64,000 nt of DNA from Azolla caroliniana. Lineage: Eukaryota > Plantae > Polypodiophyta. This document shows positions 1 to 64,000 of the stretch, piece by piece. The stretch covers positions 24,490,001 to 24,554,000 of the forward strand of contig JBHGNT010000001.1 of assembly GCA_043228905.1 (NCBI GenBank), read 5' to 3'. How positions within the stretch are numbered: position 1 is the stretch's first letter; each line of letters starts with the position of its first letter. Position numbers and translations under genes: made by a program. The notes beneath the pieces are model-generated. The model saw only the letters and a list, made by a program, of their open reading frames with translations, was not told the DNA's origin and did not search any database.

Positions 1-756
1 TGTTTCCCGAGTTATCAACAGGACGATTGGGCCGAGATTCTCCACTTTGCGGAGTTTGCATATAATAATGCTGTTCACTCCTCGACTCGAGTCTCCCCAT
101 TCTACGCTTATACCGGTTCTCATCCTCGCTGGTCGGTGATCGACACCCCGGAGCTACCTACCAATCCTCATGCCGGGGATCATTTGGAGAGACTACGCAA
201 GATCCAGACAGATCTCTCGACTCATCTTCGTCATGCTCAACCGACACAGAAGACTTACGCGGATCGTCATTGGCTTCCCTCCTCTTTTGCCATCGGAGAT
301 CGAGTATGGCTCTTACGTTGTCACATCAAGACTACTTGACCGTGCGACAAGTTGGATTATCGACGACTCGGTCCTTTCCGTATTACGGGTAAATTTAATG
401 ATGTCACATTCCGTCTTGATCTCCCTCAGCAGCTTCAGATACATCCGGTTTTCCATTGTTCTCTTCTTGAACCTTATAAAGCAAACACCATTCCCGATCG
501 TGTTACACCACCGCCGCCCCCGCTGGAGTTGGACGCCGGCCCGGAGTATGAAGTTGCTGCCATTCTCGATTCCAAACTTATTCGCAACAAACTTTATTAT
601 TTGGTCGATTGGGTTGGTTATAGTCCGAGAGAACGCACTTGGGAACCCGTCGAGCATGTTGCCAATGCTCAGGATCTGCTTGCTGATTTCCACCGAAAGT
701 ATCGGGACAAACCCGGTCCGCAATCAGTGCCGACTCGTTCCACTCGTCGTCTTTAA
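1..756 (+). pseudogene. Gypsy integrase C-terminus plus chromodomain (frameshift near 340)
   Basis: ORFs 136-339 and 352-756 carry GPY/F and chromodomain motifs. Confidence 0.9.
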
Positions 757-767
757 GGGGGAGATAG

Positions 768-1190
768 TGTCATGATATGGCAAGACTCGAACCCATGACC
801 TTATGGTATATGGGTCGAACTCTTAACCATCACACCATCTATTGTAATTCATAGGATATTATTTTCATTTATGTTTTATTATAAGAAAGTAATGTATATT
901 CCAGATTTCTCTGGAACATTCTAGAAGTTTCAGGATTACTCTTGACAACACTATAAAAGAAGGCACTAGGCATTATGTTGAACCAAATTGGTTCAACGCT
1001 AGTCTTAAGCCTCTCAGCCGCTTTGTACTTAATTTTTCACATAAAATATTAGCTGCTGTCATCATCTTTCTCTCTCTCTCCTCTTCTCACTTCCTCTCTC
1101 GGGAATCTTACGCAGTCCCGTCCTCTTAGTACTAATAGTACTTCTCTTCTTAGTACTAATTCCATCTCTACTTTAGTACTATTCCTAACA
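768..1190 (+). repeat. G1 3' LTR
   Basis: TG...CA ends, directly after PPT 755-767, TATA ctataaaag near 951. Confidence 0.8.
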
Positions 1191-4100
1191 GCTAGTATCT
1201 GTCTTGCCGGGCCCAAGTCTTTCATTGAGAAAGTTTGGTTGAGAGCCTTCTTCAGCATCCGTATTTTGGCTTGGTCCCGTCCGACGATCAACATGTCGTC
1301 CATGTACAGAAGGAGTATCAGGAAGTCGCCTCCTTCAAACTTCTTCACAAACACGCAATGATCAGTTTGCGTTTTGTGATACTCTTGGTCGGTCATGAAG
1401 GAGTCGAACTTCCGGTACCATTGTCAGGGAGCCTGCTTCAGTCCATACATGCTCTTCTTCAACCGGAAAACCAGGTGTTCCTTCCCTTTCTCCACTAATC
1501 CTTCCGGTTGCTACATGTAGATCTCCTCTTCGAGGTCACCGTGAAGGAATGCCGTCTTCACGTCTAGCTGCTCTACCTCGAGGTCCATGCTTGCCGCTAT
1601 ACTCAACACCGTTCGAATGGAAGTCATCTTTACTACCGGGGCAAATATCTCGTCGAAGTCCACGCCCTTCTTTTGCTGGAACCCCTTCACCACGATCCTG
1701 GCTTTGTATCTCGGGGGGTTGCCAGCATCTCTTGGTTTCAACTTGTACACCCACTTGTTTCGGAGTGCCCGCTTTCCTTTCGGAAACTCCACCAATTCGT
1801 ACGTATGTTTCTCATGCAGGGAATCCATCTCATCCTGCATGGCACTTAACCATTTGCGGCTATGGGTGTCACTTTTAGCTTCCTCGAAGCTTTTTGGCTC
1901 CCCCTCATCAGTTAGCAACACGTGCTCTGGATCCGGAAATCTCCGGGGGGCCCTTCTCTCTCTGAGAAGATATCTGCGTCCTTGGGCTTCGGTAACCGGC
2001 TCCTCCATTTACTCTTCATCCGAATCCGATTCGGGGTCTTGTTCGGTTTCGGTTTCACCTATTCCTTCTTCTTTGGCTGGTTTTGTCTCCTCAACATCAC
2101 TGGCCAATTCATCGAGTGCTAACCGACTTCTTGCCAGTTGGAACTGCATTTCATCAAATCGAAATTTTTCCTTACATGTCGACTCAGATGTTCATTATCT
2201 TCTTCTCGGACTCCCAGTCGGCGAGCGTCTTGTCCTCCATGAAGATAATATCTCGACTCCGGAATACTTTCTGGTCGACCGGGTCCCACACTCGGTAACC
2301 GAACTCATCGTCGCCGTAACCGAGGAATATGCATGGCCGGGTTTTCAGATCTAACTTTCCTCTTCGGTCCTTAGCTACATGCACATACGCAAGACACCCA
2401 AATACCTTTAGATGTCGGTAGGACGCTTCCTTACCGGTCCAGACTCTCTACGGCGTGTCTCCGTCCAAGGGTACTGAGGGTGATCTATTTATCACATATG
2501 TCGCCGTCGACAGTGCCTTAGCCCAAAATGTCTTGGGTAATTTTGAATGCACCAGCATACTCCGAACCCTCTCCATTATGGTCCGGTTCATCCTCTCGGC
2601 TAGCCCGTTTAGTTCTAGCGTCTTCGACACGGTAAATTCGAGCCGTATTCCCTTCGAGCGACAGTACTCCTCGAACTGCCCCCGATATTCTCCTCCGTTA
2701 TCTGCTCGAACCGCCTTCAGCTTCCGTCCGGTTTCTCTTTCCACTCTCGCTTGGAGTTTTTTGAAGACGGATAGCACCTGATCCTTCGTCTTCAACGGTG
2801 TGGCCCATAACTTCCGGCTGTGGTCGTCTATGAACATCACAAAGTACTACGAACTAGCATGTGACGTCGTGTTCACTTGACACACATTAGTATGCACCAA
2901 CTCCAGTGGTGCATTACGTCTCATCGGTGGCCTCAATCGGAAGGAGGTCCGGTTTTGTTTACCGGCCGGACAATCAGTGCACTTTTCCAAGTGCTCGTTC
3001 TTCACTGGAATGAGGTTGTCGTCTGCAAGCTTCTTCATCCCATTCTCGTTCATGTGACACAACCTCTTGTGCCACAGCTCACCGGTAGTGTCGGATGCCA
3101 CGTTCACTTCTTCCGGACATAACCGGGCATTCATCAAGTACAAAGTGTTGACTTTCCGGGCCCGAGCCACAATCAAGCTCCCTTTGCTGAACTTCATAAC
3201 ACCGTTCCGGATGCTACCCGTGTAGCCTTCATCATCTAACCGACCAACTGATATTAGGTTCAATCAAACCTCCGGAACATGTCGAACATCCTTCAGCAAC
3301 ATCTTGCATCCGGTTGATGTCGTCAACCACACATCTCCTATGCCGACAATTCGGCATGTACCTTCATTCCCCATTCGAACACGGCCGTGGTCACCGGCCG
3401 AGTAGGATGAGATGCATTTTCTATCCGGGATCAGGTGGAACGACGCTCCGGAATCGACCACCCAGGTCTTCTCGTCATTGATAAGCATTAGCTCCTCTTC
3501 GTTTGCCGCGATTGCCGTCGTTCCTTTCCAGTCTTGCCCTCGCCGATCCGAACCGTTTCGGTCCGATGACTTCTTCGATTGGTATTGTCTATTTCCTTGT
3601 GTTTCCGGAGATGCCGACAGTTCTTTTGGAAGTGCCCCGGCTTCCCGTAGTAGAAGCAAGTGGGCCTCCCTCTTGACTTTTACCGTGTCCTAGATTTTTC
3701 CCGGTTCTGGGGACTTTGGTTCCTTTTTCTTCCATGTTCCGATTCGGAAAGGAGCGTTTTTGAGTCGGGGATCAGTTCCTTGTCCTTTCGACGCGCCTCC
3801 TCGTTCAGGATGCTTGTCTTCACCGTCTGCAAAGACAAGTTCTCTTCTTGGTAGGAGGTGCTGAGAGTAACCACCAAGTTCTCCCAGCTTTCCGGCAACG
3901 TACACATCAGCATGATTGCCTACATTGCATCATCCATGGGGAACTTGATCGCTGCAAATTGATTTACATACCCCATGAATGTGCTTATGTGTTCAACCAT
4001 GCTCTCGTCGTCTCTGTATTTCAGGTTTACTATTTTCCTCATCAATGAGGTTCTGTTGAGCGCATTCTTCCTCTCGTAAAGACCTAACAGCTTCTGCCAC

Positions 4101-4899
4101 ATCTCGTGGGCATTCGTGTCGTTCGCCACGTGCTGAAGGACACTTACGTCGACACACTATCGGATAGTGGCCACGGCTTTCCTATTCAGAAGCTTCCAAT
4201 CCGACTCCAATACCCCCTTTGGTATTTCCTATCTGTCGATTGGCTCGTATAGGTCTTTTACAATGAGAAGGTCTTCCATCTTAATCTTCCAGTTTGCATA
4301 GTTCTGTGAATTTAGAACCATCATACCTGGGAAGCCGCTCCCGCCTCCTTCCATTTTCTGTGTTACCTGCTCTGATACCGGTTTGTAGTTCAAAAACGTT
4401 GTCGGCCACAACTGGTTTTGCATGTGCGGAATAATAGTCAATCTAATGGAAAGGAAAAACAGAATACAGAAACTGAGAATGACACAGATTTTGACGTGGA
4501 AACCCGAACTGGGAAAAACCATGTGGAGTCCACAAACTTTGAAACAGAACACTATGAGAGAAAGGAATACAATCAGAGATCTCAGAGGCAACGTCCTCGA
4601 GATCCTGCTTCGCCAACAAGCGGCTATGGAGCTCACACGCTTCCACTCACACTCATTCACTGTCACAGTTACGGAGGCAACAACCTCGTCAACAATAACT
4701 TTTCAATAATGCACTTATCTAAAATGATCGCCCTAAGTACTTATATACTAATGTAACGTTTTGACTATTTACAAGTTTAGCCTTCCGTGTTGGCTATCTC
4801 CACGATTTCCGGTTTTGGCCTTGGCCGATAAGCCTCGGCCGAGCTGCTCATCAAAACGGTTCTTCTCACTTCCCATCTTGAGGGACCTGTTTCCTAACA
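1191..4899 (-). mobile_element. A1: Tnt1/Tork-like Copia (gag-PR-INT-RT, degenerate); 3' part lies left of the window
   Basis: gag (NYANWKIKMEDLL), PR WVVDSGAS, INT (ADNGGEY, NGLAERMNRT), RT (QLDVKTAFLHGDL, LLYMDDML); mutated iMet PBS 4369-4380; LTR 4384-4899. Confidence 0.92.
4384..4899 (-). repeat. A1 5' LTR
   Basis: tgtagtt...ttcctaaca beside the PBS; has the family motif gtggaaaacc...aaaaaccac/tg. Confidence 0.8.
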
Positions 4900-4990
4900 T
4901 CGATAGCATGTCAGCCATGGCGTTCTTCTTTCTTGCAATGTGGGCGATACACCTTAGCAAGCTAGATCTGGTGTCGCACACCCTAAGATC

Positions 4991-5517
4991 TTTGTGGAAT
5001 AGTGCTCAACCACAATTGAGACTCAAACACTTTATGAAAGAACAAAACAGAAATGGAGGTTTGTACAATTACACAGAAGAGACGACATAAGATGTTTATG
5101 TGGAAAACCCTAGTAGGGGAAAAAACCACGGGAGCCCACAGACTCCAACTATCACTATAGGAGAAAAGAGTACAACGGGAGACTCAAAGGCAACGACCTC
5201 GAGCTCTGCATTTTCGCCAACCGGCAATTACAATAGAAACTGGTTCAACTTCTCTTCTCTCTCTCTCTCTCTCTCTCTCAGTCTATTTCTCTCTCAGTAC
5301 AACAATGACACAACTAACAACAACATATTGAAGTGATTTCCCTACAAATATAGCCTTTACAGGCACACCATAAATATATTTGCAGATATGTCCCTGGATC
5401 CGGTTCACACCGGATTCATTCGGATACCTTCCGGTCTGGTCCGATTGCTGCATTCGGTCCGGTTCCTTCCTTTGGCTCGTCTGATCCGGCTCCTCAGGAG
5501 GGACTGAATTCCCAGCA
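4991..5517 (-). repeat. A2 3' LTR
   Basis: Direct repeat of 9166-9671. Confidence 0.88.
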
Positions 5518-8500
5518 AACTCCGTGTGGATCTTCGTTAGCGCGAAGTCTTGATCTTCTACCTTCTCTCGGAGCCAATGATATCTTCTCTGGATGTGCTT
5601 GGTTCGGGAATGGTAGACCGCATTCTTAGCAAGGTGGATGGCACTTTGGCTGTCGTAGTAGAGCCGGTATTCCTCTTGTTGGATCCCTAGCTCTCCGATG
5701 AAGTCCTTCATCCAGATTACTTCCTTTCCGGCTTCCACAACTGCCATGTACTCCGTTTCCGTTGTTGACAATGCAACGAACTTCTATAGCTTCGATTGTC
5801 ACGATACGGATCCCCCTGCATATGTCATGACGTATCCGGATGTGGAATGGTTGGTATCCGCATCAGCCGACATATCCGAATCCGTAAAGCCTTCAAGTTG
5901 GGGTTTACCTGAGCTGAACCGGAGGCACATACTTGAGGTGCCTTTCAAGTACTGGAGTATCCACTTGACCGCGTTCAAGTGTTCTCTTCCTGGATTGCTC
6001 ATGAACCGGCTGACCACTCCGACTGCGTATCCGATATCTGGTCGGGTGCACACCATCGCATACATCAAGCTTCCGACGATAGAGGCATATGGTATCTTCA
6101 TCATATCCGACTTCTTTGCCTTTGTCTTCGGGTTCTGCTATCCGGACAACTTGCAGTTTGCCGGAACTGTTGACCCAACCGGCATCGCATCCGACATGTT
6201 GAACCGTTTAAGCACATTTGTCACGTACTTCTCCTGTGACAGCCATATCAATTTCATCGACCGGTCCCGGATTATGTGCATCCCCAGTATCCGTCTCGCC
6301 GGACCCAAATCTTTCATTGAGAAGGTCCGGTTCAAAGCCTTCTTTAGATTTCCAATTTTGGTTCGGTCCGGTCTGACGATCAACATGTCATCTACATACA
6401 GTAGGAGTATCAGGAAGTCACCTCCATCAAATTTCTTCACAAACACGCAGTGGTCAGCTTGCGTCTTGTGGTACCCTTGGTCGAAATCCACTCCTTTCTT
6501 CTGTTAAAAACCCTTCACCACGATCCGGGCCTTGTACCTCGGTGGATTTCCGACGTCTCCCGATTTCAGCTTGTACACCCACTTGTTCCGGAGTGCCCTC
6601 TTTCCTTTCGGCAACTCCGTCAGTTCATATGTGGGGTTCTAATGCAGGGAATCCATCTCGTCCTCCATGGCACTCAACCACATGCAGCTGTGGGTGTCTT
6701 TCTTTGCTTCTTCGAAGCTTTCCGGCTCCCCCTCCTCGGTCAGCAATACGTGCTCTGCATCCGGAAATCTCTGGGGGGCTCTTCTCTCTCTGAGAGGGTA
6801 TCTCCGTCCTTGGTCTTCAACTACTGGTTCCTCCGTTTGTTCTTCATCTGAATCTGATTTGGGGTCTTGACCAGTTCTGGTGTCCAAAACTTTATCTTTG
6901 GTAGGTCCAGATTCTTGTCCGACTCTGACAGGTTCTTTGAGTGTCGTCCGGCTTCCGGCTGGATGAGTCCTCACGTCTTTCGACCGATCTCTATCGGTCA
7001 ATCCGGAGTCCGCTATCTTCTTCTCCGACTCCCAGTCGGAAATAGTCTTGTGTTCCATGAAGACTATGTCTCGACTCCGGAACACCTTCTTGTCGACCAA
7101 GTCCCACACTTGGTATCCGAACTCATTATCGTTGTATCCAATGAATATGCATGGCCGAGACTTCGGATCCAACTTTGCTCTCTTATCCTTTGCAACATGC
7201 ACATAAGCGAGACAACCGAATACCTTTAGATGCCGGTAAGACACGTCTTTACCGGTCCATACTCTCTGTGGCATGTCTCCTTCCAAGGGTGTCGAGGGTG
7301 ATCTGTTAATCACGTACGTCGCCGTCATCAGCGCGTCAACCCAAAACATCTTGGATAACTTTGCATGTGCTAGCATGCTTCAAACTCTCTCCACTATGGT
7401 TCGGTTCATCCGTTTAGCTAGCCTGTTCAATTTCGGGGTCTTCGACACGGTGAATTCAAGACGGATTCCCTTCGACTTGCAGTACTCCTCGAACTACCCC
7501 TGATATTCGCCTCTGTTATCTACTTGAACTGCCTTTAGCTTCCGGCTGGTTTCCCTTTCCACTCTTGTTTGGAGCTCCTTGAAGACGGACAATACCTGAT
7601 CCTTCGTCTTCAATGGTGAGACCCATAACTTCCGGCTGTAGTCGTCTATAAACGGCACGAAGTACTGCAATCCGGCATGTGACTTCGTGTCCACTTGACA
7701 CACATTGGTATGCACCAACTCTATTGTTGCATTCCGTCTCATAGGTGTTCTTGACCAGAAGCAGGTTCGGTTTTGCTTACCGGCCAAGCAATCAGTGCAC
7801 TTCTCATGATGCATGTCTGTCATCTCCGAAATGAGGTTATCTTCGGCAAGTCTTCTCATCCCCTTCTGGCTCATATGACACGGTCTCTTGTGCCACAACT
7901 CACTGACATTGTTGGATGGTACGTTCACTTCTTCCCAACATATCCCGGCGTGCATCAGGTACAATGTGTTGATCTTCTAGGCTTGAGACACGATCAGGCT
8001 TCCTTTGCTGAATTTCATGACTCTGTTTCGGATGCTACCCGTGTAGCCTTCATCATCTAGCCGACCGACTGATATTAGGTTCAACCGAACCTTTGGAACG
8101 TGTCAGACATCCTTCAGTAGCAACTTGCACCCGGTTGATGTCGTCAACCACACATCTCCTATGCCGACAATTCGGCATGACCCTTCATTCCCCATCCGGA
8201 CACAGCTAAGATCTCTAGCTTTGTAGGACGAGAAGCATTTCCGGTCCAATGTCAGGTGGAATGATGCTCCGGAATTGACAACCCACGTTGTCTCATCGCT
8301 GACAAGGTTTAATTCATTCTCCTCGGTGATGAGTAGTAGTTCTTCTTCACTTGTTGCGATCGCCGACGTTCCTTTCCGATCCGGACCTCTCCGATCCAAA
8401 CCATTTTGGTCCAAACTCTTCTTTGAATCGGTGGTGTCGGCCCCTTTCCCTTTCCGAAAATGCCAACAGTTCTTCTAGAAGTGCCTCGGCTTCCCACAGT

Positions 8501-9165
8501 AGAAGCAAGCAGGCCTCACCCTTGTCTTCGATCTCGTCCCCGATTTGTCCCGGTTTTGGGGACTCCAATTTCGGCATCTTCCCTAGTTTTGGTCATCTTC
8601 CGTAACCAAAGCCTTCGGTTCGGTTCTGGATTCCCAATCCTTCCGGCGAACTTCTTCATCTAGCAAGCTTGATTTTACCCTTGCAAGGGACAACTGCTTT
8701 CCTTCCGGCCCGACATTGCCCAAAGTGACAACTAGCGTCTCCCAACTATCTAGGAGGGAACCGAGCAGGAGCAATGCAAGAATGCGTTTATGTGCTCCGC
8801 CATGCTGGAGCCGTCCTGGTACTGGAGTCTCACTAACATCTGGAATACCGAAACCCGATTTACAACATTTTTGCTCTCTAGCATGGTGCCGATTTTCTCC
8901 CATAGCACATGAGCGTTACTTTCTTCATTGAAGTTGTTGTACAGGCTCATGTCGATGAAGCACCGACGTCTTCATGTGCATCACCTCCCATGTCGTGGCA
9001 TCGATCTTGTCCGGTTTCTTGTCCCCGAACTATACTGACAACCAGAGATCTTTGACCACGAGCATGTCCCTCATCTTCGACTTCCACACTGGGTAATTGG
9101 AGCTAGCAAGCTTGAACATGCTTCCGAATGACTCTTCCATTTTCTTGTTCGCTTTGATACCAGTT

Positions 9166-9671
9166 TGTGCGGAATAACGCTCGGCCACAACCGAGACTCA
9201 AACACTTAATGAAAAAACAAAACATAAATGGAGGTTCGTACACTTACACAGAAGAGACGACACAGGATGTTTACGTGGAATACCCGAGTAGAGGAAAAAA
9301 CCACGGGAGCCCACAAACTCCAACTATCACTATAGTAGAAAAGAGTACAACGGGAGACTCAGAGGCAATGACTTCAAGCTCTGTATCTTCACCAACCGGC
9401 GGTTACAATAGAAATTGGTTCAACTTCTCTTCTCTGTCTCTCTCTCACTCTGTACAACAATGATACAACTAACAACAACATATTGAAGTGATTTCCCTAA
9501 GTCATATTTATAATTATATAGCCTTTACAGGCACACCAGAAACATATTTGCAGATATGTCCCTGGATCCGGTTCACACTGGATCCATCCGGATACCTTCC
9601 AGTCCGGTTCGGTTGCTGCATCCGGTCTGGTTCCTTCCTTTGGCTCGTCCGGAGGGACCGAATTCCCAACA
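9166..9671 (-). repeat. A2 5' LTR
   Basis: TG...CA, adjacent to PBS. Confidence 0.9.
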
Positions 9672-10205
9672 ATATTATCTCCAGGATTGGGAGACAATCC
9701 GTCTCAATTGTTACTTCCGACCCGATCAGGTAGTCTTTGTCTATCTTCACCGCAAACACAATACCCCAAAGTTCCCGCTTGGCTTGGGTGTATCCTTGCT
9801 GTTGTTCGCCGAGGACCTTTGCTCCTTCTTGGTTGATGACCTACCCAATTCTAGTTGGGTTCGTATCCACAATCACATAAATAAGCTTTTCTTCAGTATA
9901 GTCGGCCTTAGTGTTGGAGCTTCAAGAAGTAGTTTCATCAATCATCGTATCGTGTTTGTATGCTCCTCTCGCCATTCAAACTTCTTTCTTTTCTTTGGCA
10001 ATCCATATAATGGCTCGATGACATGAGCATAGTGCGGAATCCAGATATGATAAAAGGCACACGCTCCGAAGAATCTTCACACCTCTGTCTGGGATATACA
10101 TTCTTCACGCATCTCTTGAATAACATTCACCTTCTCAGGAGAGGGTTTCCGTCCGTATGGTCCGCAAAGATGTCCCACTACTAGGACCTTGCGTTGGCCG
10201 AATGC

Positions 10206-11161
10206 TTATTTTTCTCCGGAGAATGTGAGCTCGGCTTCTTCTAGTCTTTGTAGCACTCTCTTGCAGTCTTCAATATGGTTTGAAACAAATCGTTGACCTC
10301 CATCTTGATCTAAAGACTCGTCCTTTTCTGATTCAGGGCACCCTTTTATAGGGATATCATCGAGGAAAGGCATTGTAATATCTGGGATACAGTCTCTTAG
10401 TGCTTTGTTCATGACATTCACCATGTGTGCTACAGAGTTGGTTGCACCTTGAGGTAGGGTGCACATCCGTACCAATCCAATCAGAGTTCTCATTGTTGTG
10501 ATGTCTCTGTTGCCGACTACTAGTTGAAAATGATCGGAGCCTGAGAAGAGATCACCAATAGAATAAATGGACTTCCCGCAAATGCTTCTGCGAACTCATC
10601 GATACTTGGACCAATCCCGACATTGTGGATCGTCACATTATTCACGAGTTGAAGATCTTGTATGAACCTTAAGGTTCCATTCTTCTTTGGTACTATGAAC
10701 CACCTATTCAAGTAAGGAGCATTCGATGGCTCTAGAATTCCCATCTCGACCTTCTCCTTCAAGAGCTTGATTAATTTTGGAACCTGTGCTCTTGGGACTA
10801 GTATCGGCTTCAGGTTCCACAACACATGTGGTATTATGAATATCACCATCGGTTCTATTATCTTTGGATCGGCGCATCCGATTTCATTTGGATAGAAAGC
10901 AAATGCTTTCCCATGTCCTTCGAGCATTTCCCGAAATGCAACTTCATCTTCTAGCAAAAGAAATTCTTCTTTCCCGACAAGAAGCTTTTCTCTTGTCTCT
11001 TTAGTGAAGGCATGTCTGACTCCTCTCGGATCCTGTAGGCTTGGATCACGTGCAACTTCCTTCATTCTTTGCCAGCTATCCTTAGGTAGTGGAATAACAA
11101 CAAGCTTTACTTTCTTGTCCATTGTCTTATATTTCGTATTAAATTTGACTTTCTCTGCCAT
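10206..11161 (-). pseudogene. P1 reverse transcriptase (frameshifted)
   Basis: WFIVPKKNGTLRFIQDL, LPQGATNS and PFLDDIPIKG motifs. Confidence 0.88.
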
Positions 11162-12437
11162 GATACTTTGACTTTCTCTACCATGATACTTTGACTATAC
11201 TCCTCGATGGCAATGTACATGTCGATGGAGTTTATCAGAATTGATCACTGGCTACAAGGGCCCAAGTCCATGACATTCTCCATTTCACCAATGGTGTCGT
11301 TAAATGAGGCTTACTCCATTACCCATTCGATGCTTTCATCTCTTTCCAATATTTGCTCTTCTCTTAAGGTTTCCTCGAAGCTTTTCATTCGAGACTTCTC
11401 TTCTTTGTCAAACGTGCTGATTTTGCACACTCCATTAGGGGCTACGTACAACCCTCCTTTCGCAAGTTCGCAAAATTTTCTTTCTTCTTGGGGCATACGC
11501 TTACTTGGATTATTCACGCCCTCCTCAAAAATAGCCCGCCCTACAAATCAGAAGCATATTCTCCGAGACAATCCTGATTCCTTTTCGTGGTTGGCACGTA
11601 CAACCAAGAATTGTATGACCTTCTTCCCATCAAGCCTCCTTACTCGAGCAAATGCCGCACCATTGTCAAACACTTTGGTTTCCATCCGGGAAGAAGTTAT
11701 GTATGGTTGCCCAAGAATGATAGGATGGAATGCTGAATCTTGAACAAAAAAATGTTGATCTATCTCGACATCGCCAATCGTGATGGGGATATTAAGACAT
11801 CCACCATATAGGTCTTCAGTAGCTTTCGTAGTTGCACGGATCTTCCACCCATGATTCATATTTATGGGTCATCTTCCCTTTTTGTAGACCTCAGTCGACA
11901 TAAGGTTGATCTTTTTGATGGGCTATCTTGCCCTTCCATTATTTTTCTCTTTTCATCCACAAAAAGCTCGTGGTTGTCACACATCACTTCCCCGAGTATG
12001 GTGTTGTCATCTACCAAATCCAACCATCCACTGATACTTTGTACACTTCAGTCCGCAAGCTCCACATCATTCGAAGTAACTTTGCCCTTCTTCTTACACT
12101 CGAGAACAGAAGACCAAAACTTTGTTCCCGTTCTAGTAGCTTCATTTTTATCTTTCCCGACTCTTATTCCGGCCGATGCAACATAGTGCATCGCATCCAC
12201 ATGAGTTGCCTCAGCATCTTCCATAGCTTTCTTCATTCCCCTTCTTCCGAAATTCATCCGCAGGGGTCTTCAAGTTTCACTCGAGCAGATCATGTTGTCA
12301 TCCATGTATATGATATTTTGTCGGATGGCCTCTTGAAGGTTCACGCACTCCCTTCTCATGTGGTCCATGCTGTCGCACCACACACATCTAAAGGGTTCTT
12401 TTCCTTTTGGGCCCCGACGATTAATGTTCACTAGGGT

Positions 12438-13600
12438 TGTTGCGGAATTCCGCGCTTGCATGTCGGATCCGGGCGGGACCACCAGGGTCATGAACCAAAA
12501 GGGGAGGAGTTGCCAAGGACCTGAATCCTTCGGGGCTTGCCGCGTTGCCGGCTGGTTCGATACCGGATACTCTCCGGACGCGATCGGTAACTGCACGGGA
12601 AGCGAGAGAGCGTGCCCTTGTCCTTGCCGCCCCTTTCGCCCGTATGTACAAGTGGCCCAAAAGAGTCACGAGACACGGCCCGGTTAACCGCGTCCGCGCA
12701 CACGCACACACACATATACACACCCGGTTACAACCGGCACCTCTACAACGGCGATCACACACGCACCCGCTCTCAAACCCTACGCTAACTGGAGACACAC
12801 ACACACCTACACACACAATGCTTGCTGCGATGCCAGTTCCACACGGAGAGGAAGAGGGAGCCTGCATCCTAGGGCCGGTCGAGGAGCTCTCGGGCTCGTC
12901 CACGCAATGGGACCCTCGTGCAGGGCACGCCTCTTCTAGAACGACCGCCCCCTGTGCCAAGACGCCTTCAAGGAGCGCACGGGCTCGCTGAATCGAGTGG
13001 GGTCTTGTGCGCCAAGGAGGGAGACCTGCCAACGAACCACCTAGAGCGCGGGCTCTGCATAGGATAGGAGCCAGGAACTACACACACACTCGTAGACATG
13101 CCGGACAGTGAAGTGCTGAGAGCCAATGAGCAGGAACTCGGGGAAACCACAGATAGTCCGCACGCCGCCTTCCACAACCGAACACACCGCCTACGCACTC
13201 ACACAGAAGACACCGAAACCCTAATAGAGAATAGAGACAACACACACACCAAGATGAAGAGAAGACAAAAAAGATGTTATACTTCGAAGTTATTAACACC
13301 AAAAAAAATGGAACGTATGGAACCTCAAAATGAGGAACAAAACTGTTTGGGACGCAATGGGTGGGAACCCTAGTACAAGACGCACACCCTCCCTTTTATA
13401 GAACAAGGTGAGGGTCACATGATTATGTTGGATATATCCTGACTTACCTGGGATTCTCTATCCCAAATTAACTCCTATTCGGCGCCATAAAGGCACCCCT
13501 ATTGTTCACACATTTTTACAAGGGTGAGTGCACATGCTCCACCCCGCCGATTCTTCTGACATTACCCGGTTTCTCACCATGGCCGGGAATCTTCACGACA
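12438..13600 (-). repeat. B1 3' LTR
   Basis: tgttgcggaattcc...cttcacgaca; matches 16450-17362 and the reverse complement of 46664-47826. Confidence 0.9.
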
Positions 13601-13999
13601 TCCGACCCCCACCATATCGCACGTCCACCGGTACGTGCCAAGTTTGGAGAAGGGTGAGAGATTCCGGCCGGTGAAGAACCGGTCTTCCGTAATCCGCATT
13701 CCGGCTGCCGCGTTGGCCTCGCCGGTCCCAACCGTTGGCTCCAGTTCCTTCTCTGCATTTGCCTCCTGTAGGCTTGTCCGACTCGTCGATAGGTCATTCG
13801 CCGCAATCCCATAGTGCACGTGCTTCTCCGTTGGCCCTTCTTTGGACTGCATGCACACTTCTCGTTCCTTCGGATACGTGGTGTTCTCCGTCTGAGGAGC
13901 ACCCGTGATGGCCCACTTGGCCTTCGTCGACCTTCGCGTCATCCCGATTCTCATTCCCTGCTGATCTCCACCGCCTTGGCCCCTTCACCACCACCTACC

Positions 14000-16075
14000 T
14001 TCTCCTTGGTCTTACGTTGCCAGTGTGGAGGATCCCTCTCCAGCCTTCTATGTGAGATCACCTTGGACCAGCAACCCATATTCGCACCTGTACTCCCGCT
14101 TTGGCACCTCCGTGTGTTGTGCATCCCCTCTGCTCCAGTTCGGCACCGCCTGTGCCGAACTCTGATCACCTCCCACGCACCCGTCGTCGGTCTTCGCCCG
14201 ACCAGATTGTGCATGGTTGCTTCTCCGCACACCGGTGTCCTCCGTGCACGAGGAACATCCCCTTGTAGCCCGCTTGACCACTTTCGTCTTGCGCTGTTGC
14301 CATCGGTTTAAAGCCTTCCTCTTGCCGTCGTCCCCTCGCCCCCACCATCTTGTTATCTCGGGTTTGGCCGGCCACGCCAGTCGTTGCCACTGTGACTGAG
14401 CCGTCGGGATCTCCGAAGTGGGTGTGGAGGATCCTTCTCTGGCCCTAGATCTTGTTTCTGGTCTCCATCCTTCGTAGTCTATTTACGCGCGCCCGTGCTC
14501 TCGTTCCCGGCACCGCCATGTGCCATCTTCCACCTTGTTCGGCATTGCCTGTGCCGAACGTCGTCCCGTGCCCGTGCTTTGCTTTGTTCCTCAATGGCCC
14601 CACGCATGTCTTCTGATTTGCTTTCGGGTGTGCCCTTTCCCGGCTCAACACACTACACCTTAACCGAGTGTCCCCGACAGCTTACCGGAAGATCACTCTT
14701 CCCGCGTCTCGGCCCGCATGGCCTGCTCCGTTCACGTAACGCCTTCGCTAGTCGGTGCTTCTAGTGTTGCCGCCTTCGTCCCCTTGCCACCACCTTCCAT
14801 TACCCTTGGTCTCACGGTACCACGTCGGCTGAACTGTCGGGGTCTCCGGATAGGTGTGAAGGATCCTTCTTGGGCCTCCGATTTGTGTACCAAGCGCGTC
14901 CAATCTTTGTCTTGCTGGCTCTGTCGGTCGGGTACGTATCCGGTTTGTGGCCACCTCACCGGCCTCATACCTCCTTTCGCTCTGCTTTCCGTTGTCCAAT
15001 CATGTTCTCTTGCTGCCCCCGTCCTTCTCTCTAGGTCTCACGCCGGCTCTTGGGCCGATCGTCGGAGTCTCCGGATCGGTGTGAGTGTCTTCGTGGGACC
15101 TCCCTTTTGCCGTCTTTGGTTGCCCGCCTTGCCGCCGCCACTGTTCACTACTCTAGGTCTCATGCCGGCTCTCGGGCCAACCGCTGGAGTCTCCAGACCT
15201 GGTGTGTGTAAGGTCGCGGCAACACCACTTGCCGTTTTTCTACTTTCCATCGTCCAATCATGTTCACTTGCTGCCACCATCCTTCTCTCTAGGTCTCACG
15301 CCGGCTCTCGGGCTGACCGCTGGATCGGTGTGAGGATCTCTGTAGACCGCCCATCTACAACCCTTTGCCTCTGTCCCATCGCCGCCACCGTTCATCACTC
15401 TAGGTCTCACGCCAGCTCTCGGGCCGACCGTCAGAGTCTCTAGAACCGGTGTCAAGGATCCTCCTCGGGCTTGTCGTTTTTTGGACCCTTATCCTGGGTC
15501 TTCCTTCTTCGCAAGTCGAGAGGGTGGCTCGCTCCACACCCTCTCCCGTGGTACCGATGTACCGTGTTCCCGGCCTCTTCGTAGGCCTGCTCTCTCCTCC
15601 CTCTCGGATCGGTTATCTGGAAGTCTGCTCCGCCCGGTTCTCGTCCGGGTCCGTCTGTCACTCTCTGGATTGCCGGGTCCTGTTCTCCTACCGCCACCGT
15701 TAGTATCTTGGTCTTAGGTCAGATCCGATGCTAACCGTCGCAGTCTCTAGCCCGGTGTGAGGTGACCCATAGGACCAGTCTTCGTTCTTCGCTTCGTCCC
15801 TTGTACTTCTCCCGAACTCGTCATCGCTCTCCTGTTGAGCTCCCGCCTCCATCTACCATCTCTTTCAGTCTCATGTTGCCACGTCGGCCGAACTGCCGAA
15901 GTCTTTGGTCAAGATGTGGGGATACCGATTTCGTAACGACTCCCGATAACTCGTCCGGTGCCACCGACCCTTTTAGTGGTGTCGGTGGAAAGCATCCGCT
16001 CTATGATCGATCAAGCCCTGCCTGGGCTTGACTCTCCAATGTCCGGAGTTTCAGCTCCGATGGTGATCCTGCCGG
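14000..16075. repeat. Degenerate dispersed/tandem ~65-bp repeats in the B1 internal region
   Basis: ctaggtctcacgccggctctcgggccgaccgtcggagtctccggatcggtgtgaggatc-like units near 14010, 14390, 14805, 15030, 15153, 15289, 15400, 15710, 15865. Confidence 0.7.
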
Positions 16076-16449
16076 ACTCATTATGTACCCTCGATCATCT
16101 TCCTTTCGATTCCCGACCTTTGCCCGGTCAGTCTTTCTCCCCGCTTGGCCTCTGGCTCGACCACGTCCGTCTCGTCCGCGCGCCCCCTTCCCGCTGTGAT
16201 GTCGTGCCATCGCACGCCACCTTCGTTGCGCTTCGGGGTCACCACGCTTTGTGAGCTGCTCGGAGCTCCTCCTCTTTATGCTGGACGGTCGAGCCTTCAG
16301 TGAAACTCGTGGGACTCCGTCCCCGTTGTAACGGTCAACTTCTTTGACCTCGCCCATCTCGATGCGCCGCTTCTCGACTCTCCTCCTCAAAGTCTTCAGC
16401 CTCGAGCTCCATCCTCTCTTGCCGCCCTTCACGTTGGGTTCACCAAATA

Positions 16450-17362
16450 TGTCGCAGAATTCCGCACTTGCATGTCGGATCCGGTCAGGACTTGACCCTG
16501 TTAACCGCGCCTGCACACACGCACACACATATACACACCCGGTTACAACCGACACCTCTACACCGGCGACCACACACACACCCGCTCTCGGACCCTACGC
16601 CAAGCGGAGACATACACACACCTAGACACGCAATGCTTGCTGCGATGCTAGTTCCACATGGAGAGGAAGAGGGAGCTTGCAGCCTAGGGCCGGTCGGGGA
16701 GCTCTCGGGCTCGTCCGCGCACCGGGACCCTCGTGCAGGGCACACCTATTCCAGAACGACCGCCTCCTGTGCCAAGACGCCTTCAGGGAGCGCACGGGCT
16801 CACTGAACCACTTAGCGCGCGGGCTCTGCATAAGCGGTAGGAGCCAACACCTACACACACACTCGCAGACATGCCGAACAACGGAGTGCTGAGAGCCAAT
16901 GAGCAGGAAGTCGGGGAAAGCACAGATAGTCCGCACGCCGCCTTCCACAACCGAACACACCACCTACACACGGACACAGAAGACACCGAAACCCTAACAG
17001 AGAATAGAGACAACACACACACCAAGATGAAGAGAAGACAGAAAAGACATTATGCTCCGAAGTTATTAACACCAAAAAAAATGGAACCTATGGAACCTCA
17101 AAATGAGAAACAAAACTATTTGGGACCCAACGGGTGGGAACCCTTGTACAAGAAGCGCACCCTCCCTTTTATAGAACAAGGTTAGGGTCATGTGATTATG
17201 TGGGATAAATCCCGACTTACATGGGATTCTCTATCCCAAATTGACGCCATAAAGGCACCTGTATTGTTCACACGTTTTTACAAGGGTGAGTGCACATGCT
17301 CCACCCCGCTGATTCTTCCGACACTCCCCGGTTTCTCACCATGGCCCGGAATCTTCACGACA
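16450..17362 (-). repeat. B1 5' LTR (shorter, with internal deletions)
   Basis: Direct repeat of 12438-13600, next to the PBS. Confidence 0.9.
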
Positions 17363-18183
17363 GCGAGACCACCTCGAACTTCTTCGTCATCTCTTCAATG
17401 ATGTCATCATCAATATTCTTTTCTTCCGAGTTGCTTTGTTTGGGCAGCTCAACCACTTTTGGTTGTCTCATTTTCTCCCCGCTCAATCCTGCCAAGTTAG
17501 TGTCATCAACCCATTGACGATGCTTGTCTAGCTTGTTGCACGCTGGCTTCACCGCAAGCCAGTTTGCCACAAGCCCGGTCACTTGGGTGCCACCTTCGAG
17601 GAGAGTTCTCAGTTCTCGTCTATCCTTCATATCCATAACTTTTAGGAAGTACAAAGTCTTGTAATCCTTAAGTAGCACTTGGTCCGTTGCGGGGAGACGA
17701 CTAAACATCTGGTCGAACTCGTCGTACACACTCGAGGCGCTCATCTTCTTATTCTTCTTCTCCATCCACATCAGCAATACATGTAGAGTCATCCTCGACA
17801 AATCTTCCATCATGAACTCCGCTAATATTGCTTTCTCGAACTCGGTCCATGTTGTCTTCCCTTCTTGAAGCTTAATGACCCGTCTTTGGATGTTGTTGGT
17901 GACAATTCTCTTGAAATTTGAGATTTGACGTGCTTCAGACACATCCCTCGGATTCATCTCTGTTTTGTATGCATCAAGGAACTTTGTAATGATCCTTCCA
18001 TCAAATTGACCCTCGATCTCCACGACACGTTGACGGCCTTCTCCACGCTCGCATCGTTGTCCCGAGATCTCATCATTTGTTCGACGATTACCATCATCCT
18101 TTCGAACTCTCCCGCTTGATTGCTTGAGGATGCCATCTCCAAGTATCGGTTGATCTTCGTCTTGATCCTTCCTAGCGCTTCTT

Positions 18184-18199
18184 CACATCGGGTTCACCA
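18184..18199 (-). promoter_or_regulatory. Primer binding site, tRNA-Trp (P1)
   Basis: Minus strand tggtgaacccgatgtg is complementary to the plant tRNA-Trp 3' end (...cacgtcgggttcacca), one mismatch. Confidence 0.85.
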
Positions 18200-18206
18200 A
18201 GAAAGA

Positions 18207-19016
18207 TGTCGAGGAAATCCTCGCGTTTTCGTGAAATGAAGCGAAACCACCGGGGTCCTGGACCGGAAAGATTCGAAGTTTGTACTAGCTTTAGCGAGAA
18301 GTATTTAAGATAGAGAGAGAGAGAGATTGAGAGACATAGATTCCAGTTATAAGACAGATTGAAAGAGAAGATACCAGTTATGAGATAGATTGAGAGAGAA
18401 GATATATCACCAATAAGATAGTTAGATTTTTTTTATTAGAAGTTTTCTCATTCGATACATATCTTCCTTGATTCTTTTTTCTCTACTCTTTTATAGATGC
18501 CCCCAAGAATATGATGCATGTCAAGGTGCAAGACATGCGATGCGACGCATGTTTGCCACTTGGCGCTCATGCATTACATGTGATGCATGATGTCCATGTC
18601 TCTCATCAAAGCACCATGTATGAGAATTTACATGTGAAGAATATAATGGAAAATACAATTTTTAAAGAAATGACTTGGCTTAGTGGTAAGTCAATTGTGT
18701 TATGCAAGATTGTCCCTCCTTGTGGGGGTGTCAGCCGGAAAGTCGAAACGAGAGTCGATTGGCCGAAATTGACCAAAACAAGTTGAAATGGGATTTGGTT
18801 GAATGAAAGTCTGCCGAATACACACATACATATATATACATAGTCATATATATATGTGAGATAAGTTGGTATATATATAGAGAGAGTCATATTAGTTGCA
18901 TATATATGTGGGATAACTCACTGAGGAAAAATAGTAAGAGAAGCACAAAAGTGAACCCTTCTCGATTTTCTCCTTTCCACGTGATTTTCACACCATTGCT
19001 GAAAAACTTCATGACA
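18207..19016 (-). repeat. P1 5' LTR
   Basis: tgtcgagg...cttcatgaca; same terminus as the B and P2 LTRs; G2 integrase resumes at 19017. Confidence 0.75.
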
Positions 19017-19239
19017 ACGTGCCCCAATCGATGTCACAATTCATCGTGATACATTAGACAATACACTCAAATTTTTTGTAAGACATGAACCAAATGTTGC
19101 ATATTGCCAAAGAAAATGTCAAGACAACTCAAGATCGTGCTCTATTTTATGCTAATCAGGATAGACGTCCTCGTACATTTACTTTTGGTGAAAAAGTTTT
19201 TTTGCGTGTCCCTACTGACTCTACGTCATTGTCTATGGG

Positions 19240-22200
19240 TGTAAAAAGTAGCGTGCGGAAGCAAGTATGAAGACCGAACAGAAGGCAGAAAACTCACGTT
19301 TAATGGAGAGCTTGAGCTTACGCAGTATACGCGGGAGAGACAGAGAGAGTGAGAGAGAGAGAACACAAGAACTATATTCAACAAAAGTACTCAATCTCTA
19401 TTCACCACACTATACATATGTGTGTTCAATGAACACTTTTATACAAGTCCTAGAAGGACTGACAGTACTTCAATGCTCATTAAGAGCTCCTACACTAACT
19501 CCCAAATATATTTTTCACGGAATATCTTTCCTAACGGCCTCCCGGTTTACGCACCGATCCGGCCCTACCTACGCACCGGTCTGCGTATCGGTTTACGCAC
19601 TCGGCCTAACCGTTCGGTCCCAATCGATCCGGTCCTCGGCTTCTTCAGCCGATCCGGCCGATGTTGAGCTTGTCTCTCAACACTCCCCCTCAAGCTCAAC
19701 TTGAGGCTCTTCGGGATCTTCGGGCTCACAACTCTCGTTCCTCCTGGCTTCACGCCTCGCTCGCGCTCCTCGACCTGTTCGACTCTGCGTGCTTCGACCC
19801 TTCCGGTCGGCTTGTGTGGTCATGTGGCCCTTATAAGCTCTTCTGTTGTTGCGGTGTTGACGCTTCTCCTGCTGCCTTTTCTTCCGCTTGGGCCTTGGTT
19901 CATTTAGCGTATCTGAATCAAACATTCGAACCGACTCGGCTACCTCCGATCGGTTTTCGCTCTCATCTGAGTTGGCTGTCTCCAACTTGTCTTCGGTCTT
20001 CTTGCCCTCGATGGCATCATCTTCCCCATGCGTGGTTGGCTTTGGCTCTCTCCTTTGGCTGCTCCCCTTCTGTCCGCTTCCGGACTTTTCCGGAGGTCCG
20101 CCCTCGGCTTCTTCAGCCGATCCGAAGTTGAACTCGACAACCGAGTCAACCGACTCGGTGTTGCAGTCTCTGCTCTTTTCCCGCTGCCTTGCTTGGTCGT
20201 TCGGAACTGTTCTCCCCCTCAAGTTTTGCACGTCGAGGTGACGCAATCCGAGCGCACCTGAGAATTGCGGCAACTTGTCCAGACCAAGAGGCTTGGTGAA
20301 GATGTCGGTAGTCTGCCGATCCGTCAGAACGTACTGAAGTTCGACTTCATCGGAAAGGACACGCTCACGGATGAAATGGTTGTGCACCTCAATGTGCTTA
20401 GTCTATGCGTGGAAAACGGGGTTTTTCGCGAGCTGGATGCTGCTGAGGTTGTCGTAGTAGATCGTCGTCGGATCTGACACCTCCTCTTGCAGGTCCTTAA
20501 GTAGCCGCTTCAACCATATGGCTTCGCATGTCGCGACAGCCGCTCCACGGTACTCAGCTTCGGTGCTCGACAGTGCAATTGTCGGCTGCTTCTTACTGCT
20601 CCACGCGATCGCGGCACTCCCGAGGGAGAACGTGTATCTGGACGTGGATCGGCGATCGGCGGCGTTGCCAGCCCAATCAGCATCGGTGTAGCCAACTAAC
20701 TGCGCGGCTGCACCGGTCCGATATAGCAGTCCCCGGTCCTTAGTGTCGTTGACATACCGAAGTATGCGTTGCGCACACTGAAGGTGCTCCTCGGTAGGTC
20801 GCGCCATGAACTGACTGATCACTCCGACTGGATAACTGAGGTCGGGTCGGGTGATGGTCAAGTATATGAGGCTTCCGACAATTTGTCGGAACCTCGTCGG
20901 GTCGCATACCTTTCCCGTATCGGGACGAAGCTTGACGGTTCTGTCCAGAGGAGTCGAGACGGACTTATAGTCGGCCATCTTGAATTCGAAGAGCATACTC
21001 AGCACGTAATGACGTTGGCTGATCAATATGCCTTCGGGGGTACGGATCACTTCGATCCCGAGGAAGTAATGAAGGTCCTCCAGATCCTTCATGTCGAACG
21101 ATGCCGCAAGTTGGAGCTTCACGCGGTCGATTTCACCTAGGTCGGCGTCGGTGATGACCAAGTCATCAACATATAGTAAAATACTAACCGGTCCGAGTCG
21201 ACCTTTCTGGATGAATAGGGAAGAGTCCGATTTTGACGTGACGAAGCCCATCCGACGTAGTTGTTGCGTGATCTTCGCGTTCCAGGCACGCGGGGCTTGC
21301 TTCAGTCCGTAAAGGGACTTCTTCAGTCGGCATACTACTGAGGAGTTCGTTCCGGAGTGAAAACCGGGGGGCTGTACCATGTACACTTGTTCCTCAAGGT
21401 CACCTTGCAGGAACACATTCTTTACATCCATCTGATGTAAGTGCCACCCCTTCACCGCAGCTACTGCGAGCAAAACACGGACAGTCGTCATTTTCGCGAC
21501 CGGCGCAAATGTCTCATCGTAGTCGATGCCGTGTTTCTGCGTGTAGCCCTTTGTCACTAGCCGAGCCTTGTACCGGTTGACCGAGCCATCGGTGTTGTAC
21601 TTGACCTTGTACACCCATCTACACCCGATCGGTTTTACCCCTCTTGGTGCGTCAACCAGGTCCTAGGTCTCGTTCTCCGCCAATGCGTGCATCTCTTCCT
21701 CCATCGCGGCACGCCAATTCGCGTCTTTAGCCGCTTCTGCGTAGCTCTCCGGCTCACGCACTTCCGCTACACGGGCCATGTACGCATAATGATGCACCAT
21801 GTACTCGTTGTATCCGAACCGCAAAACAGGATTCTTCTTGCGGGTAGATCGGTGTAATCTCACATTAGCCGATGTCGAGGCCTTCTTGGTCGACACGGAC
21901 TTCACCTTTAAAGACCCGTCACCGGTTCCCTCGGAGTCGGACTTGCGTCGGTCTGACTCGTTCCTATCCGTGCCGGAATCCGACACCTTCTTCTTCCCTT
22001 TCTCTTTGCGCGTAAGCCGTCTCCTCGGCTTCCTGCGCGGGGAATGCACGGCCGAGTCTCCACTACTCGCCGGCTCTTCATCGGACTGGTCGTACTGACT
22101 CAGTCATCCAATCGGTCCACTTAAACGGAGTGAAATCGGACTCTCTTTGCGGGTCTCGATTTCGGGCTTATCCGGAGGCATCTCGGCCTCGCTGACCTCA

Positions 22201-24010
22201 TCGTTAGAGCACGGATTGGAGTCGGGGGCTGGTACCAGGACGTGGACTCGTCAAACACAACGTCGCGGCTAACATGCGCTTGTTTGGTGCGAGGGTTATA
22301 ACACTTATAACCCTTCTGCTCATCCGAGTAACCAAGCAAGATGCATTTCTCGGCCTTTGCGTCCAACTTCCTCCTTTTCTCCTTCGGTACATGCACATAC
22401 GCAATGCTACCGAACACCCTCAAGTGTCGCAAGTTCGGCTTCATTCCGAAATATAGCTCGTGCGCTGACACTTTGTCTCCGATTCGGTTCTGGGTGTATT
22501 CCGCGGTCCTTACCGCCTCGGCCCAGTAGAACTTGGGCAAGCTCTTCTCCTCCAGCATTGCCCGTGCCGCTTCCACAACTTACCGATTCATCCTCTCGGC
22601 CACGCCGTTCTGCTTCGGCGTGTATCTACAACTGAATTCGCGCCGAATTCCCATTTGTTGTAGATAACCATTGAATTGACCGGAAAAGTACTCTTTCCCG
22701 CCATCCGACCGCAGGCACTTGATCTTTCGTCCTGTTTCCGTTTCCACGAACCCTTTGAGGTCCCGGAAACAGTCGAAGACTTTGCTCTTCCTCTCAATGA
22801 GGTAGACCCACGTGTGCCGCGTGTGGTCGTTGATGAAGGAGACGAAATATCGGCTCCCGCCAAGACTAACGTTTTGTGCCAGCCCCCATACATCGGAGTG
22901 TATAAGGTCGAGCTTGTTCCGGCTCCGGTTTCGCTCGTTGGGGAAAGGAAGTCGGTGTTGCTTCCCGAGCTGGTAGGCTTCACAAATTTGTGCCTTTCGG
23001 CCACTAAATTTGGGCAATCCGAACACTACCTGTTTCGATTGTAGATCTTGAAGCCGTTGGTAGTTGATGTGGCCTATCCGCTTGTGCCACAAGTCGATGT
23101 CCGACTCGGATTTTTGTCCCTTCGCGAACATTGCAGTGCCACCGTCAGTGGAGTCGAGGATGAACTTCCTCCCATCTCTGCGCCCTTGCGCAATCACATG
23201 GCCTTCTTCCTCAATGAAGCACCCGAGGTGTGTAAACCGAACCTCCATCCCTTGGTCGACGATCTGTCCGACCGAGACCAAGTTCTTCGTGATTGTCGGA
23301 ACGTGCAACACGTTCATGAGTTTCCCTTTCTGCCCGACATGGCTTAGGGGAACTTCTCCGACATTCGTGATTGGATGCGGAGTGTCGTCTCCAGTTGCGA
23401 CTACTCCAGGTTATAGGAACAAGACGCGTAGTTGGTTCTGTTGAGCTTCTCTGTTGGAAGCAAGCTCGCCATGCCTCTATCCATCGTTCTTCTTGTTCTT
23501 CTTCGTCAAGCTGTGTGGACTGCAGAGAGGTTCTCAACCCTCGCACTCTGATACCATGTAAAAAGTAGCGTGCGGAAGCAAGTATGAAGACCGAACAGAA
23601 GGCAGAAAACTCAGGTTTAATGGAGAGCTTGAGCTTACGTAGTATACGCGGGAGAGACAGAGAGAGTGAGAGAGAGAGAACACAAGAACTATATTCAACA
23701 AAAGTACTCAATCTCTATTCACCACACTATACATATGTGTGTTCAATGAACACTTTTATACAAGTCCTAGAAGGACTGATAGAAGTATTGACAGTACTTC
23801 AATGCTCATTAAGATCTCCTACACTAACTCCCAAATATATTTATCACGGAATATCTTTCCTAACAGCCTCCCGGTTACGCACCGATCCGGCCCTACCTAC
23901 GCACCGGTCTGCGTACCGGTTTACGCATTCGGCCTAACCGATCGGTCCCAACCGATCCGGTCGTTGGCTTCTTCAGTCAATCCGGCCGATGTTGAGCTTG
24001 TCTCTCAACA
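19240..24010 (-). mobile_element. C1: Copia with gag/PR deletion; TSD ATGGG
   Basis: LTRs 19240-19682 and 23557-24010; ATGGG on both sides; iMet PBS 23545-23556; PPT 19683-19694; INT 22121-23317; RT-RH 20403-21614. Confidence 0.96.
20403..21614 (-). pseudogene. C1 RT-RNase H (403-aa open segment)
   Basis: QMDVKNVFL, LYGLKQAPRAW, LLYVDDL, YTDADWAG, SSTEAEY. Confidence 0.92.
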
Positions 24011-24405
24011 ATGGGCAAGTGCGCTAAGTTAGCCCCACAATATTGTGGACCATTTGAAATCCTTAAGCGAGTTGGGTCATCTGCTTATCACCTTGCCTTA
24101 CCCCGTAACGTTGGTATTCATCATGGTTTTCACGTCAGTCACCTAAAACCATTTTTAGGCTCTAGTGAATACCATCACAATCCAAGATATTGTAACATTA
24201 GAGGATTTTTCTTACAAATATCATGTTCTTGAACTAATACTTGATTCTCGTACTAAACGTTTACGTTCTAAAGAGATTCGGCTATTCAAGATCAAATGGA
24301 TGGATAAACCTATTGTTGATGCCACATGGGAACGCAAGAATACTCTTAAGGCACAATTTCCTCACTTTATATTGAAAGAGTGCAATCTTTTGAAGTAGGG
24401 GAGTA

Positions 24406-25120
24406 TGTTATGTACACATAACGTAGGTGAGGGTAGGTCACTAATATTTACATAAAAGAAGGGTATGTTCACTAATGTTGAAAAGGGGACTAATGTGATT
24501 GGATAGAAGGAATGATAGGTGCATGCACTATCATGATTTGGACAACCAATGAATGGAGAGCCTTTTAAAAAGGTGCATCTATTCAAGGGGCCTAGGAAAA
24601 GGTATAAATATGAGGCTTAGCTACCTGCATAAACACATTACGTTGGAAGGCTGTTGTCTTAGACACCGGTGGTGTGGGCTGGGCTTTCGTCTCGACGATC
24701 CTGTTTAACTCTTCCAAGGTATTCGTCATCCTAATATCCGGCGGTATGGGACGTCGCTAGTAGGTTGGCTATGTGTAGATCATAACTCGGGGGTGGTCGG
24801 GTGGAACAGGTTCTTCTATCCAATCTATTTTCCTTATTTTACTTTAGTTTGGTCTATTGATTAGTAATAGACTCTTAACAGTGGTCTTTTGCTTCCTGCA
24901 GGTTGGTCTGTACTGAATTGACTAGACGACATACATTCTCCTTGTTCTCTTCTCGTAGTAGATGTAACTGGATGTGCCAAATTAATGTGTTGTCTTTGCG
25001 AACAACTGATAGACGCAATGGGTCGAACATTTTACTTCCTACAACATTCTATGAAGAAGATTGTGGTTGGAGATATGATATTTGTCGACACTAGTTCCTT
25101 ACTCAGAGCTTTATGTAACA
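24406..25120 (+). repeat. G2 3' LTR
   Basis: tgttatg after PPT, TATA at about 24603, plausible end atgtaaca; right boundary inferred. Confidence 0.65.
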
Positions 25121-26082
25121 ATGATCACAAAGAACCTAATTACTAGAATTAGAACATACGATCCTGATCGATTATTAGCTATAACATAATCTATGTAGCA
25201 AAGAATGTATTCGAACATCCGACACTATAAATAGATAGAAGATAATGATAGAAAAAAACAAGAACTCGACCACAACCGAGTCGAGTGCAGAATAGGGAAG
25301 CAAGCAGAAACATAGAGAGAATAGAAATGAAAGTACACAAGATATATCGTGGAAAACCCCAAATCGGGTAAAAAACCACGGGTGCCCACCGACACAGAAC
25401 AAATCACTATAAAAGAGATATACAACGAAATGAATACACAGGCATTGACCTGAGTTCGTTCACTTTGCCGACTGGCGGTTACAATAGAGACACTCTCACA
25501 CGCTTCTTTTGTTCTAGCTATGGAGGCAACGACCTCACACGCGGTGTACTCAGTTACACAAACAACTTACACTTTCTACAAAACTACAAGAGTGAATGAG
25601 ATGATTCAACTACTCTAATCACTGAACTAAAGTTTGCCCTAGTTATCTTTTTACTTAGATAACTTTCGGGCTATTTACATAGTTAGCCTAAACGAGCTTG
25701 AATCAAACCTATTTACATTTTCTGGATACTCATCCGGACTTCATCTGATTTCCGACCAGGTGCAACATTTTCCTTTATCATGAATTCAGCCCATCCAAAA
25801 GGGACATAATTCTCAACAAACTCCCCCTTCACTTCGGACGGGGCTTCACTAATCCAACCCGACTCCGACATGCTTCTAGCCTTTCTGCCCACAATACCTT
25901 TGTCAGCATGTCAGATCCATTCTCCAACTTGTGAATCTTCGTAAGAGCAAACTCCCCTTCTTCTACCCTCTCTCGGAGCCAATGATATCGCCTTTGGATG
26001 GGTTTGGTCCTTCAATGGTAGGCCGTATTCTTAGCAAGGTGGATGGCACTTTGTGTGGAGAATCGGAAGATTGCAGAAAAAT
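25121..26082 (-). mobile_element. A3: fragment of Tork-like Copia (partial 3' LTR to 25818, PPT, RNase H end)
   Basis: gtggaaaaccc...aaaaaccacggg LTR motif; tctcaaca followed by aactccccct PPT; QSAIHLAKN and GSDMLTK remnants. Confidence 0.8.
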
Positions 26083-26658
26083 AGGAACAATGCATTTACA
26101 CAGTCCACAGGGGCAGTTGATCTTTTTCCGCCAATTGATCTTTCCCCGATCCCCCTCATACACAATAGCCCTCATGTCCCCACCTCAGCCAAGTCCAGGT
26201 GGCCCTCAGTCCATAGGATCGATTTATATTTATCTGCCAATTGCTAGCTCATTTTCCATCACTAGCCTTGTCCAACTATTAGGGTCGGTAGTTCCACGGG
26301 GATGTCCTCAACGCTGTTGCAATTCAACTAGGTGTCCAATAGATGTTTACGTCCCCATATCATTCTCACCGAACACCTCAACAAGATTCTCATGCAAGAG
26401 ATGTATGCACGAATCAACCCTTTTCGAGCACTCTATGGGCGTGACCCTCACCTCCCATCACAATCATCCATTGACATCCATTCCACCCTTGCCAACATGG
26501 ATAGTGCCGCTTGGGAGCTCTATCTCCAATAGATGCTCCCCCTCCTTCGACAAGCCACTATTCCTGTTCTTGTTCCTATTCATGTTCCTGTTCATGTTCC
26601 TCAGTATCTTGTTTCTCTCAGGGGGGAAATGTGGTGTGCGTGTGTTCCTTTGTGCCAC
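26083..26658 (-). pseudogene. Unknown decayed ORF of about 190 codons
   Basis: ORFs 26464-26658 and 25963-26175 share one frame with a few stops between them; Cys cluster NCPCGLCKC; no recognised family. Confidence 0.4.
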
Positions 26659-28913
26659 CCTTTTCGCACACCCTTTTTAGCATGCATGTACCTAAGCCAA
26701 CCCACGCTTTTAGCACACCCTTTTTAGCTAAACCAACCCAAATGGATACTTTTATATCGACTATAAATTGAGCACAAAGTAAGAAGCTAAGTAGGTTGGT
26801 TTTGATCTCTTATGTGCATATCACAATATACTCGAGAAATATCTCTAGAATATACTCATCTAGAATATACCATAGAATATTTCTAGAATATACTAAAGAG
26901 TAGAATATTCTGAATGATATGCTAGACTATACAATTTTAAACCATATATAACTTACATGTAACTTAAGGGTTTTCAAATGGTTTATCTAATACTAAGTAT
27001 TGGGTGTGTTATAGGTTAGAGGTTCGAGCCTAGATGTGACATTATCCCCCTTCTTACGCCACCTTCCCAAACCGGTACCAGAGATGAAAATCCTGGACCA
27101 CCTCCGGGGCATTTTGTAAATTCGTCCCTAGTTCCCACATGGCGTCAGAAAGGGGGTAACCCTTACACAAGACGAGGTATTGCAGGTGTCAATGGTGCAA
27201 ACGTGAGTCAAGTATTTGGTCGATCTCATATTCCTCCCCTATCGTCAACTGCACATGTGGTGGTGGGGGGGGCCTAGCATCTTGGGAGTTGCGAAGCATA
27301 ATGGGGTTCGAGGAGGGAGACATGAAAAACATCATAAATCTGGAAGTGGGATGGAAGGGCCAGCCGGAAGGTGACGAGATTGATGTGCTCAACTATACGG
27401 AATGGTCCCAACTTCTTGTAATCAAGTTTTGCACATGGACGGGTAGTAGAGATCTGCCGTCGTAACAACCAGACCATGTCGCCGACGACAAAGGGTGGAG
27501 TGGCAGAGCGATGGCGATCACGTGCTTCTTGTATCGTTCGCTAGCAAGACGAAGCTCTAAAGATAAGTCATGATGTAGCTCTTCTAAAATGCAGGCTCCA
27601 CCCTCTACAGAAGGGTTCACTAAAGTGGTAGGGAGGGAAATTTTGAACAATGGATGTAAACCATAGTTTTCAAAGAAGGGAGTGACGCCAGTCGATGGAT
27701 GGAGAGAATTATTGTGGGCGAATTCAACTAGTGAAAGTAAGCTGACCCAATCAACTTGTTGGTAACTAATCGAGCACCGAAGATATTGCTGAAGGATTTG
27801 GTTGACGTACTCCGTCTGACCGTCAGTTTGGGGGTGATAGGCGGAGGACAACTTGATGGAGATACCTAAAGTGTGTCGCAGGCACTGCCAGAGGTGAGAG
27901 ACAAACTGGGGTCAATGGTCGGAGATGACATCATCAGGGAGTCCATGCAAACAAACCACATTGTTGAGGAGTAGATGTGCCATTCCTTCACCGGAAATGG
28001 TTTCTCAGCATGGAGTGAAGTGAGCCATCTTTGTAAACCGATCAACACTGACCAACACCAAGTCATAGATATTGACCAAGTGTAGATCGGTGATTAGGTC
28101 CATAGAGATAAAGGCCCAGGGATGACAAGGGCATGGAAGCAACTGGAGTAAGCTGTATGGCCGATGATGAGCAACTTTGGAGCGAGCACAAACCTCACAA
28201 GTCTTGATGTATTCTTTGAAAAACTTCCATGGTTTTGGTCACCGGTACCCTCGAGAGATTAGTTCGAGGGTTTTGGCAACCCCGAAATGACCTGCAAGGG
28301 GGTCATCGTGGCATTCTTGCAACACCCGGGTGCGACACGGGCCCTCCGGGACGTATAAGAGATGATCTCGGAATAGCAAACCATCTTGTATGGTGAAACA
28401 GTCAAGGTCCATCTAGTTGGGTGTTGTGGGGGGGTGTTGCATCGATTGTGGATGCATTAGTGATCTGTTGGAGTAATGAATCATCCTGCAACATACTAGT
28501 GGCAAAAAGATGCAATTGGTTGGGTTTCAACAAACAACGAGATTGTTGAGCATGTGCGACATCCCTGGGGCGGATTGCAAGTTTGGCTTGACGAGAAAGG
28601 GCATCAGCCTTCGCATGTTGGCCACCAAGTCGAAATATGATCTCAAAATCATAGTCAACGAGAAATGTATATCTCAAGTGTGAATTTGCGGGAGTAGTAG
28701 GCCACTGGGTGCATTATGTTGGTGTCGTTGGCTTGGGATAAGATGGCGCGAATTGCGAAGTTAGAGGCATCGGTTTCGACTTGGAAGGGTCTTGTGGGGT
28801 CGGCATGTAGAAGCACGGGGGCAAAATGATGAATTCGTGTTTGAGAGAGTCGAACACATTTTGTGCCACCGAGGTCCATAAAAAGGGATTACGTTTGTGG
28901 GAGAGGGCGATAA

Positions 28914-28936
28914 TGTCACAAACGTCGAGGCTAAAT

Positions 28937-29021
<85 letters not shown>

Positions 29022-29322
29022 GTAGCCAAGAGAGCAAGAAAGAGAGAGAGGGTGAGAACTAAATTATGCTTCCGTAACTGGTGTTGTTCACCTTGTTTGT
29101 AATAAAGGTGCACCCAAGTATTTATACAAGAATGTGGAGATATGCATGTAAACTAGGAAACATCTAGAGAGTGCATGGAAACTTCTAGAGAGTGCATGAA
29201 GATGCATTCTCTAGAAGTTTCTTGAAAGTTCTAGTGATTAACCTACGATGTAATAAGTTGAATATTATACAAGACAATAATGCATAGATGGATGTAGTTC
29301 AACTGGTATGGTTGCCCAATAA
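28914..29322 (-). repeat. Truncated LTR of a related Gypsy, sitting where the G3 RT should be
   Basis: Starts tgtcaca, then (AG)n, antisense TATA (tatttatac) and ctaga-rich U3 repeats like the G1/G3 LTRs; fuses directly to the PR C-terminus. Confidence 0.6.
28940..29018. repeat. (AG)n microsatellite, about 39 units
   Basis: Perfect dinucleotide run. Confidence 0.98.
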
Positions 29323-30670
29323 GGAGAGCCCTAAAACAATCAGAAGTCGAGGGGTTGCAATGAGCTAGAATGTTAATACCTCCTGGTGGAACCTGACTTG
29401 AAGTACCAATGGGACAGTGGCTTCGGTAACCGCCCCCAAAGAGAGAACCCATCCGTTGATAGCTTGAACGGATATGGGTTGTGTTGTGCGGATGGTGGGA
29501 ATTTTATATGCTTGGACGAACGCGATATTGATGAAATAAGTAGATGCACCAGAATCGAGCAAGGCATGGGATTGTATTGATGTAGAACCAAAACAAAGAC
29601 TTACTTGCAAAGTAAAACCTCCTGCTAGCATGGCTGAACTGTAGGAGCACAGAGAAGTAGGGTAACGGAAAGTGTCCAAAGGCATGGCTCCTAATGCAGC
29701 CAGACTTGGTCGTTTTCTTGTTATCGAGAAACCTTCGCAAGACGTGCATGGTGGGATTGATGATGAGGGCCGCGCACTGGGAAATGGCGGATGACATGGC
29801 CAGAGGTACCACAATAGAGGCAGAGGTCATTGTCACGTCGATGTTGTCGTTGGGCATCGGTAAATGGTTGGAACCGAGCATGGTCGATCATCATTGGGAA
29901 ATGGGGGTTGACCTCCATCGAGGTATGAGTATCATTGGAGGATGGCAACTATGGCGTGCTTGGAGAAACCAATATATATGGCCTTGTGAGTGGAGCATTG
30001 TGGGAGGAAGACGGGAAGCTTCGAGTCCCTCGCTCCTCCTGTCAAAGCTCAAAAAGACTATTATCACATTGAATGGCTTAGGAGATTACTTGAGACAATG
30101 ATGTGAGCTCCAGAAAGTTTAAGAGAAGAGTCTTGACATTGTTTCGGAGCCTTCGAGGAAACTGGTGGCATAAGGCTTGGTCATCCGAGCTGACATCGCA
30201 TGCGATCTGATGAAACTCTGAAGCATAGATCGAAGCTGGATGAGTGCCTTGTTGTAAGGAATAGAGCTTCATGAGTGCCGTTCGTCACCAGTCTATTTCT
30301 CCGAATGTGGCTTCAAGCTCCGCAAGGAAGGCAGGAAAGTTGTCTAAGAGTAGGGATGAGGTCTTGATCAATGGTGCAAACCATGCTTGTGTCGGCCCAG
30401 AGAGAAGGGTGCCAACGAGGCCAACCCGAGAGAAATTTCTAGCATAACTTCGCGGTTTTAAGCGGATGATAAGCCGAATTTGATTGATGAAACCACGAAG
30501 ATGTGCCTTTGAGCCATTGAATTTGTCAGGTAGGGTAACGCTAGGTTCGAGGACATATGAATGGGAAGAGGAAGGGGTTGGGCTAGGTGTTGAGGGAGGG
30601 TGAGGCTCGACGAGTGAGGGGCTATTGGATGTGCCATTTTGAAGCTCTCGCAATGATTGACAAAGGCTTT

Positions 30671-31326
30671 TTTTAAAGTTAATATGCGGAAACTTTGACA
30701 AACCGGTTTACTCGGATAACAACAGAAAGTATACACAGGTTTAATGGAAGCTTGAATCACACAGACAGAGAGAGCAAAACAACATAAACTTAGTTCAAAA
30801 TAATAATGCTCTGTACATACAATGTGCTCTGTGAGCACTTTTATACAACAGAAGTACTGACAAGTACTTCAATGCTCCTACAAGCGACTGACACTGACTC
30901 CTAAAAATATGCCTACATACTAGGCTAGATTCGTAGGCCCCTAATGGCCTACTGGTTACAATCCGATCCGGCTCTTGGTTCCGGATACCGATCCGGATAC
31001 CTATCCGGTTCTTCGTTCCGGATCCGGTTGAGCTTGTCCACTCAACACTCCCCCTCAAGCTCAACTTGAGGTCGGATTGTAGTGTCAGTGTCGGTGTCTG
31101 CTGGTTCTTTCCTCCGGCTCCACCTCGCGTCTTCCCGCCTTGTTCGCGCTCCTCGACACGTCTGGTTCCGCTTTCCACAACCCGTCTGGTCTCGCACCTC
31201 TCGACCTCCTCGTTCGGCATGTCTACTCATAAGGCCCTTCTCAGCTCCTTTGTTGTTGCGATTTCGGCACGTCTCGACCCGTCGATTCCTCTGTGTTGGT
31301 GTCGACTTCCGCTGCCTTCTCGTCCT
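30671..31326 (-). mobile_element. C3: fragment of C-type Copia (3' LTR about 30671-31047, PPT, extension ending PQVELEGEC)
   Basis: ctcaaca + ctccccctcaagctcaacttgagg, same layout as C1 and C2; truncated at about 31326. Confidence 0.8.
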
Positions 31327-31582
31327 ATTAAAAAAATAAATGTCACATTCAATGGGTTCAAAATTTAAAAGAACAATAAACCCACACATCCTTCCAGTGT
31401 TGCATCTCTCTCCAATTGTCCCTTGTGTAATAAATTCCAGTTGAGGTTGAAGGTGCATATGTCGAGGTGAACTTATACATAGTCTTTAATTGTTGAAGGT
31501 GAGTGAGTGAGTGAGTCTCTCGCTCTCTCTCCTTCTCCTACCTCACGTAAGTGGATGTTCAAGTTACTCTCTTTCCTTCTTT

Positions 31583-31613
<31 letters not shown>

Positions 31614-32149
31614 AGATCTCTCAGACCTCTGTCTCTGTCTCTGTCTCTCTCTCAGACCTCTCTCTCTCTCTCTCAAATCTCTCTTTGCTTCTCCTGCATT
31701 CACAAGTGTTCAAGTTGTGGTGACGCTTCAGACCATCTGCACCTCTAGGCAACCACGTTTTGTGTTCGCTTTGACCCTTTTGCAACCTCAAGGCGCTCTC
31801 TACTCACTTTGTCCCCTTTGCTCACTATGTCCCCACCATCTCTGCGCGCTGGTGCTTGTTGTGTCACATCATCCAGAGCGAACAAGAGTTCTTTGCTCTT
31901 TGTTGTTGTTATTATTGTGACCCCTCTATGGTGTATCGAGAATTCTTTGCTCACTTTGTCTCCTTTGCTTGTTGTGTTCATACCATCTCTGCTCGATGTT
32001 CTTGCTGTGACCCAACATCACAACATTTATGTCTCCTCCTATTGTAGGTTTTGTTGCATGATTTACAACAAGTTGTTGGCAAATAACTTGTGACTCTACC
32101 ACATATTCATTGAGAAGCTTCAACTATTTGAGAAGAGGTATATTCTTGT

Positions 32150-32720
32150 TGATTTGGTTTGTAAATGTTCTTGTTATGTCTGGTTTCTCAAATGTGCTCA
32201 TTTGAGAGTCTTGTATAGAAATATGCTTGAGTCTTGTACATGCTCATTATGGTAAGTGGGTGCTATGATTATGTGATGCTATTTATATATTTTCTTCCTT
32301 AACATGTTCTTGTTGAGCATGTTTGGTGTTGTTCCTACTCTTCATTTGTCTTGTTTTTCCAATGCGTTCATTCGAGAGTCTTGTACAAAAATATGCTTGA
32401 GTCTTGTACATGTTCACATATGGTAAGGGGGCATTATGATGATATGATGTTATTTATATGTTATCTTCCTAAACATGTTCTTGTTGAGTATGTTTGTCGT
32501 CTTGTTTTTCAAATGTGTTCATTTGAGATTCTTGTACATGTTCAAATATGGAAAGGGGTGCTATGATGATATGGTCCTATGTATACGCAATGTTCCTCAA
32601 CATGTTCTTGTTGAGTATGTTTGGTGAAGTTCTTGCTCTTGTTCTATCTATTGTTCTTGTTCTTGTTCTTGTTTTATCTAGTGTTCATCCAAGAGCTGAG
32701 ATATGAATCTTGCACCTGTT
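32150..32720. repeat. Degenerate ~140-190-bp tandem repeat, about 3 copies
   Basis: tttcaaatgtgttcatttgagagtcttgta...catgttcttgttgagtatgtttg near 32184, 32365, 32505. Confidence 0.7.
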
Positions 32721-33704
32721 GAGGCTTGGGAAAGGGTGACTCATTTAGTACTTTTGTGATGACATGTCCAAGAAGTGCTTTGTTCTTGATCTGGACTACT
32801 ATGTCATGTTCTTGTTGTTTTTGTTGATGTTGTTGCAATTGTTGTTCTTTTTATTCTGAGTGTTCATTTGTGAGTCGCGATTTAGTAATTCTGTGATGAC
32901 AAGTATATGATTTGTTATTTTTGGAAAAGACTATTATCTCATGTTCTTGTTCTTGTTGGTGGTGTTATTGTTTTGGTGTAGGGTTCATTTGAGGGTCGAG
33001 ATATGCTTGAATCTTGTACATGTATATGCTTGAATCTACTTTGCTTCTTCTTCTTCTTCTTCTTGGAAAGGGGGATGTTTGACTTAGTACTGCTATGTTG
33101 AAAAGTTGTTTTCTTGTTGTTATTATTCTTGTTCTTGTTGATTTAGTATTGTTGTCTAGACATATTTATAGTGTGGTAATCTACTGTGTGATCTAGGAAT
33201 GGTATTCTGCTATGTATTTTGATGTGTGACGTACTTAGTAGTTTATAGCTATGTAAGGGAGTTAATACTATGTTGTGGAAGCTTTTTTTGAAGAAGAGTA
33301 GGAACTAGAAAAATGACAAAGAAGACACCCACGAAGAAGGCAATAGTCAAAGATGAAGTGATGACACCCACAAAGGAAAGAATGTGGACCCCCCAGCAAA
33401 GAAAGTAAATAGACACACACCAAAGAAAGGGTGAAGCGCATGTGAAGTTCAAGTGACATTGAAGTTGACTGGGAAGACTTTACTTGTCACCAGTCATCAC
33501 ATTATAGAGAGTCCTCCAATACAAACACTGGCTTGAAGTCTAAGGATACCGGTGAGGATATCTCTCCTTCTACCTTTTATGGTTTATATTTTTCTCCTTT
33601 AGCTATTAAGTTGTAGTTTGTGTCTCCAAGTCTATGTGTGTATTTTGTGGCCTCGAATTCAGGCTCGAGGTTATGGATGTTGTGATTACACCGTGTACAC
33701 ACTC

Positions 33705-34120
33705 ATTCTGCAATTAGTTGTACTATTGGTTTAGTACTAGTATCCATTCTATATTTAGGTGGGCTAGGACAAGCATAGTACACACTTCAGGAGACCTTTA
33801 GGTGTACATGTGGTGTAGTACTAGAATCCATCCTATATTTAGGTGAGCTAGTACTAACATAGTACACACTTCTTTTCTACAACTAATTGTAAAGTTGGTT
33901 TAGTACTAGTATCCATTCTATATTTAGGTGGGCTAATACTTGCATAGTACACACTTCAGGAGACCTTTAGGGGTACACTTGGTGTAGTACTAGAATCCAT
34001 CCTATATTTTGGTGAGCTAGTAATAACATAGTACACACTTCATTCTACAATTAGTTGTATTGTAGGTTTAGTACTAGAATCTATTCTATATTTAGGTGGG
34101 CTAGTACTAGTATAGTCTAC
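33705..34120. repeat. ~85-bp palindromic tandem repeat, 5 copies with dimeric higher order
   Basis: tagtactag(t/a)atccat(t/c)ctatatttaggtg(g/a)gctag near 33732, 33816, 33901, 33985, 34069. Confidence 0.85.
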
Positions 34121-34215
34121 AAAAGTAGAGAATCACGCCGATGTAACAGTAGGCAGGAGTGTGAACCTTAACCTTGTATGTTAATTGAGATTGTTATTGA
34201 CACTGGTATTGTTGG

Positions 34216-35100
34216 GTGCATTCAGATTTAGTTGGACAAGAACTAGGAGATGAACAAATACAAGAAGATGATTTAGGCACTCTATGGAGCAGAGATGAAG
34301 ACTCTAAGATCGTGTCTATGCCTTGCACAAAAGTTGACTCTGACAACACCGCAACCACACATGAGGATTGTGAAGAAAACACCGCATTCAATTTAGAAGA
34401 GGAGAACGACTATAAAAAGAATGAGGTTTCTAGCATTATCCATGAGGAGGAGCACATGGGTACTAAAAACGATGTGGACAACACCATCCAGGATGAGTCT
34501 GCAAAAAACACAACTACCAACCACAAAGAGGAGCACATGTGCACTAAGAAAGATGTGGACAACACCATCCTGGATGAATTTGCGAAAAACACCGCTACCA
34601 CCCATGAAGAAAAACACATGGGTACTGCAAAATATATGGATGACACCATCCCGGATGAGTGAGTGAAAAACACATCTACCACCCATGAAGAGGAGCACAT
34701 GGGTACTACGAGACATGTGGACAACATCATCCCAGATGTGTGTGTGAAAAACACAACTACTACCCACGAGGAGGAGTACATGGTTACGAAGAAAGATGTG
34801 GACAACATCAGCTAGGATGAGTCTCAAAAAATTACCACTACCACCCACGAAGAGGAGCCGCACCAAATGAAGGACGAGGAATCCAAGGACATCCAGGAGG
34901 TGCATGATGATATTTCTATCAACCGCACCTTTTTGGATGATTGTGCATCTCATGTTGATATAAACAATGAAGTAGGAAACTCAAGGGGGGTGCCACCATT
35001 CCAAGGAGATGATGTTGTCCTATTGGCCTCCGATGATGAAGTGCCACTCAGTACTATGCAGAAGGGTGTAAAATCAATGAAGGAGATGATCAGTTCTTGA
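34216..35100 (+). pseudogene. Acidic low-complexity protein exon with a 27-aa (81-bp) tandem repeat
   Basis: THEEEHMGTKKDVDNTIPDESAKNTTT x5 plus a partial copy; His codons at 34441, 34522, 34603, 34684, 34765, 34846; two in-frame stops. Confidence 0.6.
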
Positions 35101-35484
35101 TGCATTACAAGTACCAGAAAATACTAGTGCCAAAGATTTTATGGGTCATGGTATGTACTTGTTATTGTCATATCGAAATGATATATCTTTTTAATACTTA
35201 TTATGTGTCAAATTGATATGTCTGACATTGTTTTTGTTCTCTCTAAGTATGAATATGATGTTTTATGAGAAGATGAATGTTGAGTCCATTACACTCCAAA
35301 GATGTTTATGACATCATGTACCTCTTGAGGGACCTTGGAGACAATTTACTTCCCTTGTGCTTTTTTTGAGTCATAGTGAACTTGATTGTGATAATGACCT
35401 CAACATAGATTATGGTGGTGGGTGCATCTTTACTAAAGCATACATGTGGGAGAACTGCCGTAACTTTGCATAATAGTTGTTATA

Positions 35485-38400
35485 GTGAACAAAAGAGGAT
35501 ATATACATGACTAGAAACAGTTAACACAGTAAGAGCACCAAACACTTTATGAAAACCAAAGAGGATATATACATTACTAGAAACAGTTAGCATGATAAGA
35601 GCACCAAATACTTTATGAAAATCAAAGAGGATATATACTGTACTAGAAACAGTTAACACTATAAGAGGACCAAATACTTTATGAAAACAAAAGAGGATAT
35701 TACATTACTAGAAAAATTTACCACTATAAGAGCACCAAACACTTAACAAACACCAAAGCGGATATATACATTACTAGAAACAGTTAACACTACAAGAGCA
35801 TCAATTTACCACTATAAGAGCACCAAACACTTAACAAACACCAAAGCGGATATATACATTACTAGAAACAGTTAACACTACAAGAGCATCAATTTACCAC
35901 TATAAGAGCACCAAACACTTAACGAACACCAAAGCGGATATATACATTACTAAAAACAGTTAATACTACAAGAGCATCAAACACTTTATGAAAACCAAAA
36001 AGGATAATACACTACGAGAAACAGTTAACACTACAAGGGCACCAAACACTTTATGAAAACCAAAGAGGATAATATATTACTAGAAATAGTTAACACTATA
36101 AGAGCACCACACACTTTATGAAAACAAAAGAGGATATTACATTTGTTAAGTAATTAGGGTTAATTAGAGACTAATTATATGGTTACGTTAAGCAGCGGAA
36201 GATTAGTATGATATGCGCGTGAGAGTGTGTGAGAGGAAGAGAGAGAGAGAGGAAGTTACACTTATGAGCACGAAGATAAATGGGGGATGATTGACTATAT
36301 TGAAAAGTGTCATCAACATACAAAAATACCCACAATGAGGTATATATACAACCCATGTGCAAAGGTGCACATGTGTGGGTAGAACATAGGTACTTATGTG
36401 TAAGTCCTACATTAAATGTACTAAGGAGTGGAGGATCTAGAATATCCCACTTAAGTACAAGGTCCTATTTAAAGGCTTAAGGTGAACACATTAACTAGAT
36501 TCGATCTAGGTAACTACTAAGTTACATGTGTTGACTAACTAGATTAAACTAGTTGAGCTTGATATCTCAACACGCCCCCTCAAGCTCAAGTGTGAGGCGT
36601 CCAATGTCCGGTTTAGCTTCCTTTGGCTTCGTCGGCATCAGTGCGGCTTGCGGCTTTCTTCGCGGCGTTGCACGGCTCTCCGCGGCTTTGTTGTGCGGCA
36701 TTGCGCGGCTTTCTTCGCGGCTTATTCTCCCCCTCAAGCCTGTGACGAAGGCTTGGATCCTCGGGCTCTTGTTTGGCCACTACCTTCATTGCGAGGGCAT
36801 AGTGATGGGCCATATACTTGTTGTAGGCGTAACGAGTGACTTGGGTCTTCGCTCGTGATGAGCGGCGGAGTTTCTCGTTTGTCGATGTGAGCGCCTTCTT
36901 TACTCCGGGTGTCCTCATGATGGGTACACCAAACTAACTGTCTAGTGAGTGAGCCGAATCATCCAAATCACAATCGTCGGGGTGGACCTCGACTTTGTAT
37001 TCGGGCATCTTACCTTTGCCTTTGTCGGATTTCGGACTTGTCCGCGACGTGTTTTCATCGCGCGGAGGCTCTTGTGGGCCAATTACCTCGGTAGAGCTTG
37101 GATTGTCCTTCGGTGGAGGATTTGGCTGAGTTTCATCATCCGAGTTGGCGTTCAACTCTTCCTCGATCGGGTCGGATGGAGTCGCATCGGGCTTATACCA
37201 AGATGTCGATTCGTCGAAAACGACGTCGCGACTTATCCGCACTGCTCGGGTCAAAGGGTTGAAGCACTTGTACGCCTTTTTCACGGACAAGTATCCTATG
37301 AGGATACATTCTTCTGACTTCGCGTCGGGCTTCTCTCGACTTTCTTTCGGGATGCGTACATTCGCAATGATTCCGAGCACCTTGAGGTGTGAGAGGATGG
37401 GCTTTCTTCCAACGAAGATCTCATATGGAGTAAGCTCGTGCACGCTATTTGTGGTGCATCGATTCATGAGATAGACGGCCGTGGATGTTGCTGCCACCCA
37501 ATAGAAGTTTGGCATGTGCTTCTCACGCATCATGGTGCGTGCTACCTCGAGTATTTGCCGATTCTTTCTCTCGGCTACTCCGTTTTGTTGGGGAGTGTGT
37601 TGGCATGAGAATTCTCTACGAATGCCTTCACCTTGGAGGTAGGAGGTGAACTCGTCAGAGAAGTACTCCTTTCCTCCGTCCGATCGTAGGCATCGAATGT
37701 GCCGACCGGTTTGTTCCTTCACTTGGCTTTTGAGCCTTTGAAAGTGGGAGAGCACTTCTCTCTTCTTCTTCATCGGGTATATCCACGCGTAGCAGGAGTG
37801 GTCGTCGATGAAGGTGACGTAGTAGTGGCATCCGCCGAGCATCGGCGTTTGAGCCAGTCCCCATACATTCGAGTGTATGACGTTGAGGAGGCCTTTGCTT
37901 GTGGAGCTCTCCTTCAGGAATGAGAGTCGATGTTGTTTAAAGAGTTCACACGCTTCGCATACTCGGTCGACTCGTTTCGACTCGAATGTTGGAAGTCCGA
38001 TGACGACTCCGTTTGTTTGCATAGCTCGGAGCCGTTGGAGGTTGATGTGGCTGATTCTTTTGTGCCACAACTCGATGAAGCAACCTTCATTGTTGTAGCG
38101 GACTTGCATGGCTTCCTCCACGATTTGGCCAACCGAGACCAAATTCTTTGTTATTGTGGGCACATGCAAGACATTCTTGATGCAGGTTTGCTCGCCTTCT
38201 TTCTCGAATGGGACATCGCTGATGTGCCGAATGGAATGTGAAGTGTCGTCTCTGGTCTCTATGTAGCCGAGTCGATCCGGCGCTCGCAAGTCGCGAAACC
38301 ACTCTTGGTGCGACGTCATGTGGTGCGAGGCGCCGGAGTCTACGAACCACGCGTGTTCGGAGTTGGAGGTGCTTGCGGAGTTTGCAGGATCGGAGGCCAT

Positions 38401-40272
38401 CATAGAGTTCACTCTATGCCTCATCACGAAGAGTCTGTCGTAGTCCGCGTATTCCGCGTTCGTGGCGTAATTTGTGAGTTGCCGACTTGTTGAAGCCGAC
38501 ACGCTTCATCTTTTTCGGCACTCCTCTTTGTGATGGCCGATTTTGTTGCAATAGTTGCACGTAGGTGGCATTGTTCGCCAACCTTGTTTGGCGTGGAAGC
38601 TCCCCCTTCTTGTGAAGGTTCCTTGATGGCTTCCGTTTCCTTGCCGAAATTGTGAATTCCCTTCGTGGGATAGGTCGAATTGACCTCTTCCGCTTCGATC
38701 TCGTCTATGGGCACCATCCGTATCAGAGAAGAGCATTTGTCCTTCCGATGTGTTGGTCTTTGATTGAACGTGGTTTTCTTCGACCAATAGCATTGATTGG
38801 AGGTTGAAGAACGAGGGAGGGGTATCTCTCGCCTAGATTGTCGTTCTCAACGAGTTGAATTGTTGTGCGAGGCCGCCCAAGCATACTTGCACCATCTCGT
38901 CTTCGTCGATGTTGCCGTTGATGGAGCCAAGCGAGTCGCAAATGCTCTTGATCTTGGCGGTGTAGTCTGTCACGGACATTTCTTTTTGTTGTATGTTGTT
39001 CAACTCTTGCCAGAGTTGAAGATTGCACGCGGATGTGTTCGCGGCGAAAATCTTCTTGAGATTTTCCCATGCCTCTTTGGGCATCTTGGCGTCACGAATG
39101 TGGCTAAGCATGTGGTCGTTTACACATGTTGCCAAGAAATACATTACCCGACTCGCGCCTTGCTCCCACGTTGGGTAGTTGGCGTGTGTGATTTCGGGTT
39201 TGTTTTCTTGTGCGTCATTGATGTAGCTCCAATACCCTTGGCCGACAAGGTATTGATTCATCTTGTATTCCCAAGATGAATAGTTGCTTCGGTCTAGCTT
39301 TTCGCTAGGGAGTGAGCTTCCCATTTGTGTATTCATGTTGATTGTTGTGTCTTCCGTTTTGTTTTTCTTCTCTTGGTCGCGTACACGTCCTTCGTAGCGG
39401 CACTACGGTAGCAGATAGCGAATAGCCGGGATTTGTCGTCCGCGTCTCAAACACACAATCACGAATAAGCGATGGGCTTAGTGGATTTCCTAAACCATGC
39501 ACTCTGATACCATGTTAAGTAATTAGGGTTAATTAGAGACTAATTATATGGTTACATTCAGCAGCGGAAGATTAGTATGATATGTGCGTGAGAGTGTGTG
39601 AGAGGAAGAGAGAGAGAGAGGAAGTTACACTTATGAGCACGAAGATAAATGGGGGATGATTGACTATATTGAAAAGTGTCATCAACATACAAAAATACCC
39701 ACAATGAGGTATATATACAACCCATGTGCAAAGGTGCACATGTGTGGGTAGAACATAGGTACTTATGTGTAAGTCCTACATTAAATGTACTAAGGAGTGG
39801 AGGATCTAGAATATCCCACTTAAGTACAAGGTCCTATTTAAAGGCTTAAGGTGAACACATTAACTAGATTCGATCTAGGTAACTACTAAGTTACATGTGT
39901 TGACTAACTAGATTAAACTAGTTGAGCTTGATATCTCAACAACATTACTAGAAAATTTTAACACTATAAGAGCACCAAACACTTAACGAACACCAAAGAG
40001 GACATATACATTACTAGAAACAATTAACAATACAAGAGCAACAAACACTTTCTGAAAACCAAAGAAGATAATACATCACTAGAAACATTTAACATTATAT
40101 TAGCACCAAACACTTTATGAAAACCAAAGAGGATAATATATTACTAGAAAAATTTAGCACTATATAAGCACCAATCACTTCATGCAAACCAAAGAGGATA
40201 TATACATTACTAGAAACAATTAACACTATAAGAGTGCCAAACACTTTAGGAAAACCAAAGAGGATATATATT
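35485..40272. repeat. ~65-bp AT-rich minisatellite (35485-36143 and 39947-40272), split by Copia D
   Basis: Repeated aaccaaagaggatatatacattactagaaacagttaacactataagagcaccaaacactttatgaa. Confidence 0.92.
36144..39941 (-). mobile_element. D: Copia with gag-PR-INT but no RT/RNase H; TSD ACATT
   Basis: 429-bp LTRs 36144-36572 and 39513-39941; iMet PBS about 39500-39512; ACATT on both sides; ORF 36934-38502 has WFVDSGAS, RSDGGKEY, NGVAERKNR. Confidence 0.96.
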
Positions 40273-40371
40273 GATGAATTTGTCATCCCTAATTAGGATA
40301 ATTTGTGAAGTTAAATATGAAGATCACTTGCCATTCTACAAGGTTTCTACAATGTATTAACAGTTAAAATT

Positions 40372-41250
40372 CTAAGCATTAAAGAGGGAGACCTCCCCCA
40401 ATATGTGTTCATGTACATCTTGAGGGACCTTGTAGATAGTTTTGTATCCCTTAATTTTTTGCTTTGCCTGAGTCATAGTGAACTTGATTGTGATAATGGC
40501 ATCATCATAGATTATGGTAATGGGTACATCTTGCAATAATGCATACGTGTTCTTGAATTGTGGAAACTTTGCATAATAGTTGCCACAGATGATAGACTCG
40601 CCAACATTGGACATGTTGCCCCAACCATCCCTCACCACTTCTTTCAATATTGTGGTCCCTTGCTTGCACATCACAATGTAGTAGTCTTCATTCAAAATCT
40701 TCATTTTAAGGAGATTTAAGCACTGTAAAATGATCTCCAATAAAAGTGTACATTGGTTGTAGTATACAATATTGTTTGAATGTTTGTTTTCTTGAATATC
40801 ATCTTGTCGTTGAATCTCAAGCTTCTGCAACTTCCATGACTCCATGACTCCACGACTGATAGATTGGTGCATTCATCCCAAGATTCACCTATAATACACA
40901 CAGAACAAAAGCATGATAAACTGCGAAATAACAATTGTGTTGTGTCCTTGCGATAAAACCCTAAAGAACAATGGATCTTACACGTCATTTTCATGGTTTT
41001 ACAACCATATGATTTTCCAACTCATTATCATGAATCACAATAAAAAATCTATTCTTACCATCATTTGACATCTTCCATGTTAGCCACTCCACAACATCAT
41101 GTGCATTTTGTAACTTAGCACCTTTATTATCCACCTTCTTGCTTATAAGAGCATGCTTGATCACAGCTTCCGCCCCATCATGCTCTCCCTTTCCATGTCC
41201 AAACTTGAAGTAGTTCCATTGCATCCTAATGTTGGTCAATGAGAAGTACC
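40372..41250 (-). pseudogene. Sola2-like DDE transposase, C-terminal exon (frameshifted)
   Basis: WNYFKFGHGKGEHDGA motif and RSLSCFCSVC...CTN...W Cys cluster; possible splice acceptor (ccag|gtac on minus) near 41250. Confidence 0.7.
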
Positions 41251-41307
41251 TGGGCGTTTTGCATCACAGGTAGCCAACAAACATTAGTAACAATACTAAG
41301 TTAGTAC

Positions 41308-44027
41308 GTCACATGTCATAAGTATGGTGATAAAAACATAACTATAGAAGATAACTTATCCTAATGGTATATGCTTCGTCCTTGGTGTGTGAGGTTATGG
41401 GTTCAAGTCTCTCAAATGTTACTTAATGAAATATTGAAGTTTATTTTTATATCGTGAAGCAAATCCTTCACGACACCCACCCCCTCTGAACTTGCACATT
41501 GGATGTGCAGAGTTCATCCAATATCTTGAAAAAACTCTTCATTCCCTTTCCAAATTGGATGTTCCCTAAAGCACTCTTTGTTTCTTTCATGGTTAGGCCT
41601 CATGGTTAAGAACTGTACTGTCTTCCTTCCATCCTGACTCTTGATCCTCGTGAAACCCAAGCTATCATCAATCACGTTTGTTTCCATCTTTACTACATTG
41701 ATGTATGGTTGACGAAGGATGGCAGGGTAGGTTGATCTATCCTGCACAAAGAAATTTTGAACCACCGACACATCTCCCATTGTTACTTTCACACTGGGAC
41801 ATGCTCCGAACATATCCTCCGTAGTCTCCGTGGCAACTCTTATTTTCCACCCATGATTCTTGTCGATTAGCCACCATCCTTGAGCATAAAATTCCGATGA
41901 AATCATGTAACTAATCTCTGATCCATGATCGATCAAAGCAATACATGGAATTTGTTGCTTCCTAATTTTTGTAGGTGCCTCTATTGTTGCTCGAGCCCAA
42001 TGGTCCCTTGTATAATGACTTCTATCCCCTTCATGAATCCCAACATCATTTATCTTCTTTAAACTTGCACCATTAATTGTGCCACGATCCAAATCTTGGA
42101 GTGTTGTTGCACACCCTCCCGTAACTTCTTCCATCAAATGTTTTATATTTGTCACAACTTCTGTGTCTGAAGCAAGCTTGAAAGTTGGGCTTGTCTTCCC
42201 TTTTACTTTATTCGTTTCTTTTGACTCAGGAGCATCCTTTTCCATCTCTCTTCTCTCTTGTTCTTGTGTCTCATGCATTTTAGCTAGATTAGCCTCCTCA
42301 TCCCTCTTTTGCTTCTCTTCCACTAGTACATCTTATGCATTCACTTAGGTGAATGCTGATAGTGTGTTTACCGGATCATTCCATCCAGTGAAGTTTCATA
42401 TTTCATCACCCACGCTTTTTAATTCGTCCATTCGAACCTTCCCTTTTCTTTCATACTCCATCACATCTTGCCAAAAGCTAGATCCACCATATGAGTCTTC
42501 TACTCGTAACCCTAAGGTTGTCACAAATTGTATTGATTGAATTGTTTTTATCTCAGCATCTTTCATTAGCTTTTTTATTCCACCTTGCCCGAAGTTGAGT
42601 AGGAGTGGTTCTCGTGTCTCGGTTGAGTGAATCTTACCATCTTGATAGTATATTTTATCATGATTAAGAACATCCCTATGTTCTTGATAATCTTTCTTTT
42701 GGTGGTCGACACTATCACACCACATACACCTTCGGACAATGCCACCTCCTTGCCTTGACAAAGTTGAGCTTTGTCCCAATTCCAACTTCGTCACTTTAAT
42801 CGACAAGTCTTTCTTGCCTTTCACCAATTCGTGCAAGAGTGACTCTTCTATTTTCTTCTCTCTCGAGTCATTCCCTGTTTCGTCTCCCTTCCTCTCCGAC
42901 AGCTCCATAAACCTTAACTTTCTTTTATAGAAATGGGCGCAAGCCCTTTTCACCTCCCCCTAGTCTTCTATAAGTCCACCCAGACTATTTGGATCTTCTA
43001 GAAGCATTCCCAAGTCCTTGTCTTTAATATTAGTAGCTTGTAGAAACAATATTACTTTATCTAGCATTATTATATTTCTATCTCTAACATTTAATTGTTC
43101 AAATCTTTTTGAAAATTCTTTTAACACTTCCAAAACACTTAAATATTTATCAGACTCTACCCAATCCATGAAAGCTTGCCTTATCATCCTTGACATATCG
43201 TTGAGGTTGTATTCATTCAGTAATGCTCTTTCGAACGTTGCCCATGTATGATGCTCCCTCTATAGCTCCTACCTTTCTTGTAGCCCAATCGTAGCGACTC
43301 GACGAAAGCTATTAATTTTTGCGGCTTCATCGATGCCTTGTTTAAGCATTTCCTCATTGTAAATCTTTAGAAATCTTGTTAAATTCATACCTTCGAAGAT
43401 TCCTACTCGTGTGAGAATATTGTCGACGACTTTGTCGATGCTTGCCATCATTCCTTGCTCCCGCATCATTCGTTCCATCCTTGTACACATAAGCCTCATT
43501 TGCTCCTCCATTTTTCCTTCACGCTGCCTTCACGTCGGGTTCACCAAATGTGTCGGGGTAGTTGTGGTTCATGTGGCGAAGTCGCATGGACTAATGTTAA
43601 AAGGAGTTGGCTATATATTTTATAAGGCTTATGCAACAATGTTAGAAAGATTATGGATAGGAAGAACCAAAGTTAGAAGTAATGTGTGAGAGACAGATGA
43701 GCATAGATAAGAGATAAGAGACAATGTATGATTTAAAAGTTAATTCCTTGCCTCTCTTTATAGGTTCTCTCATGCATATGATGATATGGGGGTTGCATGG
43801 TATACATGTAATGCATGTGATGCATGATAGCCATCATGCTCATCTAAGCTCTAATGTATGAAGATACACATGTCATAAGTATGGTGATAAAAACTTAATC
43901 ATATAAAATAATTTATCCTAATGGTATATGCTTCGTCTTTGGTGTGTGAGGTTATGGGTTCTCTCAAATGTTACTTCATACAATATTGAAGTTTATTTTT
44001 ATATTGTGAAGCAAATCATTCACGAAA
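41308..44027 (-). mobile_element. P2: TR-GAG-like element (gag + CCHC + protease only) of the Trp-primed Gypsy group
   Basis: Perfect Trp PBS cacgtcgggttcacca 43531-43546; 5' LTR 43551-44027; left-truncated 3' LTR 41308-41475; PPT 41476-41487; PR ALIDHGSE; ORF stops about 25 nt before the PPT. Confidence 0.88.
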
Positions 44028-44168
44028 ACGGATGGAAATGAAGGTGTTGGACAACTGTTCGGCCTATGCAAGGGTAAAGAGCCAGGACGGTAAGCACTCT
44101 GTCCAGTTTTTGACGGTGCAGCGGAACCACTAAAGAAACCGAGATTCTCTCAGCAACGAGAGCCGAGA

Positions 44169-44178
44169 GGATTTTTAG
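44169..44178 (+). promoter_or_regulatory. Putative -1 ribosomal frameshift site G GAT TTT TAG
   Basis: The PR frame ends EDF*; the -1 frame stays open from the heptamer into the pre-RT ORF at 44331. Confidence 0.6.
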
Positions 44179-46663
44179 GGAGGACTATCAAGGCGTGGGT
44201 TCGCGATAGTCTGGACAACCAGAAGAAACCCCACACCTGTACCATAGGTAGGAAATTTTGGCCCTCTGTTAATGGAGGTTGTACGATAACCGGCATCGGT
44301 GGCCAAGAGAAGAAACAAGTCGAAGGACGCTTGAAGGCATGCGACGCCTTAGGCTCCGACGACGATATCAGTGGCGCCATGGAGGTGGTCTCATTCGATG
44401 ACACCCTCGGGGAGATTGAGAAGATAGTCGAAGAGGATCTTAGCGAAGACTGGGTCGTTTTGATAAATTCTGTGAAGATGTACGAAGTCACTACGGACTT
44501 CGGGAAGATGATCCGTTCGGATCAAACTGCCTAAGTAGACACCAAGTACAAGACTGTGGACAGAAAGGTGAGGCCAGTCGCGGCTCCCTTGCCGGAGGAC
44601 AACTAGGAGAGGATGAGAGGGGTCACGACGGACCCAAGTTTACGAGATCCTTCCAGCATAGGACACCAGTTCACCGATGAGATGTTGCGGAAACTCAAGA
44701 TCGGTGGGGGTGGCTTCCTACTGGCAGCGGAGGAGGACCGGTTTCGGAGGATGCTCGAAAGGCACGGGAAAGCCTTTGCATTCTGGCCGGTGGAGATCGG
44801 GTGCGTAGACCCGACTATCGTAGAACCAATGGTGATCTTCACAGTGCCGCATGTGTCATGGAGTCTCAAACTAATTTCAGTACCGAGGGCTCACATCCCA
44901 AAGTTGATGGAGCTGCTCAAGCAGAAAGTGGAGATGGGCATCCATGAACCGTCGAGTGCTCCTTATATAAACCAGTGGTTTATGGTATCGAAGAAAAATG
45001 GCACATTGCGTTTTATTCAGGACTTGTCGTCGGCCAACAAGGTGACCATTCGAAATGTAGAAGTCGGCCCAACAATCGATGAGTTCGCGGAGGCCTTCGC
45101 CGGAAGGTCTATCTACTCAGTCAATGATTTATACTATGGGTATGACCAGTTCCAACTAATCGTGGAGAGTAGAGACATCACGATAATGTGAACCCCACTC
45201 GCCTTAGTTTAGATGTGTAGCCTACCGCAAGGAGGGACCGATTCGATGGCACACATGGTGAACGCAATGAATAAAGTGTTGAGGGATTGCATTCCGGACA
45301 TCACCATGCTGTTTTTGGACAACATCCCGATCAAGAGATGTCCAGAGGACACTAAGGACGAGTCGATCGAAGCAGACGGTTTCGGAAGTTTGTCACAGAC
45401 CACATCTCCGACTGCGAGAAAATAGGGCACAGACCACAGGCTTGAGGGCACTGGGCTTACCTTCTCCGGGGAGAAGTCAACTTTCGGACAACCAAAGATC
45501 TTGGTGGTCGGACACCTATGCATACCATACGGCCGAAAACCGTCTCCGGCAAAGGTAGAGCCCATCTCGACGATGATGGAAGAGTGCGGGTCGGTCACGG
45601 AAGTCCGATGATTCCTCAGAGCGTGCGCCTTCTACCACATTTGGATCCCACACTACGGTCACCTCTCCGAACCGCTCTATGGGTTGTTGAAAAAGGGTCA
45701 GAAATTTGAATGGAACAACGAGCACACGGAGTCAGTCCGGAGACTGAAGGAAAAGCTAACTTCGGCACCGGCTCTCCTGAAAGTGGTGTACCACAAGAAC
45801 ACTCTAGTTTACGTGATAGTGGATATGAGTCTGACCGGAATTGGATGGGTGGTTAATCAGGAAGACGAGGACGACGTACAGTTCCCCATCCGGTTCGGTG
45901 CGAAGATGCTAAGCGAAGATACGCCCAAGTTAACACGAACTCTAGGGTATCGTTTCGGCGATTAGGGCTGATAAGTGACGAGAATATGCGGAATAATCTT
46001 CGGCCACAACCGAGACTTAGATCAGTTAATGATAATCAAACACAAAAAGGAGAAATGGAAGTAAGTACACAAACAGAAGAGAATGCATAGGATGTTTAAC
46101 GTGGAAAACCCTAAACGGAAAAAAACCACGGGAGTCCACAAACTCCAAGCTATCACTATGTCAAAGAGGAATACAACAGGGGAACATAGAGGCAACGACC
46201 TCGTGCCCACAATCTTCGCCTGGCGGCGGTTACAACAGAGACTCTCTTTGTCTCTCTCTTTGTCTCTCCTTCCCTCTGCTATGCTCTATACAACAATTAC
46301 ACCAATAACACTATACAACAAATAATGACAACAACAATGATACACACACACCCTTAAGAGTTTGCCGTAGGTCATATTTATACTAATATGACTTTTGGGC
46401 TATTTACAAATATAGCCCTAGTGGGCTCTTTGGAACATATTTACATATATGTCCCTTCATCCGGTGAGAGGTTCTCACCGGGCCTGCATCATCTGGTTCT
46501 CACCGGGTCTTCCTTGCCGGGTACTCATATCCCATCCGGAGGGACTGAAATCCTAACAAACTCCCCCTTCACTCCGGCATCAGATGCCTCATCAATCCGA
46601 TCCTCTTTCAACATACGTCTAGCTTGTCGGGTGTTAGCACCTTGGTCAGCATGTCTGACCCGT

Positions 46664-47826
46664 TGTCGTGAAGATTCCGGGCCATAGTGAGAAACTCGGG
46701 AGATATTGGAGGAATCGGCAAGGTGCACCATGTGCACCCACTCTTGTAAAACTTGTATAGGGAATAGGGGTGCCTTTATGCGCCGAACGGCAATAAAGTC
46801 GGAACGGAGGATCCCATGTATCACGGGAGTTATCCCACATAGTCACACGACCCTCACCTTGTTCTATAAAAGGGAGGGCATGCTTCTTGTAGAAGGGTTC
46901 CCACCCCTTGGGTCCCAAACAGTTCTGTTCCTCATTGTTCCCCTTTATGGGTTCCATTTTTGGTGTTAATAAACTTCTGTGTATAACGTCTATTTCTGTC
47001 TTCTCGTCATCTTGGTGTGTGTGTTATCTCTATTTTTTTGTTGGGGTTTCAGTGCCATTTGTGTGCGTGTGTAGGTGGTGTGTTCGGTTGTGGCAGGCGG
47101 CGTGCGGGTTGTCTACGCCTTCACTAAGTTCTTGTTTGTTGGCTCTCAGCACTCCACGGTCTGGTATGTCTATGTGTGCGGGTGTTGGCTTCTGTCGCTT
47201 GTGAAGAGCCCACACGCTAAGTGGTTCGATGGCAGGTTCCCTCCTTGGCGTGCAAGACCCAACTCGGTTCAGTGAGCCCGTGTGCTCCCTGAAGGCGGCT
47301 TGGCTCAGGAGGCGATCATTTTGGAAGAGGCGTGCCCTGCACGAGGGTCCCGTCACGCGAATGAGCCCGAGAGCTCCCCGACCGGCCCTAGGATGTAGGC
47401 TCCCTCTTCCTCTCCATGTGGAACTGGCGTCACAGCGAGCGTTGCGTGTTTATCTATGTGTGTGTGTGTTCCCGGTTAGCGTAGGCTACGAGAGAGGGAG
47501 CGTGCGTGGTTGTCGGTGCAGAGGTGTCGGTCGTAACCGGGTGTGTGTGTGTGTGTGTGCGTGTGCACGGGCGCGGTTAACCAGGCCGTGTCTCGAGCCT
47601 CTTTTGGGCACTTTGCAAATACGGGCGAAAGGGGCGGCAAAGACGAGGGTGTAGTCTCTCACTTCCTGTGCGGTTACCGGTCACGTCCGGAGGGTATCCG
47701 GGATCGAATCGGACGGCAACGCGGCAAGCTTCGGAGGATTCGGGTTCCCGACAACTCCTCTCTTCCTGGTCCATGACCCTGGTGGTCCCACCCAGATCCG
47801 ACATGCTAGCGTGGATTACCGCGACA
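46664..47826 (+). mobile_element. B2: solo LTR of the B family, 4-bp TSD CCGT
   Basis: Reverse complement of the B1 LTR; removal restores A4 RNase H HMEENG|SDML. Confidence 0.93.
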
Positions 47827-49626
47827 CCGTTCTCCTCCATGTGGATCTTCGTCAGCATGAACTCTCGATCTTCCATTGGCTCTCGGATCTAGTGGTAACT
47901 ACCCTGGAATGATACGCAGTGTTCTTCGCAAGGTGGATGGCACTTTGACTGTCACAATAGAGCCAGTATTCCTCCTGTCGGATCCCTAGCTCTTCAATGA
48001 TGTCCTTCATCCATAGTATTTCCTTGCCGGCTTCCACAACTGCCATGTACTCTACCTCTGTGGTTGACAACGCAACCGTCTTCTACAGCCTCGACTGCCA
48101 TGAAACAACTCCCTCTGCATATGTCATAACGTACCTGGATGTTGACCGGCTGGTATCCGCATCAGCCGACATATTTGAATCGGTGAAACCGTCAAGTTGG
48201 GGTTTACTGGAGCCGAATCGGAGACACATACTTGAGGTGCCTTTCAAGTACCAGACTATCCATTTTACTGCATTCCCGTGCTCCTTGCCGAGATTGCTCA
48301 TAAACCGGCTCACCACTCCGACTGCGTATCCGATATTCGGTCGGGTACACACCATTGCGTACATTAAGCTCCCGACAGTAGAGGCATATGGTATCTTCAT
48401 CATATCCTCCTTCTTTGCCTTCGTCTTCGGGCTTTGCTTGCCGGATAACTTGCAATTTGCCAGGAGTGTCGATCCGACCGGTTTCACATCTGACATGTTG
48501 AACCGCTGAAGCACCTTTGTCATGTACTTCTCCTTTGAAAGCCACAATTGCTTCTTTGACCGGTCCCAGAAGATATGCATCCCCAGTATCTGTCTTGCCG
48601 GACCCAAGTCTTTCATTGAGAAGGTCTAGGTTAAAGACTTCTTCAGCATCCGTATCTTGACTTGGTCTTGTCCGATGATCAACATGTCGTCCATGTATAG
48701 GAGGAGTATCAGGAAGTCTCCACCTTCAAACTTCTTAACAAACACGCAGTGATCGGCTTGTGTTTTGTGGTATCCTTGATCCATCATGAAGGAATCGAAC
48801 TTCCGGTACCATTGCCAGGGAGCCTACTTTAAACCGTAGAGGCTCTTCTTCAACCGGCAAACCAGGTGCTCCTTCCCCTTCTTCACAAATCCTTCCGGTT
48901 GCTGCATATGGATCCCCTCTTCGAGGTCACCTTGGAGGAACGCCATCTTCACGTCTAACTGCTCTACCTCGAGGTTCATGCTTGCCGCTATGCTCAGCAC
49001 CGTCTGGATGGAAGTCATCTTTACTACCGGGGCAAATATCTCGTCAAAGTCCACGCCCTTCTTCTACTGGAACCCCTTCACCACGATCCTGGCTTTTTAT
49101 CTTGGGGGGTTTCCGGCATCTCCCGGTTTCAGCTTGTACACCCACTTGTTTCGGAGTGCCCTCTTTCCTTTCGGCAACTCCACCAATTCATACATGTGGT
49201 TCTCATGCACGGAATCCATCTCGTCTTGCATGACACTCAACCACCTGCAGCTATGGGTGTCATTCTTCCCTTCTTCGAAGCTTTTCGGCTCCCCCTCATC
49301 AGTTAGCAACACATGCTCTACATCCAGAAATCTCCGGGGGGCTCTTCTTTCCCGGAGAGGATATCTCTGTCCTCAGTTTTCAGCAACTGGCTCCCGTGTC
49401 TGTTCTTCATCCGAATCTAATTCGGGGTCTTGTCCGGTTCCGGTTTCTGCTTCTTCTTCTTCTTCTTCGGTCGGTTCGGTATCCTCACCGTAACCGGCCG
49501 GTTCTTCGAGTGTCAACTGGCTCTTAGCCGGGTAGGTCCGAATCTCATCAAACCGATCCTTACCGCCTTAAGCTTCCGGCCGGTTTCTCTTTCCACTCTC
49601 GCGTGGAGCTCCTTGAAGACGGATAA

Positions 49627-52600
49627 TGTGAAAGTGTTTTTAGAATCTAAGCCATTGAACATTAGAAGAAGATAAAGTATAGATAACTAACATTTGGAGG
49701 CTAAGAACACGAACCAAGACCTTAGGAAGAAGTCAAAAGTAAAAGTACGAGACCAATAGAAAAGTAAAAAGAGAAAAAGCGGACCATAAAAAACAGTAAA
49801 AAAGGAATGGTCATAACTCCTTCGTTTTTCACCCAAATATTATGTTTAAATATGGGTTAGAAAGCTTGTAAAGAGAGCTACCTATAGCGTTTTAAATCAC
49901 TAAACTCTGAGTTCTGAGGAGGGAGATATGACGATTAGATGGTCGTTGGGTCTTAGCTAAAAATAGGAGATAAAAAGCTTCTAAAAATAGCGTGAACGAG
50001 GAAGAAGAAGAAAATTATAAAAGAGGAAGTGATACTTATAGACGAAGGGACGAATAGGGAGAGGATCCTAATAGAGGAGAGGGAGTCTTAGGAAGAGAAA
50101 TCTTAGTGAAAGAGGAAGGGTCTTAGTTGTGGTTTTTGAGTGCTTGGTAGTAAGAAGGTCTTTGGTTTCTTAGTTGAATGTGGAGTTTATCTCCTTTGTA
50201 TTTGAAAATGTAAGTGTTTGCGGAAGTGTAAAACAGAGAACAACAGAGAGAGAGAGAGACAGAGACAGAGAGAGCGAGAGAGACAGAGAGAGCAGAACGC
50301 AATTTCAAAATTATATCAAGATTCTGTTCTCATTCACATTGTGCTAAGTAGTACTATTTATACAAGTCCTCTTGGGACTGACAGAAGTACCATGTACTTC
50401 AATGCTCACACGAGCATCTGACACTTACTACGAGACTATAGATACCTAGTAGTCTATCCTATTCTAGGCTTCCGATTGGACTGCCGGTTACGGATTGCAC
50501 CCGGCCTCCACTGCTTGCCGGTGCGGTTGCTCACCGTCATACCGATCCGTTTCGCCCGATCCGTCTCGCTTACCGGCTCCGGCTTATTCAGCCGATCCGG
50601 CTCCGGTTGAGCTTGCCGCTCAACACTCCCCCTCAAGCTCAACCTGAGGTGGGGTCGTAGTGTCGACCTCTGTGGCAGTCGGTTCTTTCAACCGACTTCT
50701 TCTGGCGTCACTCCGCCTTGCTCGCGCTCCTCGTCCGGTCCAGTCCCGTTTGCCGCGACCCCTTTGGTTCTGCGCGCCTCGACCCTCTCGGTCAGTACCG
50801 TCGTGATGACCTCCGCACAGCATGCACTTCTCTTCCTGAGTGCACAACTCTTCTTCACAGCCGCTTGCTCCGACCTGTTCGGATGTGTCGACTTCCTTCG
50901 CCGACTCGGCTTCCTTTATCTTCTTGTCTCCTCTTCTTCCGGCTCTCCTCTTACCGACGGGTTCAACAGTTTGTTGGCCTTTGCCCGTTTCGGTAGAGAC
51001 TTTGTCCTTGCTTCTCCCCCTCAAGTGCGGCATGTCGAGATGCTGAACACCAAGCATGTCGGTAAAGTGGTGCAACTTGTCCGATCCGAGCGGTTTGGTG
51101 AAGATGTCGGCAACTTGCCGATCCGTATGAACATACCGTAGGTCAACTTCACCGCTCAGTACCCGCTCACGCACGAAGTGGTAGTGCACCTCGATGTCCT
51201 TTGTGCGAGCATGGAACACGGGGTTCCTGGAGAGCTGCAGGCTGCTCATGTTATCGTAGTAAATCGGGATCGGGGTCGGTACCTCGATCCGCAAGTCTCG
51301 CAGCAGTCGCCGAAGCCAGATGGCTTCACAAGTGGCAACGGTAGCGGCCTGATACTCAGCCTCAGTGCTTGACAAAGCCACTGTGGGCTGCTTCTTGCTG
51401 CTCCACACAATGGCCGCACTACCTATGGAGAACATGTATCCGGAAGTGGAGCGGCGATCAGACGCATCGCCGGCCCAGTCAGCATCTGTGTAACCGACAA
51501 GCTCTTCGGGTATACCTTGCCGGTATAGCAGTCCTCGGTCCTTAGTGCCGTAGACATACCGTACTATTCTTTGCGCGCACTGAAGGTGCTCCACGGTCGG
51601 CTTCTGCATGAACTAACTTACCATGCCGACCGGATAGCTGATGTCGGGTCGGGTGATGGTTAAGTAGATCAGGCTTCCGACAACCTGTCGGAACCGTTTC
51701 TCATTGCAGGCCGGTCCGGAGTTGGGACGGAGCTTCTGATTACGGTCCAGGGGTGTGGAGACAGGTCGGCAATCCGTCATGCCGAACTTATACATCATAT
51801 TCAACACGTAATGTCGTTGTGAGAGAAATATGTCGTCGGGGGCCCGGATCACTTCGATCCCAAGAAAATAATGAAGGCCCCCCAGGTCCTTCATTTCGAA
51901 TGCGTCCGACAACTGGGACTAGACGCGGTTGATTTCGGGAAGACCCGGTCCGGTGATGACTAAATCATCCACATACAAGAGTATACATACCGGACCATTA
52001 GAGCCTTGCCGGATGAACAAAGAAGAGTCTGACTTAGAGACAGCAAACCCCAGCTTACGCAACCGGTGCGTGATCTTCGCGTTCCAAGCTCGGGGGGCTT
52101 GCTTCAAGCTGTAAAGCGACTTCTTCAATCGGCATACCGCCGATTTGTTCATCTCCGATTGAAATCCGGGGGGCTGAGTCATAAAGATTTCTTCTTCAAG
52201 CTCTCCTTGAAGGAAGGTGTTCTTCACATCCATCTGGTGAAGATGCCACCGTCTTGCCGCAGCAACCACCAGTACCACACGAACCGTCGTCATCTTTGCC
52301 ACAGGAGCGAAGGTCTCGTCGTAGTCAATTCCGTGGGTCTGCGCGTATCCCTTCGCCACTAACCGGGCTTTATACCAGTTAACAGAACCGTCGGCGTTGT
52401 ACTTGACCTTGTACACCCACTTGCATCCGATCGGTTTACACTGACGGGGAGGATCAACTAGGTCCCAAGTTTCGTTGGCATCGAGTGCCCGCATTTCTTC
52501 GTCCATAGCGGCACGCCAATTTGCGTCCCTTGCCGCTTCTGCGTAGCTCTCCGGCTCACGCACTTCTGTCACCTTAGTCATGTACGCATAATGATGCGCC

Positions 52601-55461
52601 ATGTATTCATTGTACCCGTACCGCACGACGGGATCCTTCTGACGGGTTGATCGGCGCAACGCACCGTCACTTGATTTGAGGCCCTTCTTGGCCAGTTCGG
52701 TCTTCGTTACCAAAGATCTGCCTTTCTCCTTTCCGGAGTCAGATACGCACCGATCCGACTCATCGTAGCCAGTTTCGAATTCCGGCATCTTCCTCTTCCC
52801 CTTCTCTTTGCGCGTGAACCGTTTCCTCGGTTCCTTGCGCGGGGAGAGCACGGCAGAGTCTCCACCACTTGCCGTCTCTTCATCCGACTGGTCCAACCGA
52901 CTCAGTCGCTCGTTCGGTCCACTCAACCGTAACGATTCCGGACTCTCATCTTGAGTCCCGGCTTCATCATCCTCTTCCATGGTTGATTCAGGCTCACTGG
53001 CCTGATCTTCCGGTATTGGGTCGGGATCAGAAGTCGGAGTCGGTACGGAGTTTCAGGATGCCGATTCGTCGAACTCGACATCCCGGCTAACTCGGACTTC
53101 CTTCATCCGGGGGTTATAGCACTTATACCCCTTTTGCTCTTGAGCATACCCAACTATGATGCATTTTTCCGATTTTGCATCCAGCTTCCTCCGCTTCTGA
53201 TCCGGCACATGCACATACGCTATGCTGCCGAATATCCGAAGGTGTCTTAAGTTCGGCTTGCGCCCGAAATACAGCTCATGAGATGACACCTTGTCACCAA
53301 TGCGGTTTTGTATGTAGACGGCCGTCTGGACCGCCTCCGCCCAGTAGAACCGAGGCATGCTCTTCTCCTCCAGCATTGTCCTTGCCGCTTCGACGAGTGT
53401 TCGGTTCTTCCTTTCGGCCACACCGTTTTGCTCCGGTGTGTATCTGCAGCTGAACTCTCGCAATTCCCTTCTGCTGCAGATAACTAGTGAATTGGCCGGA
53501 AAAATATTCCTTTCTGCCATCCGACCGAAGGCATTTGATCTTCCTCTCCGATTCTCGTTCCACCATCTTCTGGAGGCTCCGGAAACAGTCGAAGCCTTCG
53601 CTCTTCCGCTCAATGAGGTAGATCCAAGTATGTCGAGTATAGTCGTTGATGAAGGAGACGAAGTACCGACTCCCGCCAAGGCTTACACTTTGTGCCGGTC
53701 CCCACACATCCGAATGGATGAGATTAAGCTTGTTACGGCTCCGGTTCCGTTCGGTGGGGAATGGAAGCCGGTGTTGCTTCCCAAGTTGGCAGGCTTCACA
53801 AATTTCGGCTCTCCGGCCGCTGAACTTTGGCAAACCAAAAACGACTTGTTTCGTTTGCAGGTCTTGAAGCCTCCGGTAGTTGACGTGGCCTATCCGCTTG
53901 TGCCATAGGTCGATGTCCGACTCGACCTTCTGTCATTTCGCGAACAGAGCGGTGCCAATGTCATTGGTGTTCAGGATAAACATCCTCCCATCTCTGCGCC
54001 CTTGCGCAATGACTTCGCCCTCATCCTCAATGAAGCACCCGAGGTGCATAAACCGCACCTGCATCCCCTGGTCGACAATCTGACCGACGGACACCAGGTT
54101 CTTCGTGATCGTCAGAACGTGTAATACGTTCATCAGCTTCCCTTTCTGTCCGACGTGGCTTAGAGGGACTTCTCCGACGTGCACGATTGGGTGTGGAGTG
54201 TCGTCTCCGGTTTCGACTACTCCTAGTTGATCCGGTTTCTCCAGAAAGGAGAACCACTCTTTGTGGCTCGTCATGTGGTTCGACGCGCCGGAATCAACAT
54301 ACCACACTTCCTCCGTTTTGGAAGTGGTCTTCTTCATTGAGTTTGCCTTGTGATTCATCACCAAGGTTGGCCCCTTACCGGCCTTTCCGGTTCCGGATCC
54401 TCCTGATCCGTTTGCGTAGTGCGAGTTTTGCCAGCCATCCTTACCGGTCTTGCCGGATCCGGATTTGTCCGAATCGGCACGCTTTCTCCAGCACTCGCTT
54501 TCCCTGTGGCCTTTTTTTTCCACAGTACCAGCATTCCGTAGCGGATTTGTCTTGCCGGCCTCCGGCACCGCCTTGACTCCCCCTGCTTGTGGAAGTCCCG
54601 GAACTACTGTCGGCATGCTCATAGTGCCTCCATTCCTGCTCTTGCCGGCCGCCTCCATTGCGTGCCGACCCACCTCTTCCACCACGCCCACGGAGTCGAT
54701 CCGTTCCCGTGTACAACATTCGGCTGTCCGGGGATGCACTGGTAGATGCACCGGCGTGGTTCTCCTCTACAAGGAGCATCGACTGTAAGTCGAAGAATGA
54801 GGGGGTATTCTCCCTTGTACACACCGCAGTCCAGAACCCTCCGAACTTGGACGCCAGGCCTCTGAGACATACCTGCACCATCTCGTCTTCCTCTACGGTA
54901 ACATTGATAGAGGCGAGCGAGTCGCAGATCTCCTTTATCCAGCCCGTGTAGTCTGCCACGGACATGTTCTTCTGTCGAACATTGCTCAACTCCTATCTGA
55001 GTTGCAGCTTCCGGGCAGTGGTGCTTGCGGCGAAAACCTTTTTCAGGTTCCCCCAAGCATCCTTCGGTGTCTTGACGTCACGTATGTGACTGAGCAGCTG
55101 ATCGCCGACACTGGACGTGAAGCAATACATCACCTTGCTTGCCGCCTGTTCCCATACCGGGAAGTCCTTGTGTGCCGAGTCTGGCGCTGCATCATTCGCT
55201 CCTTCGACATAACTCCAGTACACGTGTCCAAGCAGGTACTAGTGCATCTTGTAAGACCAGGATGCGTAGTTGCTCCTGTCGAGCTTCTCCACCGGGAGCG
55301 ACATAGCCATGCCTCTATCCATGTCTTCTATTGTGTCTGTTTTCGACCTGTTAGGGTTTTCTTCTCAAGAGTAAATGTCTGCAGCAGAGGTTCTCAAACC
55401 TCACGCTCTGATACCATGAAAACGTAAGTGTTTGCGGAAGCGTAAAACAGAGAACAACAGA

Positions 55462-55498
<37 letters not shown>

Positions 55499-56015
55499 CA
55501 GAACGCAATTTCAAAATTATATCAAGACTCTGTTCTCATTCACACTGTGCTAAGTAGTACTATTTATACAAGTCCTCTTGGGACTGTCAGAAATACCATG
55601 TACTTCAATGCTCACACGAGCATCTGACACTTACTACGAGACTATAGATACCTAGTAGTCTATCCTATTCTAGGCTTCCGATTGGACTGCCGGTTACGGA
55701 TTGCACCCGGCCTCCACTGCTTGCCGGTTCGGTTGCTCACCGTCATACCGATCCGTTTCACCCAATCCGTCTCGCTTACCGGCTCCGGCTTATTCAGCCG
55801 ATCCGGCTCCAGTTGAGCTTGCCGCTCAACAGTATTGTCTTGATGATGGAATATCCTAACAATGTTATCTCTTTCTCATCTTCTCTATCTTTTTTTCTTA
55901 ATTTCTTGAGTCTCTCTTGATCTATATAATATATTATGAGTCACAACTCCATCTAACCGGTTTGGTCAAGCCCTCATATTGTGTACGACTATCATCTGTC
56001 TTAAACACCCTATCA
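49627..56015. mobile_element. E: probable solo LTR (~760 bp, split by C2), TSD GATAA
   Basis: tgtgaaag...ccctatca flanked by gataa; non-coding; inserted in the A4 integrase. Confidence 0.8.
50203..55831 (-). mobile_element. C2: full-length Copia with a few stops and frameshifts; TSD GTATT
   Basis: LTRs 50203-50625 and 55417-55831; iMet PBS 55405-55416; gag-PR-INT-RT-RH all present (50620-55310). Confidence 0.96.
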
Positions 56016-58424
56016 GATAACACTTGGTCCTTCGTCTTCAGCGGTGTGGTCCACAACTTCCAGTTGTGGTCATCTATGAACGTCACGAAGTACTGCGCTC
56101 CGGCATGTGACTTCGTGTCTACTTGACACACATCGGTATACACCAGCTCCAGTGGTGCATTACGTCTCATCGGTGGCCTTGATCGGAAGGAGGTTCGGTT
56201 TTGCTTACCGGCCAGTCAGTCGGTGCACCTCTCAAGATGCACGTCCTTTACCAGTATTCTCCTCCGTTATCTGCTCAAACTGCCTTCAGCTTCCGGCCGG
56301 TTTCTCTTTCCACTCTCGCATGGAGCTCTTTGAAGACGGATAACACCTGATCCTTCGTCTTCAATGGTGTGGCCCACAGCTTCCGGCTGTGGTCATCTAT
56401 GAACGTCACGAAGTACTGCGCTCCGGCATGTGACTTCGTGTCCACTTGACACACATCAGTATGCACCAACTCTAGTGGTGCATTACGTCTCATCGGTGGC
56501 CTTGATCGGAAGGAGGTCCGGTTTTGTTTACTGGCCAGACAATCAGTGCACTTCTCCAAGTGCACGTTCTTCACTAGAATGAGGTTGTCGTCTGCAAGCC
56601 TCTTCATCCCCTTCTCACTCATGTGACACAACCTCTTGTGCCACAGCTCACCGGCAGTGTCGAATGCAACGTTCAATTCCTCGGGACATAACCGGGCATT
56701 CATCAGGTACAACGTGTTGACCTTCCAGGCCCGAGCCACAATCAAGCTCCCTTTGCTGAACTTCATGACACCGTGTAGCCTTCATCGTCTAGCCGACCAG
56801 CTGATATCAGGTTCAGTCGAACATCCTTTAGTAGCAACTTGCATCCGGTTGGTGTTGACAGCCACACGTCTACTATGCCGACAATTCGGCATGTCCCTTC
56901 ATTCCCCATCCAGACACAGCCGTGATCACTGGCCGTGTAGGATGAGAAGCATTTCCGGTCTGGGGTAAGGTGGAATGACGCTCCGGAATCGACAACCCAC
57001 ATTGTCTCGTCACTGGCCAGGTTCAACTCACTCTCCTCGGTGATGAGCATCAACTCCTCTTCACTTGCCACGATTGCCTTCGTTCCCTTCCGGTCTTTAC
57101 CGTTCCGGTTTGGTGACCGCTTTGAATCGGTACTGTCGGTTCCTTTTTCTTTCCGGAAATGCCGACAGTTCTTCTGGAAGTGACCCGACTTGCCACAATA
57201 GAAGCAAGTGGGCCTCCCCCTTGACTTTGACCGTGGCCCCGACTTTTCCCGATTCTGGGGACTCTGATTCCTTTGTCTTCCGCGTTCCGATTTGGTAAGG
57301 AGTGCTTTGGAGTCAGAGCTCATATCCTTGTCTTTTCGACGAGCCTCCTCATCTAGCAAGCTCGACTTGACTCTTGCTAGGGATAATTGTTTCCCTTCCG
57401 GCCCGGCGTTGCCCAAAGTAACAACCAACAGCTCCCAGCTATCCGGGAGGGAACCGAGCAAGAGTAGTGCTAGTACCTCATCGGCAAGAGGTACTTCCAA
57501 CGATGTTACCTGGTGAATCAGCCCCTGGAAGGTATTCATATGCTCTGCCATGCTGGAGCCATCTTGGTACCGGAGCCGCACTAGCTTCCGGAATACCTAA
57601 ACCCAATTAACAACATTTTTGTTCTGAAACATAATGCCAATCTTCTCCCAAAGCTCATGATCCTTGCTCTCTTCATTGAAGTTGTTGTACAAGCTCATGT
57701 CGATGAAGCACCAGATGTATGCCGTCGTCTTCATGTGCATCACCTCCCACACTGTGGCGTCAATCTTGTCCAGTCTCTTGTCCCCGAACTAAACCGGCAA
57801 CCAAAGATCTTTCACCACGAGCATGTCCCTCATCTTCGACTTCCACACTGAGTAGTTGGATTCGGTGAGCTTGAACATGCCTCCCAATGAATCTTCCATT
57901 TTTTGTGTCATTCCACTCTGATACCAGTTTGATGAGAATATGCGGAATAATATTCAGCCACAATCAAGACTTAGATCACTTAATGATAATCAAACACAAA
58001 AATGGAGAAATGGAAGTAAGTACGCAAACAAAAGAGAATGCATAGGATGTTTAACGTGGAAAACCCTCAATGGAAAAAAACCACGGGAGTCCACAAACTC
58101 CAAGCTATCATTATGTCAAAGAGGAATACAATAGGGGAACACAGAGGCAACGACCTCGTGCCCACAATCTTCGCCTAGCGGCGGTTATAGTAAAGACTCT
58201 CTCTGTCTCTCTCTCACTCTCTCTTTCCCTCTGCTACGCTCTATACAGTAGTTACACCAATAATACTATACAACAAATAATGACAACAACAATGATACAC
58301 ACACACCGTCAAGAGTTTGCCCTAGGTCATATTTATACTAATATGACTTTCGGGCTATTTACAAATATAGCCCAGTGGGCTCTCTGGAACATATTTACAT
58401 ATATGTCCCTTCATCCAGTGAGAG

Positions 58425-58600
58425 GTTCTCACCGGGCCTGCATCATTCGGTTCTCACCAGGTCTTCCTTTCCGGGTACTCATCATCCGGTTCTCATCGGG
58501 TCTTCCATTGCCGGGTACTCATCATCCGGTTCTCACTGGGTCTTTCGTTGCCGAGTACTCATCATCCGGTTCTCACCAGGTCTTCTGTTGTCGAGTACTC
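58425..58600. repeat. 40-bp tandem repeat expanded in the A4 5' LTR
   Basis: catcatccggttctcaccgggtcttccgttgccgggtact x4 versus x1 in the 3' LTR; LTR lengths 703 vs 583. Confidence 0.88.
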
Positions 58601-60138
58601 ATATCCCATCTGGAGGGACCGAAATCCTAACAATAAGGACTATTTGATTGAGGCGGAAGTAATCATCGAGACGGACTGCCTGCCAATTCTCGGCATGGTT
58701 TCCAGATGCACGACTTCGGACCTGGCAATGCTCAGGTGGATCACGTACCTAAAGTCCCTGAATCTGGAGATTCCCTGAATCTGGAGATACGGCACATCTC
58801 CGGAAAAGACAACGTCATGGCCGATATGCTTTTGAGAGCACAGTTCGACAACGAGCATGGCATGGTGTCTGAAGATGAAGAAGTCGGCGAGGACTTCTTC
58901 GAGTCGGCCCGACTTAGGGCGAGCAGATGGGGCACTCCGGCCGTGAGTGAGTTTGACGAGACCAACTACAATGGGGAGTGGCTTCTAATCAGGCGATTCC
59001 TAAGTACGTTGACGCCAGACGCAACATGGACGAAGAAAGAAATGAGCCGGATCCGAAACAAGGCTTACTGGTTCTTCCTACGGAACAATAAGATATGGAA
59101 GCATCCGAAGAGACGGACCAGCACACCACTCTGGGTGGTGACGAAGAAAGAAGTGCAGGCTATGTTGCTATCAAAATTTTACGAAAGCCCTTGGTCCGGA
59201 CACCTAGGAACATGGGCCACATTCGAGAAGCTAAAGGAGAAGCATTTGTGGCCGAGGATGTATCGCGACGCTCATCATTTCGTGGCAACATGCGAAAGCT
59301 GCCAGATTCATTCTGGTGTCCGGCACTGCGAGAGCTGGACCCAACCTACCCACCAACCATTCACTTCAAGTGGATGGTCGATTTAGTGACGATTGTCAAT
59401 GGGGATAGGGCCAATGCGGTACCTGGTGCTTGCAAGAGAAGACTTGACGAATCAGGTGGAGGGTCGAGCATTGACCAACAAGACAACCGCAGCCGTATGC
59501 CGATTTCTGATCGAAGATGTGATTTGTCGGTATGGGAGCTGGACGTGCAAGAAGACGAGGAGTTGTTTGACCGACTAGGGGTAAAACTCTCTATCACTAC
59601 ATCTTACAATCTGGAAGCCAATGGGAAAATCGAGAGATCTCTGACACTAATCATGATGTAATGGTCTCCCCTTGTGTTATAAAAGGGGTGGCTTGAGCCT
59701 ATTTTAGAAATCCGCGTTTTGGGAGTGTCAAGCTCTCTGTCTCTCTGTCTCTCCCTCGCTCTCTGTTTTTCTTGTGTGTGTTCCATGTTGATCTGGGAAG
59801 AAGGCGAAGCCTTTGCTCACGCAAGAAGCCTGTGAGCTACCGACCAGAGGTTCATCGTTATGTGGGTGTTCGTGGTAGCCGTAGATAGGAGCACCATTGC
59901 CAACCAAGTCCTGTTGTATTCTTTCATTCTCTGTTAATCATTAGTGTTTTGTTGTGTTTCTTCTTATGTTGGGTATTTCCGCGTAGTTCCTACTTGTTGC
60001 AGTTCACTATGCGCCCGGGATCGTGTTGTTATTCCCGTTCTGTCTCTGTTGTGTATGTGTCCGAGTCCGTCGGCCCGTGAGCTCATTACTGTTGTCTGGC
60101 ATTCTGATTAGAACAATACACTTCTTCGGGCCCATGCG

Positions 60139-61990
60139 CTAACCAGTCGGGATGTGGGAATCATTTCGGATCGGACACGCATCCGAAAACCGAACCAGCG
60201 AAACCATCCGGACATCGTCCCGGGGCGCCTTCTCCCTTACCAACTCCTTGGTCTGAGACCCCGATGGTCCTACCCCATTTCTACACATGCGTGCGGATTT
60301 CCGCAACAACATAAGTTGACTATTGAGGTGGTCAATTTCCTCCTCCTTTGACCGAAACATGCCCTGAAGTTTACTTTGGAACTCGTCCAGAGTCGATCCT
60401 TCATGTTTTGTACTTTGGACTCCGCCTCTTCTATTCTCTTATTGGCGCATTCTATTAACTTTCCTTTCTCCTATAGTTGATCCCATAAATGTTGATCGGG
60501 TACATGTGGGATCTCTGTTTCACTTTTTTGGAGACGTTCCTCCTTTACCTTTAGCACCGTCTCTACTTGTTTTAGTCTGGTCATTAATTCTTCATTAACT
60601 GTTTTGACTGCCGCCCACTCTTTGTGCATATGTTCGGACGCTGATGTGGTACGCTTGTAGACTTCGGCTATCTCCTTGGCCTCACAAGTTGTTTTAGCCA
60701 ATTCCTGATGCACTTCGACCAAGGAGGCATTTGAATTGCCATACCTTATTTCTTGGCATCTCGTTGTCAATTGATTTGTTCTAGCTCTCATTCCTCCTCC
60801 GGCTCTAGTGCACCGAGCATTGCATGTTGGATCATTTCCCTGTCCTTGTGTTCCTTCCCCAATTGATCGGAAGCAAACTGTAGACGCTTCACAAACCAGT
60901 CCACCAGCTCATATTGATGTGACAAAACATAGTATGATCGTGATTTCATGAGCCGCTAGTGGTATATCTGGTATCCCTAGGACCTCGTTCAGGGATATTT
61001 CCGACGTTTTCCCTCACTCCATAGTTCCTCTCGGAACGTATTCAACTAGTTTGATAGTCGTTGTTGGTCTATCGTTCTGTTGTTGTTGTTCGGCCGACTA
61101 CTTCTTTCCGACTTTGGTCTTCTTTGCTGATCGTCTTGTTTCCTGATTTAGTTGCTTGGTGTCGGCTTGTTGTGAGGCTAACCGTCACTTCTCTTAAGGA
61201 AGTGGTGGCGGTACCACTATGTTGTCTAGGTGTAGTTCCTCCCGCGTACAAGGAAGTTGTTGTTCACCACTAATGGGTTGGGGTTGGTTCCTTGCTTCTT
61301 TTTGTGGTTGTTTTCCTGTTTCCTGACTTTCTTGCCACTTCTCTTGTGGTTGTATCAATATCTTTCTTCTTGCCAACTACTGCGGCAATGCCCGTGGCGA
61401 CTGGTCGTGGGCATAGTATGCTTAGCCACTGTGCAAAGATTGGCTTCATGGGTTTTCCTTGTCTAACTCCATGTACTTGCTCCCGAAGTGCGACTCCAAT
61501 AATGAGCCCCCAATCGATTGTCTCTCCTTCATATGTGGCAACTACTGCGGCAATGCCCGTGATGACTACCCCTGTTCCTTTTCCAGGGTCTGACGTCCTT
61601 GTGTGGCGACTGGTCGTGGGCATAGTATGCTTAGCCACTGTGCAAAGATTGGCTTCATGGGTTTTCCTTGTCTAACTCCATGTACTTGCTCCCGAAGTGC
61701 GACTCCAATAATGAGCCCCCAATCGATTGTCTCTCCTTCATATGTGGCAATAATGAATCTGGCCCTCTGCTTGGGCATGCAATATGAACATGGACTGACA
61801 CAAACTACTTCCAATAAAAATTTTGCAACATTATGGAAAAACATATATTTACCCCCTTGTGTTCGGTACGCTTTGGCCAAAGGGGAATACTCACTGAAAT
61901 AGGATTCAAGAACGTCAGTCCTGACCGCTATCGTGAAGATTCCAAGCCATCAGGGGAAACGTCGCCAAATGCATGGGAACACAGGTGTAC
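60139..61990 (-). pseudogene. Decayed extra ORF with coiled coil, probably an accessory antisense ORF of an LTR element
   Basis: Fragments IDWGLIIGVALREQ, a K/T-rich linker and a heptad-rich C-terminus (60471-60791); flanked by related LTR-like TATA cores. Confidence 0.5.
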
Positions 61991-62019
61991 ACAAGTGCAC
62001 CCCTTTTTGTACTAATTTA

Positions 62020-62485
62020 TGTAAGTACTAGGTGTCGGTAGGTTTTGTGGATTACTAGGAAGTTAGGCACTATTAGAGGATTTAATATTGCATGGGTAGG
62101 GACACGGAAACAAAGGTGAGATAGCGAGAGCACATCAAGAAGAGAATCTAGGAGAGAATATCGAGGAGTCATTAAACCTGATGTAACGGCTACTCCTTGT
62201 GCTATAAAAGGGGAGGCCCCAGACTGTTTGAGGTATCATTGTTTTCCTTGAGAAGCAGAGGACGCTACCGAATAGGAAGAAGTAGCTCGCTCACTCATTC
62301 TCTTCTGAACCTCTACAACCAAACCTTGGGAGGAACCCTTGGCTCATGTCAGACGCACGCGCGCTCCCGGCCAGAGGTCCCCTTTTTCCGTGTGTTTGCT
62401 CTAGAGCTCGAAGCTCTGTTCCCGGCTCTGACCGGTTGTATTCCCTGTGCTTCATGCGCGTTGTCGTAGTGTAATTCCCACACTA
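62020..62485 (+). repeat. LTR-like fragment related to the P3 LTR
   Basis: tgatgtaacggctactccttgtgctataaaagggg matches tgatgtaatggtctccccttgtgttataaaagggg near 59654. Confidence 0.5.
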
Positions 62486-62717
62486 CGTGAAAATTGCAAT
62501 ATTGTCCCTCCGGATGGAACCGGCAACGAGGAACCGGTGAGAACTGGATGAAGGATGGAATCGGTAAGGAGGAACCGGTGAGAACCGGATGAAGGATGGA
62601 ATCAGCAAGGAGGAACCAGTAAGGAGACCCAGTAAGAACCGGCATGAGCCGGATAAAGAAGGCTGGTGAGAGTCTCTCACCGGATGAAGAGACAAATTTG
62701 TAAATAGAAGAAAAGAT
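62486..62717 (+). repeat. Fragment of an A-family Copia LTR in the opposite orientation, with ~40-bp repeats
   Basis: gtccctccggatgg and ccggtgagaaccggatga repeats are the reverse complement of the A4 LTR U3. Confidence 0.7.
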
Positions 62718-63183
62718 TGTTACATGCATAGGGCAAGATTCGAACCCTGTACCTCCATGTTAACGATTTTTAAGCCTTACCAATATACTAGCATATTATG
62801 AATTTTAAAGTTATACTAAACTTTATCCCATGTAAATATTCTAGATATGCATGGTACAAAAAGTTATTCATGCATACACACTCAAGTTAAAAGAAAAGAT
62901 TGGATAGAAAGCTAATCATGCACATGCAGTGTGCATGAAAACTAAAGTTAGGAAAAGCATGATGCTTGCATGTGATAAACTTAGACTCTTACAACACTAT
63001 ATAAGGAAGAGAGAAAGATGTATAGGGGTTGTTGATTTTTTATAAGGATTGATTAATACAAAATATTCGTGGGATTCATGATTTTACCATCTAATTTTCT
63101 CTTACAATCTAAGTATCCATTAATACATTATTCTCGTGGGATTCACGTGTTTCACATTTCCATCTTGCAATCTATTCGTAACA
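62718..63183 (+). repeat. Gypsy-type LTR with an antisense tRNA-like head
   Basis: tgttac...gtaaca terminal inverted repeat; TATA near 62997; A/B boxes on minus 62737-62790. Confidence 0.7.
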
Positions 63184-64000
63184 AAACTATCTCATATTCT
63201 TCTTCTCCTAGTCCAAAACATCAGTGGTTCCCACCTGACTCACACAACGATCCGAAGCCAAAAGGCACGACAACGCGTCCTAGCTACTATTGACAATCTA
63301 TTACGTTGCTTTATGTTGTTTCTTTTCCTTGTGTCGTTCTCACGTTGCCATTCTCTCGTACTGCATTGAGTCCGAAACCTACGGCCACCTCCTTCCTACT
63401 CCTCTTTGTTTGATTCACAGTGTTCCACTCGCGGGCCTCTTCCTCCTTTCTCGATTCCTTGGTTCAAGACCCCCGTGGTCCTGCCCCGTTTCTATGCATC
63501 TACGCGGAATACCGCGACACCGCATCCATCTCATTGTATCCCTCATTCTTAAGATTTAATATTCAGTGTACCTGTTTATTTGTGATTTTATTGATGTCGA
63601 TCTGTTTGATTATCTCAATCACCTATGGATGAGGTTCGGCGTCTGCTACCCGAAGATATCCCTCCAATCCACTAGTCTTCAACTAGTTTCGTAGATGTTC
63701 AGAGACCTGAATCAAGATTTCTTCGTTTTGTTCTTCATTGCCTGCTACCATGTTGTCGTCTTTGTACGAGTGTGAAAGTTGAAGTGGTCTGTGTGCTCAC
63801 CTGTTGCTCATTTCGTTTCTCCATGTTTCTCTTTTTCTGCTTTTCTGCACCCGAGTGTGCAATGTTGCTTCTCTGTGTTTTTTTGTGTTAGGAAAACGGG
63901 ATGAAAAGGTTTCTGTATAAAAGTGGGCCATAATTTGAAAAGGCACGGTGGAAAAATAGAATCTTCTATTAATGTTGTCCTTTAAGAGCCACTCCTCAAA

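What the first reader, a model, noticed from the sequence alone, without database searches (positions are those of the whole stretch)
768..845. tRNA-like Pol III module, antisense, at the U3 end of a protein-coding chromovirus LTR (recurs in several families)
Seen: the minus strand reads atggtgtgatggttaagagttcgacccatataccataaggtcatgggttcgagtcttgccatatca. It has an A-box-like TGGTGTGATGG (826-837), an aggtc variable loop and a B box GGTTCGAGTC (784-793) at tRNA spacing, ending about 15 nt from the LTR's TG terminus. Full or partial modules in the same polarity occur in LTRs near 62737, 27021, 29295, 41400/43955 and 18676. Known: small-RNA-derived LTR segments are described in non-autonomous TRIMs (5S in Cassandra, tRNA-like in Helenus). 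Inference: here they sit in LTRs of protein-coding Gypsy elements from two distant lineages. They may be TFIIIC-binding barriers that shield the LTR promoter in heterochromatin, or antisense Pol III promoters.
Basis: partly seen in the sequence, partly recalled or inferred. Interest (0 to 1): 0.8.

Follow-up and report, generated by a model that had tools for sequence, protein, structure and literature searches.

The report
Conserved backwards tRNA promoter in LTRs
A whole branch of protein-coding plant jumping genes carries, back to front at the outer edge of its terminal repeats, the two promoter boxes of a tRNA gene, kept at tRNA spacing while the DNA between and around them has diverged, so these elements likely recruit the host's RNA polymerase III factor TFIIIC, which would shield their own promoter from silencing.

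Summary
Confirmed and extended. The module lies antisense, 15 nt inside the 3' LTR (768-1190) of a Tcn1-like chromovirus. It is not a tRNA gene (no ARAGORN or Rfam tRNA hit). Of 77 relatives chosen by protein alone, 58 carry it; 23 of 29 plant-type LTR families have it complete. Across those 23, fixed A- and B-box positions keep 0.84 and 0.89 pairwise identity at 43-44 nt spacing. The anticodon arm (0.39), flanks (0.33-0.38) and four-fold sites (0.40) are saturated, and the cloverleaf is lost. That is purifying selection on promoter letters, not on an RNA fold. The elements self-prime, so it is no site for a primer tRNA. A non-chromovirus Gypsy LTR and an unassigned LTR in the window carry it too; 11 Copia LTR starts do not. 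Likely role: a TFIIIC/Pol III site acting as a portable chromatin boundary (inferred, untested). Rivals: tRNA-annealing site, antisense Pol III RNA, integration landing pad. Closest known: Helenus TRIMs; this is not one. The scan noted similar LTR modules in probable fungal genomes. New variant of a known kind; interest 0.7.

The parts
340..753 (+). C-terminal integrase region of a Tcn1-like chromovirus: SH3_Tf2-1 and Chromo domains; this copy has a stop at 337-339
   Evidence: Pfam PF24626 E 8e-14, PF00385 E 1e-12; relatives 88-93% identical with RT, RNase H, integrase
755..767 (+). Polypurine tract
   Evidence: Sequence; same tract before TG in relatives
768..1190 (+). 3' LTR (TG...CA), followed by Copia sequence from 1194
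   Evidence: LTR ends of L012, L013, L022
773..844 (-). tRNA-derived module (tRNA positions 1-72 by register), antisense; stems not kept
827..837 (-). A box (positions 8-19); this copy has G at the usually fixed A14
   Evidence: many copies in four runs have A14
797..801 (-). Variable-loop motif AGGTC (positions 44-48), conserved across families (0.78)
783..793 (-). B box (positions 52-62)
952..958 (+). TATA box of the LTR's Pol II promoter (inferred)
   Evidence: Sequence; same position before the self-primer in relatives
985..996 (+). Predicted self-primer at the start of R, complementary to the sequence after the 5' LTR in relatives
   Evidence: Identical 12-mer in L022 pairs with its PBS; compensated variants in other families
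41348..41412 (+). Full module, antisense, in the 3' LTR of a gag-protease-only non-chromovirus Gypsy element (41310-44025, minus strand)
   Evidence: R1 E 2.7e-8; 2 mismatches, spacing 43
43903..43961 (+). Same module in the 5' LTR of that element, B box damaged by a short deletion
   Evidence: R1 E 2e-6
62733..62797 (-). Full module, antisense, at the start of an LTR of unassigned lineage (starts 62718)
   Evidence: R1 E 5e-6; 2 mismatches, spacing 44
27011..27041 (+). B box at the start of the 3' LTR of a second, decayed Tcn1-like element (minus strand)
   Evidence: R1 E 0.011
18665..18692 (+). A-box-only remnant in the LTR of a non-chromovirus element; not significant alone
   Evidence: R1 E 0.33
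29295..29306 (+). A-box-like 12-mer at the broken start of an LTR; not significant alone
   Evidence: no R1 hit

Best explanation
The module is a tRNA-derived A box and B box, kept at tRNA spacing and back to front at the outer edge of U3 across a whole clade of Tcn1-like chromoviruses, and it likely binds host TFIIIC as DNA, which would set up a nucleosome-poor boundary between flanking heterochromatin and the LTR's own Pol II promoter. Shown: position, polarity, clade-wide presence, conservation of box letters and spacing, loss of the cloverleaf, self-priming signature. Inferred: TFIIIC binding (from the match to type-2 promoter positions); TFIIIB and Pol III loading on the AT-rich U3 side, with any transcript running out of the element; the boundary role (by analogy to yeast tDNA barriers, and because type I chromodomains are thought to aim at H3K9-methylated chromatin). 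Inferred origin: a tRNA or tRNA-type SINE copied into U3 once in the clade's ancestor; plus-strand copying of a tRNA that mis-primed near the purine tract would give this place and polarity.
For: Relatives were picked by protein only. 20 of 29 plant-type LTR families beat all 40 dinucleotide shuffles for an antisense A+B pair, all 20 at 43-44 nt although 40-50 was allowed; sense strand scored 5-8 mismatches in 33 of 33. Anchored on the B box alone, 19 of 22 have the A-box GG-type motif at offset -34/-35 and 0 at -41 to -36 or -33 to -32. In 23 families: T8 21, R9 23, Y11 22, A14 20, R15 22, G18 21, G19 22, G53 23, T54 22, T55 23, C56 22, R57 23, A58 22, C61 18; fixed A-box 0.84 and B-box 0.89 pairwise identity against 0.39 (anticodon arm), 0.33-0.38 (flanks) and 0.40 at four-fold sites. 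Stems are not kept: anticodon 36% and acceptor 42% paired, RNAalifold predicts 0 pairs, T33 in 9 and R37 in 7 of 23. A profile of the modules ranks 11 of 14 annotated E. coli tRNA genes among its top 13 hits in 50 kb, on their sense strand. Changes that G:U pairing would tolerate are absent at promoter-fixed positions: G>A 1 of 92, T>C 2 of 92, against A at positions 51 and 57 in 16 of 46. Contigs with open gag and 1,200-aa pol frames carry it (L012, L018, L027, L029, L046). tDNA barriers need A box, TFIIIC and Pol III in fission yeast (PMC2040200, passages).
Against: No binding, chromatin or transcript data. 6 of 29 plant-type families lack a complete module (L052, L058, L059, L063, L072, L073). 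The A box has T at position 10 in 13 of 23, where tRNA genes mostly have G (recalled). The window copy and most X1/X4 depth carry G14, and T8 varies in about 40% of depth in X12 and X13. The fission yeast barrier is orientation-independent, so a barrier alone does not explain why every copy is antisense. Spacing is stricter than TFIIIC is thought to need (recalled), T35 is kept in 20 of 23, and purine/pyrimidine class is kept at 22-24 and 49-51, outside the classical boxes. A second module sits inside the pol frame of one subfamily, where an LTR boundary is not needed. Families are related, and most loci come from one series of assemblies, so counts are not independent events.
Confidence: 0.45

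Rival explanations
1. The genomic RNA's U3 carries the complement of a tRNA's D arm and variable loop/T arm and anneals to a host tRNA, as the U3 part of Ty3's bipartite primer site does, to help dimerisation, packaging or strand transfer.
For: Same place and polarity as in Ty3 (PMC5371799, passages). Explains the fixed antisense polarity and a second copy inside pol. Positions 44-63 and 13-24 vary mostly by transitions.
Against: The clade self-primes: 18 of 20 LTR-end junctions found with a GTTTGA pattern have a 10-12-nt exact complement just after the TATA box, with compensated variants (agrees with PMC6317226, passages), so no primer tRNA is needed. T54 in 22 of 23 does not fit initiator tRNA (recalled A54). 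Wobble-tolerated changes are missing at fixed G/T positions. Positions 10, 12 and 59 vary three or four ways inside the would-be helices.
Confidence: 0.2
2. The product matters: Pol III makes an outward antisense RNA over the U3 start and purine tract that tunes the element's silencing or copy number, or its passage clears nucleosomes.
For: Both boxes are kept, not the B box alone, which fits full initiation; polarity is fixed; U3 upstream is AT-rich.
Against: No fixed terminator: a run of four T follows the B box at 0-46 nt in 14 of 23, at 120 nt in 1, and is absent within 160 nt in 8. The transcribed sequence has no kept fold.
Confidence: 0.15
3. TFIIIC on the LTR end acts in integration: it tethers the cDNA, or makes LTRs landing pads for elements that aim at Pol III sites.
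For: The B box lies 15-62 nt from the integrase attachment end in all 23. An unchecked scan note reports such landing pads in a fungal chromovirus LTR.
Against: No pile-up of insertions upstream of the A box was seen in the window or the LTRs printed; no genome was held for a proper count. The distance to the terminus is not fixed.
Confidence: 0.1
4. A neutral relic of an old SINE or tRNA insertion.
For: Not a recognisable tRNA; decayed or missing in 6 of 29 families and in several window copies.
Against: Box positions stay at 0.84-0.89 identity while four-fold sites, the anticodon arm and flanks are at 0.33-0.40; spacing varies by one base while the distance to the LTR end varies from 15 to 62.
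Confidence: 0.05

Closest known systems
Helenus / TRIMp3 (Kojima 2024, PMC10886601; parts 1-4 and 6 of 6 and searched passages read, supplements not opened)
   Same: tRNA-derived sequence in LTRs with conservation centred on boxes A and B and no working tRNA; includes one plant family (Selaginella).
   Different: Helenus elements are non-coding, 311-1263 bp, and the promoter is proposed to transcribe the element itself (the text read does not state orientation). Here the carriers have gag and pol frames and a TATA-type promoter, and the boxes point out of the element. The paper expects autonomous partners to use Pol II and not to share long LTR stretches with TRIMp3. It also says that 'not a few LTRs' in Repbase resemble part of a tRNA but analysed only the TRIMs, so such LTRs may be in Repbase unremarked.
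Cassandra (5S-derived Pol III promoter in a plant TRIM; as described in PMC10886601)
   Same: Pol III internal promoter captured in plant LTRs and kept for long times.
   Different: Type-1 (5S) promoter, makes the element's RNA, has a conserved terminator; here type-2, antisense, no fixed terminator.
Tcn1 clade of chromoviruses (PMC2864245 and PMC6317226, searched passages)
   Same: Type I chromodomain, about 420-440 bp LTRs, no tRNA primer site, self-priming, close gag-pol layout.
   Different: The passages found for 'tRNA', 'PBS' and 'LTRs' mention TATA and CAAT boxes but no tRNA-like segment in U3.
Ty3 bipartite primer-binding site (PMC5371799, passages)
   Same: Sequence complementary to tRNA T and D arms in U3 of a Gypsy element.
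   Different: Ty3 pairs with one primer tRNA that also binds a 5' site; here there is no tRNA primer, the whole tRNA length is kept as a spacer and free promoter positions vary.
tDNA / B-box chromatin barriers of yeasts (PMC2040200, passages; further references listed in PMC13578239)
   Same: A and B boxes as the working part, tRNA product dispensable.
   Different: Host loci, shown by ChIP and mutation; here a mobile element would carry the site, and nothing is shown experimentally.

Membership tests
Tcn1-like chromovirus (carrier element) | Integrase C-terminal chromodomain | tested here: met
   PF00385 E 1e-12
Tcn1-like chromovirus (carrier element) | Self-priming instead of a tRNA PBS | tested here: met
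   18 of 20 pattern-found junctions in relatives, compensated variants; the window lacks this element's 5' end
Tcn1-like chromovirus (carrier element) | RT phylogeny with reference Tcn1 elements | not tested
   No reference set held; the tree has no named references
Functional tRNA gene | Cloverleaf stems and covariance-model score | tested here: not met
Type-2 Pol III internal promoter | A box and B box at tRNA spacing, conserved | tested here: met
Type-2 Pol III internal promoter | Downstream oligo-T terminator | tested here: inconclusive
   T4 within 46 nt in 14 of 23, position not fixed; none within 160 nt for the window copy
Type-2 Pol III internal promoter | TFIIIC binding and Pol III transcription | not testable with these tools
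   Needs ChIP, footprinting or raw small-RNA reads
Helenus / TRIMp3 | tRNA-derived sequence in the LTR with conserved boxes | tested here: met
Helenus / TRIMp3 | Short non-coding element (under about 1.3 kb) | tested here: not met
   Carriers have gag (about 390-435 codons) and pol (about 1,200 codons) frames
Helenus / TRIMp3 | Pol III promoter placed to transcribe the element; tRNA-type PBS | tested here: not met
   Module antisense at the U3 start; self-primer instead of tRNA PBS
Ty3-type U3 primer-binding segment | A tRNA primer site after the 5' LTR matched by the U3 segment | tested here: not met
   for the Tcn1-like clade; the element at 41310-44025 does have a TGG-type PBS, and its match to the module was not tested against a real plant tRNA

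The most novel reading that the evidence does not exclude
Autonomous chromoviruses of non-seed plants, and probably some fungi, carry their own TFIIIC/Pol III insulator: an antisense tRNA-type promoter fixed at the outer U3 edge that lets a heterochromatin-targeting retrotransposon keep its Pol II promoter open after insertion. The module has spread to other Gypsy lineages and been captured again inside pol, which would scatter very many mobile TFIIIC sites through these genomes.
Probability: 0.35. Interest if true: 0.85.

Novelty: new variant of a known kind. Interest (0 to 1): 0.7.

Why it matters
How elements that aim at heterochromatin stay transcribable is an open question. A conserved, 70-nt, two-box cis element at a fixed place gives a direct test: ChIP and two point mutations in a transformable moss or liverwort. 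If TFIIIC binds, a very abundant repeat family would be a main source of TFIIIC sites in these genomes, with effects on chromatin boundaries and on neighbouring genes. It also extends captured Pol III promoters in LTRs from miniature non-coding elements to protein-coding ones, in the orientation that cannot make the element's RNA.

Tried and rejected
No whole genome was held, so no genome-wide counts, nested-insertion map or host tRNA set. ARAGORN and Rfam tRNA: no match for the window module, the 41400 site, the L020 linker module or the L088 module. Cloverleaf conservation rejected: 49.7% of cells paired against 47.3% in shuffles and 49.6% when slid by one column; covariation 0.248 against 0.212 (11 of 500 shuffles), which relatedness can give. 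The register was wrong for several rows and was replaced. Pairing of the RNA's 5' self-primer with the U3 B-box complement rejected: the L025/L027 family changed the self-primer and its PBS together while the U3 box stayed. Sequencing runs: no RNA holder listed; both read-laying runs were contigs, so no start, strand or level. Viral contigs gave only distant, module-free relatives (L001-L011), nothing for the non-chromovirus protein, and 4 chance hits to a PPT + B-box pattern, two of them tRNA-like arrays. Prokaryote genome contigs: nothing. The tree does not show one origin: the label needs 8 changes, 40 of 500 shuffles as low, because losses and broken copies are scattered. L082 beat its shuffles at spacing 49 but had no R1 hit and was treated as chance. 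Literature searches found no description of an antisense tRNA-type promoter in LTRs of coding Gypsy elements; subscription journals, Repbase entries and supplements were not seen.

Full report
Setting. The window is plant DNA packed with nested LTR retrotransposons: Copia elements (RVT_2, gag_pre-integrs), chromoviruses (SH3_Tf2-1 + Chromo at 340-753, 23996-24395 and 27277-27540) and non-chromovirus Gypsy elements whose named relatives come from Physcomitrium, Riccia and Adiantum. A non-seed plant host is likely (inference). No whole genome was held. The finding lies at the start of a 423-bp 3' LTR (768-1190) that follows the chromodomain frame and a purine tract. The family is abundant: 2,920-5,207 contigs of each of four runs, from four organism codes, lie on 600-1200.

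Observation. The quoted string is exact. It is no tRNA gene: ARAGORN finds none and Rfam gives no tRNA match over the window or over 755-865. It is still more than chance. A recalled textbook consensus (A box TRGYNNARNGG, B box GGTTCRANTCC, 42-46 nt apart) has only three matches with at most 2 mismatches on both strands of the window, at 793, 41400 and 62746, all antisense near LTR starts. The 11 Copia LTR starts and three other LTR starts (24406, 59643, 62182) score 5-8.

Relatives chosen without regard to the module. An alignment of 37 C-terminal integrase fragments drew 333 relatives from metagenome contigs, of which the best 80 gave 77 loci, 53-90% identical to the query. An LTR start was found in 70 and at least 120 nt of LTR in 65. 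With the window copy these fall into 33 clusters at 80% identity: 29 plant-type and 4 that the tree places on a branch of their own. 20 of the 29 beat all 40 dinucleotide shuffles for an antisense A+B pair, every one at 43 or 44 nt although 40-50 was allowed; three more (L017, L066, L067) have the pair at 44 with weaker scores; six lack a complete module. The sense strand scored 5-8 mismatches in all 33 and the next 130 nt of U3 scored 4-8 where present. Anchoring on the B box alone puts the A-box GG-type motif at offset -34 or -35 in 19 of 22 (two of the other three were mis-anchored). A sequence-only profile of 23 modules (R1) hits 58 of the 77 loci at E<0.001, 22 of them training members, and 0 of 11 distant chromovirus-like loci from viral contigs. 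Contigs with open gag and about 1,200-codon pol frames carry the module (L012, L018, L027, L029, L046), so the carriers are of the autonomous type. These are high-coverage contigs and may blend several copies.

What is conserved. In tRNA numbering over 23 families: T8 21, R9 23, Y11 22, A14 20, R15 22, T16 21, G18 21, G19 22, T20 20; A44 20, G45 19, G46 22, T47 23, Y48 23; G53 23, T54 22, T55 23, C56 22, R57 23, A58 22, Y60 23, C61 18. Mean pairwise identity is 0.84 at fixed A-box positions, 0.89 at fixed B-box positions and 0.78 in the variable loop, against 0.39 in the anticodon arm, 0.33 and 0.36 in the acceptor strands and 0.38 upstream. Four-fold sites of the same elements are at 0.40 (253 pairs), so neutral positions are saturated. 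The distance from the B box to the LTR end runs from 15 to 62 nt while box spacing varies by one base. The fold is gone: 36% of anticodon-stem and 42% of acceptor-stem cells pair, the whole structure is no better than when slid by one column, RNAalifold predicts no pair, and anticodon-loop invariants are lost (T33 9, R37 7 of 23). Yet the profile recognises real tRNA genes: in 50 kb of E. coli DNA its 7 best hits (E about 2e-5) are metT, metU and five lys genes, and 11 of the 14 annotated tRNA genes are among the top 13. Within the window's family, variants above 8% of depth occur at 6 of the 23 inter-box positions and 9 of the 25 positions beyond the A box. Among the 10 fixed box positions they occur at three: A14 (towards the consensus), C56 (8-11%, at a CpG) and T8 (about 40% in two of four runs). 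That test is weak but agrees.

The second lineage. R1 finds, held out, 41348-41412 (E 3e-8), 43903-43961 (2e-6), 62733-62797 (5e-6) and, weakly, 27011-27041 (0.011) and 18665-18692 (0.33); the next hit is at 0.74. The first two are the LTRs of an element on the minus strand with gag and protease only and a TGG-type primer site. Its longest named relative has RT, RNase H and integrase but no chromodomain (P0244), and the RT of a related window element is 25-39% identical to the chromovirus RTs over short stretches. So the module occurs in two distant Gypsy lineages. Its A box is the same TATCCTAATGG as in L032 and it scores higher on R1 than real tRNAs, so transfer of U3 between lineages is as plausible as separate capture.

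Mechanism. Three readings need a reason for conservation. (a) DNA-level recognition by TFIIIC: the kept letters are the A- and B-box positions (role as described in PMC13578239, passages), and the free positions vary. (b) Annealing of the genomic RNA to a tRNA, as in Ty3, whose U3 pairs with the T and D arms of the primer (PMC5371799, passages). Against (b), the clade self-primes: at 18 of 20 LTR-end junctions found with a GTTTGA pattern there is a 10-12-nt exact complement about 30 nt after the TATA box, in several compensated variants, as predicted for Tcn1 (PMC6317226, passages). Changes that G:U pairs would tolerate are nearly absent at fixed positions (G>A 1 of 92, T>C 2 of 92) but common at 51 and 57 (16 of 46; rows are related and partly chosen by their boxes). 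(c) An antisense Pol III RNA as product: no fixed terminator and no fold. I commit to (a) with a boundary role. TFIIIC at the outer U3 edge would load TFIIIB on the AT-rich side facing the TATA box, 115 nt away in the window copy. Fission yeast tDNA barriers need the A box, TFIIIC and Pol III (PMC2040200, passages), and type I chromodomains are described as binding methylated H3K9 (PMC6317226). The fixed antisense polarity needs a further reason: how the piece was captured, or selection against Pol III running into the Pol II promoter or against a tRNA-like sense RNA being cut. These last steps are inference.

Comparison with what is known. Helenus TRIMs have tRNA-derived LTR segments conserved at the boxes, but are short and non-coding, and their promoter is proposed to make the element's RNA (PMC10886601, parts 1-4 and 6 read). 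This element fails two defining features and is not a member. Kojima notes that other Repbase LTRs resemble parts of tRNAs but did not study them. Ten literature searches found no account of the present arrangement; subscription papers, Repbase entries and supplements were not seen. The scan's unchecked notes report tRNA-type boxes in chromovirus LTRs of a probable gut fungus and a backwards, decaying tRNA half in a probable fungal LTR; no look-alike of this sequence was on file. L088, outside the plant clade in the tree, has an antisense module too (E 3e-4), which hints at a wider range.

Verdict. Observation confirmed. Purifying selection on an antisense tRNA-type promoter across a clade of coding chromoviruses is well supported (about 0.9 that the conservation is functional, about 0.7 that it acts through TFIIIC/Pol III on DNA). 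The boundary role is the best guess (0.45). New variant of a known kind; interest 0.7.

Noticed in passing
L020 2946-3014; L027 about 1000-1090 and 6323-6395; L028-L031: One subfamily has a second antisense A+B module inside the open pol frame, in the protease-RT linker (36-43 aa against 16-34 in the other families matched). The B box encodes a kept R-T-Q in an otherwise variable linker; spacing is 42-43, so it may be a separate capture.
   Followed up: partly
L088 4847-4913: A chromovirus outside the plant clade has an antisense A+B module about 180 nt after its chromodomain match (R1 E 3e-4).
   Followed up: partly
window 41310-44025 (minus): Gag-protease-only Gypsy element (no RT or integrase before the purine tract), with a TGG-type primer site shared with the element at 17300-18780; many relatives are 660-770-aa proteins with DUF4100.
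   Followed up: partly
module position 35 (window 810): T is kept in 20 of 23 families in the middle of an otherwise saturated anticodon arm; unexplained.
   Followed up: no
window 985-996 and relatives: Clear compensated self-priming signature (12-nt complement between R start and the sequence after the 5' LTR) in several variants, direct comparative support for Tf1-type priming in plant Tcn1-like elements.
   Followed up: yes
window 790-814; L013, L054 and kin: In the window's sub-lineage the inter-box region forms an alternative 6-8-bp inverted repeat (CCCATG...CATGGG type) not seen in other families.
   Followed up: no
window 28914-29310 (minus): An LTR with a broken start sits in place of the RT region of the decayed chromovirus at 27041-30640, and is followed by a sequence that reads like an inverted purine tract.
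   Followed up: no
window 33695-34116, 34359-34934, 35437-36143, 39940-40273: Tandem arrays (about 84/169, 81 and 65-66 nt units) around a Copia element with near-identical LTRs (36144-36572 and 39513-39941, 99.3%), probably inside a DNA-transposon-like element.
   Followed up: no
window 12438-13600, 16496-17365, 46664-47826: Three copies of an approximately 1.1-kb repeat, two flanking 3 kb of GC-rich, pyrimidine-skewed DNA with no Pfam hit; possibly a large non-autonomous LTR element.
   Followed up: no

What the first reader, a model, noticed from the sequence alone, without database searches (positions are those of the whole stretch)
62718..62795. Clearest tRNA-like head, in a second LTR family
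The minus strand reads tgctagtatattggtaaggcttaaaaatcgttaacatggaggtacagggttcgaatcttgccctatgca. It has A box TAGTATATTGG, a canonical B box GGTTCGAATC and tRNA-length spacing, ending just before the LTR terminus. The rest of the LTR does not visibly align to G1, so the boxes appear selectively kept while the stems decayed.
Basis: partly seen in the sequence, partly recalled or inferred. Interest (0 to 1): 0.7.

Follow-up and report, generated by a model that had tools for sequence, protein, structure and literature searches.

The report
tRNA promoters inside moss retrotransposon ends
Many protein-coding jumping genes of what is likely a moss carry, inside their end repeats, the two promoter signals of a transfer-RNA gene at tRNA spacing but without the tRNA fold, and these likely recruit the tRNA-gene transcription factor to help keep the element's own promoter open, a use not found described for such elements.

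Summary
The segment is real. It is the best tRNA-type A+B box pair in the window, and 0 of 100 shuffled windows reach its score. It is not at the LTR terminus: it lies antisense, about 275-330 nt inside an 811-bp solo LTR of a coding Phygy-type Ty3/Gypsy family. It is not a separate SINE: it is whole in 31 of 37 complete LTRs picked without regard to it, and in both LTRs of 11 of 11 pairs. Related units occur in 20 of 49 Phygy LTRs from other assemblies (0 of 98 internal controls) and in chromovirus LTRs. They sit in either orientation and sometimes bracket the TATA box. Boxes and 43-44 nt spacing persist while the cloverleaf is lost, and no donor tRNA could be named. Most likely it is a TFIIIC/Pol III cassette serving the LTR's Pol II promoter as a chromatin barrier (inferred; no RNA or binding data). 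Against this, close relatives lack it and damaged boxes get copied. Closest known is Helenus, which is short and non-coding. The scan's notes had similar tRNA-like units on other DNA, but none like this sequence.

The parts
62462..63272 (+). Solo LTR (811 bp, TGTCGT...ACGACA) of a coding Phygy-type Ty3/Gypsy family, inserted in another repeat
   Evidence: Ends defined across copies. Full elements carry RNase H and integrase, a PBS matching the genome's tRNA-Trp and a PPT. Nine paralogues of the left flank were fetched; 8 run straight into the right flank.
62458..62461 (+). Left target-site copy GCGT (4-bp NCGN site, one CpG-type change)
   Evidence: Empty-site paralogues read ...CGCGCGCG....
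63273..63276 (+). Right target-site copy ACGC (one CpG-type change)
62780..62790 (-). A box TAGTATATTGG
   Evidence: Family variation mostly fits the tRNA pattern: positions 9 and 14 invariant in 30 of 30 copies, 12-13 variable, 15 always a purine.
62751..62754 (-). AGGT motif, as in the variable loop of the genome's tRNA-Thr/Asn/Trp; kept across families
   Evidence: Column conservation 0.82-1.0 over 11 units from diverged families; tRNA sequences.
62737..62746 (-). B box GGTTCGAATC, inside a possible 5-bp T-arm-like hairpin in a shifted register (62751-62733)
   Evidence: hairpin 85% paired with some covariation.
62711..62714 (-). T4 run 22 nt after the B box; candidate Pol III terminator
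   Evidence: T4 within 14-35 nt in 35 of 37 family copies; in 11 of 20 units across families, against A4 in 3 of 20 (P=0.057).
62504..62706 (+). Variable U3 tandem repeats resembling the Copia LTR at 57930-58633
   Evidence: Local alignment score 137, no shuffle control; low occupancy among family LTRs.
62997..63004 (+). TATA box of the LTR's presumed Pol II promoter, about 210 nt from the A box, which points away from it
   Evidence: Sequence; region conserved.
784..837 (-). Related unit at the 5' end of the G1 chromovirus LTR (768 to about 1191)
   Evidence: Score 21.3; chromodomain upstream; whole in 20 of 20 copies fetched.
41357..41409 (+). Unit antisense in U3 of another Phygy-like family; relatives also carry a second, sense unit after the TATA box
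   Evidence: Score 19.4.
26979..27030 (+). B box plus AGGT with a poor A box, at the LTR start of a further, probably chromovirus, family
   Evidence: Score 15.5 with A box 0 bits.

Best explanation
This is a tRNA-type A+B promoter cassette, without a tRNA fold, built antisense into U3 of a coding Phygy-type retrotransposon and copied with both LTRs; it is likely kept because it would bind TFIIIC and so help hold the neighbouring Pol II promoter open against silent chromatin. Shown: anatomy, family-wide presence, spread over many LTR lineages, loss of the cloverleaf, either orientation. Inferred: (1) origin from a tRNA or SINE head, more than once, then spread by exchange of LTR bodies; (2) TFIIIC binds the B box and, where the A box is good, places TFIIIB/Pol III, which would make a roughly 85-90 nt RNA ending at the nearby T run; (3) the bound complex works as a tRNA-gene-like barrier or nucleosome-poor patch for an element that lands among other silenced elements. 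It is one optional LTR design, not a requirement for transposition.
For: A+B pair beyond chance. Whole in 31 of 37 complete LTRs chosen by their PBS junction; the other 6 have deletions through it; no clean empty site. In both LTRs of 11 of 11 true pairs. Score >=15 in 20 of 49 Phygy LTRs from other assemblies (integrase 49-95% identical), against 0 of 98 internal segments and 24 of 1960 shuffles. 24 B boxes in 70.7 kb of LTR strands and 0 in 70.7 kb of internal sequence; with 30-100 nt allowed, the best A box lies at 43-44 nt for 17 of the 24. Across families only A box, AGGT and B box columns stay high. Cloverleaf 42% paired, below shuffles. Orientation varies (14 antisense, 9 sense, 3 both), and in L271, L276 and L169 outward-facing units bracket the TATA box, which suits a DNA-level role. 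One family keeps the B box with a poor A box. The B-box CpG decays fast in copies (17 of 28 vs 91 of 352 at other CpGs, P=0.0003) yet persists in most subfamilies, and families tend to fix the tolerated TTCAA rather than TTTGA (hand tally 8:3 vs 5:12 in copies, P=0.05). tRNA genes and B-box-only sites are TFIIIC-dependent barriers in yeast (PMC12409998, passages).
Against: No binding, chromatin or RNA data. 29 of 49 Phygy LTRs score below 15 (some are cut short), including a whole 12-row clade, and L283/L285, nearly identical in integrase to L277, lack the unit. C56-to-T in the B box is in both LTRs of 6 of 8 pairs, one of them 99.4% identical, so damaged boxes are copied at least once; L256, L317 and L319 carry it too. 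G10-to-T (5 copies) and G19-to-A (7 copies) are clade-fixed in the A box. TFIIIC tolerates 32-93 nt spacing in yeast, so the fixed 43-44 nt may be inherited or reflect an RNA constraint. The 12 nt after the B box are as conserved as the box and adjoin a CATGCA motif of the Pol II strand. The passages seen from a plant barrier review give TFIIIC examples only from yeast and animals.
Confidence: 0.45

Rival explanations
1. The short Pol III RNA is the selected product: an antisense or tRNA-mimic RNA with a T-arm-like hairpin that tunes the element or the host's silencing, as Pol III cassettes in foamy-virus U3 do.
For: A box kept, which matters for start-site choice. T4 follows in 35 of 37 copies. 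Shifted T-arm hairpin 85% paired, 3 pairs with two-sided changes, 1 of 500 shuffles as high. Spacing fixed.
Against: The hairpin was derived from these same related sequences. The window copy folds no better than shuffles (z +0.6). Canonical T-stem pairing across families is not above null (P=0.95). Inter-box sequence differs between families, both orientations occur, and G1 has no terminator inside its LTR.
Confidence: 0.2
2. A passenger: old tRNA or SINE insertions carried along in exchangeable LTR bodies, kept only by short time or by overlapping Pol II enhancer motifs.
For: Optional among close relatives. Partial deletions in 6 of 37 complete LTRs. Box damage is inherited. Conservation extends beyond the boxes within the family.
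Against: Stems are erased by many substitutions while boxes and spacing survive in families with unrelated flanks. The hypermutable CpG survives across subfamilies. No free-standing copy among 29 similarity-picked and 11 box-picked loci.
Confidence: 0.25
3. An integration beacon: as Ty3 targets Pol III start sites, these elements would insert next to each other's units.
For: Some copies sit beside or inside relatives.
Against: Only 2 of 37 upstream flanks hold a unit within 500 nt, with about 1 expected from the window's density. Targeting follows an NCGN motif.
Confidence: 0.05
4. TRIMp3-like: Pol III makes the genomic RNA, as for Cassandra and as proposed for Helenus.
For: Same conserved motifs (PMC10886601).
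Against: The unit is antisense, the element is about 7.1 kb and coding, a T run follows at once, and a TATA box is present.
Confidence: 0.03

Closest known systems
Helenus / TRIMp3 (Kojima 2024, PMC10886601; parts 1-4 of 6 and a word search read; supplements not read)
   Same: [quoted passage not shown]
   Different: Helenus is 311-1263 bp and non-coding, its Pol III promoter is proposed to make the element's RNA, and the only plant case is Selaginella. The paper notes that 'not a few LTRs' have tRNA-like parts but studied only TRIMs. Here the elements are about 7 kb and coding, with a TATA box; units are mostly antisense, sometimes paired.
Phygy lineage of Ty3/gypsy (Neumann et al. 2019, PMC6317226; passages and one supplement row)
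   Same: 4-bp NCGN target duplication, tRNA-Trp PBS, compact internal region, no chromodomain seen.
   Different: About 7.1-7.4 kb against a listed 7.7-10 kb. No tRNA-like LTR unit in the passages seen.
Pol III miRNA cassettes in foamy-virus U3 (PMC6950176, passages)
   Same: Pol III units, some with A/B boxes, inside U3 of an autonomous, Pol II-driven retroelement, one to several per LTR.
   Different: Those fold into 111-128 nt dumbbell pri-miRNAs; here there is no such fold and a tRNA origin is visible.
tRNA-gene and ETC-site barriers; B2 SINE boundaries (PMC12409998 passages; PMC8136502 abstract)
   Same: B box, with or without A box, acting at DNA level as a boundary.
   Different: Shown in yeast and mammals on host loci or SINEs (the B2 abstract names CTCF). 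Not found described as a built-in LTR part, and untested here.
Cassandra TRIMs (as described in PMC10886601)
   Same: Small-RNA-gene promoter inside plant LTRs.
   Different: 5S-derived, non-coding, and drives the element's own RNA.

Membership tests
Phygy (Ty3/gypsy) | RT-RNase H-integrase order of Ty3/gypsy | tested here: met
   RNase H then integrase in L035; RT itself was not hit by Pfam in the pieces scanned.
Phygy (Ty3/gypsy) | 4-bp NCGN target duplication | tested here: met
   Exact in 5 of 11 pairs, most others 1-2 changes off; also in the L031/L032 and L035 elements.
Phygy (Ty3/gypsy) | tRNA-Trp PBS | tested here: met
   PBS complements the 3' end of the genome's tRNA-Trp(CCA).
Phygy (Ty3/gypsy) | Placement with reference Phygy in an RT/INT tree | not testable with these tools
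   No reference set held; the tree has no named references.
Helenus / TRIMp3 | tRNA-like A and B boxes in both LTRs | tested here: met
Helenus / TRIMp3 | Short non-coding element (about 1 kb or less) | tested here: not met
   About 7.1-7.4 kb with gag-pol remnants.
Helenus / TRIMp3 | Pol III promoter able to make the element's RNA | tested here: not met
   Antisense to PBS/PPT, with a T run straight after it.
tRNA-derived SINE | Free-standing copies with own TSD and tail | tested here: not met
   29 of 29 and 11 of 11 loci lie in family LTRs. Both samples are small and favour close matches.
tRNA gene | Cloverleaf and covariance-model match | tested here: not met
Type 2 Pol III promoter / TFIIIC site | A and B box sequence and spacing | tested here: met
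Type 2 Pol III promoter / TFIIIC site | TFIIIC binding, Pol III transcript or barrier activity | not testable with these tools
   Needs ChIP, stranded RNA or reporter data.

The most novel reading that the evidence does not exclude
Moss LTR retrotransposons of at least two lineages have repeatedly captured tRNA promoters and trade them between LTRs as portable TFIIIC barriers, placing one or two outward-facing units around their own Pol II promoter to stay active inside heterochromatic transposon islands. That would be a selfish, element-borne insulator and a ready test of whether TFIIIC works as a chromatin barrier in plants.
Probability: 0.35. Interest if true: 0.8.

Novelty: new variant of a known kind. 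Interest (0 to 1): 0.62.

Why it matters
Pol III promoters in LTRs have been characterised in tiny non-coding elements (Cassandra, Helenus) and in foamy viruses. Here they are a recurrent, optional part of full-size coding plant retrotransposons, in thousands of copies: 1908 first-look candidates for this unit, and 2238 overlapping pattern hits for terminal B boxes against 44 for the reversed pattern. If they bind TFIIIC, they would be a way for elements to resist silencing and would scatter many TFIIIC sites over moss chromosomes. Natural relatives with and without the unit make the question directly testable in a plant with easy gene targeting.

Tried and rejected
RNA evidence: no RNA holder listed. 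Contigs of two guessed-RNA runs did not cover the unit. Neither is evidence either way.

Donor tRNA: the best match changed with the copy (His, Asp, Arg, Lys; Asn for G1). The set held only ten nuclear isotypes plus organellar tRNAs. A 15-nt A-box/D-loop stretch is identical to the genome's tRNA-Asp (13 of 100 listed matches are Asp-like genes, by hand count). No donor is claimed.

Rfam weak hits were chance snoRNA and lncRNA matches elsewhere in the region. Cloverleaf and canonical T-stem pairing were rejected. Integration-beacon enrichment was not seen. The GC difference between LTRs with and without the unit was not significant (P=0.06).

Literature: ten searches ran. Those aimed at tRNA-like or Pol III boxes in moss or autonomous plant LTRs listed nothing that describes this. 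The library lacks most subscription papers. A plant SINE survey I recalled was not held. Helenus supplements and Repbase entries were not seen and may hold such cases.

PMC7466625 (passages) has no 'tRNA' or 'polymerase III' in its main text.

Full report
OBSERVATION. The quoted sequence is on the minus strand at 62793-62725, with an A box at 62790-62780 and a B box at 62746-62737. It is not a tRNA by ARAGORN or Rfam. I built a weight matrix from tRNA genes of the same genome (ten isotype groups, one of them possibly organellar). The unit scores 23.6 bits, the best in the window; the highest score in 100 shuffled windows was 23.0. The next three hits (837 minus, 41357 plus, 26979 plus) are also in LTRs, each of a different family. 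The Copia LTRs and the other repeats scored in the window stay at 14 or below.

THE HOST ELEMENT. Copies define an LTR at 62462-63272. It is a solo LTR: 8 of 9 paralogues of the left flank run straight into the right flank, and the 4-bp duplication has decayed on both sides. Full copies are about 7.1-7.4 kb, with RNase H and integrase, a PPT, a PBS that complements the genome's tRNA-Trp, and 4-bp NCGN duplications. These match the Phygy lineage described from Physcomitrella (PMC6317226, passages and one supplement row), so the host is likely a moss (inference). The unit lies in U3, antisense to the element, about 275 nt from the 5' end and about 210 nt before the TATA box, not at the terminus.

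FAMILY-WIDE, NOT A SINE. I picked LTRs by their LTR-PBS junction, without regard to the unit (50 of 341 matches). Of the 50, 37 hold the whole unit, 6 have deletions through it, 6 are cut short before it and 1 is a different LTR (part's output was cut). Among the 37 with both ends found, 31 have it whole. I followed 20 5' LTRs for 10 kb: 12 had a downstream match, one of them probably not the true partner, and all 11 true pairs have the unit in both LTRs. All 29 other similarity-picked loci and 11 box-picked loci lie in family LTRs. A-to-B spacing is 43 nt in 33 of 37 copies, and a T4 run follows in 35 of 37.

WIDER SPREAD. An integrase search of metagenome contigs gave 80 loci (best 80 of 157; 76 from one accession series, so not independent). 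I left out 11 with little or no downstream sequence, and 20 more had no LTR start found or under 200 nt of LTR. Of 49 LTRs scored, 20 reach 15 bits (14 antisense, 9 sense, 3 both; four hits are marginal at 15.6-17.3). The controls gave 0 of 98 internal segments and 24 of 1960 shuffles. Counting B boxes alone gives 24 in LTR strands and 0 in the same length of internal sequence; the best A box within 30-100 nt sits at 43-44 nt for 17 of the 24. Carriers fall on about ten separate branches of the integrase tree, and one 12-row clade has none. Across families the conserved columns are the A box, an AGGT motif and the B box. In L271, L276 and L169 an antisense unit before the TATA box and a sense unit after it point outwards. 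G1, a chromovirus, has its unit at the LTR's 5' end, and a PPT-to-B-box pattern gives 2238 overlapping hits against 44 for the reversed pattern. These contigs are short-read assemblies of repeats and may be chimeric.

STRUCTURE AND ORIGIN. The cloverleaf is gone (42% of cells paired, below shuffles). A shifted T-arm-like hairpin is 85% paired with some covariation, but it was read off these same related sequences, and canonical T-stem pairing across families is at null. Outside the boxes, this unit is clearly related to those of L279 and L286 (integrase 65-66% identical), weakly to G1's, and not to several others. This suggests more than one capture followed by exchange. LTR bodies do appear to be exchangeable: L277, L283 and L285 have nearly the same integrase but share only 75-80 nt of LTR, and this LTR's U3 repeats resemble a Copia LTR in the window. 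The donor tRNA stays unresolved.

IS IT SELECTED? For: the B-box CpG decays in 17 of 28 copies against 91 of 352 at other CpGs, yet the intact state occurs in most subfamilies and the damaged state is scattered on the tree (8 changes for 12 copies, P=0.14). Families more often fix the tolerated TTCAA than TTTGA (hand tally, P=0.05). Against: C56-to-T is in both LTRs of 6 of 8 pairs, two A-box changes are fixed in clades, and close relatives lack the unit. That C56 is critical for TFIIIC is recalled, not from a call. The unit looks favoured but optional.

MECHANISM. An antisense unit followed by a T run cannot make the genomic RNA, which rules out the Helenus model (PMC10886601, parts 1-4 of 6). 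Free orientation, bracketing of the TATA box and a family with a strong B box but poor A box point to a DNA-level role. TFIIIC-bound tRNA genes and B-box-only sites block heterochromatin spread in yeast (PMC12409998, passages). A moss Gypsy family is reported concentrated in heterochromatic islands (PMC7466625, passages). I therefore favour a TFIIIC barrier for the LTR promoter (0.45) over a passenger (0.25), a functional short RNA as in foamy-virus U3 (0.2; PMC6950176, passages), an integration beacon (0.05) or TRIMp3-type transcription (0.03). Binding, transcription and barrier action are all untested.

NOVELTY. The parts are known, but a clade-wide Pol III cassette in coding plant LTR elements was not found in the searches run. 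Kojima mentions such LTRs in passing without studying them, and unseen supplements or Repbase entries may hold cases. The scan's earlier notes hold no look-alike of this sequence; they do hold tRNA-like units in other elements, which I did not check. Verdict: new variant of a known kind, interest 0.62.

Noticed in passing
window 62504-62706 vs 57930-58633 and 45976-46600: The Gypsy LTR's U3 tandem repeats resemble the U3 of a Copia LTR family, suggesting exchange of promoter parts between superfamilies (no shuffle control).
   Followed up: partly
L343/L344 (G000:C1 near 23624000): A Phygy internal region and its PPT run directly into a G1 chromovirus 5' LTR, with no Phygy 3' LTR seen at the junction: a precise insertion or a template-switch chimera.
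   Followed up: partly
L169:LTR, L271, L276: LTRs with two or three tRNA-type units, facing outwards on both sides of the TATA box.
   Followed up: partly
window 62723-62972: Seven CATGCA/TGCATG motifs in U3, which I recall as RY elements bound by B3 factors; some subfamilies have CACGTG at the first one.
   Followed up: no
window 63066 and 63133: Two copies of a palindrome-like motif after the TATA box, conserved with their CpGs across subfamilies.
   Followed up: no
L084: Same LTR end and Trp PBS as the family but a wholly different, GC-rich LTR body.
   Followed up: no
L036, L043, L053, L054, L194; G000:C8 and C16 hits: Nuclear tRNA genes stand in isotype-specific tandem arrays, including Lys-like genes with an Asn anticodon and Asp-like genes with a Glu anticodon.
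   Followed up: no
window 61394-61541 and 61603-61750: Exact 148-bp direct duplication.
   Followed up: no
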